The notes: generated from the sequence alone by a model not told the origin. Counted from the first letter of the stretch, positions 1-60,583 are shown. The stretch: 60,583 nt of DNA from an uncultured Bacteroidales bacterium (GCA_964418565.1 CAYQMB010000004.1:1-60583); one strand, 5' to 3'. Made by a program: numbers and translations.

Positions 1-713
1 TCAGGTATAAGATTAAACCTGACTGACATATCCGCCGCTTGACGGAAAGGATCATAGGCAGACAGGTGAAACCCATGCTGCAATAGCTGAGATATACGCC
101 GAACACCGTTCCTGCCTGCCTCCGATGGTAATACCGATTAAACATCAAAATGCTGATACAATTCATTTTATACTATTTTGACCTAATAAATATTCGTTTG
201 AACTATTTGTATAATTATCGGCATTAACCATTGTAGTTTTAGGATTTCTTTGTCAATCATCCTGAAACACAATTGGTATAACCCGGCAGCACTTCTTTTC
301 CTGAATTTATACCGTGCAGTCATTTGCGTGCGCTGCAGTTGCATGCTGTACTGGCATGATATGCAGTATGTTTTTATTTATATGCGGAATTTCTCGTGTG
401 TAATTGCGAATGAATTACCTGATTGATGAATACAAAATCTGCAAAAATTATAAAAATAGTTACACAAAGTCGCAAAAACAAAATTTCGGTGAAAGCGAAA
501 TGCAGTAATGGCTGGTAAAAGTATAACAAAAGATTGTAAATTATGGCGTTGCAGGCTTTGGTGGCTTGCTTGTTGATGTTTAAGTGTTGTTGAAAATGAA
601 TAAAAAGATCAAAATAAAAATAAAAAAGATAAAATTTAGTATAACAAGGTATCAAAAAGTTTGAAAAGGTATATATGTGTTGTATATTTATAGGGAAGTA
701 AATTGGGAAGCTT

Positions 714-3700
714 ATGAGATATTTTATAGGTGTAATTGCCTTTGTTTTTACATTCAGTTATGCAACAGCGCAAGTGGGAGAGGTGATTCCAAAAAGTTTG
801 GATGCACAGTCTGTATCAGTTGATACTATGCCTTCATTATACGTTAAATCCGCGCCCGATGGTATAACTAAGGCCAGGTTTGTTTTGCCCGAATTGGAAA
901 TGAATATCCCGGAAATGGATTCAGACTCGAAAGCATATCCACCCTGTACAAACCTTTTTGTTTCCTGGGATGCCTGTTCCCCCGTGCCATATGAAACTGA
1001 TATGGTGTATTTTGATGTATGTCAGGGTGATATAATTCACTTCGATGCAACTGCTTCCTGCGATGAGTGCGATGGTAGCGTGGATTATACCTGGAAAATT
1101 AATAGTTATGACGGAAATGGTCCCATCGAATATACGGCGGATGTCTTAGATTTTTTAGTTGAGGAGGGCACAGGCTACGATGGTGTTCTTGAAATAACAG
1201 GAAATAATTGCATGTCTGAAATTCCTTTCCGTATCCGTGCTTCTTCAGGACCTGTAATTCATTCTGTGTCAGCAGATATTTCAGGTTGCATTGGGAATCC
1301 CACCGAAGTAAATGCCGGTGGCCCGGGATGTGATATTGAAATGACTGATTTCTATGGTGAAACATCTGCCAGCCTTGGCGTAGGCGAGTTGACATTTATT
1401 CCCGACGGACCAAATTGCACGGAACAATGCTATGAATCCAGTGTTACCTTTACTGACTTTCCCATCAATTCAGAAATCAATAGTGCAGAGGATGTTAAAT
1501 ACCTTCGGATGAATTTCGAACACTCATTCATTGGAGATATTCAGATTTCCCTTGTCGGACCTGAGGGCTGTGGCGAAGTTATTATTCTCGAAGATTTTTT
1601 CACCTTAAGTCAGGGCGGACTTGATGATATGACCTATGAGTGGCCCCACATGAGCAATTCAAACTATGTGCGCATTGGCTTCGGGGCCTCCAATACTGAA
1701 GATTTAGAAGATCCTTCTGACCCATGTGATGATGCAGATGAAGTAAATCTGCCGGGTGAAGGGTGGGATTATTGCTGGTCAAACAGTGCTGAATACAGCT
1801 ATGCAAATGAAAATGCCTGGGTGTACGAAGCTGAAAATATGTCCGAATATGGTACAACCCCTCTTTACAGAGTAAATCCCTCTGATGTGGCCGGTGAAAG
1901 CAATTTTTATCATCCCCATCAGGGATTCGATGGTTTGATAGGTTGCCCCCTTAATGGTGAATGGACAATAAAGGTCTGCGACTCATGGAAAATTGATAAC
2001 GGCTGGATCTTTGAATGGGAACTTGCTCTTGACCCGGAACTTTTACCGGAGAACTGGAGTTACAATCCTGAAATTGATTACATCGACTGGGATCTGGGAA
2101 CTGATGCTACTATCGGGTTTGTATCCGGCGGTGGAACAGAGCCAATGGTTTATAACCTGACACCGGAAACAAATCTTCCGGATGGTGACAATCCCTGTTC
2201 AGGCAGTTTTACCGTGTATGACGTTTTTGGATGTAGCAGCACGGCAGGCATAGACTACATGGTTTCAAGTCCCCCTTTTATTAGTAGTATGCAGGATGAT
2301 GATTATGTATGGAATGGATACAATAACTCTGAATGGGATAATTCAACCGATAGCAACTGGCTTGTACGCAGCGGTACCGGATACAGCAATTCTGCTCTGA
2401 CACCCACCGAAACGGATAATGTATACATCGTTAATTATTGTGATGACAGCAATCAGCCGGAAATTATTGATGATGTTGCCTGTCATAACCTAAGCGTGTA
2501 TTCATCATGCACTCTGGCTGTTGAGGGAAATAACTGGCTTGAGGTAAAAGGTGATTTTTCCAATACCGGCTCTTTTATAGCAAATCAGAGTGAGGTGTTT
2601 TTTAATGGTAGCGCAGAGCAGATCATTAACACAAATGGGGATCCTTTCTATAATCTGACTATAAACAATTCTGGTCCGGGCCTTAACCTCATTGATGACC
2701 TTTGGGTTAAAAGCAAACTATGGATGTTGAGTGGAGATATTGAATCCAACGAGCATCTCTTAACCATCGGAACTTCAGAATTTAACCCCGGATTGCTTGA
2801 ATATACAGATGGCGTCGTATACGGACCGGTAAAACGGTGGTTCTCAGCGTCCGTATGCAGCGGCAATGAAACAGGACTGTTCCCCATCGGATTTGCTTCG
2901 GCAAACACCTCATACCTGCCGGTTTTACTTGAATACCAGACAGCGCCGGAGCAAGGAGGCAGCATTACGGCAGATTTTGTCAATGAAGATATGGGTGACT
3001 TGCTTAGCCCTGTAATTATCCCCGAAACAGATGAATGCAGTGCCTTTTCGGTACAAACGCTCTGCGGCCTCGGGTATTGGTTTTTTACCACCAGTGACGG
3101 ATTCAGTGGCGGTACATACGATATCACAATTTATCCTTATGGCATACCGGTTATCAATGACTTGTGTGGCCTAACTGCTCTTAAGCGGTCTGTAGATGCA
3201 TGGGAGGCAGAAGGGACACACGTAAAACCATCCGGAACAACACTGCAACCGGTCATCAGGCGTACAGGCATAACCACAGGCTTCAGCGACTGGGGCCTTG
3301 CCGGTAGCGGAGCCAATGATTTGCCGGTTGAACTTGTGGATTTTAATGCCAGATGTCAAAATAATCAGGTTTTCGTTTCATGGGTTACTGCATCCGAAGT
3401 AAACAACAATTTCTTCACACTTGAACGAAGCATTGATGGTAACACGTTCGATGCAATTGCTATCCTTGATGGCTATGGTACCACAAATACAACAAACAAA
3501 TACGCCTATGTGGATGCGGAACCCGTGGAACGAAATGTTTATTACCGGTTAACTCAGACGGATTTCGATGGTAAAACTCAGGTTTCAGATGTTATCGAAT
3601 GCTCTTGCAATGCCCGTAGCATTAATGATGTTAAGATATCACCAAATCCCTTTACGCACGAAATAACGATAGATTTGATTGAACTTACCGATAAGTGCGT

Positions 3701-3869
3701 AAACCTCAGACTCAAAGATCTGGCAGGGAGAACAGTGATGGTTAAACAAATCCCTGGAGGTTGCAGGCATTTTACACTTGACAGGTTGGAAAAACTACAG
3801 TCAGGTACCTACATATTAAGCATACAAAACAATACCCATACCCACAACGAACGCATAGTAAAACAATGA
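714..3869 (+). CDS. T9SS type A sorting-domain protein with proprotein-convertase P-like domain
   Basis: Signal peptide MRYFIG...ATAQ; P-domain-like segments (YLRMNFEHSFIGDIQISLVGP; PLNGEWTIKVCDSWKIDNGWIFEW); LPVELVDFNA...WVTASEVNNNFFTLERS module; C-terminal ISPNPF...SGTYILSI T9SS CTD. Confidence 0.85.
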   Translation: MRYFIGVIAFVFTFSYATAQVGEVIPKSLDAQSVSVDTMPSLYVKSAPDGITKARFVLPELEMNIPEMDSDSKAYPPCTNLFVSWDACSPVPYETDMVYFDVCQGDIIHFDATASCDECDGSVDYTWKINSYDGNGPIEYTADVLDFLVEEGTGYDGVLEITGNNCMSEIPFRIRASSGPVIHSVSADISGCIGNPTEVNAGGPGCDIEMTDFYGETSASLGVGELTFIPDGPNCTEQCYESSVTFTDFPINSEINSAEDVKYLRMNFEHSFIGDIQISLVGPEGCGEVIILEDFFTLSQGGLDDMTYEWPHMSNSNYVRIGFGASNTEDLEDPSDPCDDADEVNLPGEGWDYCWSNSAEYSYANENAWVYEAENMSEYGTTPLYRVNPSDVAGESNFYHPHQGFDGLIGCPLNGEWTIKVCDSWKIDNGWIFEWELALDPELLPENWSYNPEIDYIDWDLGTDATIGFVSGGGTEPMVYNLTPETNLPDGDNPCSGSFTVYDVFGCSSTAGIDYMVSSPPFISSMQDDDYVWNGYNNSEWDNSTDSNWLVRSGTGYSNSALTPTETDNVYIVNYCDDSNQPEIIDDVACHNLSVYSSCTLAVEGNNWLEVKGDFSNTGSFIANQSEVFFNGSAEQIINTNGDPFYNLTINNSGPGLNLIDDLWVKSKLWMLSGDIESNEHLLTIGTSEFNPGLLEYTDGVVYGPVKRWFSASVCSGNETGLFPIGFASANTSYLPVLLEYQTAPEQGGSITADFVNEDMGDLLSPVIIPETDECSAFSVQTLCGLGYWFFTTSDGFSGGTYDITIYPYGIPVINDLCGLTALKRSVDAWEAEGTHVKPSGTTLQPVIRRTGITTGFSDWGLAGSGANDLPVELVDFNARCQNNQVFVSWVTASEVNNNFFTLERSIDGNTFDAIAILDGYGTTNTTNKYAYVDAEPVERNVYYRLTQTDFDGKTQVSDVIECSCNARSINDVKISPNPFTHEITIDLIELTDKCVNLRLKDLAGRTVMVKQIPGGCRHFTLDRLEKLQSGTYILSIQNNTHTHNERIVKQ

Positions 3870-3877
3870 TACTTCGT

Positions 3878-3954
3878 CAATTACCAGGCATCCCCTATCT
3901 ACTCCTGCCTTTCTGCTTCCCCTCTTGGAAATCACGATGAGTCCCTGGTAATTG
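3878..3954. repeat. 77-nt element bounded by perfect 11-bp inverted repeat
   Basis: CAATTACCAGG (3878-3888) and CCTGGTAATTG (3944-3954) are exact reverse complements. Confidence 0.6.
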
Positions 3955-3972
3955 CCTTTGTTTTTAAAACAA

Positions 3973-4006
3973 AAAACCCCGGTTTCTGAGACCGGGGTTT
4001 TATTTT
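3973..4006. terminator. Bidirectional intrinsic terminator between convergent genes
   Basis: AAAACCCCGGT-ttctgag-ACCGGGGTTTT with A/T tracts on both sides. Confidence 0.85.
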
Positions 4007-4020
4007 ATGCTTACTTATAA

Positions 4021-5397
4021 TTACGCTTTTTTAAGCTCAACCGTAAAGTGACGCATGATGGGGGCTTCCCATGTAATTTTATAGCCACTGGTGATTTCAT
4101 TGCGACGATCGAATACGTTTTTTAAAGCTACTGCAATCACATCCATGTGGTTTTGTGTATAAACCCGGCGTGGAATGGCCAGCCTCAGCAATTCCAGATC
4201 AGGGTAACGGTTTTTACGGGTTTTCGGGTCGCGGTCGGCTAATAGTGTGCCGATTTCAACACCACGTATTCCGGCTTCAAGATAAAGCTCAATGCCCAGT
4301 GTTTGTGCCTGTAGTTGTTCCTTTGGAACGTTGCAAAGCACTTTTTTGGCATCCACAAAAATGGCATGGCCGCCAATGGGTTGCTGAATCGGAACGCCAT
4401 ATTCGATCAGTTTGTTGCCCAGGTATTCCACCTGTTTGATGCGGGTTTCCAGGTAATTAAATTCAGTGCTTTCGTCCAGACCAACAGCCAGAGCGCTCAT
4501 ATCACGTCCTGACATACCGCCATACGTTACATAGCCTTCAAACATAATGTTGAAAGTGGATGCCTGACGATGCAGTTCCTTGTCGCGCATACCAATAAAG
4601 CCACCCATGTTGACGAGTCCGTCTTTTTTCGAGCTCATGGTCATCATGTCAGCGTACTGGTACATTTCGCGCACAATCTCCTTGATGCTTTTGTCGGAAT
4701 ATCCGTTTTCACGCAATTTGATGAAATACGCATTTTCTGCAAAACGAGCAGAGTCGAACATAGTAGGTATGCCGTATTTCTGACTCAATTCATAAACGGC
4801 TTTCAGGTTTTCGACGCTAACAGGTTGGCCTCCGCTTGAATTGCAGGTAACAGTAACACAAACAAAAGGTATTTTTTCTTTGGGGTAGGTTTTAAACACC
4901 TGCTCAAGCTTCTCAAGATCAATATTGCCTTTAAACGGATGCTCTGCAGTGGTGTCAAAGGCCTCATCAATGGTACAGTCAATAGCTGTAGCTTTGCGGA
5001 ATTCAATATGGCCTTTAGTGGTATCAAAATGCGAATTGCCGGGAATGACATCACCTTCTTTAACCAACACGCTGAACAATACATTTTCTGCAGCACGACC
5101 CTGGTGTGTCGGTAGCATATAAGGAAAACCTAAAATGCGTTCAATGGTGTCTTTCAGTTCGTAATAGGAGCGCGCACCAGCATAGCTTTCGTCGCCCATC
5201 ATCAAAGCAGACCACTGGCGATCACTCATGGCACCGGTACCGCTGTCGGTTAGCAGATCAATAAATACCTGATTGCTTTTTAAATTGAATAAATTGTAAT
5301 TGGCTTCTTTAATCCATGTTGCACGTTCCTCACGGGTACTTTTCCGTAAGGGTTCAACCATTTTAATTTTATACGATTCTGAGAATGGTAAATCCAT
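4021..5397 (-). CDS. tnaA: Tryptophanase (beta-eliminating lyase)
   Basis: IDLLTDSGTGAMS, GDESYAG, PLP-lysine motif SSKKDG, C-terminal MRHFT. N-terminus MDLPFSESYKIKMVEP resembles Bacteroides TnaA. Start moved from TTG 5427 to ATG 5397. Confidence 0.88.
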   Translation of the reverse strand: MDLPFSESYKIKMVEPLRKSTREERATWIKEANYNLFNLKSNQVFIDLLTDSGTGAMSDRQWSALMMGDESYAGARSYYELKDTIERILGFPYMLPTHQGRAAENVLFSVLVKEGDVIPGNSHFDTTKGHIEFRKATAIDCTIDEAFDTTAEHPFKGNIDLEKLEQVFKTYPKEKIPFVCVTVTCNSSGGQPVSVENLKAVYELSQKYGIPTMFDSARFAENAYFIKLRENGYSDKSIKEIVREMYQYADMMTMSSKKDGLVNMGGFIGMRDKELHRQASTFNIMFEGYVTYGGMSGRDMSALAVGLDESTEFNYLETRIKQVEYLGNKLIEYGVPIQQPIGGHAIFVDAKKVLCNVPKEQLQAQTLGIELYLEAGIRGVEIGTLLADRDPKTRKNRYPDLELLRLAIPRRVYTQNHMDVIAVALKNVFDRRNEITSGYKITWEAPIMRHFTVELKKA

Positions 5398-5457
5398 AAT
5401 ATAATCTTGTTTTATAATGTTTGACAAATGAGAATACGGTATTTCTGCTAAAGTATG

Positions 5458-5538
5458 TTACGCAGAAAAACTGTCCCGCTTTTTGATGTTGCGGAAAATG
5501 GCTTTTGAAGTTAGTCGTATGATACGTTTACTTGTCAT
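5458..5538 (-). CDS. Putative 26-aa leader peptide (uORF) upstream of tnaA: MTSKRIIRLTSKAIFRNIKKRDSFSA
   Basis: ATG at 5538, TAA at 5458-5460; lies between a TATATTTG promoter element and the tnaA start. Manually translated. Confidence 0.4.
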   Translation of the reverse strand: MTSKRIIRLTSKAIFRNIKKRDSFSA

Positions 5539-5557
5539 TCAATATCATTTACTTAAA

Positions 5558-5565
5558 CAAATATA
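5558..5565 (-). promoter_or_regulatory. Bacteroidetes -7 promoter element (TATATTTG) for the uORF-tnaA transcript
   Basis: Matches TAnnTTTG consensus; correctly oriented. Confidence 0.55.
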
Positions 5566-5768
5566 AGAATAATATTTCAATCCGGACAGGATAAAAACCT
5601 TTTCTTCAACATCTGTTTTGTAAGCGGTGGATGGGGAAATTCTTGCAGCAATCAACGAATGATTGTTATTAAAAACCCAAAAACCGGCTTGTTTTGCATG
5701 TCCGCAGCCGCTATTTTTGTTTCAGGAATTTTTAAACGGATGTATGTCCGGTATTTAAATGTTGAAAC

Positions 5769-6695
5769 ATGAAGCTGATGCGTCATAGAATTCTAAGTGG
5801 TTTTTGTTTGTTTGCTTTGTTTGTGATATTGTCCTGGCCTGTTTTTGCTCAGGAGGAAACTGACAGTACAGTAACCGATTACTGGGAAATTGGTGGAATC
5901 GGAAACCTCAATGTTAACCAGGGGTATCTGTCCAACTGGGTTGAAGGTGGTGAAAGCTCCATCAATGCTACATGGGCTCTTAACCTAAACGCCAATTACA
6001 AAAAGGGAGACGCCGCGTGGGATAATTTTGCCAAATGGAAATACGGTGTGCTGAAATCCGGTGAGCGTGATTTGCGTAAGAACGAAGATAAGTTTGAGTT
6101 TGGATCAAAATTCGGGTATAACGCATCAAAAAGATGGTACTATTCAGGCCTGCTGAATCTGAAATCCCAGTTGTTTAACGGGTATAATTACCCCAACGAT
6201 TCCATGCCTGTGTCGGCATTTATGGCACCAGGAAACCTGGTTGCCTCGGTGGGTATGGATTACAAACCACATTCCAAATTTAATATTCTGCTTTCACCAT
6301 TGTCAATGAAGGTTACGGTTGTATACGATACGGTAAATATCGATCAGACAAAATACGGACTTGAAGAAAATCAGTGGTTTAAAGGTGAAGTTGGTGGGTA
6401 TATTACTGCCAACTGGGAAGCCGACCTTCATGAAAACATTTTGATGAATAACAAGATAGAGCTTTTCTCCTCATACCTTAATCACCCTGAAAACATCGAT
6501 GTTGACTGGCAGTTATCCATTGTGTTTAAAGCTACAGAGTTTATATCCACAACCATTTCTACGCATCTTATCTATGATGATGATATCGAAATTCCAAAAT
6601 ACGATATGGTGGATGGCGAAGTGCAGCAGGTAGGGGTGACCCGCGCTATTCAGTTTAAAGAGATGCTGAGCATTGGATTTTCCTATAAATTTTAA
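5769..6695 (+). CDS. DUF3078 family outer-membrane beta-barrel protein
   Basis: Signal peptide; QGYLSNWVEGGES; RKNEDKFEFGSKFGY; alternating beta-strand pattern; terminal aromatic SIGFSYKF. Confidence 0.8.
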   Translation: MKLMRHRILSGFCLFALFVILSWPVFAQEETDSTVTDYWEIGGIGNLNVNQGYLSNWVEGGESSINATWALNLNANYKKGDAAWDNFAKWKYGVLKSGERDLRKNEDKFEFGSKFGYNASKRWYYSGLLNLKSQLFNGYNYPNDSMPVSAFMAPGNLVASVGMDYKPHSKFNILLSPLSMKVTVVYDTVNIDQTKYGLEENQWFKGEVGGYITANWEADLHENILMNNKIELFSSYLNHPENIDVDWQLSIVFKATEFISTTISTHLIYDDDIEIPKYDMVDGEVQQVGVTRAIQFKEMLSIGFSYKF

Positions 6696-6719
6696 CATCT
6701 GAATAAAACCGAGAAACAT

Positions 6720-7008
6720 GTCAGGTCGGCATGATTCGGAGGTATAGCGTTAAATCAAACTGTATTCCTTTGATGCGTGAATGCCTGGCAGATTTGCGAT
6801 TAAGTAACCTGTCACCGAAGGGCAGACATTTCGCGTAAGGTGGGCGGCTGATAGCTGGAGCCGGCTGTGAGCATGCTGCTGTGTGGCAGCAAAAGCGACC
6901 GGAGGCTGTGCCCGGCAAAGTGGTAACGAAGCCGGGAAGCTCTTTGCCGTCACCATCAGCAGCGTGAACGGCAGGCTGCACTAAAAGCCAGACACCGACG
7001 CTTTTTTT
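6720..7008 (+). ncRNA. Candidate structured non-coding RNA, family not recognised; strand uncertain
   Basis: GC-rich intergenic island with many helices, e.g. 6875-6879/6886-6890, 6911-6916/6931-6936, 6913-6920/6942-6949, 6839-6848/6946-6954. Ends in an AGCGT...ACGCT hairpin plus T7. Overlapping ORFs do not look protein-like. Confidence 0.4.
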
Positions 7009-7077
7009 GAACTGGAATAATAGCTTTACGAAAGTTCCAAACTTTCGTAAAGCTATTATTCCAGTTCTGAAAAAGCG
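6999..7077. repeat. Long palindrome: perfect 28-bp arms, 3-nt loop, extendable to about 38 bp
   Basis: 7009-7036 is the exact reverse complement of 7040-7067. Outer CGCTTTTT/AAAAAGCG pairs after one mismatch and one G-T pair. Confidence 0.9.
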
Positions 7078-7201
7078 ATACGCCCACATCATGTAAATCT
7101 TTCGCATCGTTCTATGGCATCTGGTTTCTTTTAAAAATCTGTTGTCAATGGCCTGGGAAAATATCCTGAATGATTTAATCATGTAGCTTCTGATAATTGT
7201 T

Positions 7202-7209
7202 TAGATTTG
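7202..7209 (+). promoter_or_regulatory. -7 promoter element (TAGATTTG) for pdxK-HAD
   Basis: TAnnTTTG match 28 nt before ATG 7237. Confidence 0.55.
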
Positions 7210-7236
7210 CAAAAACACGTTTCTAAATATCGAATT

Positions 7237-8106
7237 ATGATAAAACCCGTTCAGAAAATAGCAGCCATCCACGATCTCTCTGGTGTTGGAAGGGTTTCGC
7301 TTTCTGCCATATTTCCCGTATTTTCAAGCATGGGCATACAGGTGTGCGCGCTGCCTACAGCCGTATTGTCGTCGCATACGCAGTATCCTGGCGTCCGGCA
7401 CATAAGTCTGGATGATCAGATGAGAGAATTTATTAAGCACTGGAAGGAGCTTGATGTGGAATTTGATGCCATTTACAGCGGATATCTTGGCAATGCCGGT
7501 CAGATTGATATTGTGCGGGGATTTATTGATGATTTCCGAAAAGACAATCAGCTTGTGGTGGTGGATCCGGTGATGGCCGATAACGGGAAATTGTACTCTA
7601 CCTTTACATGCGAGCTGGTTTCTGAGATGCGCCGCCTGATTGAAAAAGCAGATGTGATTACACCAAATTTGACAGAAGCGGCTTTTTTGCTTGATGAAGA
7701 ATGGGATATCAATATGTCCATTGATAAGGCAAAAGACTGGGCGCTGAGGCTTGCTGACAAAGGCCCCGGAATTGTTATTATCACATCAGTGCCTGAAGAA
7801 AATAACCATAAAACCGCCGCCATAGCTTATCACAGAAAAACACAGCGTTTTTGGAAAGTGTCCATCGAATACCTGCCGGCATCATATCCCGGTACGGGGG
7901 ATACCTTTACATCGGTGGTGACAGCCGCTCTGTTGCAGGGTGATAGTCTGCCCATTGCCATGGATCGTGCTGTGAATTTCATCAACATCGGGGTGAGGGC
8001 AACCTTTGGACACGATTACGACCCCCGGGAAGGCATTATGCTTGAACGTGTGTTGCATACCCTGGATGGTCCTGTTCAGTCGAGTTCTTATCAACTAATG
8101 GATTGA
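7237..8106 (+). CDS. pdxK: Pyridoxamine/pyridoxal kinase (PfkB/ribokinase fold)
   Basis: AAIHDLSGVGRVSL, LPTAVLSSHTQY, VDPVMADNG, ITPNLTEA, anion hole GTGD. Start moved to ATG 7237. Confidence 0.85.
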   Translation: MIKPVQKIAAIHDLSGVGRVSLSAIFPVFSSMGIQVCALPTAVLSSHTQYPGVRHISLDDQMREFIKHWKELDVEFDAIYSGYLGNAGQIDIVRGFIDDFRKDNQLVVVDPVMADNGKLYSTFTCELVSEMRRLIEKADVITPNLTEAAFLLDEEWDINMSIDKAKDWALRLADKGPGIVIITSVPEENNHKTAAIAYHRKTQRFWKVSIEYLPASYPGTGDTFTSVVTAALLQGDSLPIAMDRAVNFINIGVRATFGHDYDPREGIMLERVLHTLDGPVQSSSYQLMD

Positions 8107-8942
8107 TGCTTATGAAAGATAATCTGCCTGCTCTTTTAGCGCTTGATTACGATGGTACCCTGGCACAAACCAACGGCAGGGTGGGGGAAACTGAAATTTC
8201 CGCTCTGGAAAAACTGGGCAAATCCGGGATTGTTCGGGTTGTTGCCACCGGACGCAGCCTTTTTTCAGCCGATGAAGTTATGCAGGCCGGGTTGCCAATT
8301 GACTACCTGGTGTTTTCCAGCGGCGTTGGCATTATGCACTGGCCGGACCGCAGCCTTCTAGCCAAAAATGGTCTGGATGTGGACGTAGCAGTTCAGATTA
8401 TTGATTTTCTGAGAACCAGCGACCTGAGTTTTATGGTACACCATCCGGCGCCGTTGAATCACCATTTCTATTACCGTGAGGGAAAAGCCCAAAACCCGGA
8501 TTTTCACCGCCGGATTGAACGGTACAGCGGTTTTGCACTCCCGCTGAAATCCGTTACGGAGTTTTCAGGTATATCCCAGCTACTGGTGGTGCTGGAACAA
8601 GACGGCCTGCATTGGCTGGATAAACTCAGAACACAGTTTCCTGATGTGAATGTCGTGCGCACAACCTCCCCGCTTGACCACAACAGCATGTGGATAGAGA
8701 TATTTCCCAAGCATGTATCCAAAGCCAGTGGGTTGATTTACCTGGCCGACAAACTTGGCATCAGTCACGATGACATCTGGTGCGTTGGCAACGATTACAA
8801 CGATATTGATATGCTGCGCTTCGGCGGGCAGTCGTGGGTGGTGAATGATGCCCCAAACGACCTGAAACTGGAGTTTAACTGCATTGGCGGAGCATCTGAA
8901 ACCGGAGTAGGGGAGCTGCTGGCTGCCTTGGCAGAGCGTTAG
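8106..8942 (+). CDS. Cof-type HAD-IIB hydrolase (phosphatase)
   Basis: Motif I LDYDGTL, motif II VATGR, SKASG, GNDYNDIDM. ATG overlaps the pdxK stop (TGATG), suggesting translational coupling. Confidence 0.85.
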   Translation: MLMKDNLPALLALDYDGTLAQTNGRVGETEISALEKLGKSGIVRVVATGRSLFSADEVMQAGLPIDYLVFSSGVGIMHWPDRSLLAKNGLDVDVAVQIIDFLRTSDLSFMVHHPAPLNHHFYYREGKAQNPDFHRRIERYSGFALPLKSVTEFSGISQLLVVLEQDGLHWLDKLRTQFPDVNVVRTTSPLDHNSMWIEIFPKHVSKASGLIYLADKLGISHDDIWCVGNDYNDIDMLRFGGQSWVVNDAPNDLKLEFNCIGGASETGVGELLAALAER

Positions 8943-9040
8943 GTTGAGGGTTTGAGTTTTGAGTTATGAGTTTAGAGGTTTTGTAAAACTTTCAAACTTC
9001 AAACTTCAAACCTCAAACCTCAAACCTTCAACCTTCAAAT
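8942..9040. repeat. Inverted array of degenerate heptamer repeats
   Basis: About 5 units of the (T/G)TTTGAG type, central GTTTT-GT-AAAAC, then about 7 units of the C(T/C)TCAAA type. Confidence 0.75.
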
Positions 9041-9047
9041 CTTGCAC

Positions 9048-9078
9048 AAAAAAAAGGGACGTCCAAAATGAACATCCC
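9048..9078 (-). terminator. Intrinsic terminator of the hydrogenase operon
   Basis: Minus strand GGGATGTTCA-ttt-TGGACGTCCC followed by T8. Confidence 0.8.
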
Positions 9079-9106
9079 CTTAATTCTAGACAATAGTTGA
9101 TTTGGT

Positions 9107-10900
9107 TTAGTATCTCTTACGCCCTTTATAATGGGTGTGGAGCAATTCATGTGATTTGTGTCCGAGTGGTTCACCGAGGAACTCTTCGTACAGTGCCTGT
9201 ACCTCCGGATTTTCATGAGATTTCCGGATTTCGAGGCTGGAATCCTCTTCGTAAATGGCATCCATACGAGCCTGACGAATTTCATCACTGACAGGCATGG
9301 GTTGTCCGCCACCACCAAGACATCCGCCCGGGCAGGCCATGATTTCGATGAAGTGATATTCCATTTCGCCGGCTTTAACCTTCTTCATCAGTTTATTGGC
9401 GTTTGACAGCCCGTGAGCTATCGCGCAGCTAAGCTCAGCACCTTCGAGGAATCCCCATTCGGGTTTGACATCCTCAATTTTCACTTTGGCTTCTCTTACA
9501 CCTTGAAGGCCACGTACCGGTGTGATGTTAAGGTTGTCAAAGGGTACTTCGCGACCGGTTACGATTTCGTAAGCCGTACGCAGAGCAGCTTCCATTACAC
9601 CACCGGTAGCACCAAAGATAACAGCAGCACCTGATGAATCACCCATGATGCTGTCGTATTTTTCATCTTCAAGCTGACCGAAGTCGATTCCGGCCTGACG
9701 TACCATGGCAGCCAGTTCGCGGGTTGTGAGTACGTAGTCAACATCCTGGTATCCGCTGTCGCGCATTTCGGGACGGTTGGCTTCGTATTTTTTAGCAGTA
9801 CATGGCATGATGGAAACAGAAACCATATTTTCTGCTTTCATGCCTTTTTTCTGAGCGTAATAGGTTTTAGCCAGAGCACCGAACATCTGCTGTGGTGATT
9901 TACAGGTAGAAACGTTTGGCAGGTACTCAGGGAATTTATGCTCAATGAATTTCACCCATCCCGGTGAGCAGCTTGTGGTCATCGGAAGAGCAGTTTCAGT
10001 ATCTTTTTCAACCAGGGCTTTTTTCAGTCTGGTTAGCAACTCGGTGCCTTCTTCCATAATGGTAAGGTCGGCAGTAAAGTCGGTATCCAGTACAGAATCA
10101 AAACCAAGGCGACGCAATGCCGCTACCATTTTGCCGGTAACGCGGTTTCCGGGAGAAAGATCAAGGTCTTCACCCAGGCCAATACGTACTGCAGGTGCTG
10201 TTTGAACAACCACGTGCATGTTTGGGTTGTTGATAACATCCCAAACCTGATCGATGTAGTTTTTCTCAGTAAGTGCGCCTGTTGGGCAGTGAGTAACACA
10301 CTGACCGCAGTTGGTACATACCACGGAGTGCATGGGTTTGTCCATGAATGTGGCAATTTTCTGGTCTTCACCTTTATTGATGACAGCAAGTGCAGAAACC
10401 GACTGCAGTTCAGTACATGTGCGAACACAACGCTGGCAGCGGATGCATTTTGAATCATCTTTGATGATGGAAGGTGAAAAATCATCAATTGTATAGCCTT
10501 TCTCTTCCACCAGTTTCAGGAAGGTGTCTTCGTTGATACGGTACTCAATGGCGAGTTCCTGTAGTTCACATTTGCCGTTTTTGTAACAGCTTGTGCAATC
10601 GGATTTGTGCTCTGATAGCAGCAGTTCAACAACGTGTTTTCTGGCCTGCCTTACTTTTGCTGAGTTGGTAAACAGCTCCATGCCTTCGGAGACAGGAGTT
10701 GCACAGGCAGCCGGAAGGGTTCTGGCGCCTTTTTGTTCAACAACGCATACCCTGCAGTTACCGGCAACACAAAGGTCCGGGTGATGACAAAGCGTAGGAA
10801 TGCGGAATCCCAGTTTTTTAGCTGCGTCGAGAATAAGGGTTCCTTCTTCAACGGTTACCGGGATGTTGTTTATCTTAAGGTTAACTTCAAATTTTCCCAT
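9107..10900 (-). CDS. hydA: [FeFe]-hydrogenase group A catalytic subunit (HydA/HndD-like)
   Basis: H-cluster motifs TSCSPGW, MPCTAKKYE, EIMACPGGCLGGGGQP. N-terminal [2Fe-2S] (CHHPDLCVAGNCRVC), His-ligated [4Fe-4S] (HKSDCTSC...C) and two ferredoxin clusters (CIRCQRC, CTNCGQC). Start moved to ATG 10900. Confidence 0.93.
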   Translation of the reverse strand: MGKFEVNLKINNIPVTVEEGTLILDAAKKLGFRIPTLCHHPDLCVAGNCRVCVVEQKGARTLPAACATPVSEGMELFTNSAKVRQARKHVVELLLSEHKSDCTSCYKNGKCELQELAIEYRINEDTFLKLVEEKGYTIDDFSPSIIKDDSKCIRCQRCVRTCTELQSVSALAVINKGEDQKIATFMDKPMHSVVCTNCGQCVTHCPTGALTEKNYIDQVWDVINNPNMHVVVQTAPAVRIGLGEDLDLSPGNRVTGKMVAALRRLGFDSVLDTDFTADLTIMEEGTELLTRLKKALVEKDTETALPMTTSCSPGWVKFIEHKFPEYLPNVSTCKSPQQMFGALAKTYYAQKKGMKAENMVSVSIMPCTAKKYEANRPEMRDSGYQDVDYVLTTRELAAMVRQAGIDFGQLEDEKYDSIMGDSSGAAVIFGATGGVMEAALRTAYEIVTGREVPFDNLNITPVRGLQGVREAKVKIEDVKPEWGFLEGAELSCAIAHGLSNANKLMKKVKAGEMEYHFIEIMACPGGCLGGGGQPMPVSDEIRQARMDAIYEEDSSLEIRKSHENPEVQALYEEFLGEPLGHKSHELLHTHYKGRKRY

Positions 10901-10930
10901 GATATCTAGAATTTTTGAGTTCAATAATAA

Positions 10931-12097
10931 TTAGTAAATGATTTCTTCTTTAAAATGGGTTACAATCGAGGTGAAGGGATTGTAAACAGACTGTCCGAGG
11001 CCGCATTTGGATGCAGTGTTCATGGTTTCAGCCAGTTGTTTCAGATCTTCAAGGTATGAAGGATCTTTTTCACCTGATTTAACGGCTTCAATGCCTTTAA
11101 GCAGTTGTTGACAACCAACACGGCATGGCGTACACTGTCCGCAGGATTCTTCTGCAAAGAATTCCAGGTAATCATGCAGTACATTGTACATGGAGCGTGA
11201 TGAATTGAAAAGCATCATTGATCCGCCGGTAGGAACACCTTCGTATCCGATAATCTGGTCTTCGAATTTTTTCCGTGGAACACAGAGTCCTGAAGCACCA
11301 CCAATTTGTACTGCTTTGGTATCACCGTCGCCATATTCGTTGACGAATTCGCTTACCTGCAATCCCATTTCAAGCTCATAGATGCCAGCGGTTGGCGTGT
11401 CTCCGGATACTGAGAAAACTTTGGATCCGCGTGAGTCGTTGGTACCGAGTTCTTTAAAACCTTCCGGTCCGTATTTGTTGATCATGGTAGCGTATACCAG
11501 GGTTTCAACATTGTTGATAACGGTTGGTTTGTTCAGGTAACCGGCTTTGGTAGGATAAGGTGGTTTGTTTCTGGGCTCACCACGTTTGCCTTCCATGGAT
11601 TCGAACAGGGCTGATTCTTCGCCGCAGATGTATGCACCGCTTCCCCAGCGTAATTCGATTTCGAATTCCATGCCTTTGTCTTTTACCGCTTTGTTAAATT
11701 CATCCAGTTGTTTCTGAAGGGTTTTGCGCATAAAACGGTATTCGGCACGCACATAAATAAATCCTTTCTTAGCACCAACAGCGTACCCGGCAATTGCCAT
11801 ACCTGTAAAAACTTTACCCGGAACCTGCTCAAGGATTTCCCGGTCTTTAAAAGTACCGGGTTCGCCTTCGTCAGCGTTGCAAATGATAAATTTATCAAAT
11901 GCATCTTCGCTGCGTGTGAATTTCCATTTCAGGCCAGTTGGAAAACCAGCGCCACCACGACCCCTAAGGCCGGAGTCGATCATGTCAAGGATGATGTCGT
12001 CGGGTGAACGTTTGATAACCTTGTCCAGCACCGCCAACGCATCACATCCTTCTTTATCAAAAATAAGGTCTACTTTATTTAATTTCTTAAAATCCAT
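10931..12097 (-). CDS. hydB: NuoF-like FMN/NADH-binding hydrogenase beta subunit (short form)
   Basis: GLRGRGGAGFPTGLKW, NADEGEPGTFKDR, GAYICGEE, CGQCTPCRVG...CGLG; only 388 aa. Confidence 0.9.
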   Translation of the reverse strand: MDFKKLNKVDLIFDKEGCDALAVLDKVIKRSPDDIILDMIDSGLRGRGGAGFPTGLKWKFTRSEDAFDKFIICNADEGEPGTFKDREILEQVPGKVFTGMAIAGYAVGAKKGFIYVRAEYRFMRKTLQKQLDEFNKAVKDKGMEFEIELRWGSGAYICGEESALFESMEGKRGEPRNKPPYPTKAGYLNKPTVINNVETLVYATMINKYGPEGFKELGTNDSRGSKVFSVSGDTPTAGIYELEMGLQVSEFVNEYGDGDTKAVQIGGASGLCVPRKKFEDQIIGYEGVPTGGSMMLFNSSRSMYNVLHDYLEFFAEESCGQCTPCRVGCQQLLKGIEAVKSGEKDPSYLEDLKQLAETMNTASKCGLGQSVYNPFTSIVTHFKEEIIY

Positions 12098-12127
12098 ACC
12101 TGTAAATTTTGAGGTTTTGTGTTAAAA

Positions 12128-12592
12128 TTATTTAGCCATGTAATCTTCAATGATCTTAATGACTTTCTCTTTGGTTAGCTCGGTGTAGATGTCATCATTT
12201 ATCAGCATAGCCGGCCCTTTGTGACACCAGCCCATGCAATTGGCAGTTAATAATGTAAACTGCTTGTCCGGAGTGGTTTCTCCAATGTCTACCTTAAGCT
12301 GATTTTTTAGCGTGTTAATAATTTCATCTTTACCAGCCATGTGGCATGAGATGGTTTTGCATACCCGGATTACATACTTGCCCCTGGGCACAGTATCCAG
12401 GAATGTGTAAAATGTTGCAGTGCCGTACACATCGGCAGTAGAAATATCGAGGGCTTCAGCAACGGCTATCATGTCTTCTTCATCGAGGTGATTTTTCTCC
12501 TCAACGATAGCCTGCAGAATCGGCATTAAAGCCTCACGCTTCGGTCCGATGCTCTCAATTTTTCCCTGAATTAATTCCTTTACATCAGTCAT
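12128..12592 (-). CDS. hydC: NuoE-like [2Fe-2S] thioredoxin-fold hydrogenase gamma subunit
   Basis: VYGTATFY, VCKTISC, CMGWCHKGP. Start moved to ATG 12592. Confidence 0.9.
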   Translation of the reverse strand: MTDVKELIQGKIESIGPKREALMPILQAIVEEKNHLDEEDMIAVAEALDISTADVYGTATFYTFLDTVPRGKYVIRVCKTISCHMAGKDEIINTLKNQLKVDIGETTPDKQFTLLTANCMGWCHKGPAMLINDDIYTELTKEKVIKIIEDYMAK

Positions 12593-12609
12593 GATATTAA
12601 CTTGTTTAG

Positions 12610-12627
12610 TTGTTATGAATTTAACAT
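12610..12627. promoter_or_regulatory. Rex-like palindromic operator candidate
   Basis: TTGTTATGAATTTAACAT, with perfect core TGTTA-N6-TAACA, in the 5' leader of hydC. Confidence 0.4.
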
Positions 12628-12646
12628 TGTTATTTGTTTCACATAT

Positions 12647-12654
12647 CAAACATA
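12647..12654 (-). promoter_or_regulatory. -7 promoter element (TATGTTTG) of hydCBA
   Basis: TAnnTTTG match, oriented toward hydC. Confidence 0.55.
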
Positions 12655-12830
12655 TCTTAACGTCTTGATAGTCAGGTTAAATTTATTTTTTTGCCTTGCC
12701 GGCAAACATGATAAATGTCATGTTTAATGTATCTTAATGTGGATTAAGTTTAAATAGAATTCCGGGGAGGTGTAAACAGGTTGACATGCAAGGGCTAAGA
12801 ATCGTTTCTGTTGTGGAGCATAAATGCGTA

Positions 12831-13421
12831 TCAATGGAAAATCGGTTCATAATATGATGCTGATTCTGGATTCAGCATGCCGTTGATAAGGTACATCCCA
12901 TCGTAGGTTTTGAGGCTTTCCGGTGTGATAATGGCTGGCTTAATGATACCGTTCGCAAGGAGCATCGAACGCCGGCACCCCTTAAGCAGGGGGCGCGATG
13001 GCGTGTATAACTGATCGTTACGTTTGAATGCCAGGTTGGCATAAGAGCTGTCTGTGACTTCTCCCTTGCGAACGATGATGATGTCATATCCGGGTGGAAT
13101 ATCTGCTTTTAGCTTTTCCAGTGCACTGCGATCCTCGTATTTCCAGGAATAATTCAGATTGTCACCGTTTACAAGATGAAAGCCTGATATCCGAACCGGC
13201 TCGTACGGCCGGCATGTGATTTGTCTCACCTTATCATCATATACAAGGCGTAATTTATGACGCTCCTGAATGTGACGGTAGTCCTGAATTATATTCCGCA
13301 GGTCGGGTGGTTCTGAACCCGGATAAAACCTATCCATGCAGGCATTCATGCGTTGCTGATGCCAGGGCAGGAGCGGGGCTTCTCCTTGTTCTATCCGTAT
13401 GCTTTCAATAAACCGGCACAT
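12831..13421 (-). CDS. pabC: Aminotransferase class IV family / 4-amino-4-deoxychorismate lyase
   Basis: FIESIRI, YSWKYEDR, DSSYANL, TPSRPLLKGCRR; overlaps the end of pabB. Confidence 0.8.
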   Translation of the reverse strand: MCRFIESIRIEQGEAPLLPWHQQRMNACMDRFYPGSEPPDLRNIIQDYRHIQERHKLRLVYDDKVRQITCRPYEPVRISGFHLVNGDNLNYSWKYEDRSALEKLKADIPPGYDIIIVRKGEVTDSSYANLAFKRNDQLYTPSRPLLKGCRRSMLLANGIIKPAIITPESLKTYDGMYLINGMLNPESASYYEPIFH

Positions 13422-14385
13422 AGATTTTTTGAATCAGTTCTTCATATTCCTTATCCGCATCACTAAAGCTTGTGATACCACCTCCGCTTTTGTAAAACAT
13501 CTTTCCCTCTTGTTCGGTAATCATTCGAATCATTACAAAACTGTCAGCACGCTCACCATCAAACAAACAGGTAACACCGGTATAAAATCCGCGTTGGTGG
13601 TTTTCAACTTCAGATATGATTTTCACCGTCTTTTTTTTTGGCGCTCCGGTAATGCTACCGGCCGGAAGTAATTTGAAAAACATGTCGCCTATGGTGGCCT
13701 GCCAGTTTTCAGGCAATGTGCCGGTGATTTCGGTACTGGTTTGCAACAACCGGTTGCGGTTGGTTTCTATGCTGTCAATGTAGCGGTACCGGCTTACTTC
13801 TACATCATCCGCTATGATGCTCAGATCATTACGAAGCAAATCCGTGATGGTATAGTGTTCTGCCTGTTCCTTGCTGTCATTTAGTAAGTTGCTTTTTGCA
13901 TCCGGCAGATCTGCATCAATTGTCCCTTTCATGGGGAATGTTTTAATGGTATTTTCGGATATACGGACAAAGCTTTCGGGTGAAAAGCATACAAACCGGT
14001 CCCTGACCCATAACTTGTACCTGGCCTTGCTGATGTCGAATATTTCCCGGATTGATGCGTCCGATTCAAGGGGGACTTCAAAACTGAGATTGCACAGGTA
14101 GCTGTTGCCGCGAGAAATGTGTTTGCTGACCTTATCAAATGCTTTTTGATAGCTGCTATGTTGCGGTGGTGTAAATTCAATGATGGGCTTTGATACTATA
14201 TGCTTCTCCGGTTTTGTGCCAGGCATTTCAGGAAAGGAAAAGCGCAGATAATCATCCTTAATATCCATCAGATCAAAAAAAAGATTGGTTTCCATGTCAT
14301 AGCTGATAACAGCCAGAAATGGCTTGCGGGCTTTCCCGTATGCGTTCATTTTGCGCTTTATAATATCTCCTTTTATTTCTTTCAC
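13405..14385 (-). CDS. pabB: Aminodeoxychorismate synthase component I (short Bacteroidetes type)
   Basis: GNSYLCNL, FSPESF, TFPMKGTI, KEQAEHYTITDLLRNDL, PAGSITGAPK, YKSGGGIT. Confidence 0.88.
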   Translation of the reverse strand: MKEIKGDIIKRKMNAYGKARKPFLAVISYDMETNLFFDLMDIKDDYLRFSFPEMPGTKPEKHIVSKPIIEFTPPQHSSYQKAFDKVSKHISRGNSYLCNLSFEVPLESDASIREIFDISKARYKLWVRDRFVCFSPESFVRISENTIKTFPMKGTIDADLPDAKSNLLNDSKEQAEHYTITDLLRNDLSIIADDVEVSRYRYIDSIETNRNRLLQTSTEITGTLPENWQATIGDMFFKLLPAGSITGAPKKKTVKIISEVENHQRGFYTGVTCLFDGERADSFVMIRMITEQEGKMFYKSGGGITSFSDADKEYEELIQKIYVPVY

Positions 14386-14394
14386 AAAAAGCTG

Positions 14395-14424
14395 TATTTT
14401 TGATGATTCAGCATTGCAAAGATA
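14395..14424. promoter_or_regulatory. Two interlocking -7 elements: TATTTTTG (+, 14395-14402) and TATCTTTG (-, 14417-14424)
   Basis: Both match TAnnTTTG and face pabA and pabB respectively. Confidence 0.45.
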
Positions 14425-14999
14425 TGAAAAACTGTTTGCTCATCGATTGCTACGATTCATTTACCCATAAGCTTGCTCAGATCCTGGCAAAAGCAGGTAA
14501 AATGCAGGTGCACATTCGCCCCTGGGATAAACTGAAAATGGAGGAGCTGAGCATGGCTGATTGTGTGGTGCTTTCACCGGGCCCGGGCTTGCCACATGAG
14601 TACCCGGCTTTATTCCGCTTTCTGGCAAAACTGCATGATAAACCTGTGCTGGGCATTTGTATGGGGCATCAAATAATGGCATTATACTGTGGTGCCCGAC
14701 TTAGCCATCTACCGCATGTCATGCACGGTCAAAAGCAGAGCCTGATAATAAAGCACGAGGATGCTATGTTTGACGGGCTCTCCGGAAAAAACGCGGCATT
14801 GAGCATTGGTTTGTATCATTCCTGGTATGTTACAGGCTTGCCTCAGCAGCTTAGATTGCTGGCAGAAAACCAGGATGGAATAGCTATGGCAATCAGGCAT
14901 AAGGTATATCCATGGCACAGCCTGCAATTTCATCCGGAAAGCTATATGACAGAGCATGGCCTTCGCATGCTGAAAAACTGGCTTGAATCCCTGGATTGA
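14424..14999 (+). CDS. pabA: Glutamine amidotransferase component II of ADC/anthranilate synthase
   Basis: IDCYDSFT, SPGPGLP, nucleophile GICMGHQ, YHSW, QFHPES. Start moved to ATG 14424. Confidence 0.85.
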   Translation: MKNCLLIDCYDSFTHKLAQILAKAGKMQVHIRPWDKLKMEELSMADCVVLSPGPGLPHEYPALFRFLAKLHDKPVLGICMGHQIMALYCGARLSHLPHVMHGQKQSLIIKHEDAMFDGLSGKNAALSIGLYHSWYVTGLPQQLRLLAENQDGIAMAIRHKVYPWHSLQFHPESYMTEHGLRMLKNWLESLD

Positions 15000-15003
15000 G
15001 CAT

Positions 15004-15633
15004 TTATGCAAGTTGGTCGGCTATCATAAATACAGCAGAAATAATATACTCCACACCAATGGCAATCACAATGAAGCCAATTAAGCGGCTCAGGGAACTT
15101 AGGCCGGTTGCACCCAGGCGTTTGTTAATAACCTGCGCAGAGCGTAAAATCAGGTAAGTAAGAAAGCCTGTTACCAGGATGGTGCTGGTAATTAACAGGT
15201 AATATTCCCATGAGGGATACTCTTTGCTGTAGGAAATCAGCAGCGATATGGCTCCCGGTCCGGCAAGCATTGGTATGGCCAGGGGGGATATGGATGAATC
15301 ATCCTTGGCTATGGCATCGGCTTCTACTTTCTTGTTCATGCCTTTATGCTTGCTGAAATTTCCTGTTAACAGAGCAAAACCTGAACTTCCGATGATGATG
15401 CCACCAGTGATTTTCAGAGATGCAATGCTTATACCAAAAAAGTTCATAATATACGTGCCTACCAAAAAGAAAACCACCAGGATGATTATCATGAACAAAC
15501 TGGCACGGAATGCAGTGCGGTTTCTTTCCTGTTTGCTGTCATATTGCGTAATGCTGATGAATACAGGCAGTGTCCCGAATGGGTTGACCACGGAAAACAA
15601 GGCTGCAAAAACCATAAACCAAAATCCTAGCAT
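15004..15633 (-). CDS. MarC family (NAAT) membrane protein
   Basis: VVNPFGTLPVF, PLAIPMLAGPGAIS, RLIGFIVIAIGV; six TM segments. Confidence 0.88.
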   Translation of the reverse strand: MLGFWFMVFAALFSVVNPFGTLPVFISITQYDSKQERNRTAFRASLFMIIILVVFFLVGTYIMNFFGISIASLKITGGIIIGSSGFALLTGNFSKHKGMNKKVEADAIAKDDSSISPLAIPMLAGPGAISLLISYSKEYPSWEYYLLITSTILVTGFLTYLILRSAQVINKRLGATGLSSLSRLIGFIVIAIGVEYIISAVFMIADQLA

Positions 15634-15762
15634 AAATCGTTTTTGTTATTCGAGATTAAACATGCTGCAAAAGTAGTATTTTCTGAATGAATCCGGGTAA
15701 TACAACGGCTGCTTAACAATTATTGATTAATATTGTTTAGATAAAAAAAGAGAAAAGGAACT

Positions 15763-15972
15763 ATGGCCAGAGAATCAATTTTTACCATCATTCAAAAACG
15801 CTTGTTCAGAGAATGGTACCGTGGAAAGAATCGGGATGCTGAATCCGGTACTGATGCTGATCCTTCTATGGATGCCTATTTGAAAAAAGAAAAACGCAGG
15901 AGCAATTTTCGTTTACTGGTGGCTGTTTTAATTGCCATTGCTGTTGCGGCTGCAATCTTTTTTCTGGTGTGA
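15763..15972 (+). CDS. Small hypothetical protein with C-terminal TM helix
   Basis: ATG with A-rich upstream; KKEKRR followed by a terminal hydrophobic 20-mer; fills the intergenic gap. Confidence 0.55.
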   Translation: MARESIFTIIQKRLFREWYRGKNRDAESGTDADPSMDAYLKKEKRRSNFRLLVAVLIAIAVAAAIFFLV

Positions 15973-15983
15973 TAACCCAATTC

Positions 15984-17072
15984 TTATCGTGATCGGGCAA
16001 TAATGCCTCCGCCGACAACATCATCGCCTTCATACATTACAGCGGATTGTCCCGGGGTAACAGCATGCAGGGGCCGGCTTAAAACAGCCTTCCATTGCTC
16101 TCCGTCCCGGAATATGCGGCCGGGCATGGCAGGCGTATTGTAACGGATTTTGATATCCACATCCAGACCATCAGGAGGCAGTTCATATTTTATCCAGTTG
16201 CTGTTGTCCAGCCTGAGCTCAGTTTTTTCCAGGTCTTCATACCTTCCCAGTTTGATGGTGTTTTTTGCCGGATTGATTGACAGCACATAAGCCGGATAGC
16301 CCAGGGCAATGTTCAGTCCCTTGCGCTGTCCGATGGTGTAGAACGGATAGCCTTTGTGCCTGCCAAGCTTTTTCCCTTGTTTATCCACAAACCAGCCTTC
16401 ACCAACCTGCTCATCAATATCCGGTACAGCATCCCGCAAAAATCGCCGGTAATCGTTGTCCGGAATAAAACAGATTTCCTGGCTTTCCCGTTTCTCTGCG
16501 ATGCGTTCAAAACCGTATTCACGTGCAATTTCGCGTGCTTTATCTTTTGTCAGATTGCCCAGTGGAAACAATGTGTGGCTGAGCTGGTTCTGTGTGAGCG
16601 TCCACAAAAAATACGACTGGTCTTTTTTCAAATCCACCCCCCGCTGTAGTATATAGCGATTATCAGCTCTTCGGATGCGTGCGTAATGCCCCGTAGCAAA
16701 GCGTGTATGACCGCGTTTTTCCATCTCATCAAGCAACACGCCCCACTTTATATGCGTATTGCATACCACGCACGGGTTTGGTGTCCGGCCTTTCAGGTAT
16801 TCATCAATAAAATCCTGAACAACGTATTTGTCAAAACTCTCGCGTATGTCAATAATGGTGTGGGGAAAATTCAGTTTGCGGGCAAGTTCCCTGGCTTCCA
16901 GCATGGTGTCGGCATTGCAGCAGCCCTGCTCTTTCTCATCGCAGGATGGCAACTGGTAATCTTCCCACATTTTAAACGTAATACCTTCAAGCTGATAACC
17001 GGCTTCCTGAAGTAAAATAGCCGATACTGAGCTGTCGGTTCCACCGCTCATTGCCAGTAATATGTTTTTCAT
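15984..17072 (-). CDS. mnmA: tRNA 2-thiouridine(34) synthase
   Basis: AMSGGTDSS, TPNPCVVCN, ATGHYA, KDQSYFL, ESQEICF, YTIGQRKGL, VTPGQSAV. Confidence 0.96.
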   Translation of the reverse strand: MKNILLAMSGGTDSSVSAILLQEAGYQLEGITFKMWEDYQLPSCDEKEQGCCNADTMLEARELARKLNFPHTIIDIRESFDKYVVQDFIDEYLKGRTPNPCVVCNTHIKWGVLLDEMEKRGHTRFATGHYARIRRADNRYILQRGVDLKKDQSYFLWTLTQNQLSHTLFPLGNLTKDKAREIAREYGFERIAEKRESQEICFIPDNDYRRFLRDAVPDIDEQVGEGWFVDKQGKKLGRHKGYPFYTIGQRKGLNIALGYPAYVLSINPAKNTIKLGRYEDLEKTELRLDNSNWIKYELPPDGLDVDIKIRYNTPAMPGRIFRDGEQWKAVLSRPLHAVTPGQSAVMYEGDDVVGGGIIARSR

Positions 17073-17084
17073 ATGCCAGAGATA

Positions 17085-17912
17085 TTAACGGTTACGGTTG
17101 CGCATGAAATACTTCATTGGGTTGCGCATGAAATCTTCCGGGTCATCAATTTCTTCCTGATGATCTTTGGCGTAATCCGCTTTTTCCTGAAATTCGTTAG
17201 CCAGGCTGTCGCGGTCAGTACGTTCACCATTGACATATTCCACAATCTTCAGCTCTCCTTTATTGTTGCGCATTTTCCACTCACCAACCCGTTTTCCGTT
17301 TTCAAAAATTCCCTTTTCGTCTACCTGACCATTGGGCAGTTTGTAGACAAATTCGCCATGACGAACACCCTCATGATAAAATCCTTTTTCGCGTATGTTC
17401 CCATTGTGAAAATAATAGATGTATTCGCCTTCTTTTACATCATCCTGAAAATGATTTACCAGCATTACATGGCCGTTTTTAAAGAAGTTGATTTCTTCGC
17501 CGTTTTTTATGCCATCGGTGTAATCCACTTCACTTTCTTTGTCTCCGGACGGATAATAAAATACCCAGCGTCCGTTTTTTTCACGCTCCTGATTGAAATT
17601 CCCGTAGGATGCCAGCGTGCCATCTTCATAGTACAATTTCGCGCGTGAGCTCCCCTTATCATTAAAAATCTGACGGGCTTTTATTTCACCATTGGGATGA
17701 TAATGCCAAAACGTATCCTGCGGCTGGTCATCGATAAAAAAGCCCCGGTAACGCATTTGACCGTTGTCGTAATACTTTATCCACCGGCCCTGTTTGTTGC
17801 CGTTAATGTCCGTAAAGTTCAGCGTTGTATCTTCTCCGGTTTCCTGAGCTGTCAGGCCTGCCGGAATGAAAAATAACAAAACGAGAATGATGTTTATGTA
17901 TCGGTTGTCCAT
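17085..17912 (-). CDS. Exported MORN-variant repeat protein (YwqK-antitoxin-like family)
   Basis: Signal peptide; repeated KxGxWxxYYxNG/YxxG motifs. Confidence 0.8.
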   Translation of the reverse strand: MDNRYINIILVLLFFIPAGLTAQETGEDTTLNFTDINGNKQGRWIKYYDNGQMRYRGFFIDDQPQDTFWHYHPNGEIKARQIFNDKGSSRAKLYYEDGTLASYGNFNQEREKNGRWVFYYPSGDKESEVDYTDGIKNGEEINFFKNGHVMLVNHFQDDVKEGEYIYYFHNGNIREKGFYHEGVRHGEFVYKLPNGQVDEKGIFENGKRVGEWKMRNNKGELKIVEYVNGERTDRDSLANEFQEKADYAKDHQEEIDDPEDFMRNPMKYFMRNRNR

Positions 17913-17936
17913 GGATATCCTTTTTCTTTATAACTG

Positions 17937-17944
17937 CAAAACTA
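17937..17944 (-). promoter_or_regulatory. -7 element (TAGTTTTG) for MORN gene-mnmA
   Basis: TAnnTTTG match. Confidence 0.5.
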
Positions 17945-18096
17945 CGTGATTTATTTTATTACAAAAATAATGCCGCTGACAAAGTTAAAAAAATGTGTAA
18001 ACAGATTTCCGTTATATCCCAAAGCTATATCATTATCAGACCTACGGATTTTAGGACAAAGTCGGAGGATGAGTAACCAATGGGAAATGAGGAAAC

Positions 18097-19347
18097 TTAG
18101 TTTTTCTGTTTGTTCAACAGATCAAGCAGCACACTGAACAAGATGGCAATTCCTGACATCATGGCCAGACCAAAACCCGGCCCGTTGATGTCTGCAAATA
18201 TCCCGATCAGAGGTGCCATAAGTGCTCCGTATAAACTTGCGGTCTGGCTTTCCAGGGATAAAACTGAAGTCCACGATCCGGCATGCGTGCTGTCTGCAAT
18301 ATTGCCAACCCCAATAGGCTTGCGTATGTTTTCCACCAGAAAAATACCGGTTAACAAGCCAACAGATACTCCTGTCATACCAAGCCATGCAAATATGCCA
18401 CCGGCAGCTCCCAGGAAAAGCCCTGTATACATGCTGATGCTTAGTGCTTTTGCCGGTTTTTGTATCCAGTCAGAAAACCGGCCGGAGTTTCGGGAGGCAA
18501 TGCTGCTCAAACTGTAAATGATGAAATAGAATACCCCGACCCACAGGGCTTCACGTTGCACCTCGCTTCGTGAGCTGAGAAGCGGAATGCTTATCGCCAG
18601 ACTTGCCATAATTGGCTGCAAATAATCTTTTACCGCTTTGTAATATCCTGAATGCAAGGCAACGAGATTGGTGTTGTGCCAAAACTGTAGTTTGCCCATT
18701 TGTTTCCACAATAGCATAAAGGTTGATCTGAATGCTTTCAGCACGCTGGTTTCTTGTTTTGCTTCAGGACTACGTTCCATTTTTCTGGGATAGGATAGAA
18801 TCAGCAGCATGTCTGTAAATGCAGGAATTACTGATGCCAGAAATAAAATGGTATAGTTGCCGGAAAACCATATAAATGCGGCTCCTCCCAGAGCGGATAA
18901 GGCGTAACCGGTTTGTGACCATGAGCGCGTGCCACCGTAGTAAGCTGCTTTGTCTTTCGACCAGCCTTTATGATCAAGGTAGGAGTATATCATGGCCTTG
19001 TTTGTACCGCTGCGGAGGGCATCGCCCATAGCAAATAAGAACATGGCTGTCAGAATGATGCCGTAACTTTCGCTGAAATAAAATACAAGGTATGACGCAA
19101 TATACAGGCCAAAAGAAAAGGCCAGACTGCTGCGACGCCCGATGCTGTCAGAAAATACCCCCGACGGAATTTCAAAGATGTTTCGGGTAACTTCCCGTAC
19201 CGTATATATAAGGCCGATTTGCCAGTAATCCAGCCCCTTCGACAGAAAAAACAGCATGAGAAAAGCCTCAAAAAATCTAAGGTTCTTAAAAAAACCATAC
19301 AGACTAAACTTGTAATATTGCCGGTTTTTTGTGAATTCTCTGTGCAT
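18097..19347 (-). CDS. MFS transporter
   Basis: EIPSGVFSDSIGRR (MFS motif A-like), GDALRSGT, about 12 TM segments. Start moved to ATG 19347. Confidence 0.85.
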   Translation of the reverse strand: MHREFTKNRQYYKFSLYGFFKNLRFFEAFLMLFFLSKGLDYWQIGLIYTVREVTRNIFEIPSGVFSDSIGRRSSLAFSFGLYIASYLVFYFSESYGIILTAMFLFAMGDALRSGTNKAMIYSYLDHKGWSKDKAAYYGGTRSWSQTGYALSALGGAAFIWFSGNYTILFLASVIPAFTDMLLILSYPRKMERSPEAKQETSVLKAFRSTFMLLWKQMGKLQFWHNTNLVALHSGYYKAVKDYLQPIMASLAISIPLLSSRSEVQREALWVGVFYFIIYSLSSIASRNSGRFSDWIQKPAKALSISMYTGLFLGAAGGIFAWLGMTGVSVGLLTGIFLVENIRKPIGVGNIADSTHAGSWTSVLSLESQTASLYGALMAPLIGIFADINGPGFGLAMMSGIAILFSVLLDLLNKQKN

Positions 19348-19530
19348 TTTATTGAGGCTTATATTTTTCAGGTAATGTAGAGTATAAAATCTTTTTTTCC
19401 AAATATTCTCCTTTTCCCTCAGGCAGCGATACACGAAGGTTTATGAGGCCGCTTAGCTTCATGAATTGCCTAAGTTACAGAACAATCAAAGATCTGCGCT
19501 GTTTTATTATAAATATAAAAGAACGCAATT

Positions 19531-20346
19531 ATGAAAAAACGTATACCTTATTTCTTGTACACTTTTTTAGCAATCATCCTGATGAGCAGTATGGCTGTAG
19601 CCCAGATTACAGTAGGGCAGATTGATGATTTTTCCTCCGGGCTTACCGGTTGGGAGAGAGGATCGGTTGTGGATAATGAACTGGAGCTGGTGGCTGATGG
19701 TGCCGGCCCGAATGGAAAGCTTGTGACTTTTAATCAGACACAATGGGCAGGTGATTATGCTGCTGCCGGTGTTAGCCAGATCAGAATCAAAATGACAAAC
19801 CCCGGAGATCAGACCTTATCTGTACGCGTTGCATTGGGAACAGGAACAAATGCAAACCTGGGAAGCTGGTATGCTTCAACAAATGCCCGGACTGTAGCTG
19901 CCGGTGAATCTGATTACTTTACGTTTTCACTGCAGTCTGATGACATGTCCCTTGTTGTCGGCAGTGAGGATCTTGCCACTGTTTTGTCAGGTGTGGTTAC
20001 ACTGCGTATTCTGCACGCTGAATCACCCTCAGCTCAGGGTGATCCCATCAGTGCTACGCTTTCCCTGGATGATATCGAGGCTCTTGGTTCTGTTGGTGTA
20101 CATGAAAGGAACCATGAATCAGATATATCGGTTTATCCCACACCTGCTAACGACTGGTTTGCTGTGAACGGAACCATCCCGCTAAAATCAGTGACAGTTT
20201 ACAACATGACCGGAACCACCGAAAAGGTGTGGAAAAATCCCTCATCCAACACCTCTTTTGCTGTTTCGGAGCTGAGCAGCGGCCTTTACATAATTCAGAT
20301 AGAGGCTGGTAACAGCTTATGGACAGAGCGTTTGATGATTCGTTAA
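19531..20346 (+). CDS. Small T9SS type A sorting-domain protein
   Basis: Signal peptide ending AVAQ; about 160-aa beta-rich domain; CTD VYPTPAND...SGLYIIQI. Confidence 0.8.
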   Translation: MKKRIPYFLYTFLAIILMSSMAVAQITVGQIDDFSSGLTGWERGSVVDNELELVADGAGPNGKLVTFNQTQWAGDYAAAGVSQIRIKMTNPGDQTLSVRVALGTGTNANLGSWYASTNARTVAAGESDYFTFSLQSDDMSLVVGSEDLATVLSGVVTLRILHAESPSAQGDPISATLSLDDIEALGSVGVHERNHESDISVYPTPANDWFAVNGTIPLKSVTVYNMTGTTEKVWKNPSSNTSFAVSELSSGLYIIQIEAGNSLWTERLMIR

Positions 20347-20361
20347 TCGCTGTTGTATGAT

Positions 20362-20403
20362 AAAAAAAAAGAGGCCGCCCTTTTTGGACAGTCTCTCTTT
20401 TTT
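20362..20403 (-). terminator. Intrinsic terminator (ALDH; likely bidirectional)
   Basis: Minus strand GAGACTGTCC-aaaaa-GGGCGGCCTC plus T9; T tract on the plus side too. Confidence 0.7.
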
Positions 20404-20423
20404 GATGTTGTGTTAAACAGGTT

Positions 20424-21971
20424 TTAGTCAATATCAAATGTAATGCCCTGTGCGAGTGGAAGCTCTTTACTGAAGTTGATAGTATTCGTCTGACGGCGCA
20501 TGTATGCTTTCCAGGCATCTGAGCCGGATTCACGTCCGCCGCCGGTTTCTTTTTCACCACCAAAGGCTCCGCCTATTTCAGCACCGCTTGTTCCTATGTT
20601 AACGTTGGCAATACCGCAATCAGAACCAACTTCTGAAAGGAAGAGTTGTTCTTCACGCACATTCTGGGTAAATACGGCTGAAGATAAGCCTTGCGGTACA
20701 TCATTGTGCAGTTCAAGTGCTTCTTCAAATTCGCTGTATTTTATCAGGTAAAGCAAAGGAGCAAAGGTTTCTTCCTGTACAATGTTGAATTTATTTTCAA
20801 CTTCAGCAAGTGCGGGAACAACATAATTACCGCTTTCATAGCCTTTACCACTAAGTACATCACCACCAAAAAGGATGTTTCCGCCTTCGCGTTTAACCTC
20901 TTTTAACGCAAATTTAAAGTCTTCAACGGATCCCTGGTTATTTAATGGACCTACAAGTGTGTTTTCGTCCAGAGGATTGCCGATTTTCTTGGCTACCTGT
21001 TCGTAGGCGTTAACCAAACGTTTCTTTACATCCTCATATATGCTGTCGTGAATGATCAGACGGCGTGTGGATGTACAACGTTGACCTGCTGTTCCAACGG
21101 AACCGAAAACAATACCAGGAATGGCCATATCAAGGTCAGCACTGGGTGTGATGATGATGGCGTTATTACCTCCGAGTTCAAGAATACTCTTTCCAAGGCG
21201 TTCGCCAACAATGCCACCAACACGTTTTCCAACGCGTGTACTGCCTGTAACAGAAAACAGCGGAATGCGTTTGTCTGCCGCGAAATTATCACCAAGAACG
21301 GATGATTTTGCAATGCAAAGGTTGAAAATGCCTTCGGGAAGATTGTTTTCTTTTAGTACGTCAGCTATAATGTTCTGAACTGCAACTGCAGTCAGTGGTG
21401 TTTTGGATGAAGGTTTCCAGATAACAACATCACCGGCTATAGCAGCAATCATGGAGTTCCATGCCCAAACTGCAACCGGAAAATTAAAGGCTGTAATCAG
21501 ACCAACGATGCCCAATGGCTGATACTGGTCCATGATGCGATGCTCAGGACGCTCGGAATGCATGGTGAATCCATTGAGCAAACGGCTTTGACCGACAGCA
21601 AAATCACATATGTCAATCATTTCCTGAACTTCACCAAGGCCTTCCTGGTAGATTTTACCCATTTCGTAAGCTACCAGTGCGCCAAGGTCTTCTTTGTTTT
21701 CACGCAAAGCCAGACCAATCTGACGGACAATCTCTCCGCGGTGAGGAGCCGGCATGGTGCGCCATTCCTTGAACGCTGCCTGAGCTTTTGCCATTACCGC
21801 TTCGTATTCTTCAATGCTTGCGTTTTTTACTTTACCAATTTCTTTTCCATCAACAGGAGAAATAGAGCTTGTTTCTGCCCCCTTGCCTTCCAGCCATTCA
21901 GTGCCGGTAGTTACTCCACTGTTGACATCTTTAATTCCAAGATTTTTAATTGCTGATTTAATGTCAATCAT
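20424..21971 (-). CDS. amaB: Aldehyde dehydrogenase family 7 (piperideine-6-carboxylate/aminoadipate-semialdehyde dehydrogenase-like)
   Basis: ITAFNFPVAVWAWN, WKPS, ELGGNNA, catalytic GTAGQRCT, EETFAP, GAEIGGAFGGEKETGGGRESGSD. Confidence 0.82.
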   Translation of the reverse strand: MIDIKSAIKNLGIKDVNSGVTTGTEWLEGKGAETSSISPVDGKEIGKVKNASIEEYEAVMAKAQAAFKEWRTMPAPHRGEIVRQIGLALRENKEDLGALVAYEMGKIYQEGLGEVQEMIDICDFAVGQSRLLNGFTMHSERPEHRIMDQYQPLGIVGLITAFNFPVAVWAWNSMIAAIAGDVVIWKPSSKTPLTAVAVQNIIADVLKENNLPEGIFNLCIAKSSVLGDNFAADKRIPLFSVTGSTRVGKRVGGIVGERLGKSILELGGNNAIIITPSADLDMAIPGIVFGSVGTAGQRCTSTRRLIIHDSIYEDVKKRLVNAYEQVAKKIGNPLDENTLVGPLNNQGSVEDFKFALKEVKREGGNILFGGDVLSGKGYESGNYVVPALAEVENKFNIVQEETFAPLLYLIKYSEFEEALELHNDVPQGLSSAVFTQNVREEQLFLSEVGSDCGIANVNIGTSGAEIGGAFGGEKETGGGRESGSDAWKAYMRRQTNTINFSKELPLAQGITFDID

Positions 21972-22299
21972 GATTGTGTATTTTAAATGATTAGCGTTTC
22001 ATTTTCCAAGCAAAGATTAAAAAAAATGCGGGAACTTATACGCTTAAACGTCAATTTTTTTTACAAATTAAATTAGCATGGAAAATTGAATTACTGGCTT
22101 TTTTTACGGAGGCTTTTGCCCTCAAATTGTCACCTGTATAGGTTATGTAGGGGTTGATTGTGGGTTGCTTATGATTTATGAATATTGATATTGTAGTAAT
22201 GGGGTGTGTTATAAAAATGTTAAAATACAATAATGTATAATAATACCAACTATTAAGTTTGCGGAAGTGGGTTTTGTTCATTTGCGTGCTTTTTTGTTT

Positions 22300-22307
22300 T
22301 ACATTTG
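22300..22307 (+). promoter_or_regulatory. -7 element (TACATTTG) upstream of the giant protease gene
   Basis: TAnnTTTG match, about 130 nt upstream of the ATG. Confidence 0.45.
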
Positions 22308-22435
22308 TTAGTATCGTTTAAGAATAACTGATTTCTTTTACGAAGATGGGGGAGTTTTAGAATTACATCGCAATTTATTTATGCGTTTTAATTTAAGAAA
22401 CTCAGGATATTTAAGTATAACTAAACATTAGGACT

Positions 22436-25400
22436 ATGAAATTTGCCAAAAGATTTGCGTTTATGGCACGTGTGATGATTTTATTTATCATCATGGGCTT
22501 TGCCGTGAACCTGAATGCACAACCAAGCCAGGGAGGAACACCGCCCAGCTTTGAAGAAGGAAGATCAATCAATGCAGTTGGGAATTACAGCGTTGATGAA
22601 ATTTCAATTTATCCACCCAATGTGGATGCCCTCCTGTTGGAAGATAAAAACAGAGGAAAAAACGGCCTGCCTCCTCGCGTTGGGACAAATGTTTCAGTGG
22701 ATGCGGGACTAAATACCGCCGGAAGCTGGACAACACGTCCGGACGGATCCCGTGTATGGATTTTAAAAATCAACTCAGAGGGAGCCATTGCTCTGAATTT
22801 TATTTTTGATGATTTCCACCTGGCACCAGGAACGAAAATGTTCATGTACAATGAAAATAAAAAGCAGGTGCTGGGAGCATTTACACACAATAATAATAAA
22901 GAGCACGGACGCTTTACAACAACGAAAATTCAGGGCGAAACTGTTTTTATTGAGTATTTTGAGCCTGCTAAAACCGTTGGAACATCACGGTTTCATATTG
23001 AAAGTGCCGGGTACTTCTACAACATGAGTAAACAACTGGCCCGCATGACAGAAACCTATGGTGATGAAACCAGTGAAAAAACCGTTGGTGCTTCTGATGA
23101 CTGTGAAGTAAACATCAATTGTTCTCCCGTTGGTGATGACTGGCAGGATGAAAAGCGTGGTGTCGCTCAGATTACCTTTCTGGCCGGTGGTTCATGGTAC
23201 CTCTGTACCGGTTCACTCGTGAACAATACCAATTATGATGAAACACCCTATTTTCTTACGGCGTTTCACTGTGGTGCTGCTGATGCTACCGATACAGAAT
23301 TGCTGAGTTGGGAATTCCATTTTAACTATGAGTCACCCGACTGTACAGATCCCGCAGGCGAACCAGCTACCGATGATATTATCGGAGCAACCCGCATCGC
23401 TGAAGGTAACATTAGTGGCGGTTCTGACTTCTTCCTGCTGCAACTCGAATCCACTCCTGACGGAACCTTCTCACCTTATTATAATGGGTGGGATAATTCT
23501 GGTACTGCCTCTGCGACAGGTGCTGGGATTCACCATCCTGCAGGTGACATAAAGAAAATCTCTACTTACGGTTCAATTGCCCAATCAGGTAGTAACAACA
23601 TTGGTGGTGATGTTATGGCAGCCAACTCATCATGGAGTGTTACATGGGAGTCGAATGCAAACGGATGGGGCGTTACTGAAGGTGGCTCTTCCGGTTCACC
23701 GCTTTTCCGCGACAATGGTCTTCTCATCGGTACACTTACCGGCGGTTCATCTTTCTGTACTGATCAGACAGCTTCTGATGTATATGGTCGTTTTGAATAC
23801 CACTGGACATCAAATGGTGGTACAGCTGCGGACCAGCTTGAGCCCTGGCTTGATCCTGCAAACAGCGGTGCTACTACCGTGGGTGGCTATGATCCTTTTG
23901 CTACTGCTCCACCTACTGTGGATTTTACAGCAGACAGAACCAATATCCTGGAAGGGGATGCTGTGAATTATACGGATCTGTCGCTTTCACCCAGTGGCCC
24001 GATTACAGGTTGGTCATGGGCTTTTGATGGTGGAACACCAAACACAAGCACGGATGAAAATCCCGCAAACATTGTATACAATACTGCCGGTGAATATGAT
24101 GTCAGCCTTGCTGCTACCAATGCAAACGGAACATCCGAAGATACCGCGTACAATTACATTAATGTGATTGATCCTACCGTAACAACTTGCGATACCTTCT
24201 CACAATGGTGCTGTAACCCGTCAATTTATACCAGCGCTGAAGGTTATACTTCTGGTACTAATGAGTATGGTATACAGGAAGTTGCTGAATACTTCCCCGA
24301 TGCTTATCCATATAATACGGTTACAGGGGCTCGCTTTTATTTTGCTCAGGTAACAAGCGGTACCAACCCCGATATTACTTTTAAAGTATACAGCGATAAT
24401 GCCGGTCAGCCGGATCAGGTTCTCACATCAACCACTGTATCGCTTAGTACCATAGAAACGGCATTTAACGCTGATGGATATTACGATCTGGTTTTACCCG
24501 AATCTGTAGCCTATCCGGACAATGCATTTTATATCGGTTTTACTGTACCTGGTACTCAGGCAAGCGGTGATACTATTGCCCTTGTAACCAACGATGATGG
24601 TGACTCCGACGCAAATACCGGTTATAGCCTATACGATGGTACCTGGGAAACCTATTCTGCCTGGGGCATGTCTCTGCAGAATATGGTATTTCCCAATGTT
24701 TGCCATGATGTGTCGCTTCCACCGGTAGCCTCATTCGAGGGTGTTCCTCAAATGGTGAATGCCGGTAGTTCAGTTGCCTTTACTGATCTGTCTTTTGGTG
24801 GTACTCCCACAAGCTGGGAATGGACGTTCCCTGGTGCTGCAACCAACAGTTCAACGCAACAAAACCCAAGCATAACATACAATACACCTGGTGTATACGA
24901 TGTGAAACTTGTTGTTTCCAATGCCAATGGAGCTGATTCCATAACACGCAGTGCTTATATTACCGTTGTTGATCCGAATACCTGCTCATGCAGCCAGCTT
25001 GGCCATGTTGTAGGTGGTGAAGTGCTTTATACAACCGGTGATGGTTACCTTGCCGGCACAAACGGCTACACAGACAACGCCAAAGCAGAGTATTTCGATG
25101 ATTATGGTTCCGCTACCAAACTCGAAGGAGCTTATTTCCATTTCGGTCGTGCGTATGCTGCCAATACAGGTACTATGATTACCTTTAATGTGTATGCTGA
25201 TGATGGCGGAGCCAGCGCAGCAGGTACATATACTTACTCTCCGGGTACTATTCTGGAAACCGTTACTGTTCCCCTTGATGATATTGTAACCGATGTTAAC
25301 AACGGCGATTCCACTTATATTGCTTTTGATCCGCCAATGGATATTACCGGTAACTTCTTTATCGGGTATGAGATTCCATACGCTGGTGATTCACTTGGCC

Positions 25401-28400
25401 TTATGACAGGCGCTCAGGATGCCGGTACAGATGACGGATGGGAGCAATGGAGTGATAACGACTGGTATTCTATGACAGGTGCCGGTTGGGGTGGCTCATT
25501 TAATATGGCCATTTACCCGGTTGTTTGTACCGAAGGTGCGCCTTTACCTGAATTTTCTGCAGATAATACAACCATCATGACCGGCGGTACTGTTAACTTT
25601 ACTGATATGAGTACTTGTGGTGCAACTGGTTGGGACTGGACGTTTGATGGCGGGACACCTGCCACCAGCACAAATCAGAACCCCTCCGTGGTGTACAATA
25701 CCCCGGGTACATTCGATGTTTCCCTGGTTTCTTCAAATGCTCAGGGTAGCAATCCTATGCAGAAGTCAAATTATATTACAGTTCTGCAACCCATTGTATG
25801 GTGGGATTTCCCCGGTAACCCGGATGATGCCCTCTCTGATGGCGGTATTACGGCTAACGATGGTACCAAATCCATTACTGTAGCAGGTGGTGTAGATGCT
25901 CCGACATTTGATGCCGGTGGTGCTACTACGCAGGCAGCTGAAGCCAGTGGCTGGGATGCTGGTGCCAACACCAAAGCATGGGTGGTTGAATTTGAAACTA
26001 CCAATTATGTGAATCTGAAATTATCATCAAAACAATCCGGTGAAAACCGTTCACCTCAGGATTTCAAAATTCAGTACAGCCTCGATAACGCTACATGGAC
26101 TGATGTTGCCGGTGGCACAATTACCGTAGCTCAGGATTGGACTACCGGTGTTGTCAACAGCCTTAGCTTGCCAGCTGCTTGTGAAAACCAGGCCAGTGTT
26201 TATATCCGTTGGATCATGACATCGAATACTGGTATAGGTGGCAACATTCAGGGTAATCGCTCCAGTTTTATTGATGACATTTATGTTGTTGGTGAACTGT
26301 CTGCCATACCCCCGGTTGCAGATTTTTCTGCTGATCAGACAACTGTCTGCGAAGGTGCAACAGTGAATTTTACTGACTTGTCAACAGAATCACCAACTTC
26401 ATGGTCATGGACATTTAATGGCGGAACACCGGCAACAAGTACTGCCCAGAACCCCTCTGTGGCTTACAATACAGCAGGTACGTATGAGGTGTCCTTGTCT
26501 GTTACAAACTCTGTTGGTGGAGATACAGAAACCAAAACAGGATACATTACGGTTAATACAAATCCAACTGTATCCGCGTCCAATACAGGTCCGTATTGTG
26601 AAACAGAAACCATTCAGCTCGGTGCTACCGGTTCAGGCGGTGATACATGGGCATGGACAGGTCCTGACGGATTTACAAATACTGCTGAAGATCCTAGCAT
26701 TGCAAACGCAACGCTGGCTATGGCCGGTGATTATACGGTTACGCATACCAATTCCACGACAGGTTGTTCTGCTCAGGCAACAACAGCCGTTACGGTCAAT
26801 GCTAACCCCGGTGTAACTACATCATACAATGGCCCGATATGCGAAGGTGACGATCTGTTGCTGAATGCAACACCAGGTACCGCAGGCCTTGATATTGCAT
26901 GGTCTGGTCCCGACGGCTTTACCAGTACAATTGAAGATCCTTCAATTACCGCGGTAACAACGGCTGCCGATGGTAACTATACTGTAGTTGCTACGGATCC
27001 CGGTACAGGTTGCTCCAGCCAGTCAACCATTTACGCATTTGTGAATGCCAATCCAACACTGACAGCCTCCAATACCGGCGCGTATTGTTCAGGTGAAGAT
27101 ATTCAGTTGAACGCTACCGGTTCAGGTGCTACAAGTTACAGCTGGGCAGGTCCTGACGGATTTACCAGTACAAATGAAGATCCGCTCATTGTATCTTCTA
27201 CAACAGCAATGGCGGGTACATATACCGTGGAGCTTGAAAATACAACCACTGGCTGTATTGCAACAGCGACAACCGATGTTGTTGTTAATCAGACTCCGGA
27301 CATCACCGCTGCTAACAGTGGCCCGCTTTGCGAAGGCGCTGACCTTACGCTGAACGCTACTACAAGTTTTGCAGGCATGGATTTCTCCTGGACTGGTCCC
27401 GATACTTACTCCAGTATTGCCGAGGATCCTGTAATTGTTGGTGCAACAACTGCTGCCGATGGAACGTATACCGTTGTGGTTACCGATCCCGGTTCAGGCT
27501 GTTCCAACACTGCAACCACTGCAGCTACAGTGAATGCCAATCCTACCCTGAATGCAGCAAATGCAGGACCGTATTGTGCCGGCGAAACCATTCAGCTCAG
27601 TGCTACCGGTTCAGGTGGGTCAGCCTATAGCTGGACAGGTCCTGATGGTTTTTCCAGTACAGCAGAGGATCCCACCATTGCATCAGCAACTACCGCTATG
27701 GCAGGTACCTATACGGTTACCCTTGAAAATACAACTACAGGTTGTAATACAAGCGCAACTACTGACGTAACAGTGAATCCGCAACCGGATATTACTGCCG
27801 CAAATGATGGCCCTGTTTGTGCCGGTGAAGACCTGACCCTTAACGCTACCAATATTTCAGGTGGTGTTGATTATGCATGGTCTGGTCCGGGCTTTACAAG
27901 CACGATTGAAGATCCTGTGATTACCGCAGCAACTACTGCAGCAGACGGATCTTATACCATTGTTGTCACCGATCAGGTAACTGGTTGTACAAGTTCAGCT
28001 TCCACAACAGCCGTTGTGAACGCTAATCCGACGATTTCGGCTGCTAATGACGGACCAGTTTGTGCTGGCGAAACTGTCAACCTTACAGCTACAGGAAGTG
28101 GTGGTGATGTATATAACTGGAATGGCCCGGATACTTACACCAGTAGTGTGCAGAATCCTTCCATTACAAATATACAACCCATTAATGCCGGTACATATAC
28201 AGTAAGCCTGGAAAACTCAACAACCGGTTGTGTCTCCAGTGCAACAACAGATATTACCGTTAATCCCCTGCCTGTTATCTCAAGTATTGGGAACACCGGT
28301 CTTTATTGTGAAAACGATAATGCTCAGCTTAATTCTACTGTTTCTGGTGGCGATACCTATGCATGGAGTGGTCCTGACGGATTTACCAGCAATGTTGAAG

Positions 28401-31400
28401 ATCCTGCTATCAACAATATACAACTTGTAAATGCAGGTGTTTATACATTAAATTACAGCAATTCTACCACCGGTTGTGCTGCTGTTTCTCAGACAACAAC
28501 TGTTGATGTAAATGCATTACCAACAGTTACACCGTCAAATACAGGCCCGTATTGTGAAGGTGATGCTATACAGCTCGAAGGAAATACCATTGCAGGTGCT
28601 ACATATGCCTGGAGTGGTCCGAATAGCTATTCCAGTACACAGGAGGATCCGGTGATTTCAGGTGCAGCTCTTTCTGATGCAGGTACCTATACCCTGGAAA
28701 TTACCAGTGCTGATGGTTGTACTGCGTTGTCAACAACTGATGTAGTGGTAGATGCCAATCCAATTGTTGATCTTGGTGCTGATGTCACACAGTGTTCCGG
28801 TACAAACCTTACCCTGGATGCCGGTGCCGGATTTGCAACCTATTCATGGTCAACAGGCGCAACCAGCCAGACCATAACGGTAAATACTGCGGCTACTTAC
28901 AGCGTAACAGTTAGCAATGCCAGTGGTTGTACTGATATTGATGCTTTGGTATTCGATTACTATCCGGAAACCACGCTTACCATGAGCAGCACCAATGAAT
29001 CATCTGCTGGCGCAAACGATGGTAGTGCAACGGCAACCCCTTCAGGTACATCACCATTTGATTACCTCTGGGATACAGGTGAAACTACTCAAACTATCAC
29101 AGGCTTAGCAGGTGGATTATATTACGTAACCGTTACGGATGGTAATGGATGCGAGGTTATTGATTTTGTAAATGTTGCAACAGACAATACGCCTCCGGTA
29201 GCTGATTTTAGCGCCGATGCCGTTAATGTGTGTGCGGGTACCATCATTAACTTTACTGATCTGAGTACAAACAGTCCAACATCATGGTCATGGGATTTCG
29301 ATGGAGGTGCTACAAACACTACCGTTCAGAATCCTTCTGTTGAATTTGCTGCGCCTGGTACCTATGATATCAGTCTGACAGTAACCAATGCTGACGGATC
29401 TGATACAGAAACCAAAACCGGATACATCACAGTATATGCAAATCCCAGCATTTCTGCTTCCAATGCCGGACCTTATTGCGAAGGCAATGATGTCCAGTTG
29501 AACGCTACCGGTTCAGGTGGTGATGCTTACACATGGAGTGGACCGAACGGATTTAACTCCACAACTGAGGATCCTGTGATTACTGCAGCTGGCTTAAGTG
29601 CGGCGGGTACATATACCGTTGAACTTCTCAATACATCAACAGGCTGTGTGTCTACTGCTACTACTGATGTAACAATCAATACCAACCCAACTGTAAGTGC
29701 ATCCAATACCGGAGCTTATTGTGAAGGTGAGGATGTGCAGATATCTGCTACAGGCAGTGGCGGAGATACATACAGCTGGACAGGGCCTGATGCTTTCACG
29801 GCTACTGGCTCTACACAGACCATTACTTCTGCAACTACAGCCGCAGACGGTATCTATGAAGTAACTTATGAAAACAGTACGACGGGTTGTTTCGCTACAG
29901 CACAGACAACTGTTGTTGTGAATCCGAACCCAACGCTTTCCGCTTCCAACACCGGCGAATATTGTCCTGGTGAAGTAATTGAGCTTAATGCTACCGGTTC
30001 CAATGGTAACAGTTACGAATGGAATGGACCTGATGGTTTCAACAGTTTTGTTGAAAATCCGACAATTACCAATGCTCAGGCGATAAATGCCGGTATTTAT
30101 ACCGTCGACCTTACCAATACGATTACAGGCTGTCAGGCAAGCGCTACTACAAACGTTGTAGTCAATAGTGTACCTGACATTACAGCAAGTAATTCTGGTC
30201 CGTATTGCGACGGTGATGATGTTGTACTCAATGCTGAAAGTGTATCCGGAGATGCTTTCATCTGGAATGGTCCGAACGGATTTAGTTCCGGTGCAGAGGA
30301 TCCGGTCATCACTGCGGCAGGAACCGCTTACGATGGAACCTATACGGTTGTGGTCAGCAATTCAACCACAGGATGTACTGCAAATGCGACAACAACTGTG
30401 GCCGTGAACGCCAATCCAGCACTTTCAGCTTCCAATACCGGTCCTTACTGTGAAGGCGATGATATCGCTCTGAATGCTACCGGCAGTGGAGGAACTGTTT
30501 ATTCATGGAATGGTCCTGACGGATTTACTTCCACAAGCGAAGATCCTGTGATTACAGGCTCGCTTGCTGCAAATGCAGGTGACTATTTTGTTACACTCGA
30601 AAACTCAGGTACAGGTTGTGCAGCAACTGTCTCAACTACGGTTAATGTGAATCCGAATCCTGTTGTAATGGCATCCAATTCTGGTCCGTATTGTGCTGGT
30701 GAGACTGCAGAGCTCTCAGCAACCGGTTCCGGTGGAGATACATACACATGGTCAGGGCCGGACTCATATTCAAACAGTGGACAAAACATCAGCATTACAG
30801 GTGCAAATGTTGCCAACAGCGGTACGTATACAGTAAACCTTGAAAATACAACCACCGGTTGTGTTGCCAGCGCCAATACTGTACTGGAAGTGAATGCTGT
30901 TCCTACGGCTACTGTCAGCAACACCGGAGCATACTGTGAAGGTGATGATGTTCAACTCAACTCTTCAGTATCTGGTGGAGATACCTGGAACTGGGCTGGT
31001 CCGAACGGATATACAAGTACCAGTTCTGATCCGCTTATTGCTTCAGCTACAACATCTGAAGGAGGCAGTTACACACTAACCTATAGCAATTCTTCCACAG
31101 GTTGTTCTGTAACGGCATCTACCAATGTTGTTGTGAATTCCAATCCCGTACTCATCGCTGATAATGATGGTCCTGCTTGTGTTGGTGATGTCATCAACCT
31201 GAGTGCAATGGGCAGCGGCGGCACTGATTATGCATGGACAGGTCCGAATACTTACTCAAGTACAGACCAGAATCCTGTTATATCAGGTGCTGCACTTGGT
31301 GATGCCGGAACTTACGATGTTGTGCTCACAAACACAACAACAGGTTGCCAGGCAAGTGCTTCAACGGTTGTTGAAGTGAATGCCAACCCAACTGTGGATC

Positions 31401-32971
31401 TTGGTGCTGATGTTGAAGTGTGTGATTATACAACCGTTACGCTTGATGCCGGTGCAGGTTACAATTACAACTGGTCTACAGGCGAGTTTACACAAACCAT
31501 CACACCCACAGTTTCCGATACCTATTCTGTTGTTGTTACAGATTCTGCATCGGGTTGTACAGCTACCGATCAGGTGCTTGTTACAATTAATGAGGCACCG
31601 GCTCTGACAACCAGCACAACGCCGGAATATGGTAGCAATGGTAATGATGGTACGGCTACTGTTTCTATCTCTGGTGGTGTTTCTCCATTCTCGACAATGT
31701 GGATTAACGGAGAAACCACAGAAACCATTACCGGTCTCAGTGGTGGAAGCTATAACGTAACTGTTCAAGATGCCAATGGTTGTACTGCAGCTGCCAGTGC
31801 TACTGTTAATACAGTGTTACTGCCACCGGTAACTGGCTTTACAGCCGATGTTACTGAAGGTTGTGCACCTCTTACAGTTAACTTTACGGATACAAGTACA
31901 AACAATCCGGTAAGCTGGACATGGAACTTTGGTGATGGTAATACTGCATCTGACCAAAACCCGACGCATACCTTTACCGATCCCGGTACCTACACGGTAG
32001 AACTTACTGCCACCAATGTGGACGGATCAGATAGTGAAACCATGATCATCACAGTTTATGATAATCCGGTGGTTGATCTTGGTGCTGATATCGATGCATG
32101 TATGGGCAGTACAGTTACCCTGGATGCCGGTGCTTATGCTGATTACATCTGGACAGGCGGCGAAACTACTCAGACAGTTGATCTCACATCAGATGCCGTT
32201 TATGGTGTTACTGTAACTGACGTAAACGGTTGCCAGGGAAGCGACGAGGTTAATGTTGCCTTCCATGCACTGCCCGATGTTGATCTTGGTGCTGACCAAA
32301 CCATCTGCGAAGGTGAAACGGTTACATTTGATGCCGGTACCGGTTATGATACATACAACTGGGCATCTGGTCAGGATACACAGACAATCACTGTGGGCAC
32401 ACAGGGTGAGTATGCTGTTGCCGTTACGGATACTTACGGATGCTCTGGTGGTGATACTGTCGCGTTGACAGTGAATCCGCTTCCGGTGCTTAACTTGCCG
32501 GACACAGCTATCTTAGCCTGTATCAATGATGTATTCGAATATACTCTTGAAAACACCTATGATGAAGTTATCTGGCCCGATGGCGAAACCGATCAGACAT
32601 ACAGTCATACATATACCGATGTCATGACAGATACGCTGTTAGTAACCGTTGGTAATAGTGGATGCTATGTAACAGATACCCTTATTGTGGATGCGCAATC
32701 CTGTAACTTTGTTGAAGAAAGCAAAGATATGAACCTCAGCCTTTACCCGAATCCGACATCTTCTGTTATTTATCTGGATATGAGTGGTTATCGTGGTGAG
32801 CTTGATGTACAGATTTTCAATGCGCAGGGTCAGCAGATTCGTGATGAATCTTATCAGTCTGATGGTGAGTTGAAACTTGATTTTGATATGTCACCATATG
32901 TACCTGGAGTGTATTTCTACAGAATAACTACTGAAGTTGAGACCTTCTATCATAAAGTGATAAGGCAATAA
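22436..32971 (+). CDS. Giant (3511 aa) T9SS-secreted lysyl-endopeptidase-like S1 serine protease with PKD, Ig-like and SprB-like repeats
   Basis: Signal peptide and propeptide; triad LTAFHC (His), SDFFLL (Asp), GGSSGSP (Ser); 6 PKD-like domains (PPxxxF...W.W.F.GG.P); 17 roughly 80-aa GPxC...TTGC repeats; 2 SprB-like repeats; CTD LYPNPTS...PGVYFYRI. Confidence 0.9.
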   Translation: MKFAKRFAFMARVMILFIIMGFAVNLNAQPSQGGTPPSFEEGRSINAVGNYSVDEISIYPPNVDALLLEDKNRGKNGLPPRVGTNVSVDAGLNTAGSWTTRPDGSRVWILKINSEGAIALNFIFDDFHLAPGTKMFMYNENKKQVLGAFTHNNNKEHGRFTTTKIQGETVFIEYFEPAKTVGTSRFHIESAGYFYNMSKQLARMTETYGDETSEKTVGASDDCEVNINCSPVGDDWQDEKRGVAQITFLAGGSWYLCTGSLVNNTNYDETPYFLTAFHCGAADATDTELLSWEFHFNYESPDCTDPAGEPATDDIIGATRIAEGNISGGSDFFLLQLESTPDGTFSPYYNGWDNSGTASATGAGIHHPAGDIKKISTYGSIAQSGSNNIGGDVMAANSSWSVTWESNANGWGVTEGGSSGSPLFRDNGLLIGTLTGGSSFCTDQTASDVYGRFEYHWTSNGGTAADQLEPWLDPANSGATTVGGYDPFATAPPTVDFTADRTNILEGDAVNYTDLSLSPSGPITGWSWAFDGGTPNTSTDENPANIVYNTAGEYDVSLAATNANGTSEDTAYNYINVIDPTVTTCDTFSQWCCNPSIYTSAEGYTSGTNEYGIQEVAEYFPDAYPYNTVTGARFYFAQVTSGTNPDITFKVYSDNAGQPDQVLTSTTVSLSTIETAFNADGYYDLVLPESVAYPDNAFYIGFTVPGTQASGDTIALVTNDDGDSDANTGYSLYDGTWETYSAWGMSLQNMVFPNVCHDVSLPPVASFEGVPQMVNAGSSVAFTDLSFGGTPTSWEWTFPGAATNSSTQQNPSITYNTPGVYDVKLVVSNANGADSITRSAYITVVDPNTCSCSQLGHVVGGEVLYTTGDGYLAGTNGYTDNAKAEYFDDYGSATKLEGAYFHFGRAYAANTGTMITFNVYADDGGASAAGTYTYSPGTILETVTVPLDDIVTDVNNGDSTYIAFDPPMDITGNFFIGYEIPYAGDSLGLMTGAQDAGTDDGWEQWSDNDWYSMTGAGWGGSFNMAIYPVVCTEGAPLPEFSADNTTIMTGGTVNFTDMSTCGATGWDWTFDGGTPATSTNQNPSVVYNTPGTFDVSLVSSNAQGSNPMQKSNYITVLQPIVWWDFPGNPDDALSDGGITANDGTKSITVAGGVDAPTFDAGGATTQAAEASGWDAGANTKAWVVEFETTNYVNLKLSSKQSGENRSPQDFKIQYSLDNATWTDVAGGTITVAQDWTTGVVNSLSLPAACENQASVYIRWIMTSNTGIGGNIQGNRSSFIDDIYVVGELSAIPPVADFSADQTTVCEGATVNFTDLSTESPTSWSWTFNGGTPATSTAQNPSVAYNTAGTYEVSLSVTNSVGGDTETKTGYITVNTNPTVSASNTGPYCETETIQLGATGSGGDTWAWTGPDGFTNTAEDPSIANATLAMAGDYTVTHTNSTTGCSAQATTAVTVNANPGVTTSYNGPICEGDDLLLNATPGTAGLDIAWSGPDGFTSTIEDPSITAVTTAADGNYTVVATDPGTGCSSQSTIYAFVNANPTLTASNTGAYCSGEDIQLNATGSGATSYSWAGPDGFTSTNEDPLIVSSTTAMAGTYTVELENTTTGCIATATTDVVVNQTPDITAANSGPLCEGADLTLNATTSFAGMDFSWTGPDTYSSIAEDPVIVGATTAADGTYTVVVTDPGSGCSNTATTAATVNANPTLNAANAGPYCAGETIQLSATGSGGSAYSWTGPDGFSSTAEDPTIASATTAMAGTYTVTLENTTTGCNTSATTDVTVNPQPDITAANDGPVCAGEDLTLNATNISGGVDYAWSGPGFTSTIEDPVITAATTAADGSYTIVVTDQVTGCTSSASTTAVVNANPTISAANDGPVCAGETVNLTATGSGGDVYNWNGPDTYTSSVQNPSITNIQPINAGTYTVSLENSTTGCVSSATTDITVNPLPVISSIGNTGLYCENDNAQLNSTVSGGDTYAWSGPDGFTSNVEDPAINNIQLVNAGVYTLNYSNSTTGCAAVSQTTTVDVNALPTVTPSNTGPYCEGDAIQLEGNTIAGATYAWSGPNSYSSTQEDPVISGAALSDAGTYTLEITSADGCTALSTTDVVVDANPIVDLGADVTQCSGTNLTLDAGAGFATYSWSTGATSQTITVNTAATYSVTVSNASGCTDIDALVFDYYPETTLTMSSTNESSAGANDGSATATPSGTSPFDYLWDTGETTQTITGLAGGLYYVTVTDGNGCEVIDFVNVATDNTPPVADFSADAVNVCAGTIINFTDLSTNSPTSWSWDFDGGATNTTVQNPSVEFAAPGTYDISLTVTNADGSDTETKTGYITVYANPSISASNAGPYCEGNDVQLNATGSGGDAYTWSGPNGFNSTTEDPVITAAGLSAAGTYTVELLNTSTGCVSTATTDVTINTNPTVSASNTGAYCEGEDVQISATGSGGDTYSWTGPDAFTATGSTQTITSATTAADGIYEVTYENSTTGCFATAQTTVVVNPNPTLSASNTGEYCPGEVIELNATGSNGNSYEWNGPDGFNSFVENPTITNAQAINAGIYTVDLTNTITGCQASATTNVVVNSVPDITASNSGPYCDGDDVVLNAESVSGDAFIWNGPNGFSSGAEDPVITAAGTAYDGTYTVVVSNSTTGCTANATTTVAVNANPALSASNTGPYCEGDDIALNATGSGGTVYSWNGPDGFTSTSEDPVITGSLAANAGDYFVTLENSGTGCAATVSTTVNVNPNPVVMASNSGPYCAGETAELSATGSGGDTYTWSGPDSYSNSGQNISITGANVANSGTYTVNLENTTTGCVASANTVLEVNAVPTATVSNTGAYCEGDDVQLNSSVSGGDTWNWAGPNGYTSTSSDPLIASATTSEGGSYTLTYSNSSTGCSVTASTNVVVNSNPVLIADNDGPACVGDVINLSAMGSGGTDYAWTGPNTYSSTDQNPVISGAALGDAGTYDVVLTNTTTGCQASASTVVEVNANPTVDLGADVEVCDYTTVTLDAGAGYNYNWSTGEFTQTITPTVSDTYSVVVTDSASGCTATDQVLVTINEAPALTTSTTPEYGSNGNDGTATVSISGGVSPFSTMWINGETTETITGLSGGSYNVTVQDANGCTAAASATVNTVLLPPVTGFTADVTEGCAPLTVNFTDTSTNNPVSWTWNFGDGNTASDQNPTHTFTDPGTYTVELTATNVDGSDSETMIITVYDNPVVDLGADIDACMGSTVTLDAGAYADYIWTGGETTQTVDLTSDAVYGVTVTDVNGCQGSDEVNVAFHALPDVDLGADQTICEGETVTFDAGTGYDTYNWASGQDTQTITVGTQGEYAVAVTDTYGCSGGDTVALTVNPLPVLNLPDTAILACINDVFEYTLENTYDEVIWPDGETDQTYSHTYTDVMTDTLLVTVGNSGCYVTDTLIVDAQSCNFVEESKDMNLSLYPNPTSSVIYLDMSGYRGELDVQIFNAQGQQIRDESYQSDGELKLDFDMSPYVPGVYFYRITTEVETFYHKVIRQ

Positions 32972-32984
32972 CTTTTCTCTAAGC

Positions 32985-33026
32985 AAACAAAAGGCAGGGT
33001 GAATTTTTTCATCCTGCCTTTTTGTT
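32985..33026 (+). terminator. Intrinsic terminator
   Basis: AAAAGGCAGGGTGAA-ttt-TTCATCCTGCCTTTTT. Confidence 0.85.
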
Positions 33027-33379
33027 TAAATAAATTTGTGCATTCATTGTTTAGGCTGTAATTGAAACTGAAGCAAAGGAGGGTTGGATTTAAACGTTTT
33101 TATATTTGGAAATGCTGTAGTAGCTATTTTATTATCACTTTTTTCTTCCTGCTTTTCAGGATTCCCTGCATCCTCATTGATTTCATTTATTTAAGATGTC
33201 TCTGATCCGCAGAATACCACAAACGATATTATGCTCAGAGCGATAAGCATTTTGTGTGTGTCAATCATAATGTATAGGTATTGTGGTTTCATTGCAAAGG
33301 GATAAAGATATTCCTGCGCATGTTAAATAGAGATAACCAGCATGTTGTGTCATAAACTGACGGGTATTGAGCAGAAATT

Positions 33380-35002
33380 TCACCTGTTATCGTTGGTGGT
33401 GTCAACCTGCTGATTTATCTGACACAGGTTTCGACATACATGCTCTGCAAAGCCTGCTCCTGCTTCTGATTTGATATTGTAAGCCGAGTGTACACCGTTT
33501 TTTTTGAGTTCATTCACTTCATCATCATAAAGCCCTGTTGCTGCAATCATACCGTCAAAATTAATGCGATTAAGCCGCTCAAGTGCATACATATTGGATT
33601 TGTGATCACCCATGCAAAGCATAACGAGCTGTACCTGATGAGACTGTATGCGATTAAAATTGATGCGTTCCCAGAAATCCATATCGGTTGCATCATCATG
33701 GATCACCTGACGCCCTGCATTTTTATGTTCCTGTACCTTGTCTTCATCGTAATCAAGCCCCAGCACTTTGCGACCATAGGTTTTAATTAATGTATCGTAT
33801 GTACTGGTCCCAAAACTGCCCATGCCGAAAATTAAAATTTCTGCTTCCCCGATATCGTAGGTTCTGTCGTATGATAATCGTTTTGTTTGCTGGAATTTGA
33901 TAAGTGAGTTATGAAACCGTGTTATCAACGCATAGGATCTGACGTTCAGGGGAGCGGCGATGATAAAGCTTATGGTTAATGCCAGGGCGATGATGGTTAC
34001 CCACTCATTGGGTATCCATTGATTTGCAGCTCCTACGGATGCTACAATCAGGCCAAATTCACTAAAGTTAGCAAGGGTAAGTGAGGATAAAAATGCCGTT
34101 CTTGCGCGAAGTTTAAACCGCGTTAATACCAAAAAATACAGCGGTACTTTAACGAGGATGGCTGTAACAACTATCAGGGAGGCTATCAGGACAGCCGGTG
34201 TTATTTTCCCTGACATACCCACCGTTAAAAAGAATCCAATCAGAAAAATATCCTTGAATTTCAGGAGGTCTTTGGACATTTCTTCTGATTTTGCATGACC
34301 TGCAAGCATCATGCCCATTACCAGTGCTCCCAGGTCAGCTTTTATGCCTGCAAATTCAAACAAAGCTCCGCCTGCAACAACAGCTGCAAAAAAGCCAAAC
34401 AGAATCATAAGCTCACCATGGCCCGAATGTTTCAGGATGTATTGCATGACAGGTTTTAGCACCAGTATAGCAAGAGGAAGCCCTAAAGCATAAAGGTTGG
34501 GGGTTTTTCCGGCAGCAAAAACCAGAAACAAAACCGCAAAAATATCCTGCATGATCAATAAGCCTATGGATACTTTTCCATGCAGAGAATCTACCTCGCC
34601 TTTATCTTCAAGAACCTTAACAGCAAATACGGTAGAAGAGAAACTCATGGCAAAAGCAATAATTCCGGCTGTGGTCCATGTTAAGTCTGCAAATGTTTTC
34701 AGGCCAGTCATGCTAAGCAGGAAGACACCCACGAAAATCCCCATGGATGATAGGATCATATGTATTCCTGCACCTGCCCAAATCTCGGGATGTAACAGGT
34801 TTTTGATTTTTAGTTTTAAACCAATGGTGAAAAGCAGCAGCATAATTCCCAGGTCTGAAATTTCCTCAATGACAGGACCGCTTTCAATTCCGAGAAAGCT
34901 GAGACCAAATCCGGCCAGCAGGTAACCCAGCATAGGTGGAAGCCCAATCCGGCTTATTAAAAATCCTAAAGCAAAAGCTATGCCTATCCATAGAGGTTCC
35001 AT
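33380..35002 (-). CDS. CPA2 cation:proton antiporter (KefB/KefC-like) with C-terminal TrkA-N/KTN domain
   Basis: LPPMLGYLLAG, GIMLLLFTIGL, SFSSTVFAVKVL, SEFGLIV; IFGMGSFG Rossmann motif and HDDATD. Confidence 0.88.
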   Translation of the reverse strand: MEPLWIGIAFALGFLISRIGLPPMLGYLLAGFGLSFLGIESGPVIEEISDLGIMLLLFTIGLKLKIKNLLHPEIWAGAGIHMILSSMGIFVGVFLLSMTGLKTFADLTWTTAGIIAFAMSFSSTVFAVKVLEDKGEVDSLHGKVSIGLLIMQDIFAVLFLVFAAGKTPNLYALGLPLAILVLKPVMQYILKHSGHGELMILFGFFAAVVAGGALFEFAGIKADLGALVMGMMLAGHAKSEEMSKDLLKFKDIFLIGFFLTVGMSGKITPAVLIASLIVVTAILVKVPLYFLVLTRFKLRARTAFLSSLTLANFSEFGLIVASVGAANQWIPNEWVTIIALALTISFIIAAPLNVRSYALITRFHNSLIKFQQTKRLSYDRTYDIGEAEILIFGMGSFGTSTYDTLIKTYGRKVLGLDYDEDKVQEHKNAGRQVIHDDATDMDFWERINFNRIQSHQVQLVMLCMGDHKSNMYALERLNRINFDGMIAATGLYDDEVNELKKNGVHSAYNIKSEAGAGFAEHVCRNLCQINQQVDTTNDNR

Positions 35003-35159
35003 ACAGCAAAATTACACTATTTTTTTTCTTTTCCGAAGGGTTCCATCATATTGTCAGCATATTGGATTGAAGATTTGATGTTTCTCACACAAGTTTGTTG
35101 AAGGTTTAAGTAGGATTTTAGCTATTAAACTATTACATTTGTTAAAAGAATGCGTGAGT

Positions 35160-36107
35160 ATGGCTGTTGTTTTTAGACTACCGGATGGTAAAGCATTTAA
35201 GCTATCAGATATTGCACATATCCTGAAAATGCAAACCGTAAAAGGATTTTCATTGGGAAATATTTTCCTGACAGCGCTTTTTGCTGCGCTTTCTCATATT
35301 TTTATTGATATTCGCTTTGAACCTTATGGGTTTGCCTATTACCCTCAGGATGTTAAAGTCAGCCTTTCAGTGGGGTATGGTGTTATAATGGGCATGGGCC
35401 TGTACCTGGGGCATAATCTGATTCCGGGTAAAAAGCTCTTTTGGCATGTATGGAAAGAATTATTGTTCTGGATTGCATTAATCTTTGGTATTACCACCAT
35501 TAATTTTGTTTACAGATACGTTCTTTTGCATAAGGTTTTTGATATTTATGATATTTACAGTATTGGTTATATAAGATTTTTGTTTGTTGGCGTAGAAGTT
35601 GTAGGCATAACCGCTTTGCTCTTAAAGTTTTTTCAAACCATGCTTATTAAATCTGATATGATAAAGGCTGTAGTTGACAGTCCCGGACGATTGGATAAAA
35701 ATCCGCATTATAGTATAACCCAGGATTTAAAATCACAGATTTATCACGTTACCTTAATGGGTAAAAACAAAAATGAAAAACTCAAGCTACCCCTTAATTC
35801 TATTGTTTATCTACATTCGACGGGTAATTATGTTGAGGTATATTACGAGAATGGGGAGGATACAGATCAATATAGTAAGGTTATGATCAGACAAAGCCTT
35901 TCATCCGTGGAAAAACAGTTGTCAGATGAAGATTGTATTGCCAGAATTCACAAATCTTATCTTATCAATAAAAATAAGCTTACAGATGTGAAGGGAAATT
36001 CTAAAAAAGCAGTGCTTGTGATTAATGGGAATATTGATTTGCCATTACGGCGTGATTTGTTTAACCTCTACAAGCAACAATCACAAAATGTTGCAAAGCT
36101 GCAATAG
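35160..36107 (+). CDS. Membrane-anchored LytTR-domain transcriptional regulator
   Basis: Four N-terminal TM segments; C-terminal IVYLHSTGNYVEV...RIHKSYLIN. Start moved to ATG 35160 because TTG 35139 overlaps a TACATTTG element (35134-35141). Confidence 0.85.
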   Translation: MAVVFRLPDGKAFKLSDIAHILKMQTVKGFSLGNIFLTALFAALSHIFIDIRFEPYGFAYYPQDVKVSLSVGYGVIMGMGLYLGHNLIPGKKLFWHVWKELLFWIALIFGITTINFVYRYVLLHKVFDIYDIYSIGYIRFLFVGVEVVGITALLLKFFQTMLIKSDMIKAVVDSPGRLDKNPHYSITQDLKSQIYHVTLMGKNKNEKLKLPLNSIVYLHSTGNYVEVYYENGEDTDQYSKVMIRQSLSSVEKQLSDEDCIARIHKSYLINKNKLTDVKGNSKKAVLVINGNIDLPLRRDLFNLYKQQSQNVAKLQ

Positions 36108-36189
36108 TACAAGCCTCGGAGATGCTTCCCATTTCGTCACAAATCTACCCTGATGGTCATTTCTTTGAATAATGAGTGAATATTTTACG

Positions 36190-36197
36190 TACATTTG
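36190..36197 (+). promoter_or_regulatory. Orphan -7 element (TACATTTG) downstream of the LytTR gene
   Basis: TAnnTTTG match with no plus-strand gene following. Confidence 0.35.
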
Positions 36198-36277
36198 ACG
36201 TTAGAAAAAGCAAACACGAAAAACACAAACACGGAAAAAGCAACCAAGGTAAACTACAATTAATACAATTTCATGTT

Positions 36278-36321
36278 AAAAAAAGGGAGTGCTGTTTTAA
36301 TGGTTAGTGCCTCCCTTTTTT
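36278..36321. terminator. Bidirectional terminator-like hairpin
   Basis: A7-GGGAG...CTCCC-T6, overlapping the stop of the convergent gene. Confidence 0.65.
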
Positions 36322-36857
36322 CTTTTGTTTACAATCAACAAATAATCAAAAATGATAATCATGCAAACAATGATGCTGGCAGATAAAAGTATGGATTTTG
36401 CAGAACTGCTCACCTGAAGATAGCGCACCAATACCACGCCGGCTTTTTTATAGTGAGAAAGAGAAAACACTATCCCCAGATTTTCAGCATAATCAAAAAT
36501 TACAGTGAGAAGTACCAGCCATAATCCGGCATTGGAAACGCTTTCTCTTTTACCGAAGCGTAAAATCAACAAATAAATAAGTCCGCCGTAAAACAAGGGG
36601 AAAATCATATCCAGACTTGTACTTAAATAGTGCACGAACCGGGTTTCTGCTGTGTAAGCTTCAAAATATGCCTTATACACTGATAATTCTGCAAATGCAA
36701 GGCTGTCAAGTAAGCCGGCTCCGCTGCTGGCTTTTATTGTGGGTGTGATCAGCAGGACAAATAAAAGCTCCGATAATATTACCAGGAGAGCGAAACCTGC
36801 AATCCGCTTAAGGCTTGCTGGTTTTGCAATGGTATTGATACGTTTAATGATATTCAT
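36297..36857 (-). CDS. Hypothetical 4-TM membrane protein
   Basis: Hydrophobic segments; LDMIFPLFYG and FDYAENL motifs. Confidence 0.7.
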   Translation of the reverse strand: MNIIKRINTIAKPASLKRIAGFALLVILSELLFVLLITPTIKASSGAGLLDSLAFAELSVYKAYFEAYTAETRFVHYLSTSLDMIFPLFYGGLIYLLILRFGKRESVSNAGLWLVLLTVIFDYAENLGIVFSLSHYKKAGVVLVRYLQVSSSAKSILLSASIIVCMIIIFDYLLIVNKRKKGGTNH

Positions 36858-36938
36858 ACCTTAACTATTAAAGCATGACAACAGGTTATGACTTTTTTGC
36901 TATCTGCAATTTATGTACCATAATGCCAGACCAGGTGT

Positions 36939-38204
36939 CTATTTTGATAAGTTTTTAATTTTTTCCTGAATTTTTTGCTCTGTAGGGTTGCTTCCGGCTT
37001 TGTAAAAACGTATCGCTTTTACATTTTCGGGGAGGTATTGTTGCTGAACAAAGTTTCCCTTAAAATCATGCGGATATTGGTAATCCTTTCCGTAATCAAG
37101 CTGCTTCATCAGTTTAGTTGGTGCATTACGCAAGTGTAGCGGAACCGGTGCCGGCGGATTTTTGCGTACGTAATCCAAGGCCTGATCAATTGCCAGGTAA
37201 ACTGAATTGCTTTTTGCTGAAGCTGCCAGGTAAACGCTGCATTCTGCCAGTACAATACGTGCTTCCGGCATACCGATTTTGTGCACGGCATCAAAAGTGG
37301 CATTGGCGATGTTAAGTGCCTGTGGATTTGCCAGTCCGATATCTTCCGCCGCAAGTATGATCAGCCTTCGGGCAATAAACTCAGGTTTTTCACCACCATC
37401 AAGCATGCGCGCAAGCCAGTATATGGCTGCATCAGGATCAGAACCCCTTACAGACTTTATAAATGCTGAGATGATGTCATAATGCTGCTCCCCGGCTTTG
37501 TCATAGGTGGCTGTGTTCTCCTGCAGTTTTTTTTCCACCAGCTCATTGGTGATGATTAGCGGGGTGTCATCCACTGCATTCATCAGCAATTCCAGAATAT
37601 TTAAAAGTTTACGGGCATCGCCTCCGGAAAAGCGGTACAATGCTGCTTTTTCTTTGATGCTTGCTTGTCGCCTGGATAATTCTGAATCCTTTTCAATCGT
37701 GTAGGCTACAAGTTTATCCAGAGCCCCTTCGTCCAAAGGTTTTAAAACATACACCTGAGCTCTCGAAAGCAGAGGAGTGATAACTTCAAAGCTGGGGTTT
37801 TCAGTGGTCGCGCCAATCAAAACAAATGTTCCGTTTTCTACGGCAGCCAGAAGTGAATCCTGCTGGGATTTACTAAAGCGATGGATCTCATCAATAAAAA
37901 GCACCGGCGGTTTTGGGTTAAACATACGGCCCGATTCGGCCTTTTTTATGGTTTCGCGTACATCTTTTACCCCTGAATTAACAGCACTCAGGGTGTAAAA
38001 AGGCCGGTCTTCGCCTGTGAGCATACGGGCAAGTGTGGTTTTACCCACTCCCGGTGGTCCCCACAATATCATGGATGGGATTTTGCCGCTTTCCATGGCT
38101 TTGCGTAAAGGCGCATTATTACCTGTAAGGTGTTCCTGCCCGAATACGTTGTCGAGGGTTCGCGGACGCATGCGCTCGGCTAAGGGTATGTATGATGTTT
38201 GCAT
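36939..38204 (-). CDS. rarA: Replication-associated recombination protein A (AAA+ ATPase, MgsA)
   Basis: PLAERMRP, GPPGVGKTT, FIDEIHRF, ISAFIKSVRGSDPDAA, AEDIGLANP. Confidence 0.96.
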   Translation of the reverse strand: MQTSYIPLAERMRPRTLDNVFGQEHLTGNNAPLRKAMESGKIPSMILWGPPGVGKTTLARMLTGEDRPFYTLSAVNSGVKDVRETIKKAESGRMFNPKPPVLFIDEIHRFSKSQQDSLLAAVENGTFVLIGATTENPSFEVITPLLSRAQVYVLKPLDEGALDKLVAYTIEKDSELSRRQASIKEKAALYRFSGGDARKLLNILELLMNAVDDTPLIITNELVEKKLQENTATYDKAGEQHYDIISAFIKSVRGSDPDAAIYWLARMLDGGEKPEFIARRLIILAAEDIGLANPQALNIANATFDAVHKIGMPEARIVLAECSVYLAASAKSNSVYLAIDQALDYVRKNPPAPVPLHLRNAPTKLMKQLDYGKDYQYPHDFKGNFVQQQYLPENVKAIRFYKAGSNPTEQKIQEKIKNLSK

Positions 38205-38223
38205 GAAGCAAAAATAATAAACT

Positions 38224-40431
38224 TTACGCCTGTTTTCCCATCTCTGTCAGGAAGTTTCTGACATCTTCCACACTGTCAATGAGATACCGGGCTATCGTGT
38301 TGATGCTACCGACTTTAATGGTGTGAGCATCTTTTGGCAGGTATTTAAACAGAAACTCGTCGGTCCAGTCATCACCCATGGCCATAACAAAGTCGTAGGA
38401 TTTGCCGGACATGTGATGCAGGGCTGCCTGACCCTTATTGATGCCACTGGTCTTGAGTTCCAATACTTTATTGCCTTCCATGATTTCAAGGTTGTGGTTG
38501 GCTATCATGCTGGTGATTTCATCCTTTAATTCAATGGCCCGGTTTTTTCCCAGTTCCGGATCGGTGTTGCGGTAATGCCATACCAGCGAATAGTTCTTTT
38601 CTTCATACAGGCTTCCGGGTGTGCGATCGACATACCATTGAATAATTGGCCGGAAAATCTCTTTCCATTCATTGTTCATCTTCTCCAGCATCTGCCAGTT
38701 TGCATTTTCATATACCCAGACACCATGCTCGGCAATGAGTTTAATGTTTCTTTTGCCAAACCACCGGTCCAGTGTGTTTTTATCCCGGCCTGAAATGATG
38801 ACCAGTTCATTTTTGGGATCAGTGTTAAGATTATCCAGCAATTCGTACAGGGCCTTGTCGGGATAAGCCTTTTGCGGATCTTTTTTGAAGTTCGTTAATG
38901 TGCCGTCATAATCCAGGAAAATGATGCGTTTCTCAGCTTCCTTGTATTGCTCAAGTATGGTAGCTTTCACCCGGTCAATGTTTTTGGGGATATACTGAGC
39001 TTTATGCTGAGTTTGTTTTTCAAGTGTAGAGAGAAAGTCATTTGCCCATTTGGTGACATTGTAGCGTTTAAGCCTGTCTTTCAGGACAATATTGCGTTCG
39101 TTTTGTTCTGCTTCGGGCATATTAATGGCCTGATCCAGACTATCGGCAATTTCATCCATATTATTGGGGTTGATGATGAGGGCCTCGCTCATTTCTTTGG
39201 CTGATCCTGCCATTTCCGAAAGAATAAGAACCCCTTTGTTGTCGGGTTTTGATGCCAGGTATTCTTTGGCAACCAAATTCATTCCGTCTCGTACCGGGGT
39301 AAGCAATGCTATGTCGCTGGCCAGATAAAGCTCTATGAGTTTATCCAGTGGCATGCTACGATAAAAATACCAGATCGGTGTCCAGTTGATGCTGCCAAAT
39401 TTACCATTTATCCTGCCAACCAATTCGTCAACTTCACGTTTCATTTTTTTGTATTGCGGAACATTTGAGCGTGTTGGGGTGGCAAGCATCAGCAACGTAA
39501 CCTTTTCGCGGTGTTCCGGGTATTTTTCCAGAAAACGCTCAAAACCCAGTAAGCGGTTTGGTATGCCTTTGCTGTAATCAAGCCGGTCGATGGAAAGTAC
39601 CAACCGGCGTTCTGGTGTGCTGAGAAAATACATGTCAATATCACGCTGTATGTCCGTTTTGTCTTTTACCGAACGGTTGCGTTTTTCATTGGCAGCATCC
39701 TCAAAATAGCTGTAATCTATTCCCATGGGGAAAACATCCAGCTTTATTTCACGTGTATTGAGTTTTATGAAATTGAAATCGGCATCATATCCCAGCAGGC
39801 GATGCGCGCATGAGCGGAAGTGCCTTTCATAATCGTAGGTATGGAATCCTATTAAATCAGCGCCAAGCATGCCTTCAATGAGCTCATTACGCCAGGGCAG
39901 CATGCGGAAAACTTCGTAAGAAGGAAACGGGATGTGCAGGAAAAATCCAATTCCCAGATCGGGAAATTTCTCCCTTAGCATACCGGGTAAAAGCAGGAGG
40001 TGGTAATCATGTATCCACACGGTATCGTCTTCATTGATTTGTTCTGCAATTGTATCTGCAAAAATCTGATTTACCCTGACATAGGATTCCCAGTATTTGG
40101 TTTTGTATTCAGCGTATTGCATAAAATAATGAAACAAAGGCCATATTGTCCGGTTGCTGAAACCGTAATAATAATTATCAATATCTTCTTCACTCAGATA
40201 TACAGGGGCACACTTGTTTTTTGCAAGGAGGTTCTCGGTTTCCTTAAGTTTTTTATCGCTTAAATCCTCAGGATTGTACCGGGGCCAGCCAAACCACAGG
40301 CTGTCATTATTTTCATGAACTGATTTCATTCCTGTTGCAAGACCCCCTATGCCTTGCTCTAACGTTGTTTCCTCTCCGCTAAAATCCAGACTTACCGGTA
40401 ATCGGTTGGAAATAATGATAATTCTTTGCAT
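38224..40431 (-). CDS. otsAB: Bifunctional trehalose-6-phosphate synthase/phosphatase (GT20 + HAD)
   Basis: GGLATG, YYGFSNRTIWPLFH, WIHDYHL, FFLHIPFP, DRLDYSKG, RDGMNLVAKEY; C-terminal FLDYDGTL...GDDWTDE. Confidence 0.93.
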   Translation of the reverse strand: MQRIIIISNRLPVSLDFSGEETTLEQGIGGLATGMKSVHENNDSLWFGWPRYNPEDLSDKKLKETENLLAKNKCAPVYLSEEDIDNYYYGFSNRTIWPLFHYFMQYAEYKTKYWESYVRVNQIFADTIAEQINEDDTVWIHDYHLLLLPGMLREKFPDLGIGFFLHIPFPSYEVFRMLPWRNELIEGMLGADLIGFHTYDYERHFRSCAHRLLGYDADFNFIKLNTREIKLDVFPMGIDYSYFEDAANEKRNRSVKDKTDIQRDIDMYFLSTPERRLVLSIDRLDYSKGIPNRLLGFERFLEKYPEHREKVTLLMLATPTRSNVPQYKKMKREVDELVGRINGKFGSINWTPIWYFYRSMPLDKLIELYLASDIALLTPVRDGMNLVAKEYLASKPDNKGVLILSEMAGSAKEMSEALIINPNNMDEIADSLDQAINMPEAEQNERNIVLKDRLKRYNVTKWANDFLSTLEKQTQHKAQYIPKNIDRVKATILEQYKEAEKRIIFLDYDGTLTNFKKDPQKAYPDKALYELLDNLNTDPKNELVIISGRDKNTLDRWFGKRNIKLIAEHGVWVYENANWQMLEKMNNEWKEIFRPIIQWYVDRTPGSLYEEKNYSLVWHYRNTDPELGKNRAIELKDEITSMIANHNLEIMEGNKVLELKTSGINKGQAALHHMSGKSYDFVMAMGDDWTDEFLFKYLPKDAHTIKVGSINTIARYLIDSVEDVRNFLTEMGKQA

Positions 40432-40460
40432 ATTGATTTAGTTTTTTGATAAAATACGGA

Positions 40461-40468
40461 TATTTTTG
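40461..40468 (+). promoter_or_regulatory. -7 element (TATTTTTG) for GH15
   Basis: TAnnTTTG match. Confidence 0.45.
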
Positions 40469-40512
40469 TAAATAACAATAGTATTTTTTGAATGTTTTAA
40501 GAAGAATGACGA

Positions 40513-42315
40513 ATGGAAAATCTTAACTATGGTGTGATTGGCAACTGCCGGACTGCGGCTTTGGTGTCAGATGAGGGGGCGATTGAATGGATGTGTCTTC
40601 CAAAATTTGACAGCGCGTCGGTTTTTTCAAAAATACTGGATAAAGAAAAGGGCGGGGAGTTTGGTATTATTCCTTCGGGAGCATATGAAATCAAACAAGC
40701 GTATATCCCGCGCACCAACCTGTTGGTGACACGCTTTACAAATGGAGCGGATACATTTGAAATAGTGGATTTTATGCCCCGGTATAAGGAGGAGGAGCCG
40801 GATTATTATGCACCTCCCGATGTTGTAAGGTACATCAGGCATATCAGTGGTAAACCAAAAATCCGGATTCATTACAAGCCGGCTATGGTGTATGCTCAAA
40901 ACGAAACAAAAAGTGAAATCAGGGATGATTACATCAAATCCTATTCCAGTCAGGGAGAATATGATTCCATGTATTTGTATTCCAGCATGAACAAGGAAGA
41001 TGTTCTGCATGGGAATCAAATCATCCTTGAAAAAGATGAATTTTTACTTTTGTCTTATCATCAGAAGTTACAAAAACAAGACATTAAGCGAGCTCATTTA
41101 AAAATGGAGCGTACAAAGGTTTACTGGCTCAACTGGGCGGAGCGAACCAATCAGTTTCCTGAATATCAGGATGATATTCTGCGATCTGCACTTGTGCTGA
41201 AGCTTCTGAGCTACAATCCCAGCGGGGCTATCCTCGCGGCACTTACCACATCAATCCCTGAAACCATCGGTGAGGAGCGCAACTGGGATTATCGGTTTTG
41301 CTGGATCAGGGATGCTTCCATGACAATTAAAGTCCTCTCCAGCCTCGGTCATTACAACGTGGCGCGCAGGTATTTGAATTATGTCATTAAACTTGTTCCT
41401 GTCAAAGATGAGCCCGTGCAGATTATGTATGGCATCAATGGCGAAAAGAAGCTGACAGAAAAAATTCTTGATCACCTTGACGGATACGAAGGTTCTACAC
41501 CGGTTAGAATCGGAAATGCTGCCTACAAGCAAAAGCAAAATGATATTTTTGGCGTGCTGGTGGATGTGATATATCAGCTTTTCAAAATGTTTGATGTTAC
41601 CCTGGCCAATTCAGAGGAATTGTGGACCATCACACGCAGCTTGCTTAAGGTAGTTAAAAATACATGGCGGGAACCCGATCGTGGCATTTGGGAAATCCGC
41701 AAAAGCAACAAACACTTTACATTTTCCAAAGTATTGTGCTGGGTGGCTGCCGACCGTGGTGTTAAGATTGCGCGCATGATCAAAATGAATGATTATGTCA
41801 GTGAATGGTCAGAGCTGCGGGATGAAATCAAACAGGACATTCTGGACAACGCCTGGAACGATGATATTAATGCATTTGCACAGGCTTACGGCTCATCTGA
41901 ACTGGATGCTGCAAACCTGCTTATGGAATCTTATGGCTTTTTGAAAGCCGATGATGAGAAATATAAAGCCACGGTATACGCTACTGAGAAAAACCTCACG
42001 CGCAATGGACTGATGTATCGATATCGGACACCCGATGATTACGGAGTGCCGCAATCTTCCTTTACCATCTGTACGTTTTGGTTGATTACGGCCATGCACC
42101 GGATTGGTGAAAAGAAAAAGGCCAGAGAAATGTTCGACCGGGTTTTATCCTATTCCAATCATCTGGGGCTTTTTAGTGAGGATATTGATTTTGATACAAA
42201 ACGTTTGCTGGGGAATTTCCCTCAGGCATATTCCCATCTGGCACTGATTGAAACTGCCGCTACCATTGGTAATGGAGGGTGCCTTACACATAATATAAAA
42301 AACAACTTTAGTTAG
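40513..42315 (+). CDS. Glycoside hydrolase family 15 (trehalase/glucoamylase-like)
   Basis: IGNCRTAALV, RSALVLKLL, ERNWDYRFCWIRD, GIWEIR, LFSEDID, GNFPQAYSHL. Confidence 0.92.
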   Translation: MENLNYGVIGNCRTAALVSDEGAIEWMCLPKFDSASVFSKILDKEKGGEFGIIPSGAYEIKQAYIPRTNLLVTRFTNGADTFEIVDFMPRYKEEEPDYYAPPDVVRYIRHISGKPKIRIHYKPAMVYAQNETKSEIRDDYIKSYSSQGEYDSMYLYSSMNKEDVLHGNQIILEKDEFLLLSYHQKLQKQDIKRAHLKMERTKVYWLNWAERTNQFPEYQDDILRSALVLKLLSYNPSGAILAALTTSIPETIGEERNWDYRFCWIRDASMTIKVLSSLGHYNVARRYLNYVIKLVPVKDEPVQIMYGINGEKKLTEKILDHLDGYEGSTPVRIGNAAYKQKQNDIFGVLVDVIYQLFKMFDVTLANSEELWTITRSLLKVVKNTWREPDRGIWEIRKSNKHFTFSKVLCWVAADRGVKIARMIKMNDYVSEWSELRDEIKQDILDNAWNDDINAFAQAYGSSELDAANLLMESYGFLKADDEKYKATVYATEKNLTRNGLMYRYRTPDDYGVPQSSFTICTFWLITAMHRIGEKKKAREMFDRVLSYSNHLGLFSEDIDFDTKRLLGNFPQAYSHLALIETAATIGNGGCLTHNIKNNFS

Positions 42316-42337
42316 AATTAATTTATAGTAACCCGTT

Positions 42338-43150
42338 ATGATAGGATTTATTGACTGGACAGTTGACCCCGTAGCATTTCAGATTGGTGCCAGGGGTGTT
42401 AGATGGTACGGCATCTTGCTGGCACTGGGTTTTTTGCTTGGCTATTTGATTTTTAGCCGTATCGCCAAAAGAGAAGGCCTTAAACAAGAGCTGGTGGACA
42501 GACTGGCAATTGTGGTAATCCTCGGTGTGGTTATCGGCCTCAGGCTGGGGCATTGCCTCTTTTATAATCCTGACTATTATCTTAGCAACCCGGTAGAAAT
42601 ACTTAAAGTCTGGAAAGGCGGCCTTGCCAGCCATGGGGGCGCTGCTGGTATCCTTATTGCTGTTTGGCTTTTTCAGCGAAAGCATAAAAAAATCAGTTTC
42701 CTTTACATTATTGACAGGCTTGCTATCATTGCAGCTCTGGCAGGAGCTTTTGTACGCATCGGAAACCTCATAAACCACGAAATTGTGGGCATCCCTGCTC
42801 AGGTGCCCTGGGCATTTGTCTTTCACCGTGTCGATATGCTCCCGCGGCATCCGACCCAACTGTATGAGTCCATCTTCTATTTCATCTGTTTTGCTCTCAT
42901 GTTGACATTTTATTACCGGCGAAACTGGGGTGCACGCGAAGGGCTCATTACCGGCTTTTTCTTTACCGCTGTATTTGCTTTTCGCTTTGTGATTGAGTTT
43001 ACCAAAACCGTGCAGATGGAAACCGGAAGTTGGGAGTTTCCTCTCAGAATGGGACAGGTGCTTAGCATACCATTCATCCTTATCGGGATATGGCTGATGT
43101 GGAGGGCTTTCAGACGTCAGCCGTTGAAACTGCCTTTCAGGGATGCCTGA
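42338..43150 (+). CDS. lgt: Prolipoprotein diacylglyceryl transferase
   Basis: VRWYG, RLGHCLFY, GGLASHGG, RIGNLINHEIVG, RHPTQLYES, FRFVIEF. Confidence 0.95.
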   Translation: MIGFIDWTVDPVAFQIGARGVRWYGILLALGFLLGYLIFSRIAKREGLKQELVDRLAIVVILGVVIGLRLGHCLFYNPDYYLSNPVEILKVWKGGLASHGGAAGILIAVWLFQRKHKKISFLYIIDRLAIIAALAGAFVRIGNLINHEIVGIPAQVPWAFVFHRVDMLPRHPTQLYESIFYFICFALMLTFYYRRNWGAREGLITGFFFTAVFAFRFVIEFTKTVQMETGSWEFPLRMGQVLSIPFILIGIWLMWRAFRRQPLKLPFRDA

Positions 43151-43224
43151 TGTGAATCACTGGTGCGTGTGAACATTTAGGCCTTGTTTTTTGTAATCTC
43201 TCCAAACAATAAATATTGTATACA

Positions 43225-44388
43225 ATGGAAAATTTTACGTTTTATAATCCTGTCAAGATAATTTTTGGTAAAGGTGAAATACCCGGTGTTGCTGCTCAGA
43301 TACCTGAAACTTCACATGTTATGGTTTTGTACGGTGGCGGATCCATAAAGAAAAATGGTATCCATGCCCAGGTTAAAGATGCCCTTAAAAATCATAAGGT
43401 GACAGAATTTGGTGGGATAGAGGCCAATCCAAAATACGAAACCCTCATGAAAGCCGTTGAGCTGGTAAAAGAAAAGGATGTTGATTTCCTGCTTGCGGTT
43501 GGAGGCGGATCTGTGATTGACGGAACAAAATTTGTTGCGGCAGCTGCCCTCTACGAAGGTGAGGACCCGTGGTATATGTTGAGTAAAGGCGAAAAAGTGA
43601 AAGCCGCCCTGCCTGTTGGTGTTGTCTTAACCCTGCCGGCTACCGGTTCCGAAATGAATGCAGGAGCTGTTATCAACCGTGAAAGTACAAAGGAAAAACT
43701 GCCTTTTGGTCATCCGCGTCTGTTTCCGCGCTTCTCTGTACTTGATCCCGAGGTTGTGTACAGCCTGCCAGAGCGGCAAGTCAGAAACGGAATTGTTGAT
43801 GCCTTTGTGCACGTTATGGAGCAATACCTGACCTACCCTGTCAATGCAGAAGTACAGGACCGCTGGTCTGAAGGCCTTCTTAATGCCCTGGTGGAAACAG
43901 GTCCGAAAGTGCTGAGCAATCAGAAAAATTATGACAATGCTGCCAACCTCATGTGGGAAGCCACAATGGCACTAAATGGCCTCGTGGCAAGCGGCGTGCC
44001 CGAAGATTGGTCTACTCATATGATTGGCCATGAGCTTACCGCCCTGCATGGTATTGATCATGCTGAAACACTGGCTATTGTTTTGCCGGGTGTGATGCAG
44101 GAAATGCGGCATGAAAAGTCCGAAAAAATTCTTCAGTATGCTGCCCGCGTTTGGGGTAGATGTTGCGATGATAATGAAGACATGGCTATCAATGATGCCA
44201 TTGAAAAAACAGAGACCTTCTTTAAAAAAATGGGAATGAAGACCCGTCTTTCTGACCACAATATTGGTATGGATACTATAAAGGAGATTGTGTCACGCTT
44301 ATCACTGCGGCCGGGCTTTGATGCTTTGGGCGAACGTGAGAGTGTTAGCCCGGAAAGGGTGCGTAAAATCCTTGAAAGCCGGATATAG
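43225..44388 (+). CDS. Iron-containing NAD(P)H-dependent alcohol/butanol dehydrogenase (YqhD/BdhA-like)
   Basis: FTFYNPVKIIFG, GGGSIKKNG, AVGGGSVIDGTK, TLPATGSE, DWSTHMIGHELTALHGIDHA. Start moved to ATG 43225. Confidence 0.9.
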   Translation: MENFTFYNPVKIIFGKGEIPGVAAQIPETSHVMVLYGGGSIKKNGIHAQVKDALKNHKVTEFGGIEANPKYETLMKAVELVKEKDVDFLLAVGGGSVIDGTKFVAAAALYEGEDPWYMLSKGEKVKAALPVGVVLTLPATGSEMNAGAVINRESTKEKLPFGHPRLFPRFSVLDPEVVYSLPERQVRNGIVDAFVHVMEQYLTYPVNAEVQDRWSEGLLNALVETGPKVLSNQKNYDNAANLMWEATMALNGLVASGVPEDWSTHMIGHELTALHGIDHAETLAIVLPGVMQEMRHEKSEKILQYAARVWGRCCDDNEDMAINDAIEKTETFFKKMGMKTRLSDHNIGMDTIKEIVSRLSLRPGFDALGERESVSPERVRKILESRI

Positions 44389-44481
44389 TTAGTTTATGTG
44401 TTAATATTTTTGAACTTTTTTTTGTCTGTATGACAAAAAAGTGCTTTGAAATTTATATTATTGCACTTTATTGTCAGGGGA

Positions 44482-46533
44482 ATGAAATTTGTTCAGAAAC
44501 TAATTACCTGTGGACTTTTAATGGTCCTTCCTGTATTGACGGGTGCTAAACAGCCTGGCAACCTGCCCGGGTTACATATATCTCAGCATGACATTAAAGA
44601 TGAAAGCCTGAGGTTGAACACACAATGGGCATTTTACTGGCAAACGTTCCATAATCCGGAGATATTTGAGAATGACAGCATCCCGAAACCTGATGATTAT
44701 TCCAATGCTCCCTGCCCCTGGAATATGAAATCCGAAAATGGCCGGCAATTTCCCCGGTTTGGTTACGGTACCTATTTTTTACGCGTGTATGTTCCTCAAA
44801 GTAAGCATAGTTATAGTTTGAAAATCCGCGGGCTCAGTTCGGCCAGTACCTGTTATGTGAATGGAGAAAAGGTTGCACAGATTGGAAGCCCCGCTGATAA
44901 TCCACAGGATGCCAGGCCTGATTATAACATGGTAATTGCAGAATTACCGGCACACGAAAAATCAGACAGCTCTGCTGTGTATAACATTGTTTTTCATGTT
45001 TCAAACTACAGTCATCACCTTGGGGGAATGTGGGACATTATTGAATTTGGAAGACGGGAAACAATTTCTGAAAATTACCATAAAAGCATATTCTGGGAAA
45101 TGCTTGTTGCCGGTGTCTTTATTATGATGATTGCTTACCATTTGATCATTTTTGTTTTAAATCCCTCCGGTAAGCCTTATTTATGGTTTGCCATGTTTGT
45201 TTTCTTTTTATTGATCCGGACCTTACTTACTGAAGAGGTCTTTATCAAATTTGCATTTCCTGATATTTCATATGGATTGATGTTTCGCATAAGCTATATA
45301 GCGACATTTTCCATTGTTATCTGCCTGTTGGGATTTTTTAATTCCATCTTGCCGTCAGAGAATAACAAATTTGCTTTCAGAATTCTTATGGGGCTTATGG
45401 CAGGTGTTGTAATAACTATATTGCTGGCGCCAATGCATGTATACACCTCAATGAACCTGTTGTTTTTAATTCTTACAGGCATGGTGTTTTTATACCTGAT
45501 TTTTCATGTTATGGGCATGGCAATTGTTCATCGAAAGCGGGGGGTATGGATACTGCTGTTGGCAATAATTCCCGGGTTTGTTGGCTTTGTTAATGATGCC
45601 ATGTACTCTCTTGAAATTATTCATACGGCGTATATAGCACATATAGGAAGTTTGATTTTTGTGGTGTTTCAATCCTGGTACCTGGCCAGGGAATTTGTTT
45701 TTGTTTATCGTGATAATTATCGACTTGCAAAACAACTTCAGGATGTGAATGAAAACCTTGAAACCCTGGTGAAGGACAGAACCCATGCGCTTGTGGACAA
45801 ACAGGCTGAACTGGAAAAAGAAAAGCGAATCCTCTCAGATATCAATGAGGACTTAAAAAATGCACAGGCTTTTCAGAAGAAAGCCTCGCGTATGATTGTT
45901 CATGACCTAAAAGGGCCATTGGGCATGATCATTCAAATCACTTCTGAACCGGAAGTTAAAGACAATGAATTGATGCTTATGATAGGGCAGTCTGCTATGC
46001 AGATGCAACAGCTTGTGCTTAACCTTTTGGATGTGTCCCGCATGGAATCAAAACAATTTAGGATTGAGTTAAAACAGAGAACAGTTGAGCCTGTTGTTAA
46101 TTTTGCAATCTCGGCATCTCAACGGCTTGCAGAGGGTAAAAACATTTCTTTCAGGTTTGAAAAACATACCGATTTGCCGGCTTGTTTTGATGAGCAGTTG
46201 CTTAAACGAATGATTTGCAATCTACTCAATAATTCCATAAAATACTCAGATGAGGGAGATACGGTGGTTGTCTCTATTGACAATGCTGAGTTGCACGATA
46301 TGCCGGCACTTTTGATCAGCGTCAGCGACCATGGCCCGGGAGTCAGCGATGATATTAAGAATGTTTTGTTTAACATGGGAACATCAGAGCGCTCGCCCTG
46401 GGAATCTCACGGTCTGGGACTACATTTCTGCAAGCTTGCTGTTGACGCTATGAATGGGGTGATATACCTGGATACTGACTATACTGAAGGCGCACGTTTT
46501 AACGTGGTTTTGCCTCTGACGTGTGATGATTAA
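44482..46533 (+). CDS. 7TM-DISM-type sensor histidine kinase
   Basis: Periplasmic beta-sandwich (carbohydrate-binding-like), 7 TM, coiled coil, H-box VHDLKGPL, N-box NLLNNSIKY, DHGPG, GLGL. Confidence 0.85.
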   Translation: MKFVQKLITCGLLMVLPVLTGAKQPGNLPGLHISQHDIKDESLRLNTQWAFYWQTFHNPEIFENDSIPKPDDYSNAPCPWNMKSENGRQFPRFGYGTYFLRVYVPQSKHSYSLKIRGLSSASTCYVNGEKVAQIGSPADNPQDARPDYNMVIAELPAHEKSDSSAVYNIVFHVSNYSHHLGGMWDIIEFGRRETISENYHKSIFWEMLVAGVFIMMIAYHLIIFVLNPSGKPYLWFAMFVFFLLIRTLLTEEVFIKFAFPDISYGLMFRISYIATFSIVICLLGFFNSILPSENNKFAFRILMGLMAGVVITILLAPMHVYTSMNLLFLILTGMVFLYLIFHVMGMAIVHRKRGVWILLLAIIPGFVGFVNDAMYSLEIIHTAYIAHIGSLIFVVFQSWYLAREFVFVYRDNYRLAKQLQDVNENLETLVKDRTHALVDKQAELEKEKRILSDINEDLKNAQAFQKKASRMIVHDLKGPLGMIIQITSEPEVKDNELMLMIGQSAMQMQQLVLNLLDVSRMESKQFRIELKQRTVEPVVNFAISASQRLAEGKNISFRFEKHTDLPACFDEQLLKRMICNLLNNSIKYSDEGDTVVVSIDNAELHDMPALLISVSDHGPGVSDDIKNVLFNMGTSERSPWESHGLGLHFCKLAVDAMNGVIYLDTDYTEGARFNVVLPLTCDD

Positions 46534-47507
46534 GGTGCATAGGTAGAAACATCAATTACCTCAATATGAAATATCAATGTTGACCAGGGTGGTATCGGAC
46601 CTTCCTGATGATCACCATATGCCTGGTTGAAAGGTATTATCAGCGTAAGCTTACTTCCCTGATGGATGCCTTTCAGCCCTTTTTCCAAACCGGGAATTAC
46701 CTGTTTCTGATTCATTTTAAACGTAAATGGTTCACCCTCTTTTTTCGTGTCTGAAAACGGGTTGTCATCTGTAAATACACCGATATAATGAAGCGTAACT
46801 ACTGATTTTTCTCCTATTTTCGGCCCGGTTCCCTGTTTATGCACAGCCCTGCGTATTCTGTCTCCAATCTTTTCTGCCTTTAGATCATGGCTCAACAGGT
46901 ACTTGTTAATATCACTGTTCTCTTGTTTTATATGTTCCCGGATCTTACCGGATTTTTTGTGATGATAAAGCTCTGCCGGAACAACCTTCCGGTTCCGGAT
47001 GTGAAATCTGAGTGAGTCGTCTCTGCCAATAAACCCGGGCAGCTTTACAAGCTCTCTGGTATAACGGTAAAATCCACTGGCTTCCACCAACAATTCTGCA
47101 CTGTCATTTTCATGCAATTGCAGTAATGCATAATAAATACTGCCGCGATACTTTGGCTTGATGATTTGCATCTTAAAATCACCGGGGAAATCGCGTGAGG
47201 TAAACAGCAAACTGTCGTTCAGGTAATAATCCATATGCAGATGCACCACGTCTCCAATATCAGGATATGGACCTGTGGGATTATAGTGATGCATGTGCAT
47301 GCGTATGCCGTTTTTCAGGGTTTTGTAATAGCCGGGAATTTCCTCATTGTCCCGGGGTAGGGCAGTACTGTCAGTGCCGGTATTCGTAACAGGACGGAAC
47401 ACTTCCTTGCTTTTGTTTTGATCATATTTTGCCTGATGCTTACAGCCCGCTGTAAGGATGATCAAAACAAAAATAATGCATGCTATTGACTTGGAATTAT
47501 TGCACAT
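46530..47507 (-). CDS. FKBP-type PPIase lipoprotein (two FKBP domains)
   Basis: Lipobox-like TAGC; VTLHYIG...QVIPGLEKGL...IIPFNQAYG...IPPWSTLIFHIEV. Confidence 0.85.
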   Translation of the reverse strand: MCNNSKSIACIIFVLIILTAGCKHQAKYDQNKSKEVFRPVTNTGTDSTALPRDNEEIPGYYKTLKNGIRMHMHHYNPTGPYPDIGDVVHLHMDYYLNDSLLFTSRDFPGDFKMQIIKPKYRGSIYYALLQLHENDSAELLVEASGFYRYTRELVKLPGFIGRDDSLRFHIRNRKVVPAELYHHKKSGKIREHIKQENSDINKYLLSHDLKAEKIGDRIRRAVHKQGTGPKIGEKSVVTLHYIGVFTDDNPFSDTKKEGEPFTFKMNQKQVIPGLEKGLKGIHQGSKLTLIIPFNQAYGDHQEGPIPPWSTLIFHIEVIDVSTYAP

Positions 47508-48360
47508 CGATTAAATCAATTTCAAAAATTAATGTTGTGTATGGTAAAACATCACCTTTACCTTTCTTACCATAAGCAAGATGCGACGGTATAATCAAAC
47601 GGGCTTTACCGCCTTCCTTTATTTTTTGCAGACCGCGTTCCCAGCCTTCGATGACCTCTCCGTTTCCCAGCGTAAAACGTATGGGTTCTTTATCCAGAGA
47701 TGTATCAAATGGTTTGCCGCTGATAAACGTCCCGGTGTAGTGCACTGTAAGTATGTCTCCGGGTTTCGGGTATTCACCATCGCCCTCTTTTAGGGTGATC
47801 ACATATAAACCTGAGGAATCCGGCTCTGCTTGTGTGTTGGTGATTTCAAGGTAATTATCAAGCAATTCCAACTCTTTTTTTTCTGATACATGCAGGTTTT
47901 TTGAAATTTGCTTGCCAAAATCATCCTTTGGCAGGATTCTTTCAAGTTTAATGTGGACCAAAATGTCACTTTCCGGGTTGATGCTCTCCGGAATGCTTTC
48001 CTGTTTCATGCTGAATTTGAGGAAATCATGCGCATTGATTTTAAACGATGCGCTGTCATTGACATGCATCATCTGTAAGGCTTCCTCAAAACTGCCTCCC
48101 GGATGGCCGGGGGCTTTGATGGTTTGCATGTAGGTGCGATCTGTATTGTCAGTATCAAAAAGTACATTGTCGTTTTCATCCAGATAGCGCATGCTCAGAA
48201 TCACCACATCCCCTCGTTCCGGCATATCGGTATCCGAATGTTTTTGATGAAAATGGTATCTTAATCCGTTATCTGCGGTTTTAAATGCATCATTTTCCTT
48301 TTTTACGCATGACACGGCAAAAATACTGACAGCAACGTATAAAATGACGGCTTTTCTCAT
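47497..48360 (-). CDS. FKBP-type PPIase lipoprotein (two FKBP domains)
   Basis: Lipobox AVSC; VHYTGTF...VIEGWERGL...IIPSHLAYG...LPYTTLIFEIDL. Confidence 0.88.
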   Translation of the reverse strand: MRKAVILYVAVSIFAVSCVKKENDAFKTADNGLRYHFHQKHSDTDMPERGDVVILSMRYLDENDNVLFDTDNTDRTYMQTIKAPGHPGGSFEEALQMMHVNDSASFKINAHDFLKFSMKQESIPESINPESDILVHIKLERILPKDDFGKQISKNLHVSEKKELELLDNYLEITNTQAEPDSSGLYVITLKEGDGEYPKPGDILTVHYTGTFISGKPFDTSLDKEPIRFTLGNGEVIEGWERGLQKIKEGGKARLIIPSHLAYGKKGKGDVLPYTTLIFEIDLIDVQ

Positions 48361-48362
48361 AA

Positions 48363-48899
48363 TTATTGAAGTTCAGTTAATTCTACATGATAAACAAGCG
48401 TGGCATCTGAAGGTATTTTATTCCCATCACCGGGCATGCCGTATCCCAGGTGTGGTGGAATAATCAGGCGGGCTTTATCCCCTGTACGCATTTTTAGCAG
48501 TCCCTCTTCCAGACCGGATTCAATCCGAACCCGACCCAGTCTTAGTTCCCGCGACCCGGTACTGTCAGATGAGTAACAGTATGTTCCGTCCAGCAATTCC
48601 AGATGGTAATTAATGATGGCAAGATCACCCGTATCAGATTTGGGCCCTTTTCCGTTTTCGTATATTTCGTAATAAAGACCGGACCCGGTGCGGGTCATAT
48701 TCCAGTTACGCCGCTCCGCATATCCTTTTATGCGCAAATCCTGGTCTCGAAGCTTGCGCTGATTCCAGTCCATCATCGGTTCTTTGTATTCCTTCTCAAT
48801 ATCTTTCAGATTTTTCTGCTCCGGCTGATTATCCCTTTGACAGGCAATGCTTGATAAAAGCAGAAACTGAACAATTATTAGGATGTTAATCTGTCTCAT
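48363..48899 (-). CDS. FKBP-type PPIase lipoprotein, GldI-like
   Basis: Lipobox SIAC; SGLYY, GLEEGLLKM...IIPPHLGYG...IPSDATLVY. Size and position after a DHH gene resemble gldI loci. Confidence 0.82.
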   Translation of the reverse strand: MRQINILIIVQFLLLSSIACQRDNQPEQKNLKDIEKEYKEPMMDWNQRKLRDQDLRIKGYAERRNWNMTRTGSGLYYEIYENGKGPKSDTGDLAIINYHLELLDGTYCYSSDSTGSRELRLGRVRIESGLEEGLLKMRTGDKARLIIPPHLGYGMPGDGNKIPSDATLVYHVELTELQ

Positions 48900-49923
48900 T
48901 ATTTTTTAGTTTATCAACATAAGATGGTAATTCCTGAACGAATTTTTTTACGGTTTCGTGTATGCTCAGGTGAGATTCTCCTCCAGCTGCATTAACATGC
49001 CCGCCACCATTAAAATGACGCGCAGAAAATTCATTGGCCGGAAAATCACCTATGGAGCGAAATGATATCTTAACGTAGTCTTCTTTTTCAAGAAAAAAAG
49101 CAGAAAAGACAGTGTCCTGAATCGAAAGCGGGTGATTTACAAAACCTTCGGTATCCCCGGCTTTAAAATTGTAGGCATCCTGCTCTTCTTTGGTAAGCAC
49201 AATGAAAGCAGTATTGTAATCCGGCAGGTGTTGCATTTTTTCTTTCAAAGCATGCCCCAGAAAACGCATGCGATCAAACGAGTAATTATTATATACCCGG
49301 GCAAAAACCTTGTCCTTGTCAATGCCTGCTTTCAGCAAACTGGCAACGGTTTCAAATGTTTCCGGACGGGATGAATTGTGACTGAATCCGCCGGTATCAG
49401 TCATAATCCCGGCATAAAGGCATTCGCCCATATCTTTATCTAACATTTCTGACCAGCCGCTTTTATGTATGAACTGATAAACTAGCTCTGAGGTGCTGCT
49501 TGGCTCGGTGCTTGAGATAATGGTATCAGCAAAATTTCCCGGATTGGGATGATGGTCAATCAAAAGGCTCCTGCAGCTTAATTTGCGAATCTCCGGTTCC
49601 ATCCAGTCGGTGCGGTTTAGCACATTGAAATCAAGTAATATCAATAGCTCTGTATTCTGTAGCGCCTTAAGTGTTTGTGCTTTATCCCGGGAGCCGATGA
49701 TGACATCCCCGTGTCCTTTCATCCAGCTTAGAAAATCCGGGTAGGGACTGGGTGCAATGACCTGAACCTTTTTGCCGAGTTTCTTTAGAAGCAAATACAT
49801 GCCCAGAGATGCTCCAAGTGCATCTCCATCCGGATTGTGATGCATGACGATGGTGATGCTGTCTGATGCCTCAATATCAGCCTTGCTTTTACGGATTAAT
49901 TTCTCTGTAATTGAATATTCCAT
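48886..49923 (-). CDS. nrnA: DHH/DHHA1 bifunctional oligoribonuclease / PAP phosphatase
   Basis: HHNPDGDALG, LDFN, IDHH, GIMTDTGGF, KISFRS, GGGHVNAAG. Confidence 0.9.
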   Translation of the reverse strand: MEYSITEKLIRKSKADIEASDSITIVMHHNPDGDALGASLGMYLLLKKLGKKVQVIAPSPYPDFLSWMKGHGDVIIGSRDKAQTLKALQNTELLILLDFNVLNRTDWMEPEIRKLSCRSLLIDHHPNPGNFADTIISSTEPSSTSELVYQFIHKSGWSEMLDKDMGECLYAGIMTDTGGFSHNSSRPETFETVASLLKAGIDKDKVFARVYNNYSFDRMRFLGHALKEKMQHLPDYNTAFIVLTKEEQDAYNFKAGDTEGFVNHPLSIQDTVFSAFFLEKEDYVKISFRSIGDFPANEFSARHFNGGGHVNAAGGESHLSIHETVKKFVQELPSYVDKLKNNETD

Positions 49924-49992
49924 TTGATGGATTCTGAGTTAACTCACAAATATAATGGTAGCTCGCTTTAATTGCAAATGCCTGATTGGGAT

Positions 49993-50283
49993 TCATTTTA
50001 ATATAACATCACGAATTACTTCCCGTCCGAGTTTCTCATTGACACGCTTAATGAGGGTTTTGCGCTGGTTGTTCAGCTCGTATCGCAACACGGGGGATGT
50101 AATATGGACATACAATACATCATCCCTGAAGTACAGGCGGGATGTGTAGCGTGATGCATTTGGGCCCACAATTTCTGACCAGACCTGTCGTGCATGCACT
50201 TTGTCCAGCTCCTTGTTTAAATTGTACTTGTCTTTTATGGTTCGGATGACTTCCGATAAATTTTGTGTTTTCTGACGGCGCAT
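49993..50283 (-). CDS. dciA: DUF721 / DciA replicative-helicase loader family
   Basis: About 96 aa; W..IVG..A..YT..LYF...VLYV..TSPVLR.EL. Start moved to ATG 50283. Confidence 0.8.
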   Translation of the reverse strand: MRRQKTQNLSEVIRTIKDKYNLNKELDKVHARQVWSEIVGPNASRYTSRLYFRDDVLYVHITSPVLRYELNNQRKTLIKRVNEKLGREVIRDVILK

Positions 50284-50317
50284 ACCACAAACGTATTTTA
50301 GTGCAATGTACAAAATT

Positions 50318-51073
50318 TTATGATACAATGCGCTTGATGACGCTCAGTGTATGGCTGTATCGCTTGATTTCCTGATTGTATATTCCGGAGTGATCAAGCA
50401 GGTCAATTCTCGCCTTTCCGCTGGCATGAATGATGTGTTTATCATCCAGAATTATGCCGACATGAATAATGCGTCCCTTGGTGTTTTCGAAAAATGCAAG
50501 GTCGCCGGCTTTTGCGTCATGACGAAAACAAACAGTTTCGCCGTGTTCTATTTGCATAGAGGCATCCCGTGGTAAATAAATATCATGCATGCGGTAGACC
50601 AGCTGGACATACCCTGAACAATCCATACCAAAGGGTGACTTTCCACCCCAGAGATAGGGCGTATTTAAAAACAACTTACAGCTTTCGGTTAAACTTCGCT
50701 TCGTGTTTTGATTTGTGTTGAGTGTATACCAGTCCCCTTCAAACGCAAATTTGCCATGCTCATCCGGGCGGGGAATGACAGCTCCTGCGGGGATGTATGA
50801 CCGGCTACCATCTGGCAATGTAATCTCATTGATAATCTCTTGCAGTACGATCAGCTTAGTGCTGGGAATATCTGCCTCATTTACCTCACAGGACATGCTC
50901 TTGTCTATCCACCCCTCGTAATCATCATGCAATGAGCGGATATATAGCCAGTTGCCTCGCTTTTGCATGATCTCGTAACTTTCCCCGAAAATGAGTTGAT
51001 TGATTTGCTCGCTGCGCTCATTGGCTGATGCCCTGACAGGGATTATGCTTAGCTTCGTTATGCCTGTTTTCAT
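50318..51073 (-). CDS. SH3 + NlpC/P60 (C40) peptidase
   Basis: SEQINQLIFGE SH3b-like region; PYLWGG, DCSG (Cys), HVGI (His), IHAS. Confidence 0.9.
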   Translation of the reverse strand: MKTGITKLSIIPVRASANERSEQINQLIFGESYEIMQKRGNWLYIRSLHDDYEGWIDKSMSCEVNEADIPSTKLIVLQEIINEITLPDGSRSYIPAGAVIPRPDEHGKFAFEGDWYTLNTNQNTKRSLTESCKLFLNTPYLWGGKSPFGMDCSGYVQLVYRMHDIYLPRDASMQIEHGETVCFRHDAKAGDLAFFENTKGRIIHVGIILDDKHIIHASGKARIDLLDHSGIYNQEIKRYSHTLSVIKRIVS

Positions 51074-51226
51074 GAATTTATTTCAATATGTGCTAACAAA
51101 AACCTATATTTACCTGATAATTTCAGGTAAAGCTGAAATGTGAAAATATTGAAATATCGAACCAATAATGGCTGGGCTGTTGATTATTTTTCAACACCGC
51201 AGTGTTAAGAGGAAAGTGATTATACC

Positions 51227-53377
51227 ATGAGGAAGTCATCATCGGGTTTTAAAAAGCGGTTTTTATCTGTATATATTGTTTTATTGTTCTTGCTGGTTTA
51301 CGGGACAATTGTTTATCTGTATCCCAGGGAACGAAAGTTTGCGTATGAATTTCAACGTGGCGCACCATGGACACATGAGGATCTGATTGCAAATTACGAT
51401 TTTCCCATATACAAATCCAACGCCGAAATTGAAGCAGAAACCGATAGCGTTCGCAACAGTTTCAACCCGTATTACCTGAAAGATACATCTGTTCCAAAGA
51501 CAAACTTGTCTGGTTTCCGCGATGAATACCGTAAAGTATGGAGTGAATTCAGGGCAAAGGAGCAGCGTAAAGAGAAGTTTTTTACCTTGTCTGCAAATAC
51601 TGCGAAAGATGTTCGGTTAAAAGATGAACTCGAGCAGGCGTGGGTGCAGATGTTTGACAGTTTATGGAATGCCGGTGTTATTCGCCCGGACAGCCTGAAC
51701 AATGAGGGGGGATTTCGCATACTCAGATCAGGAACATCCCGGCCCGCCTCATTGGAGGACGTGATAAGCCTGAATGAGGCAAAGCAGATTGTCGCAAAAG
51801 GCCCGGAAATCCAAGGACAAAGCAGCCGTGAAGACTCCGTTATTCGAGCCCTTGTCAGTATGGTGGACGCTGAAAGGTTCATGAAACCCAACTTGTTGTA
51901 TGACAGTGAAACCAATCAGAGCATCCTGAAGGAGCGGATTGACAACATTTCCCTGACAAGAGGAATGGTGCAAAAAGGTGAGTTGATCATTCAGGAGGGG
52001 GGAATTGTTGATGGGGAAACCTACATGATTCTTACAAGCCTCAAACGTGAATATGAAAACTCAGCCAATGTTACACGCAAAGGGCTTCTGATTTTTGGCA
52101 TTGCATTGTTGTATGCTGCCCTGGCACTGGTATTGTACGGGTTCTTGCGGACATTTAAACCCAAAATCCTGCGATCAACAAAGAAAATCACTTTTGTCAT
52201 GTTGCAGGTGCTGTTTTTTATGCTGCTTATCATTGTCATAGCACGCTTTACAAATCTTTCGGTTTACCTGATACCATTTGCTATGGTGCCAATGGTAATA
52301 AACACGTTTTATGACAGTCGCACAGCCCTTTTTGTGCACATTGTTATCATTCTGATGGCTGGATTCCTGGCCCCGAATGGGTTTGAATTTGTCCTTCTGC
52401 AAATGTTTGCAGGAATAGTAGCTGTGTTTAGCCTTACCAATATCCAAAAACGAAAGCAGTTGTTTATTACCAGCTTTTATGTGTTGCTGAGTTACGCCAT
52501 GACCTATTTTGCACTGCAGATGTTATACGGGAATGGAATAAAACATCTTGAGTGGATGGATTTTGCCTGGTTTGGTGGGAATGCTGCCCTCTTGTTGTTT
52601 ACCCTTCCGATGATATATGCCTATGAAAAACTTTTTGGCTTTGTCTCCGATGTTACGCTTATGGAACTGGCAGATACCAACAATCCATTGCTGAGGCAAC
52701 TGGCTGAAAAGGCACCGGGAACCTTCCAGCACTCCATTCAGGTTGGAAACCTCGCCGAAGCTGTAGCCCGTGAAATTGGAGGTAACCCTCTACTCGTGAG
52801 GACAGGCGCATTGTATCATGATATCGGAAAAGCCGCAACACCGCATTACTTTGTTGAAAATCAGAGTGGTCAAAATCCGCATGATAATATGAATTTTGAT
52901 GAAAGTGCCCGTGTGATTATTTCTCATGTGGAAACCGGTGAAAAAATGGCCCGCAAAGCAAGATTGCCCGAACAGGTGATTGATTTTATTAAAACGCATC
53001 ACGGTCGTAGCAGAGCTGAATATTTTTACAGATCATTTGTCAATGAGCACGGGGAAAATGAGGTGGATGAAAACAAATTTACCTACCCGGGGCCACGCCC
53101 CAAAAACATCGAAAATGCCATCCTGATGATGGCCGATTCTGTCGAGGCAGCTACCAGATCATTGAAAGATTATAATGAGCAAAATATCCGGAATATGGTT
53201 AACCGTGTCATTGACAATCAACGGGATGCCGGTCAGTTTGAAAATGTGGATATCACCTTTAGGATGATTACCAAGGCAAAACGGGTCTTTACCGAAAAAT
53301 TGCTGAGTATTTATCACGCCAGAATAGAATACCCTGAGCTCAATAAAAAGAAAAAGGATAAAAGCAAAAAGCAATAA
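51227..53377 (+). CDS. 7TM-HD (HDIG) membrane phosphohydrolase, PgpH-like c-di-AMP phosphodiesterase candidate
   Basis: Extracellular 7TMR-HDED region, 7 TM, APGTFQHS, LYHDIGK, THHG, YPGPRP, MADSVEAA. Confidence 0.88.
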   Translation: MRKSSSGFKKRFLSVYIVLLFLLVYGTIVYLYPRERKFAYEFQRGAPWTHEDLIANYDFPIYKSNAEIEAETDSVRNSFNPYYLKDTSVPKTNLSGFRDEYRKVWSEFRAKEQRKEKFFTLSANTAKDVRLKDELEQAWVQMFDSLWNAGVIRPDSLNNEGGFRILRSGTSRPASLEDVISLNEAKQIVAKGPEIQGQSSREDSVIRALVSMVDAERFMKPNLLYDSETNQSILKERIDNISLTRGMVQKGELIIQEGGIVDGETYMILTSLKREYENSANVTRKGLLIFGIALLYAALALVLYGFLRTFKPKILRSTKKITFVMLQVLFFMLLIIVIARFTNLSVYLIPFAMVPMVINTFYDSRTALFVHIVIILMAGFLAPNGFEFVLLQMFAGIVAVFSLTNIQKRKQLFITSFYVLLSYAMTYFALQMLYGNGIKHLEWMDFAWFGGNAALLLFTLPMIYAYEKLFGFVSDVTLMELADTNNPLLRQLAEKAPGTFQHSIQVGNLAEAVAREIGGNPLLVRTGALYHDIGKAATPHYFVENQSGQNPHDNMNFDESARVIISHVETGEKMARKARLPEQVIDFIKTHHGRSRAEYFYRSFVNEHGENEVDENKFTYPGPRPKNIENAILMMADSVEAATRSLKDYNEQNIRNMVNRVIDNQRDAGQFENVDITFRMITKAKRVFTEKLLSIYHARIEYPELNKKKKDKSKKQ

Positions 53378-53421
53378 TTTGTGCATATTTGTGTTTCATT
53401 CATGTAATATGAAAAGATTTT

Positions 53422-55905
53422 GTGATGGTTAGATGGCTTGGGCTTGTTTTTATATCTCTGCTAAGCAGCAGTATGCTTTTAGGGCAGCATTCGGTGAACG
53501 TAAACGGCCGGGTTATGGATGAAATGCAGAAACCTCTCCCTTATGCCAATATTGTGGTTGAAGGGCAGCCTCAGGGAGCCAGCAGCGATGAAAGCGGCCA
53601 TTTTTCCTTTTCCGTGATGACAGAGGATTCCCTTTATCTTACCATCAGTAGCCTGGGGTATAAAGATAAGCAATTAGGCTTTTCAACAAAGGGTGAGCGT
53701 GAACTTGAAGTTAATGTGGTGTTGGAGTTGGAGGTAAACCAATTGCCTACTGCTACTATTGAGGATAAATATGCCCGCAAAAGCGGCCTCACTCGCCTGA
53801 ACCCGAAAACACTGGAAACCCTCCCCAATACCGGTAGCTTTGAAGCTATTCTGAAAACCCTGCCCGGCGTAGCCTCCAACAACGAAATGAGCTCTCAGTA
53901 TCGTGTCAGAGGCGGAAACTTTGACGAGAATCTGGTGTATGTGAACGATGTACAGATTTACCGGCCGTTCCTGGTTCGTTCGGGGCAGCAGGAGGGACTG
54001 AGCTTTGTCAATTCCGACCTGGTTTCTTCTGTGATTTTTTCGGCTGGCGGGTTTAATGCAACTTACGGTGATAAATTGTCAAGCGTGCTTGATATCAAAT
54101 ACAAAAAACCCACCGAAAATGCAGCCGGTTTCTCTGCAAGTATGCTCGGCGGAAGCCTTTACGCTGAGGGAAGAAATAAAAACGGCTTGTTTTCATACCT
54201 TGTCGGGGCACGTTACAAAACAAACAAATACCTGCTGGGCAGCCTCGATACAGAAGGCCAGTATGACCCTGACTTTTCAGATGTGCAAACATGGCTGTCC
54301 TACGATTTCAGCGACCGCTTTGAAGTATCCTTTCTCGGCCATCTTGGCCAGAATACCTATCGCTTTGTTCCCGAAGACAGAGAAACTTCTTTCGGGACAA
54401 TCAACGAAGCGTATAAACTTAATATCTACTTTGACGGGCAGGAGAAAAACGCATTTACAAACGGTACCGGTGCCTTTACAGGTCGGTATCACCGTGGTGA
54501 TGACCTTGAGCTTAAATTTATTGCCAGTGGTTTTTTTACACGCGAAAAGGAGCGTTTCGACATCCTTGGCCAATATTACCTCAATAATCTGGAAAATAAC
54601 CTGGGTGAAGAAGATCTGGGCGACAGCATTTCCAATGTCGGCGTAGGCAGTTTTCTGAACCATGCAAACAATACCCTTGATGCCGCCGTGTTTAGCTTTA
54701 ACCATAAAGGTGAATACCGCATTGACGGGCACAGGCTATTCTGGGGTGCCGAATACCAGTTTGAAGACATCGATTATAAGTTGCACGAATGGAATATGAT
54801 TGATTCTGCCGGGTATTCGTTGCCTTATAGTGATGAAGAGGTATTGCTCTATTTTACCGACACCTCCAATTTTGATGTGTATTCCCACCGCATGAGCTTT
54901 TACGTCATGGATGAATATGATTTTACCATAGATAGTGCTGAAATTGGTCTTACCGGTGGCGTGAGGGGTAATTACTGGTCATTCAACGAGCAGTTTGTTT
55001 TTTCCCCAAGGGCAGCAGTATCATTGAAACCTCACTGGGAAAAAAATGTTATCCTGCGCCTTTCCGGAGGCCTGTATCATCAGCCACCTTTCTTTAAAGA
55101 ATTCATCCGCCGCGACGGTAGCCTGAATAAGGATATTGAAGCACAATCTTCTGCCCAGGTAGTGCTGGGTGGTGATTACCTTTTTACTGCCTGGGACAGA
55201 CCGTTTAAGCTTGTGGCTGAAGCTTATTACAAGCACATGTACAACCTTATACCCTACGAAATTGATAACGTGAGAATCCGGTACTATGGCGAAAATATGG
55301 CCAAAGGGTATGCCACCGGAATTGATATTAAACTCAACGGGGAGTTTGTTAAAGGAACGGAATCCTGGTTTAGCTTCTCTCTGATGCGGGCCCGCGAAGA
55401 TATTGAAGGTGACTTTTACGTTAACTGGTATGATGAAGATGGTGAGCAGGTTTTTGATGAAAATGATGCAGCCACAGCGGATACGGTTTTCCCGGGATAC
55501 TTGCCGCGACCCTCAGATCAACGTATTACAGCAGCTATATTTTTCCAGGATTACCTGCCCGGAAACCCAACCTGGAAAGCCCACCTGAACCTGGTATATG
55601 GCACAGGCCTGCCTTTTGGTCCTCCCAACAGCGAACGCTATATGGCTACCGGTAGACTTCCTGATTACCGCCGCGTTGATTTGGGGATATCCAAACAAAT
55701 TGTTACCGCTAAAACCGAATTTTCAGATACCAGCCCCTTGCGCTTTATTAAAGATTTCTGGATCAGCGTGGAAGTGTTTAATCTGCTGGATATCAATAAT
55801 ACCATATCTCACATCTGGATATCAGACATTTACGGTCGCCAGTATGCCATTCCCAATTACCTTACCGGCCGCCGCTTCAACCTGAAAATTAATATGAAAT
55901 TTTAA
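53422..55905 (+). CDS. TonB-dependent receptor-like OM protein with carboxypeptidase-regulatory-like N-domain
   Basis: Signal peptide; GRV.D...PLPYANI; plug motif YRVRGGNFDENLVYVND; GGFNATYGDKLSSVLDI; terminal barrel strand ending in F. Confidence 0.85.
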   Translation: MMVRWLGLVFISLLSSSMLLGQHSVNVNGRVMDEMQKPLPYANIVVEGQPQGASSDESGHFSFSVMTEDSLYLTISSLGYKDKQLGFSTKGERELEVNVVLELEVNQLPTATIEDKYARKSGLTRLNPKTLETLPNTGSFEAILKTLPGVASNNEMSSQYRVRGGNFDENLVYVNDVQIYRPFLVRSGQQEGLSFVNSDLVSSVIFSAGGFNATYGDKLSSVLDIKYKKPTENAAGFSASMLGGSLYAEGRNKNGLFSYLVGARYKTNKYLLGSLDTEGQYDPDFSDVQTWLSYDFSDRFEVSFLGHLGQNTYRFVPEDRETSFGTINEAYKLNIYFDGQEKNAFTNGTGAFTGRYHRGDDLELKFIASGFFTREKERFDILGQYYLNNLENNLGEEDLGDSISNVGVGSFLNHANNTLDAAVFSFNHKGEYRIDGHRLFWGAEYQFEDIDYKLHEWNMIDSAGYSLPYSDEEVLLYFTDTSNFDVYSHRMSFYVMDEYDFTIDSAEIGLTGGVRGNYWSFNEQFVFSPRAAVSLKPHWEKNVILRLSGGLYHQPPFFKEFIRRDGSLNKDIEAQSSAQVVLGGDYLFTAWDRPFKLVAEAYYKHMYNLIPYEIDNVRIRYYGENMAKGYATGIDIKLNGEFVKGTESWFSFSLMRAREDIEGDFYVNWYDEDGEQVFDENDAATADTVFPGYLPRPSDQRITAAIFFQDYLPGNPTWKAHLNLVYGTGLPFGPPNSERYMATGRLPDYRRVDLGISKQIVTAKTEFSDTSPLRFIKDFWISVEVFNLLDINNTISHIWISDIYGRQYAIPNYLTGRRFNLKINMKF

Positions 55906-56080
55906 GAGGGGTAGTGTGCTGCCTTCAGATTTTCAACCTTCTTGATATGAATGTTGTTTTTGCGAGCGCCTTAATGTCAGGCGTGTGCGCCGGAAAAGAG
56001 CATCATCAAAATCAAAAATATACCTGTATTTTCATGAGCGATAAGTTGATGTTATAACTAAATTGAGATTAAACAAACGT

Positions 56081-59000
56081 TTATTTTACACTAGCCTCCA
56101 CAATATCAATTTCATCGTCAGTTAAGCCATACAGCTCATACACAAGACGGTCAATTTCTTGCTCTAAGGCGGTGGTGTCAGTATTGTTTTTCTTAAGGTT
56201 TATTATTTTATTTGACTTGTCATCAATTTCTAAAACTAATTCACGATTGAATGATTTGCTTACAGGAATAATCTCAAGAATAGCGGGTTTGATTTGTGCT
56301 AATGTTCTTTTTTCTTCCATTGAAATTAAACGATAAAAATATGTGATTAGTTTAGAATTAAGAAACCCAATTAAAAATTCGTTACTGTAAATTCCATTAG
56401 ATGACAGTATAAAAATTCCATCTGTTGGATATAATTTATTGTAGTCAATGGAAACCGAGATTCTATCACTTGTTATCACACCAAGAATTTTACTGGGTTT
56501 TGTGAATATTTTTTGACTTCTAGCCCTATGTAAAGACCAAAAAGGATGTTTTCCTTGTTTTACTTCTCTACAATTTATGGAGTTTTTGAATCTTTCAAGA
56601 TAGTTAATAATGTTGGGTATTTTTGATTCATCATGAGTCTTCCTTGTATAAATTACATTCTTATCAATATCATGAACAAGGTATTTCTTTATGTCTCTGC
56701 CACCTGTAACAGTGGGAAATACATGAGCTAATTCAAGATTTTCATTTTTTATTGTCTGATTATCCACAATAAATGCTTGTTTTAAATCAGGACTTACTCC
56801 TCTTTGAATGCCATCTTCATCAATTAATTCATTGAGATTTGCTTCATTAAATCTTGAGATTATTTTGTAGCCATTTAAGTTTTTTGTAGCAAAAACGTAA
56901 TTTGGTAAAGTTTTAAAAATATTCGATTTTATAATAGTATTTGTAATTTGATTAATGCTTAATTTGGTTTTTTTACGATACTCAAAAACATTAGTTATGC
57001 TGTTAAAATATTTATCTTTAGCTATTACAATTATGCATGAAGGCCTTGCTACATCTTCAAAAATGTTATCTCCAAGGTTGACAGCCACACACAAATGATA
57101 CTCTTCAATTATTTTTTTACGAAGTTTCTTGTTGTCTATTTGATACAATAGTACGTCTGGTACTATTTGAGAAATAATCGCATTATTAGATGTAATTTTA
57201 AAACTTAAGTTTATAAAAAACATAAATGTATCAATCATGCGGACAATTATTTCTGAGTTCTCAGATTTGATTTTAATTAATTTATCCTGAGACAGTTTTA
57301 CACCCCATGGCGGATTCCCAATCACCACATCAAAGCCCACAAAATCACCGTCATCGTTGAGTACTTCGGGGAATTCAAAGCGCCACTCAAATGCATTTTT
57401 GTAAATTTTGTTTGTGCGTATGGCTTCAATTTCCTTTTCCAGCTTTTGAATGGATGTGGCAAGTTTATCCAGCTTTTTGTTCCACTCTGTTTTTTCCTTT
57501 TTTGATTTGTCAAAAAGCTGGGTTTGGTTGTGCATGGCAAACATTTCACCTTTTAACTTATTACGCTTGATAACCCGTTTGTCATTGGCCGCAATTTCGC
57601 TTTCAAATTCATCTTTTATTTGGTCAATAACCCTTTGCATTTCCCTCTTTTGTTCCTTGTTTTTTGCTTTGCGGTAGTTTGCAATATAATTGCGGTATGT
57701 GTCAATATTCCATTTGCTGTTTTTTAGAGCTTTTTTGATGTCAGCATCCAGTGGGTATCGGCTTATCAGCGAATTGCCACACTTAATATTAATGTCAATA
57801 TTCGGCAACGTTTCCAATTCCCGGGTCTTCCCTGAATTAAGGTAGTTTGTGTTTGCTGTTATCCTCTCATGGGGCTCCCCTTTATCTAAATATTGTTTAT
57901 CTGCAGTTCCTTCCCCCTGAGGCTCCCCTCCTTGATCAGGGTAGTTGTCCGTAGTTCCTTCCCCCTGAGGCTCCCCTCCTTCCAAAGGAGGGGTGTCCGA
58001 AGGACGGGGTGGTTTTTTCCCAAACTCACCTTTAATAATCTCCAAAACCGTTTCCTGATTTTCAAAAACCATCCTGTTTTCAAAACGCAGCACAGTAACA
58101 CCAAAATACTTCAAAAATAAATCCCTTTCACGGTCATATTCTTTTGCCTCAGGTGTATTATGCACTTCCCCGTCAAGTTCAATAGCAAGTTTTTCTGATG
58201 GACAGTAGAAATCTACAATATAGTTTCCAATGCTGTGCTGCCTTCTGAATTTCCTGCCTTCAAACTTTTTACCCTGCAGGGTTTTCCAGAGAGTAGCCTC
58301 GGCAGGAGTCATGTTTTTTCTCAGGTTTTTGCGAAATGTTTTTAGGTATGGGAGATTATTGAGTTTTTCATAACCCCTCCGTCCTTCGGACACCTCCCCT
58401 TTATGAGGGGAGGAGCTTTTGTAGTAAGCATTTTTTAGTAGTTCAATCCACAGACGAAGCCGGCAAATTTTTACTGAATTCGGGTTTATGTCAACTCCAA
58501 ACAAGCAATTTTCTATAATGGTTTGTTTTTCATGAAACAAGGTTTCCTGTACTCGTTGACTTTCACGGTTGTTGGGTTTGTACTCAAAGGGCTCGCCATC
58601 TTCATCGGTAACAACCAACTCATCATTGACCACTTCTGCCTGGTATTCTTTCAACCGTTTGCCTTTACGATCTGATAGAATTTTTAAATCGTTTTTTACG
58701 GCAATGATTTCATTGAGTGCTGAAACCAAAAAATGTCCCGATCCTACCGCCGGGTCGCATATTTTTATATTATTAATTATGGCGTTGGCTTCCGCTCTGT
58801 CTGACACTTCAAGTTTATTGTAAATGTCGTCAATGCTTTTGCAATTCCAACCTTTGGTCTCATTGAATTTTTGTACAACTGCCCGCCGTATGGTTTCTTT
58901 GGCCATGTACATGGTAATAAAACCCGGTGTAAAGAATGAGCCTTCTTTGTAACCATTGATTTTTTCAAAAATCAGCCCAAGTACAGAGGCATTTATCAGG

Positions 59001-60403
59001 GTTTTGTTTTCTTCCTGTATGTCTTCGCCACCTTCACTGGAAAAATCATAAGCATCTAAAAATTTAAACAGGTATTCCAGTGTGTTGATTCCTTCTTTTC
59101 TCCGTTTTCCCGTTTTGTCTTTCAGCACTGTTGTGGGTAATACAGGTAGATTAAACTCATCCTCAAGGTTGCTGATGCGTATGGTTTTATGTTCTAATTC
59201 GTTGGGTTCAAACAGTGAACTGTTGAGGTAGGGTATGTTGCCGAATTGACGTTTTACAATATCATTGCGTTCACTTTCTTTGATTGCCAAAACCTGAAAA
59301 AAAAGCTTGTTTAAGGCATCAAAATCCGGAATCCGTTCACTGTTCAGAAATTTGTAGTTATTATCACCAGCATGATATTTTATCAATTGCCCTTCCAGTA
59401 GCTTTAAAAATAAAATCCGGTTTATCCATGTAATTACCAGCTCCAGGGCAACACTGTAAATTTGTTCTTCTTTTGTGTTTCCATAATCATTGGATTTTAT
59501 TTGTGTCAGGCAGTCATCATATGTTAAAATCCGAATGGTATTTTCAATCAGAGAGCCTTCATTTCTTTTGTTTTCAGCTTTACGACCAATTAGTTTTTTG
59601 CTGCCTTTTTGGGATTCCTGCAATCCTATAATGTGCAATAACTCGGAATAAAATCCTTTGTCAAGACTATTGCTGTCGTTAGCAAAGGGAAGTTTTAACA
59701 TATTCTCTGGTGAGAAAAGTTTAAACAATGCTACCAGTTTTTTATCGTCCTGTTTGTTATTGTTGTTGATGATCTTTTCAAAATCACGTAGGTCAAGGTG
59801 AGTGACCGGTATCTTGTGGTCAAGCTCTTTTAAAAATGGTTTTGCTATATTTTTGTAGAAAAAGTTGGTTGTTGTTCCGGCCAGGCGCCCTTCTTCGAAA
59901 TCATTAAACTGTTTTACAAGTCTTTTGTTTTCGGCAAATAGTTTGTCAAATACCGTGGCATCAAAAATAAACCACTCATATATATTTGTGACAATCAGAT
60001 GTTTGACTTCGATGTTGTTGCCTGAAATTCTTTCACGCAAATAATACAACAACAATTCGTGCAGGGCTTTTGCATTCAGATTGTTTGTGTCCGGCATTTC
60101 TGATTTGTTTGCCGGGTTTTTTGTTTCAATCAGCACCCCAACTGAGGTGGATGCATCTTTTCCGTTGTGGATAACCAAATCGGTTCTGCCTTTGGTGTTT
60201 ATGTAATAATTGGGTGAATAATATGTATCACTCAAAAATTTACTGATGATATTTTTGTGGTGTTCTTCTGATTCCGATTCGTTTATCTGCTGGTATAAAT
60301 TGAGGATGTTTTTCTTGAAACGCTCAATTTGATTCCGGTTGGGCTTTACTCTTAAAAATGCTTTGTTGATGGATTTGCGTATAGTTAACTGGGCTGGTTT
60401 CAT
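56081..60403 (-). CDS. Type IIG restriction-modification enzyme (fused REase-MTase-TRD, Eco57I/Cj0031-like) carrying an in-frame DUF559 insertion
   Basis: PD-(D/E)xK motif GRTD...IETK; IPYLNSSLFE; LGLIFEKINGYKEGSFFTP; motif I DPAVGSGHFL; GVDIN; motif IV GNPPW; C-terminal EIDRLVYELYGLT. Confidence 0.9.
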   Translation of the reverse strand: MKPAQLTIRKSINKAFLRVKPNRNQIERFKKNILNLYQQINESESEEHHKNIISKFLSDTYYSPNYYINTKGRTDLVIHNGKDASTSVGVLIETKNPANKSEMPDTNNLNAKALHELLLYYLRERISGNNIEVKHLIVTNIYEWFIFDATVFDKLFAENKRLVKQFNDFEEGRLAGTTTNFFYKNIAKPFLKELDHKIPVTHLDLRDFEKIINNNNKQDDKKLVALFKLFSPENMLKLPFANDSNSLDKGFYSELLHIIGLQESQKGSKKLIGRKAENKRNEGSLIENTIRILTYDDCLTQIKSNDYGNTKEEQIYSVALELVITWINRILFLKLLEGQLIKYHAGDNNYKFLNSERIPDFDALNKLFFQVLAIKESERNDIVKRQFGNIPYLNSSLFEPNELEHKTIRISNLEDEFNLPVLPTTVLKDKTGKRRKEGINTLEYLFKFLDAYDFSSEGGEDIQEENKTLINASVLGLIFEKINGYKEGSFFTPGFITMYMAKETIRRAVVQKFNETKGWNCKSIDDIYNKLEVSDRAEANAIINNIKICDPAVGSGHFLVSALNEIIAVKNDLKILSDRKGKRLKEYQAEVVNDELVVTDEDGEPFEYKPNNRESQRVQETLFHEKQTIIENCLFGVDINPNSVKICRLRLWIELLKNAYYKSSSPHKGEVSEGRRGYEKLNNLPYLKTFRKNLRKNMTPAEATLWKTLQGKKFEGRKFRRQHSIGNYIVDFYCPSEKLAIELDGEVHNTPEAKEYDRERDLFLKYFGVTVLRFENRMVFENQETVLEIIKGEFGKKPPRPSDTPPLEGGEPQGEGTTDNYPDQGGEPQGEGTADKQYLDKGEPHERITANTNYLNSGKTRELETLPNIDINIKCGNSLISRYPLDADIKKALKNSKWNIDTYRNYIANYRKAKNKEQKREMQRVIDQIKDEFESEIAANDKRVIKRNKLKGEMFAMHNQTQLFDKSKKEKTEWNKKLDKLATSIQKLEKEIEAIRTNKIYKNAFEWRFEFPEVLNDDGDFVGFDVVIGNPPWGVKLSQDKLIKIKSENSEIIVRMIDTFMFFINLSFKITSNNAIISQIVPDVLLYQIDNKKLRKKIIEEYHLCVAVNLGDNIFEDVARPSCIIVIAKDKYFNSITNVFEYRKKTKLSINQITNTIIKSNIFKTLPNYVFATKNLNGYKIISRFNEANLNELIDEDGIQRGVSPDLKQAFIVDNQTIKNENLELAHVFPTVTGGRDIKKYLVHDIDKNVIYTRKTHDESKIPNIINYLERFKNSINCREVKQGKHPFWSLHRARSQKIFTKPSKILGVITSDRISVSIDYNKLYPTDGIFILSSNGIYSNEFLIGFLNSKLITYFYRLISMEEKRTLAQIKPAILEIIPVSKSFNRELVLEIDDKSNKIINLKKNNTDTTALEQEIDRLVYELYGLTDDEIDIVEASVK
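57857..57981. repeat. 48-bp-period tandem repeats (two identical 29-mers plus a degenerate third copy)
   Basis: AGTTCCTTCCCCCTGAGGCTCCCCTCCTT at 57905-57933 and 57953-57981; degenerate copy from about 57857. Encodes GGEPQGEGT twice and KGEPHER. Confidence 0.85.
57970..58416 (-). mobile_element. Candidate in-frame mobile cassette: 43-bp TIR - DUF559 endonuclease - 43-bp TIR (447 bp)
   Basis: TIRs at 57970-58012 and 58374-58416 (34/43 identical in inverted orientation). Enclosed RKNMTPAEATLW...FRRQHSIGNYIVDFYC...IELDGEVH...RERD...LRFEN is a DUF559 signature. 447 bp = 149 codons. Confidence 0.7.
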
Positions 60404-60583
60404 AAGGTTTAATATGAATTTTAAAATTTAAAAGTACAAAAAAGCGGTTAGAAAACGTATTGTATAGTGAAAACTTTTACATCTTATCAATGCAGATTTC
60501 GTATGACTATGTTAGAGTCAGGTTTAGTACAATTGCATGTAAATGCTTACCCCTCATACCGCCCCCGCACAGCCAGTTTTTCC

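Follow-up and report, generated by a model that had tools for sequence, protein, structure and literature searches.

How did a complete nuclease domain come to lie, in frame and between inverted DNA hairpins, within the methyltransferase domain of a restriction-modification enzyme? The gene in question occupies positions 56081..60403 of the minus strand in a 60,583-nt stretch of DNA from an uncultured Bacteroidales bacterium (below, the window), and encodes a protein of 1440 amino acids (ORF call, Pfam, PADLOC). Pfam identifies DUF7149 at the N-terminus, with a D...ExK-like motif, as well as DUF7814, Eco57I, N6_Mtase, TaqI_C and DUF559. The methyltransferase domain is of the gamma type of N6-adenine enzymes, with GNPPWG (the NPPW motif) in the translation, and the specificity domain is TaqI_C-like. 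By predicted domain content, namely a nuclease-type N-terminal domain, a methyltransferase and a specificity domain, the host is a Type IIG restriction-modification enzyme. PADLOC assigns it to REase_MTase_IIG (E 1e-236), the match to this 1247-position profile being broken at residue 664.

DNA comparison with empty-site homologs places the whole inserted tract at 57839..58417 on the minus strand (aa 663-855), that is, 579 nt or 193 codons between NAYYK and NSGKTR-ELETLPN in the methyltransferase domain. The sequence-only reading had stated that related enzymes are roughly 1250 aa long with only a few residues here, and had proposed an alignment of homologs to tell empty sites from filled ones. 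Both kinds were found. About 85 of the best 120 homologs are empty, with about 1240 aa and 12-15 residues at the insertion site, and such constant-length empty sites occur in Cyanobacteria, Proteobacteria and Bacteroidota. The empty site reads NAYYK-NGTE-ELET in homolog L085 and NAYYK-NNT-ELET in L086; its nucleotide sequence is TATTACAAAAACGGAACCGAAGAACTT. In 33 homologs (among the best 118-120) the same site contains DUF559 with the same hairpin-encoded peptides, and about 16 of 118, beside the approximately 85 empty and 33 filled ones, contain short inserts. The filled sites are spread over several clusters of the host tree, and one whole cluster of the host family keeps the cassette. When the host proteins are clustered by distance without the inserts, the query joins protein P0002 among the empty-site proteins, apart from the main filled cluster. 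P0005, a member of the same host family, has the cassette at a second, different site. These comparisons show an insertion in frame into the host gene, whose nearest relatives are empty or retain a footprint. The recurrent insertions at this position, together with the predicted disorder of the repeat-encoded linkers, suggest that the site is a surface loop. As the cassette occupies an insertion-tolerant loop of the methyltransferase domain, the nuclease would be an internal domain of the restriction-modification enzyme.

The cassette is bounded by two hairpin modules, delimited by inverted-repeat search, folding and module alignment. The upstream module (5' in the gene) is at 58372..58416 on the minus strand; the downstream one (3' in the gene), inverted relative to it, is at 57970..58014 on the plus strand. 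The arms are 45 nt long, 80% complementary and 357 nt apart, and are the same repeat that had been described as inverted ends identical at 34 of 43 positions. In single-strand folding each end forms a 9- or 8-bp hairpin and a short GTCC/GGAC hairpin, with energies of -12.1 and -12.2 kcal/mol (z = -2.2 and -3.5 against shuffles). Upstream, 58406-58413 pairs with 58393-58400 (CCTCCCCT / AGGGGAGG) and 58387-58390 with 58378-58381 (GTCC-GAA-GGAC). Downstream, 57973-57981 pairs with 57985-57993 (CCCCTCCTT / AAGGAGGGG), and the second hairpin, again GTCC-GAA-GGAC, is at 57996-58008. Both of the hairpins initially assigned to each end are present, the first stem having 8 bp upstream and 9 bp downstream. 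Since both first hairpins are perfectly self-complementary, the differences between the two ends are compensatory, as had been proposed. The upstream module has the inner motif GGAGGGGT and is translated as SSSPHKGEVSEGRRG; the downstream module has the inner motif GGGGTGGTT, and its translation on the gene strand is PPRPSDTPPLEGGE.

The span 57970-58416 amounts to 447 nt (149 codons), and its two ends are read in frame as part of the protein, so the length and frame ascribed to a compact 447-bp unit hold. However, the unit is not self-contained, as the 579-nt tract includes further, degenerate partial copies of the outer downstream module at 57870..57969 on the plus strand (TRF, repeat comparison). 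Beyond the right end there is a 48-nt tandem partial duplicate of this end (TRF: 48-nt period x 2.0 at 57905-57999; reference copy 57897-57944), followed by more degenerate copies including a weaker one at 57870-57890. The degenerate stretch encodes GGEPQGEGT... repeats and folds no better than shuffles (z = -1.3); its counterpart is still present in L001, the closest homolog. In the window the exact 16-mer GGTGTCCGAAGGACGG has two copies, both at the cassette ends, while its chance expectation is 0.22 even at up to three mismatches. No further copy of the first-hairpin 24-mer or of the module was found in the 60.6-kb window, which counts against the mobile origin proposed below. As in the sequence-only reading, neither a target-site duplication nor a transposase is visible: comparison of the outer flanks of filled sites with three empty-site homologs yields no direct repeat, and Pfam search of the host and insert yields no known transposase family. 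A duplication could not be defined here, because the outer AAAAGCT and AGCTTTT ends are complementary to each other, and AGCT at both ends is a part of the palindrome. Searches of the window and of six loci gave no Rfam family for the modules, and no intron was found.

The footprint mentioned above is seen in the closest homolog P0002 (93% identical). Its site reads AGCCCCTCCCCTGATAAAGGAGGGGAGCCTCAGG, a single hybrid hairpin whose left half comes from the first hairpin of the upstream module and whose right half comes from that of the downstream module. This hybrid ties the filled state to the solo state via recombination between the two first hairpins.

The nuclease core lies at 58031..58342 on the minus strand (aa 688-791; Pfam, PDB match, AlphaFold, Foldseek). 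The match to DUF559 (PF04480) has E 3.7e-32 and scores 110.9 bits, where the cut-off is 20.6, over positions 4-105 of the 109-position profile; NCBIfam PRK09767 also matches the insert (E 8e-24, under its equivalog cut-off), and the PDB sequence 3HRL is matched with E 2e-17. In the AlphaFold model pLDDT exceeds 90 in the core and is below about 55 in the hairpin-encoded ends, for which disorder is predicted; these linkers, rich in glycine, proline and serine, are the translated hairpins. Foldseek aligns the predicted core to 3HRL, itself a DUF559 protein (TM 0.85), to I-Bth0305I (3R3P, TM 0.75) and also to Vsr (1VSR). By both HMM and predicted fold the insert is a complete DUF559 domain of the Vsr-like type, as had been claimed. 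In an alignment of 35 sequences, the copy from the window included, 33 residues are invariant, among them E40, D69, E80, D82, H86 and D95 of the insert; judging by the order of motifs, the invariant acidic and histidine residues may correspond to E25, D51, H69 and D97 of Vsr. The frame has neither a start nor a stop codon of its own, and Pfam detects no DNA-binding domain beyond the core of about 110 aa. Identity with an intein was considered and rejected: Pfam finds no Hint/intein family, and the junctions ..YYK/SSSP.. and ..GGE/PQGE.. (K/S and E/P) lack splicing residues. With no Hint domain and no junction nucleophiles, the insert must stay in the mature protein.

Related cassettes are found inside unrelated genes in many bacterial phyla. 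In-frame hosts are several Type IIG families, Type ISP, HsdS, urocanase, methionine synthase (MetH), a class I tRNA synthetase, HPPK and SpoIIE; an HsdM gene is split by a frameshifted copy. Most of the in-gene hosts found are restriction-modification genes, in a sample biased to copies resembling the cassette of the window. One further protein, P0124, is a methylase fragment carrying the cassette, for which no source contig was found. The DUF559 core of L009 is up to 86% identical to cores from the DUF7149 family, although the hosts are only 23-27% identical and the sites differ. Related cassettes thus occupy different genes and sites. The majority of copies are intergenic and have their own ATG and stop codon between the modules, whereas in-gene copies have neither. 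Two pairs of loci share genome assemblies. The two ends of one element are often almost identical to each other yet unlike those of other elements (L032-L034, L054, L060).

The sequence-only reading had described a unit of end, gene and end. At other loci the modules around DUF559 vary in order and orientation. In the urocanase gene two modules precede DUF559 and one follows it, the outer two modules being near-identical direct repeats, a pattern expected of a landing pad that is also seen at L055. In three loci of Pontibacter (L068, L069, L080) the modules point outward from DUF559, and other loci have extra or tandem modules. Since the number and orientation of modules around DUF559 vary, a simple transposon with left end, gene and right end does not fit some of the copies. 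In an automatic tally the order left-gene-right is the commonest (13 loci); this tally is not relied on, because the detector mis-scored variant modules, those of the window among them. An all-against-all blastn comparison of 82 cassette regions found no near-identical cassettes (at least 95%) at different loci, which also speaks against recent mobility. Most of the high nucleotide matches are between orthologous loci, and thus many copies are vertically inherited; in Flavobacteriaceae there are syntenic, vertically inherited stand-alone DUF559 loci.

The module itself, approximately 45-60 nt long, starts with an A-run with AGCT and a conserved first hairpin; TG then leads to a second hairpin, which is free in sequence and is followed by (C)GGGGTGGT. 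In 34 aligned modules, the one from the window and 33 others, 96.8% of cells pair, and 35 double-sided changes are observed against 8.2 in shuffles, none of 500 shuffles reaching 35; when the partners are slid, pairing drops to 46-67%. The 103 distinct second-hairpin regions have stems of 3-12 bp and mostly form clean hairpins. This pattern of covariation indicates that the module hairpins are conserved as structures, and the expectation that the hairpin ends would be found elsewhere is borne out by their flanking DUF559 at many unrelated loci. Of the 165 first-hairpin palindromes in DUF559 loci, 131 are no more than 250 nt from DUF559, an enrichment of about 30-fold.

A pattern search finds the module in at least 120 metagenome contigs and 19 viral contigs. 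DUF559 adjoins only 4 of 150 sampled modules, and there are about 30 modules per DUF559. The solo modules are mostly intergenic, often just after stop codons. Some, however, are in frame in genes for UvrC, an MmeI-type enzyme, a xanthine-dehydrogenase-like protein (FAD-binding dehydrogenase subunit) and a TPS exoprotein; further solo in-gene modules are those at L026 and L009. There are also gene-less pairs of modules, 125-190 nt long. Judging from these occurrences, the modules exist on their own as a dispersed family similar to REP or RPE elements, a likeness suspected from the outset. One candidate property was rejected: only 3 of 107 modules are free of stops in all six frames, the same rate as in shuffles. 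Since modules in general are not stop-free, the stop-freedom of gene-resident copies reflects selection on those copies. The sequence-only reading had named three outcomes that would speak against it, namely DUF559 at this site in all close homologs, ends without other copies and never flanking DUF559 elsewhere, and a core outside DUF559 by HMM. The homologs, module copies and profile examined gave the opposite in each case.

We consider the most probable explanation, with a probability of about 0.6, to be a composite mobile cassette, selfish at present or in the past, that carries a nuclease on hairpin modules of the REP/RPE type and enters genes in frame without splicing. A DUF559 frame without start or stop, placed between two inverted two-hairpin modules, would have been inserted in frame; the nuclease would then be made as an internal domain of the restriction-modification enzyme, tethered by hairpin-encoded linkers and never spliced out. 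One possibility is that the cassette is moved by its own DUF559 nuclease. The latter may act on the modules in hairpin or cruciform form, and the resulting breaks may be repaired by copying or recombination between modules, so that solo modules would serve as landing pads and the cassette would spread. Inside genes, only in-frame, stop-free copies in permissive loops would be expected to survive. A single fixed recognition site fits poorly, because the same type of cassette occurs at many unrelated sites. Against this explanation, no cleavage, excision or insertion event was observed in the sequence comparisons.

On the other hand, the domain may have been recruited for a function, as an accessory nuclease of restriction-modification proteins that provides, for instance, extra nicking or cleavage, with the modules acting as recombination-prone joints; a selfish origin is compatible with this. 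The in-gene hosts are indeed mostly restriction-modification components (Type IIG, Type ISP, HsdS, HsdM), the retention of the cassette by a whole cluster of the host family and the conservation of family-invariant residues of active-site type are as expected of a useful domain, and the core has only about 110 aa and no DNA-binding domain of its own, whereas the homing enzyme I-Bth0305I needs NUMOD/HTH domains for targeting. However, the host already has a nuclease-type domain at its N-terminus, most members of its family work without DUF559, and the closest relatives lack the cassette or have lost it. Moreover, it is hard to see what a DNA nuclease would do in urocanase, MetH, a tRNA synthetase or HPPK, and most copies are intergenic genes with their own start and stop. 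Recruitment as the explanation is therefore rather unlikely. A little less likely still is that the mobile entity is the module, which some other enzyme, or else replication and repair at palindromes, would move. DUF559 would then be mere cargo, or else a nuclease gene of the host near which modules gather, for example a processor of hairpins or cruciforms kept near its substrates like RAYT among REPs. As the modules outnumber DUF559 about 30 to 1, another enzyme could move them, and no DUF559 is found near 121 of 125 assessable modules. The intergenic position of most solo modules, often just past stop codons, the vertical inheritance of the loci in Flavobacteriaceae and the varying arrangement of modules around DUF559 agree with this, and no dedicated transposase was found for CGTC-tagged REPs by Di Nocera et al. 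2013 (PMC3733652). But cassettes with DUF559, bracketed by modules, have clearly moved as whole units to different genes, the palindromes are strongly enriched near DUF559, and the surroundings of the modules show no other candidate gene.

An inverted repeat inside a restriction-modification gene could also be a programmed switch, in which a recombinase flips the 447-bp segment to turn the gene off and on, and 'DUF559 domain-containing protein' is among the annotations enriched in predicted targets of programmed inversion (PMC9881135). However, the flipped segment contains eight in-frame stops, so the flipped state could only be OFF, and the switch was rejected on this ground. Other observations agree in making it very improbable: the arms are short and imperfectly matched, the same architecture occurs around intergenic DUF559 genes and in housekeeping enzymes, and positions 54000-60583, the last 6.5 kb of the window, which ends 180 nt past the gene, contain no ORF of at least 80 aa of recombinase size. 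The least credible explanation is an ancestral domain of the family beside an inverted repeat that arose by chance. Many members of the family do have DUF559 at this site, but this explanation is refuted by the constant-length empty sites across distant phyla and by the recurrence of the repeat, with covariation, at dozens of unrelated loci; the low chance expectation of the 16-mer tells against it as well.

Introns are removed at the level of RNA and inteins at the level of protein. If the cassette is what we propose, it would represent a third mode of residence of a nuclease gene within another gene, in which it is never removed and is tolerated since it comes to lie in loops and supplies flexible linkers of its own, the translated hairpins. 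This would explain the odd DUF559 architectures in databases (restriction-modification enzymes, HsdS, tRNA synthetases, MetH) and the recurrent low-complexity peptides SPPxKGGV..GRGG and PPRPxDTPPxxGGE in metagenomic proteins. It would also provide a testable candidate enzyme for a class of REP/RPE-like repeats that has none, as well as natural examples of linkers and of sites at which restriction enzymes of Type I, IIG and ISP tolerate insertions. Annotations should not call such fusions bifunctional enzymes without evidence. The arrangement is apparently undescribed: no account of it was found in the full-text literature, in which subscription journals are thinly covered.

The modules are most similar in distribution to RPE and CGTC-tagged REPs, which are also short palindromic elements in many copies, mostly intergenic, though some interrupt functional genes without loss of frame (genes for repair proteins and methylases among them), and which often form inverted dimers. 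According to Di Nocera et al. 2013 (PMC3733652), a CGTC-tagged REP has a stem of 8-9 bp that starts with A-T pairs and a loop of 4-5 nt, with CGTC unpaired at one end and CCA as the tail. Rickettsia RPE-4 and RPE-6 and Neisseria dRS3 are assigned to this class. Both RPE and CGTC-tagged REPs are non-coding and, according to the paper, have no enzyme dedicated to them. Compared with that text, in half of our modules (54 of 107) the second hairpin bears CGTC at its inner end, the others having CGCC or CGGC, and 45 of 107 have a tail of the type ..GCCA. Several long second hairpins fit the CGTC-REP grammar fully, e.g. that of L052, CGTC-ATCCCGAC...GTCGGGAT-GCCA. Unlike the published elements, the second hairpin in the window has a 4-bp stem, a 3-nt loop, CGTC overlapping the stem and no CCA tail, and the conserved CCCCTCC/GGAGGGG hairpin is absent from what the text of the paper says of those families. 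A further difference is that here a nuclease frame lies between two modules in inverted orientation, and that this pair occurs together with the frame in different genes.

IS elements and MITEs resemble the cassette in having a gene between terminal inverted repeats, as well as short derivatives without the gene; they differ in that the cassette has no DDE, serine or tyrosine transposase and no definable target-site duplication, and each of its ends is a pair of hairpins. With inteins bearing homing endonucleases it shares an in-frame insert without start and stop, expression of the nuclease within the host protein, presence or absence varying at one site, and conserved hosts such as MetH, aminoacyl-tRNA synthetases and urocanase, but inteins are not bounded by DNA hairpins. 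The cassette also resembles homing endonuclease genes in that its site is filled in some homologs and empty in others. I-Bth0305I (PMC3239194) and the endonucleases of 'fractured genes' (PMC2677866) are Vsr-like EDxHD enzymes with NUMOD/HTH domains, residing in group I introns or between split-intein halves. Their fold is the same as that of the DUF559 core, with the same kind of catalytic residues, and thus has a proven precedent in homing; in contrast to them, the cassette is a bare catalytic core, flanked by hairpins and without an intron.

Finally, REPINs and RAYTs (REPtrons) also combine one enzyme gene, flanked by inverted hairpin repeats, with dispersal of the same repeats at far higher copy number, and there too many enzyme loci are inherited vertically. 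Their enzyme, however, is an HUH tyrosine transposase (Y1, IS200/IS605-like) and their tag is GTAG, whereas here the enzyme is a Vsr-like PD-(D/E)XK nuclease and GTAG is absent; REPINs are lineage-specific, whereas the module is conserved across phyla, and only here does the unit of enzyme and repeats occur in frame inside genes. As a tentative generalization, DUF559/Vsr-like nucleases might be the missing dedicated enzymes of a cross-phylum superfamily of two-hairpin repeats that overlaps the CGTC-tagged REPs. This would be a second arrangement of the REPIN-RAYT kind, built on a PD-(D/E)XK nuclease, whose autonomous form, tethered by hairpin-encoded linkers, could also live inside proteins as a non-splicing, intein-like domain.

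The final gene in the window (56081..60403, minus strand) codes for a protein of 1440 aa with the Pfam domains DUF7149, DUF7814, Eco57I, N6_Mtase and TaqI_C. It matches the PADLOC profile of Type IIG restriction enzyme-methyltransferases (1247 positions, E 1e-236), with a break in the match at residue 664, and has a DUF559 domain in the middle (aa 688-791, E 3.7e-32, Pfam). A TDLVI...LIETK motif can be read from the translation of its N-terminal nuclease-type domain. DUF559 is bracketed by an imperfect inverted repeat with 45-nt arms (57970-58014 and 58372-58416), 80% complementary and 357 nt apart; the resulting unit of 447 nt is read through in frame from the host gene. As a single strand, each arm forms a hairpin of 8 or 9 bp and, after it, a small GTCC-GAA-GGAC one (z = -2.2 and -3.5). 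The first hairpins are unlike between the arms, CCTCCCCT/AGGGGAGG versus CCCCTCCTT/AAGGAGGGG, and both are perfectly self-complementary. The 16-mer common to both arms has no third copy in the 60.6 kb (chance expectation 0.22). Just outside the downstream arm there is a 48-nt tandem partial duplicate of it, with more decayed copies beside; compared with empty homologs, the full inserted tract is 579 nt long (57839-58417). The bracketing inverted repeat, the paired hairpin ends and the in-frame unit described in the sequence-only reading were all confirmed in the window. Elsewhere in the window, by far the largest single ORF encodes 3511 aa (22436-32971, plus strand), and there are two adjacent 7-nt tandem arrays between ORFs (TTTGAGT x 4.6 and AAACTTC x 7.4; 8951-9039).

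Approximately 85 of the 120 best homologs are about 1240 aa long and hold only 12-15 residues between the anchor motifs, typically NAYYK-NxT-ELET (an example of the empty-site DNA is AAT GCT TAT TAC AAA AAC GGA ACC GAA GAA CTT GAA ACC). DUF559 occurs at the same site in 33 homologs, and the peptides beside it, e.g. SSSPNIGEVSEGRRG, SPPLKGGVPEGGGG and QPPRPSDTPPYKGGE, are translations of the same hairpins. Since most members of the family lack DUF559, it is not needed for restriction. With the insert removed, simple distance clustering, which is not a full phylogeny, groups the window protein with P0002 among the empty-site proteins, apart from the main filled cluster. P0002 is 93% identical to it over the N-terminal half and has no DUF559; its site reads AGCCCCTCCCCTGATAAAGGAGGGGAGCCTCAGG. 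This is the left half of the upstream first hairpin of the window, fused in AAAGG to the right half of its downstream counterpart, and the hybrid hairpin is followed by the same decayed flank as in the window. Because the first hairpins are palindromic, their two copies are both direct and inverted repeats, and recombination or slippage between them would delete everything in between. P0002 is therefore either the footprint of a cassette loss or a solo-hairpin state giving the filled allele by the reverse reaction; on both readings, the filled and solo states are connected via the hairpins. The nearest relatives lack DUF559, and the proposed insertion of a nuclease-bearing, REP/RPE-like cassette, tolerated in a loop, is supported.

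Short hairpin-like or other palindromic-element peptides were found in the same loop of P0018, P0019, P0023, P0037 and P0108. The loop is thus permissive in general and acts as a sink for small palindromic insertions. In P0019, P0037, P0108, P0111 and P0098 it contains peptides typical of other palindromic repeat families, such as ..AELDSASA..LKQVQGDG.. and repeated EDPPQPPLERGASPLPSF.

The closest relatives of the insert alone (55-70% identity) are short DUF559 proteins from many phyla, most of which bear the same hairpin-encoded peptides at their N and C termini. Scanning one genome per species yielded 578 relatives, the best 80 of which come from Bacteroidota, Acidobacteriota, Planctomycetota, Verrucomicrobiota, Ignavibacteriota, Marinimicrobia, Proteobacteria and others. 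In 19 of these 80 loci the open frame extends beyond DUF559 by hundreds of codons in either direction, the hosts (by Pfam) being urocanase, methionine synthase, several Type IIG families and Type ISP enzymes, the last with the cassette in their C-terminal specificity domain. In urocanase about six residues are replaced by the insert, and the remainder aligns end to end with solved urocanase. When 1.8 billion cluster representatives were searched with a profile, 19,051 proteins matched at E <= 1e-10; the best 150 of them add HsdS, where the cassette in many cases separates the two target-recognition domains, as well as a class I aminoacyl-tRNA synthetase, HPPK and a SpoIIE/TPR protein. The Type IIG enzyme P0253 (1214 aa), from the same search, contains two cassettes (aa 560-643 and 1072-1177). 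In a Fulvivirga-like MAG (L002, 3613-5774) a frameshifted cassette splits hsdM into two overlapping ORFs, the second comprising DUF559 and the C-terminus of HsdM; between hsdM and hsdS there is a HEPN-like gene. The short protein P0241 (377 aa) consists of three tandem DUF559 domains.

There is a second recurrent site, in gamma-type methyltransferases: the loop from motif X (F-x-T-P) to motif I (D-P-A-x-G-S-G). It is occupied in P0005 from the window's host family (aa ~534-748), and also in L009 (aa ~517-690), L010, L017 and P0124. The cassette type occupies many genes and sites at unrelated loci and is not confined to the window's host family. As neither a Hint domain nor an intron was found with the insert, the in-frame insertion shown by the alignments is unspliced.

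The DUF559 core (insert residues 20-133) is predicted with pLDDT >90; for the ends encoded by the hairpins (residues 1-15 and 135-149) no structure is predicted, and pLDDT is below about 55. The fold matches the DUF559 crystal structure 3HRL (TM 0.85), the only structure found by sequence search, as well as Vsr and the catalytic domain of I-Bth0305I, a homing endonuclease (TM 0.75). Residues invariant across 35 cassettes include E40, D69, E80, D82, H86 and D95 of the insert. From the motif order we infer that they correspond to the E..D..H..D set of Vsr and the EDxHD homing enzymes. The gene has two forms. Intergenic copies (L070, L068, L055, L033) have their own ATG and stop codon between the modules, as we call the two-hairpin ends; gene-resident copies have neither, and the host reads through. 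Freedom from stops in six frames is not a property of the module itself, and thus the open gene-resident copies are best seen as survivors of selection.

Across loci, the module consists of an A-run with AGCT, the first hairpin, TG, the second hairpin and lastly (C)GGGGTGGT. Its first hairpin has the sequence CCCCTCCTT/AAGGAGGGG, and CCTCCCCT, CTCCTCC and CCTTCCCT occur as variants; where it is the CCTCCCCT variant, the inner motif is GGAGGGGT. The differences between the window's ends had been considered compensatory, and this holds for the family: in 34 aligned modules 96.8% of cells pair, and double-sided changes occupy 35 cells versus 8.2 in shuffles, with none of 500 shuffles reaching 35. 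When the pairing partners are slid, pairing drops to 46-67%. The second hairpin is stronger evidence for conservation of structure than this pairing, as 103 different second-hairpin regions with stems of 3 to 12 bp lie within conserved brackets, and most fold as clean hairpins. Taken together, the alignments show hairpins conserved as structures. The modules match no Rfam family. Within a single element the ends are often almost the same and unlike those of other elements, consistent with gene conversion of neighbouring inverted repeats or with a step of copying.

The modules also form a family of repeats of their own. Within the DUF559 loci, DUF559 is no more than 250 nt away from 131 of the 165 first-hairpin palindromes. 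An exact-pattern scan found the module on at least 120 metagenome contigs and 19 viral contigs; among the matches listed, DUF559 is within 250 nt of 4 of 150 modules and absent from 121, the other 25 being too near a contig end. Most scanned modules are intergenic, often just past a stop codon, and gene-less module pairs of 125-190 nt also occur. In-frame solo modules were found in UvrC, an MmeI-type enzyme, an FAD-binding dehydrogenase subunit and a TPS exoprotein. One protein (L009) has an in-frame solo module (nt ~4890-4940) in the loop homologous to the window's insertion site and a full cassette elsewhere. A gut metagenome contig (L092, ~nt 730-775) carries a solo module almost identical to the window's downstream end, CCCCTCCTTCTGGAAGGAGGGGTGTCCGAAGGACGGGGTGGT, with a divergent partner about 100 nt off and no DUF559. 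Tandem arrays adjoin DUF559 in L029 (4650-5250; four units of ~195 nt, one module each) and on a Kapabacteria chromosome (L045, 4660-6550; a long array of ~130-nt units with first-hairpin palindromes), and a 9-nt tandem run of GGGGAGCTT directly follows the right cassette end in L022.

Several comparisons are evidence of movement of cassettes from gene to gene. The DUF559 core of L009 shares 86% identity with those of the DUF7149 family, and its host protein has only 23-27% identity to the hosts of that family, in methyltransferase motifs, and a different insertion site. The window core is 74% identical to stand-alone genes versus 72% to cores at the same site in its own host family. Two locus pairs come from the same assembly (L021 and L026; L033 and L034). 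No very recent movement was caught, the strongest nucleotide matches between cassette regions being orthologous loci; thus vertical inheritance accounts for many copies, gene-resident and intergenic alike. In one pair (L075, Aggregatimonas; L076, Maribacter) the flanks align with 73-80% identity, and the cassette region between them gives no blastn alignment. This cassette either evolves faster than its surroundings or has been replaced.

The most serious alternative is functional recruitment of DUF559 by restriction-modification enzymes. Indeed, most in-gene hosts are restriction-modification components, in a sample biased towards cassettes similar to the window's. However, the housekeeping hosts, the empty close relatives and the many intergenic copies argue for more than recruitment alone. 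The modules may also be moved by something else, DUF559 being cargo or a hairpin-processing gene kept among its substrates; an excess of modules over DUF559 of about 30 to 1 among the matches listed allows this. An inversion switch is unlikely, since the flipped segment has eight in-frame stops. A simple transposon is spoken against by the lack of a definable target duplication at the insertion site, by varying numbers of modules around DUF559 from locus to locus, and by the Pontibacter loci (L068, L069, L080, L049), where the modules face the opposite way, with the inner motif away from DUF559. These Pontibacter modules also lack the second hairpin.

We propose that the nuclease would recognise or cut hairpin or cruciform modules, that the breaks would be repaired by copying or recombining between modules, and that a copy inside a gene would persist only if it is free of stops, in frame and in a permissive loop. 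The order in urocanase is right-type module, SAAVA, left-type module, DUF559, right-type module, and its two right-type copies are near-identical direct repeats. The order in L055 is the same, and that in L070 is its mirror image. Exactly the urocanase arrangement would result if a solo module in the target recombined with an end-joined cassette by a single crossover, which is suggestive.

In-frame palindromic elements are known from the Rickettsia RPEs and from intragenic GTAG and CGTC REPs in methylases and repair genes (PMC3733652), and Vsr-like homing endonucleases have been described (PMC3239194, PMC2677866). Within an incomplete coverage of the literature, no published description was found of a frame for a Vsr-like nuclease that is enclosed by inverted two-hairpin modules and lives unspliced in proteins across phyla. 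The CGTC-tagged REPs, which include RPE-4, RPE-6, Neisseria dRS3 and the repeats of Gramella forsetii, 'lack a dedicated transposase' (Di Nocera et al., PMC3733652); G. forsetii is a relative of two loci compared here. CGTC is read at the inner end of the second hairpin in 54 of 107 modules, and the ..GCCA tail is present in 45 of 107. Several long second hairpins fit the CGTC REP grammar fully and the window's own copy only partly, the likeness being to the published description and not to a consensus. Hairpin repeats around their own enzyme gene are already known from REP-RAYT systems, and the arrangement of modules and DUF559 is comparable. What appears new is the combination of these known kinds: a nuclease frame, inverted two-hairpin modules and an unspliced life within proteins.
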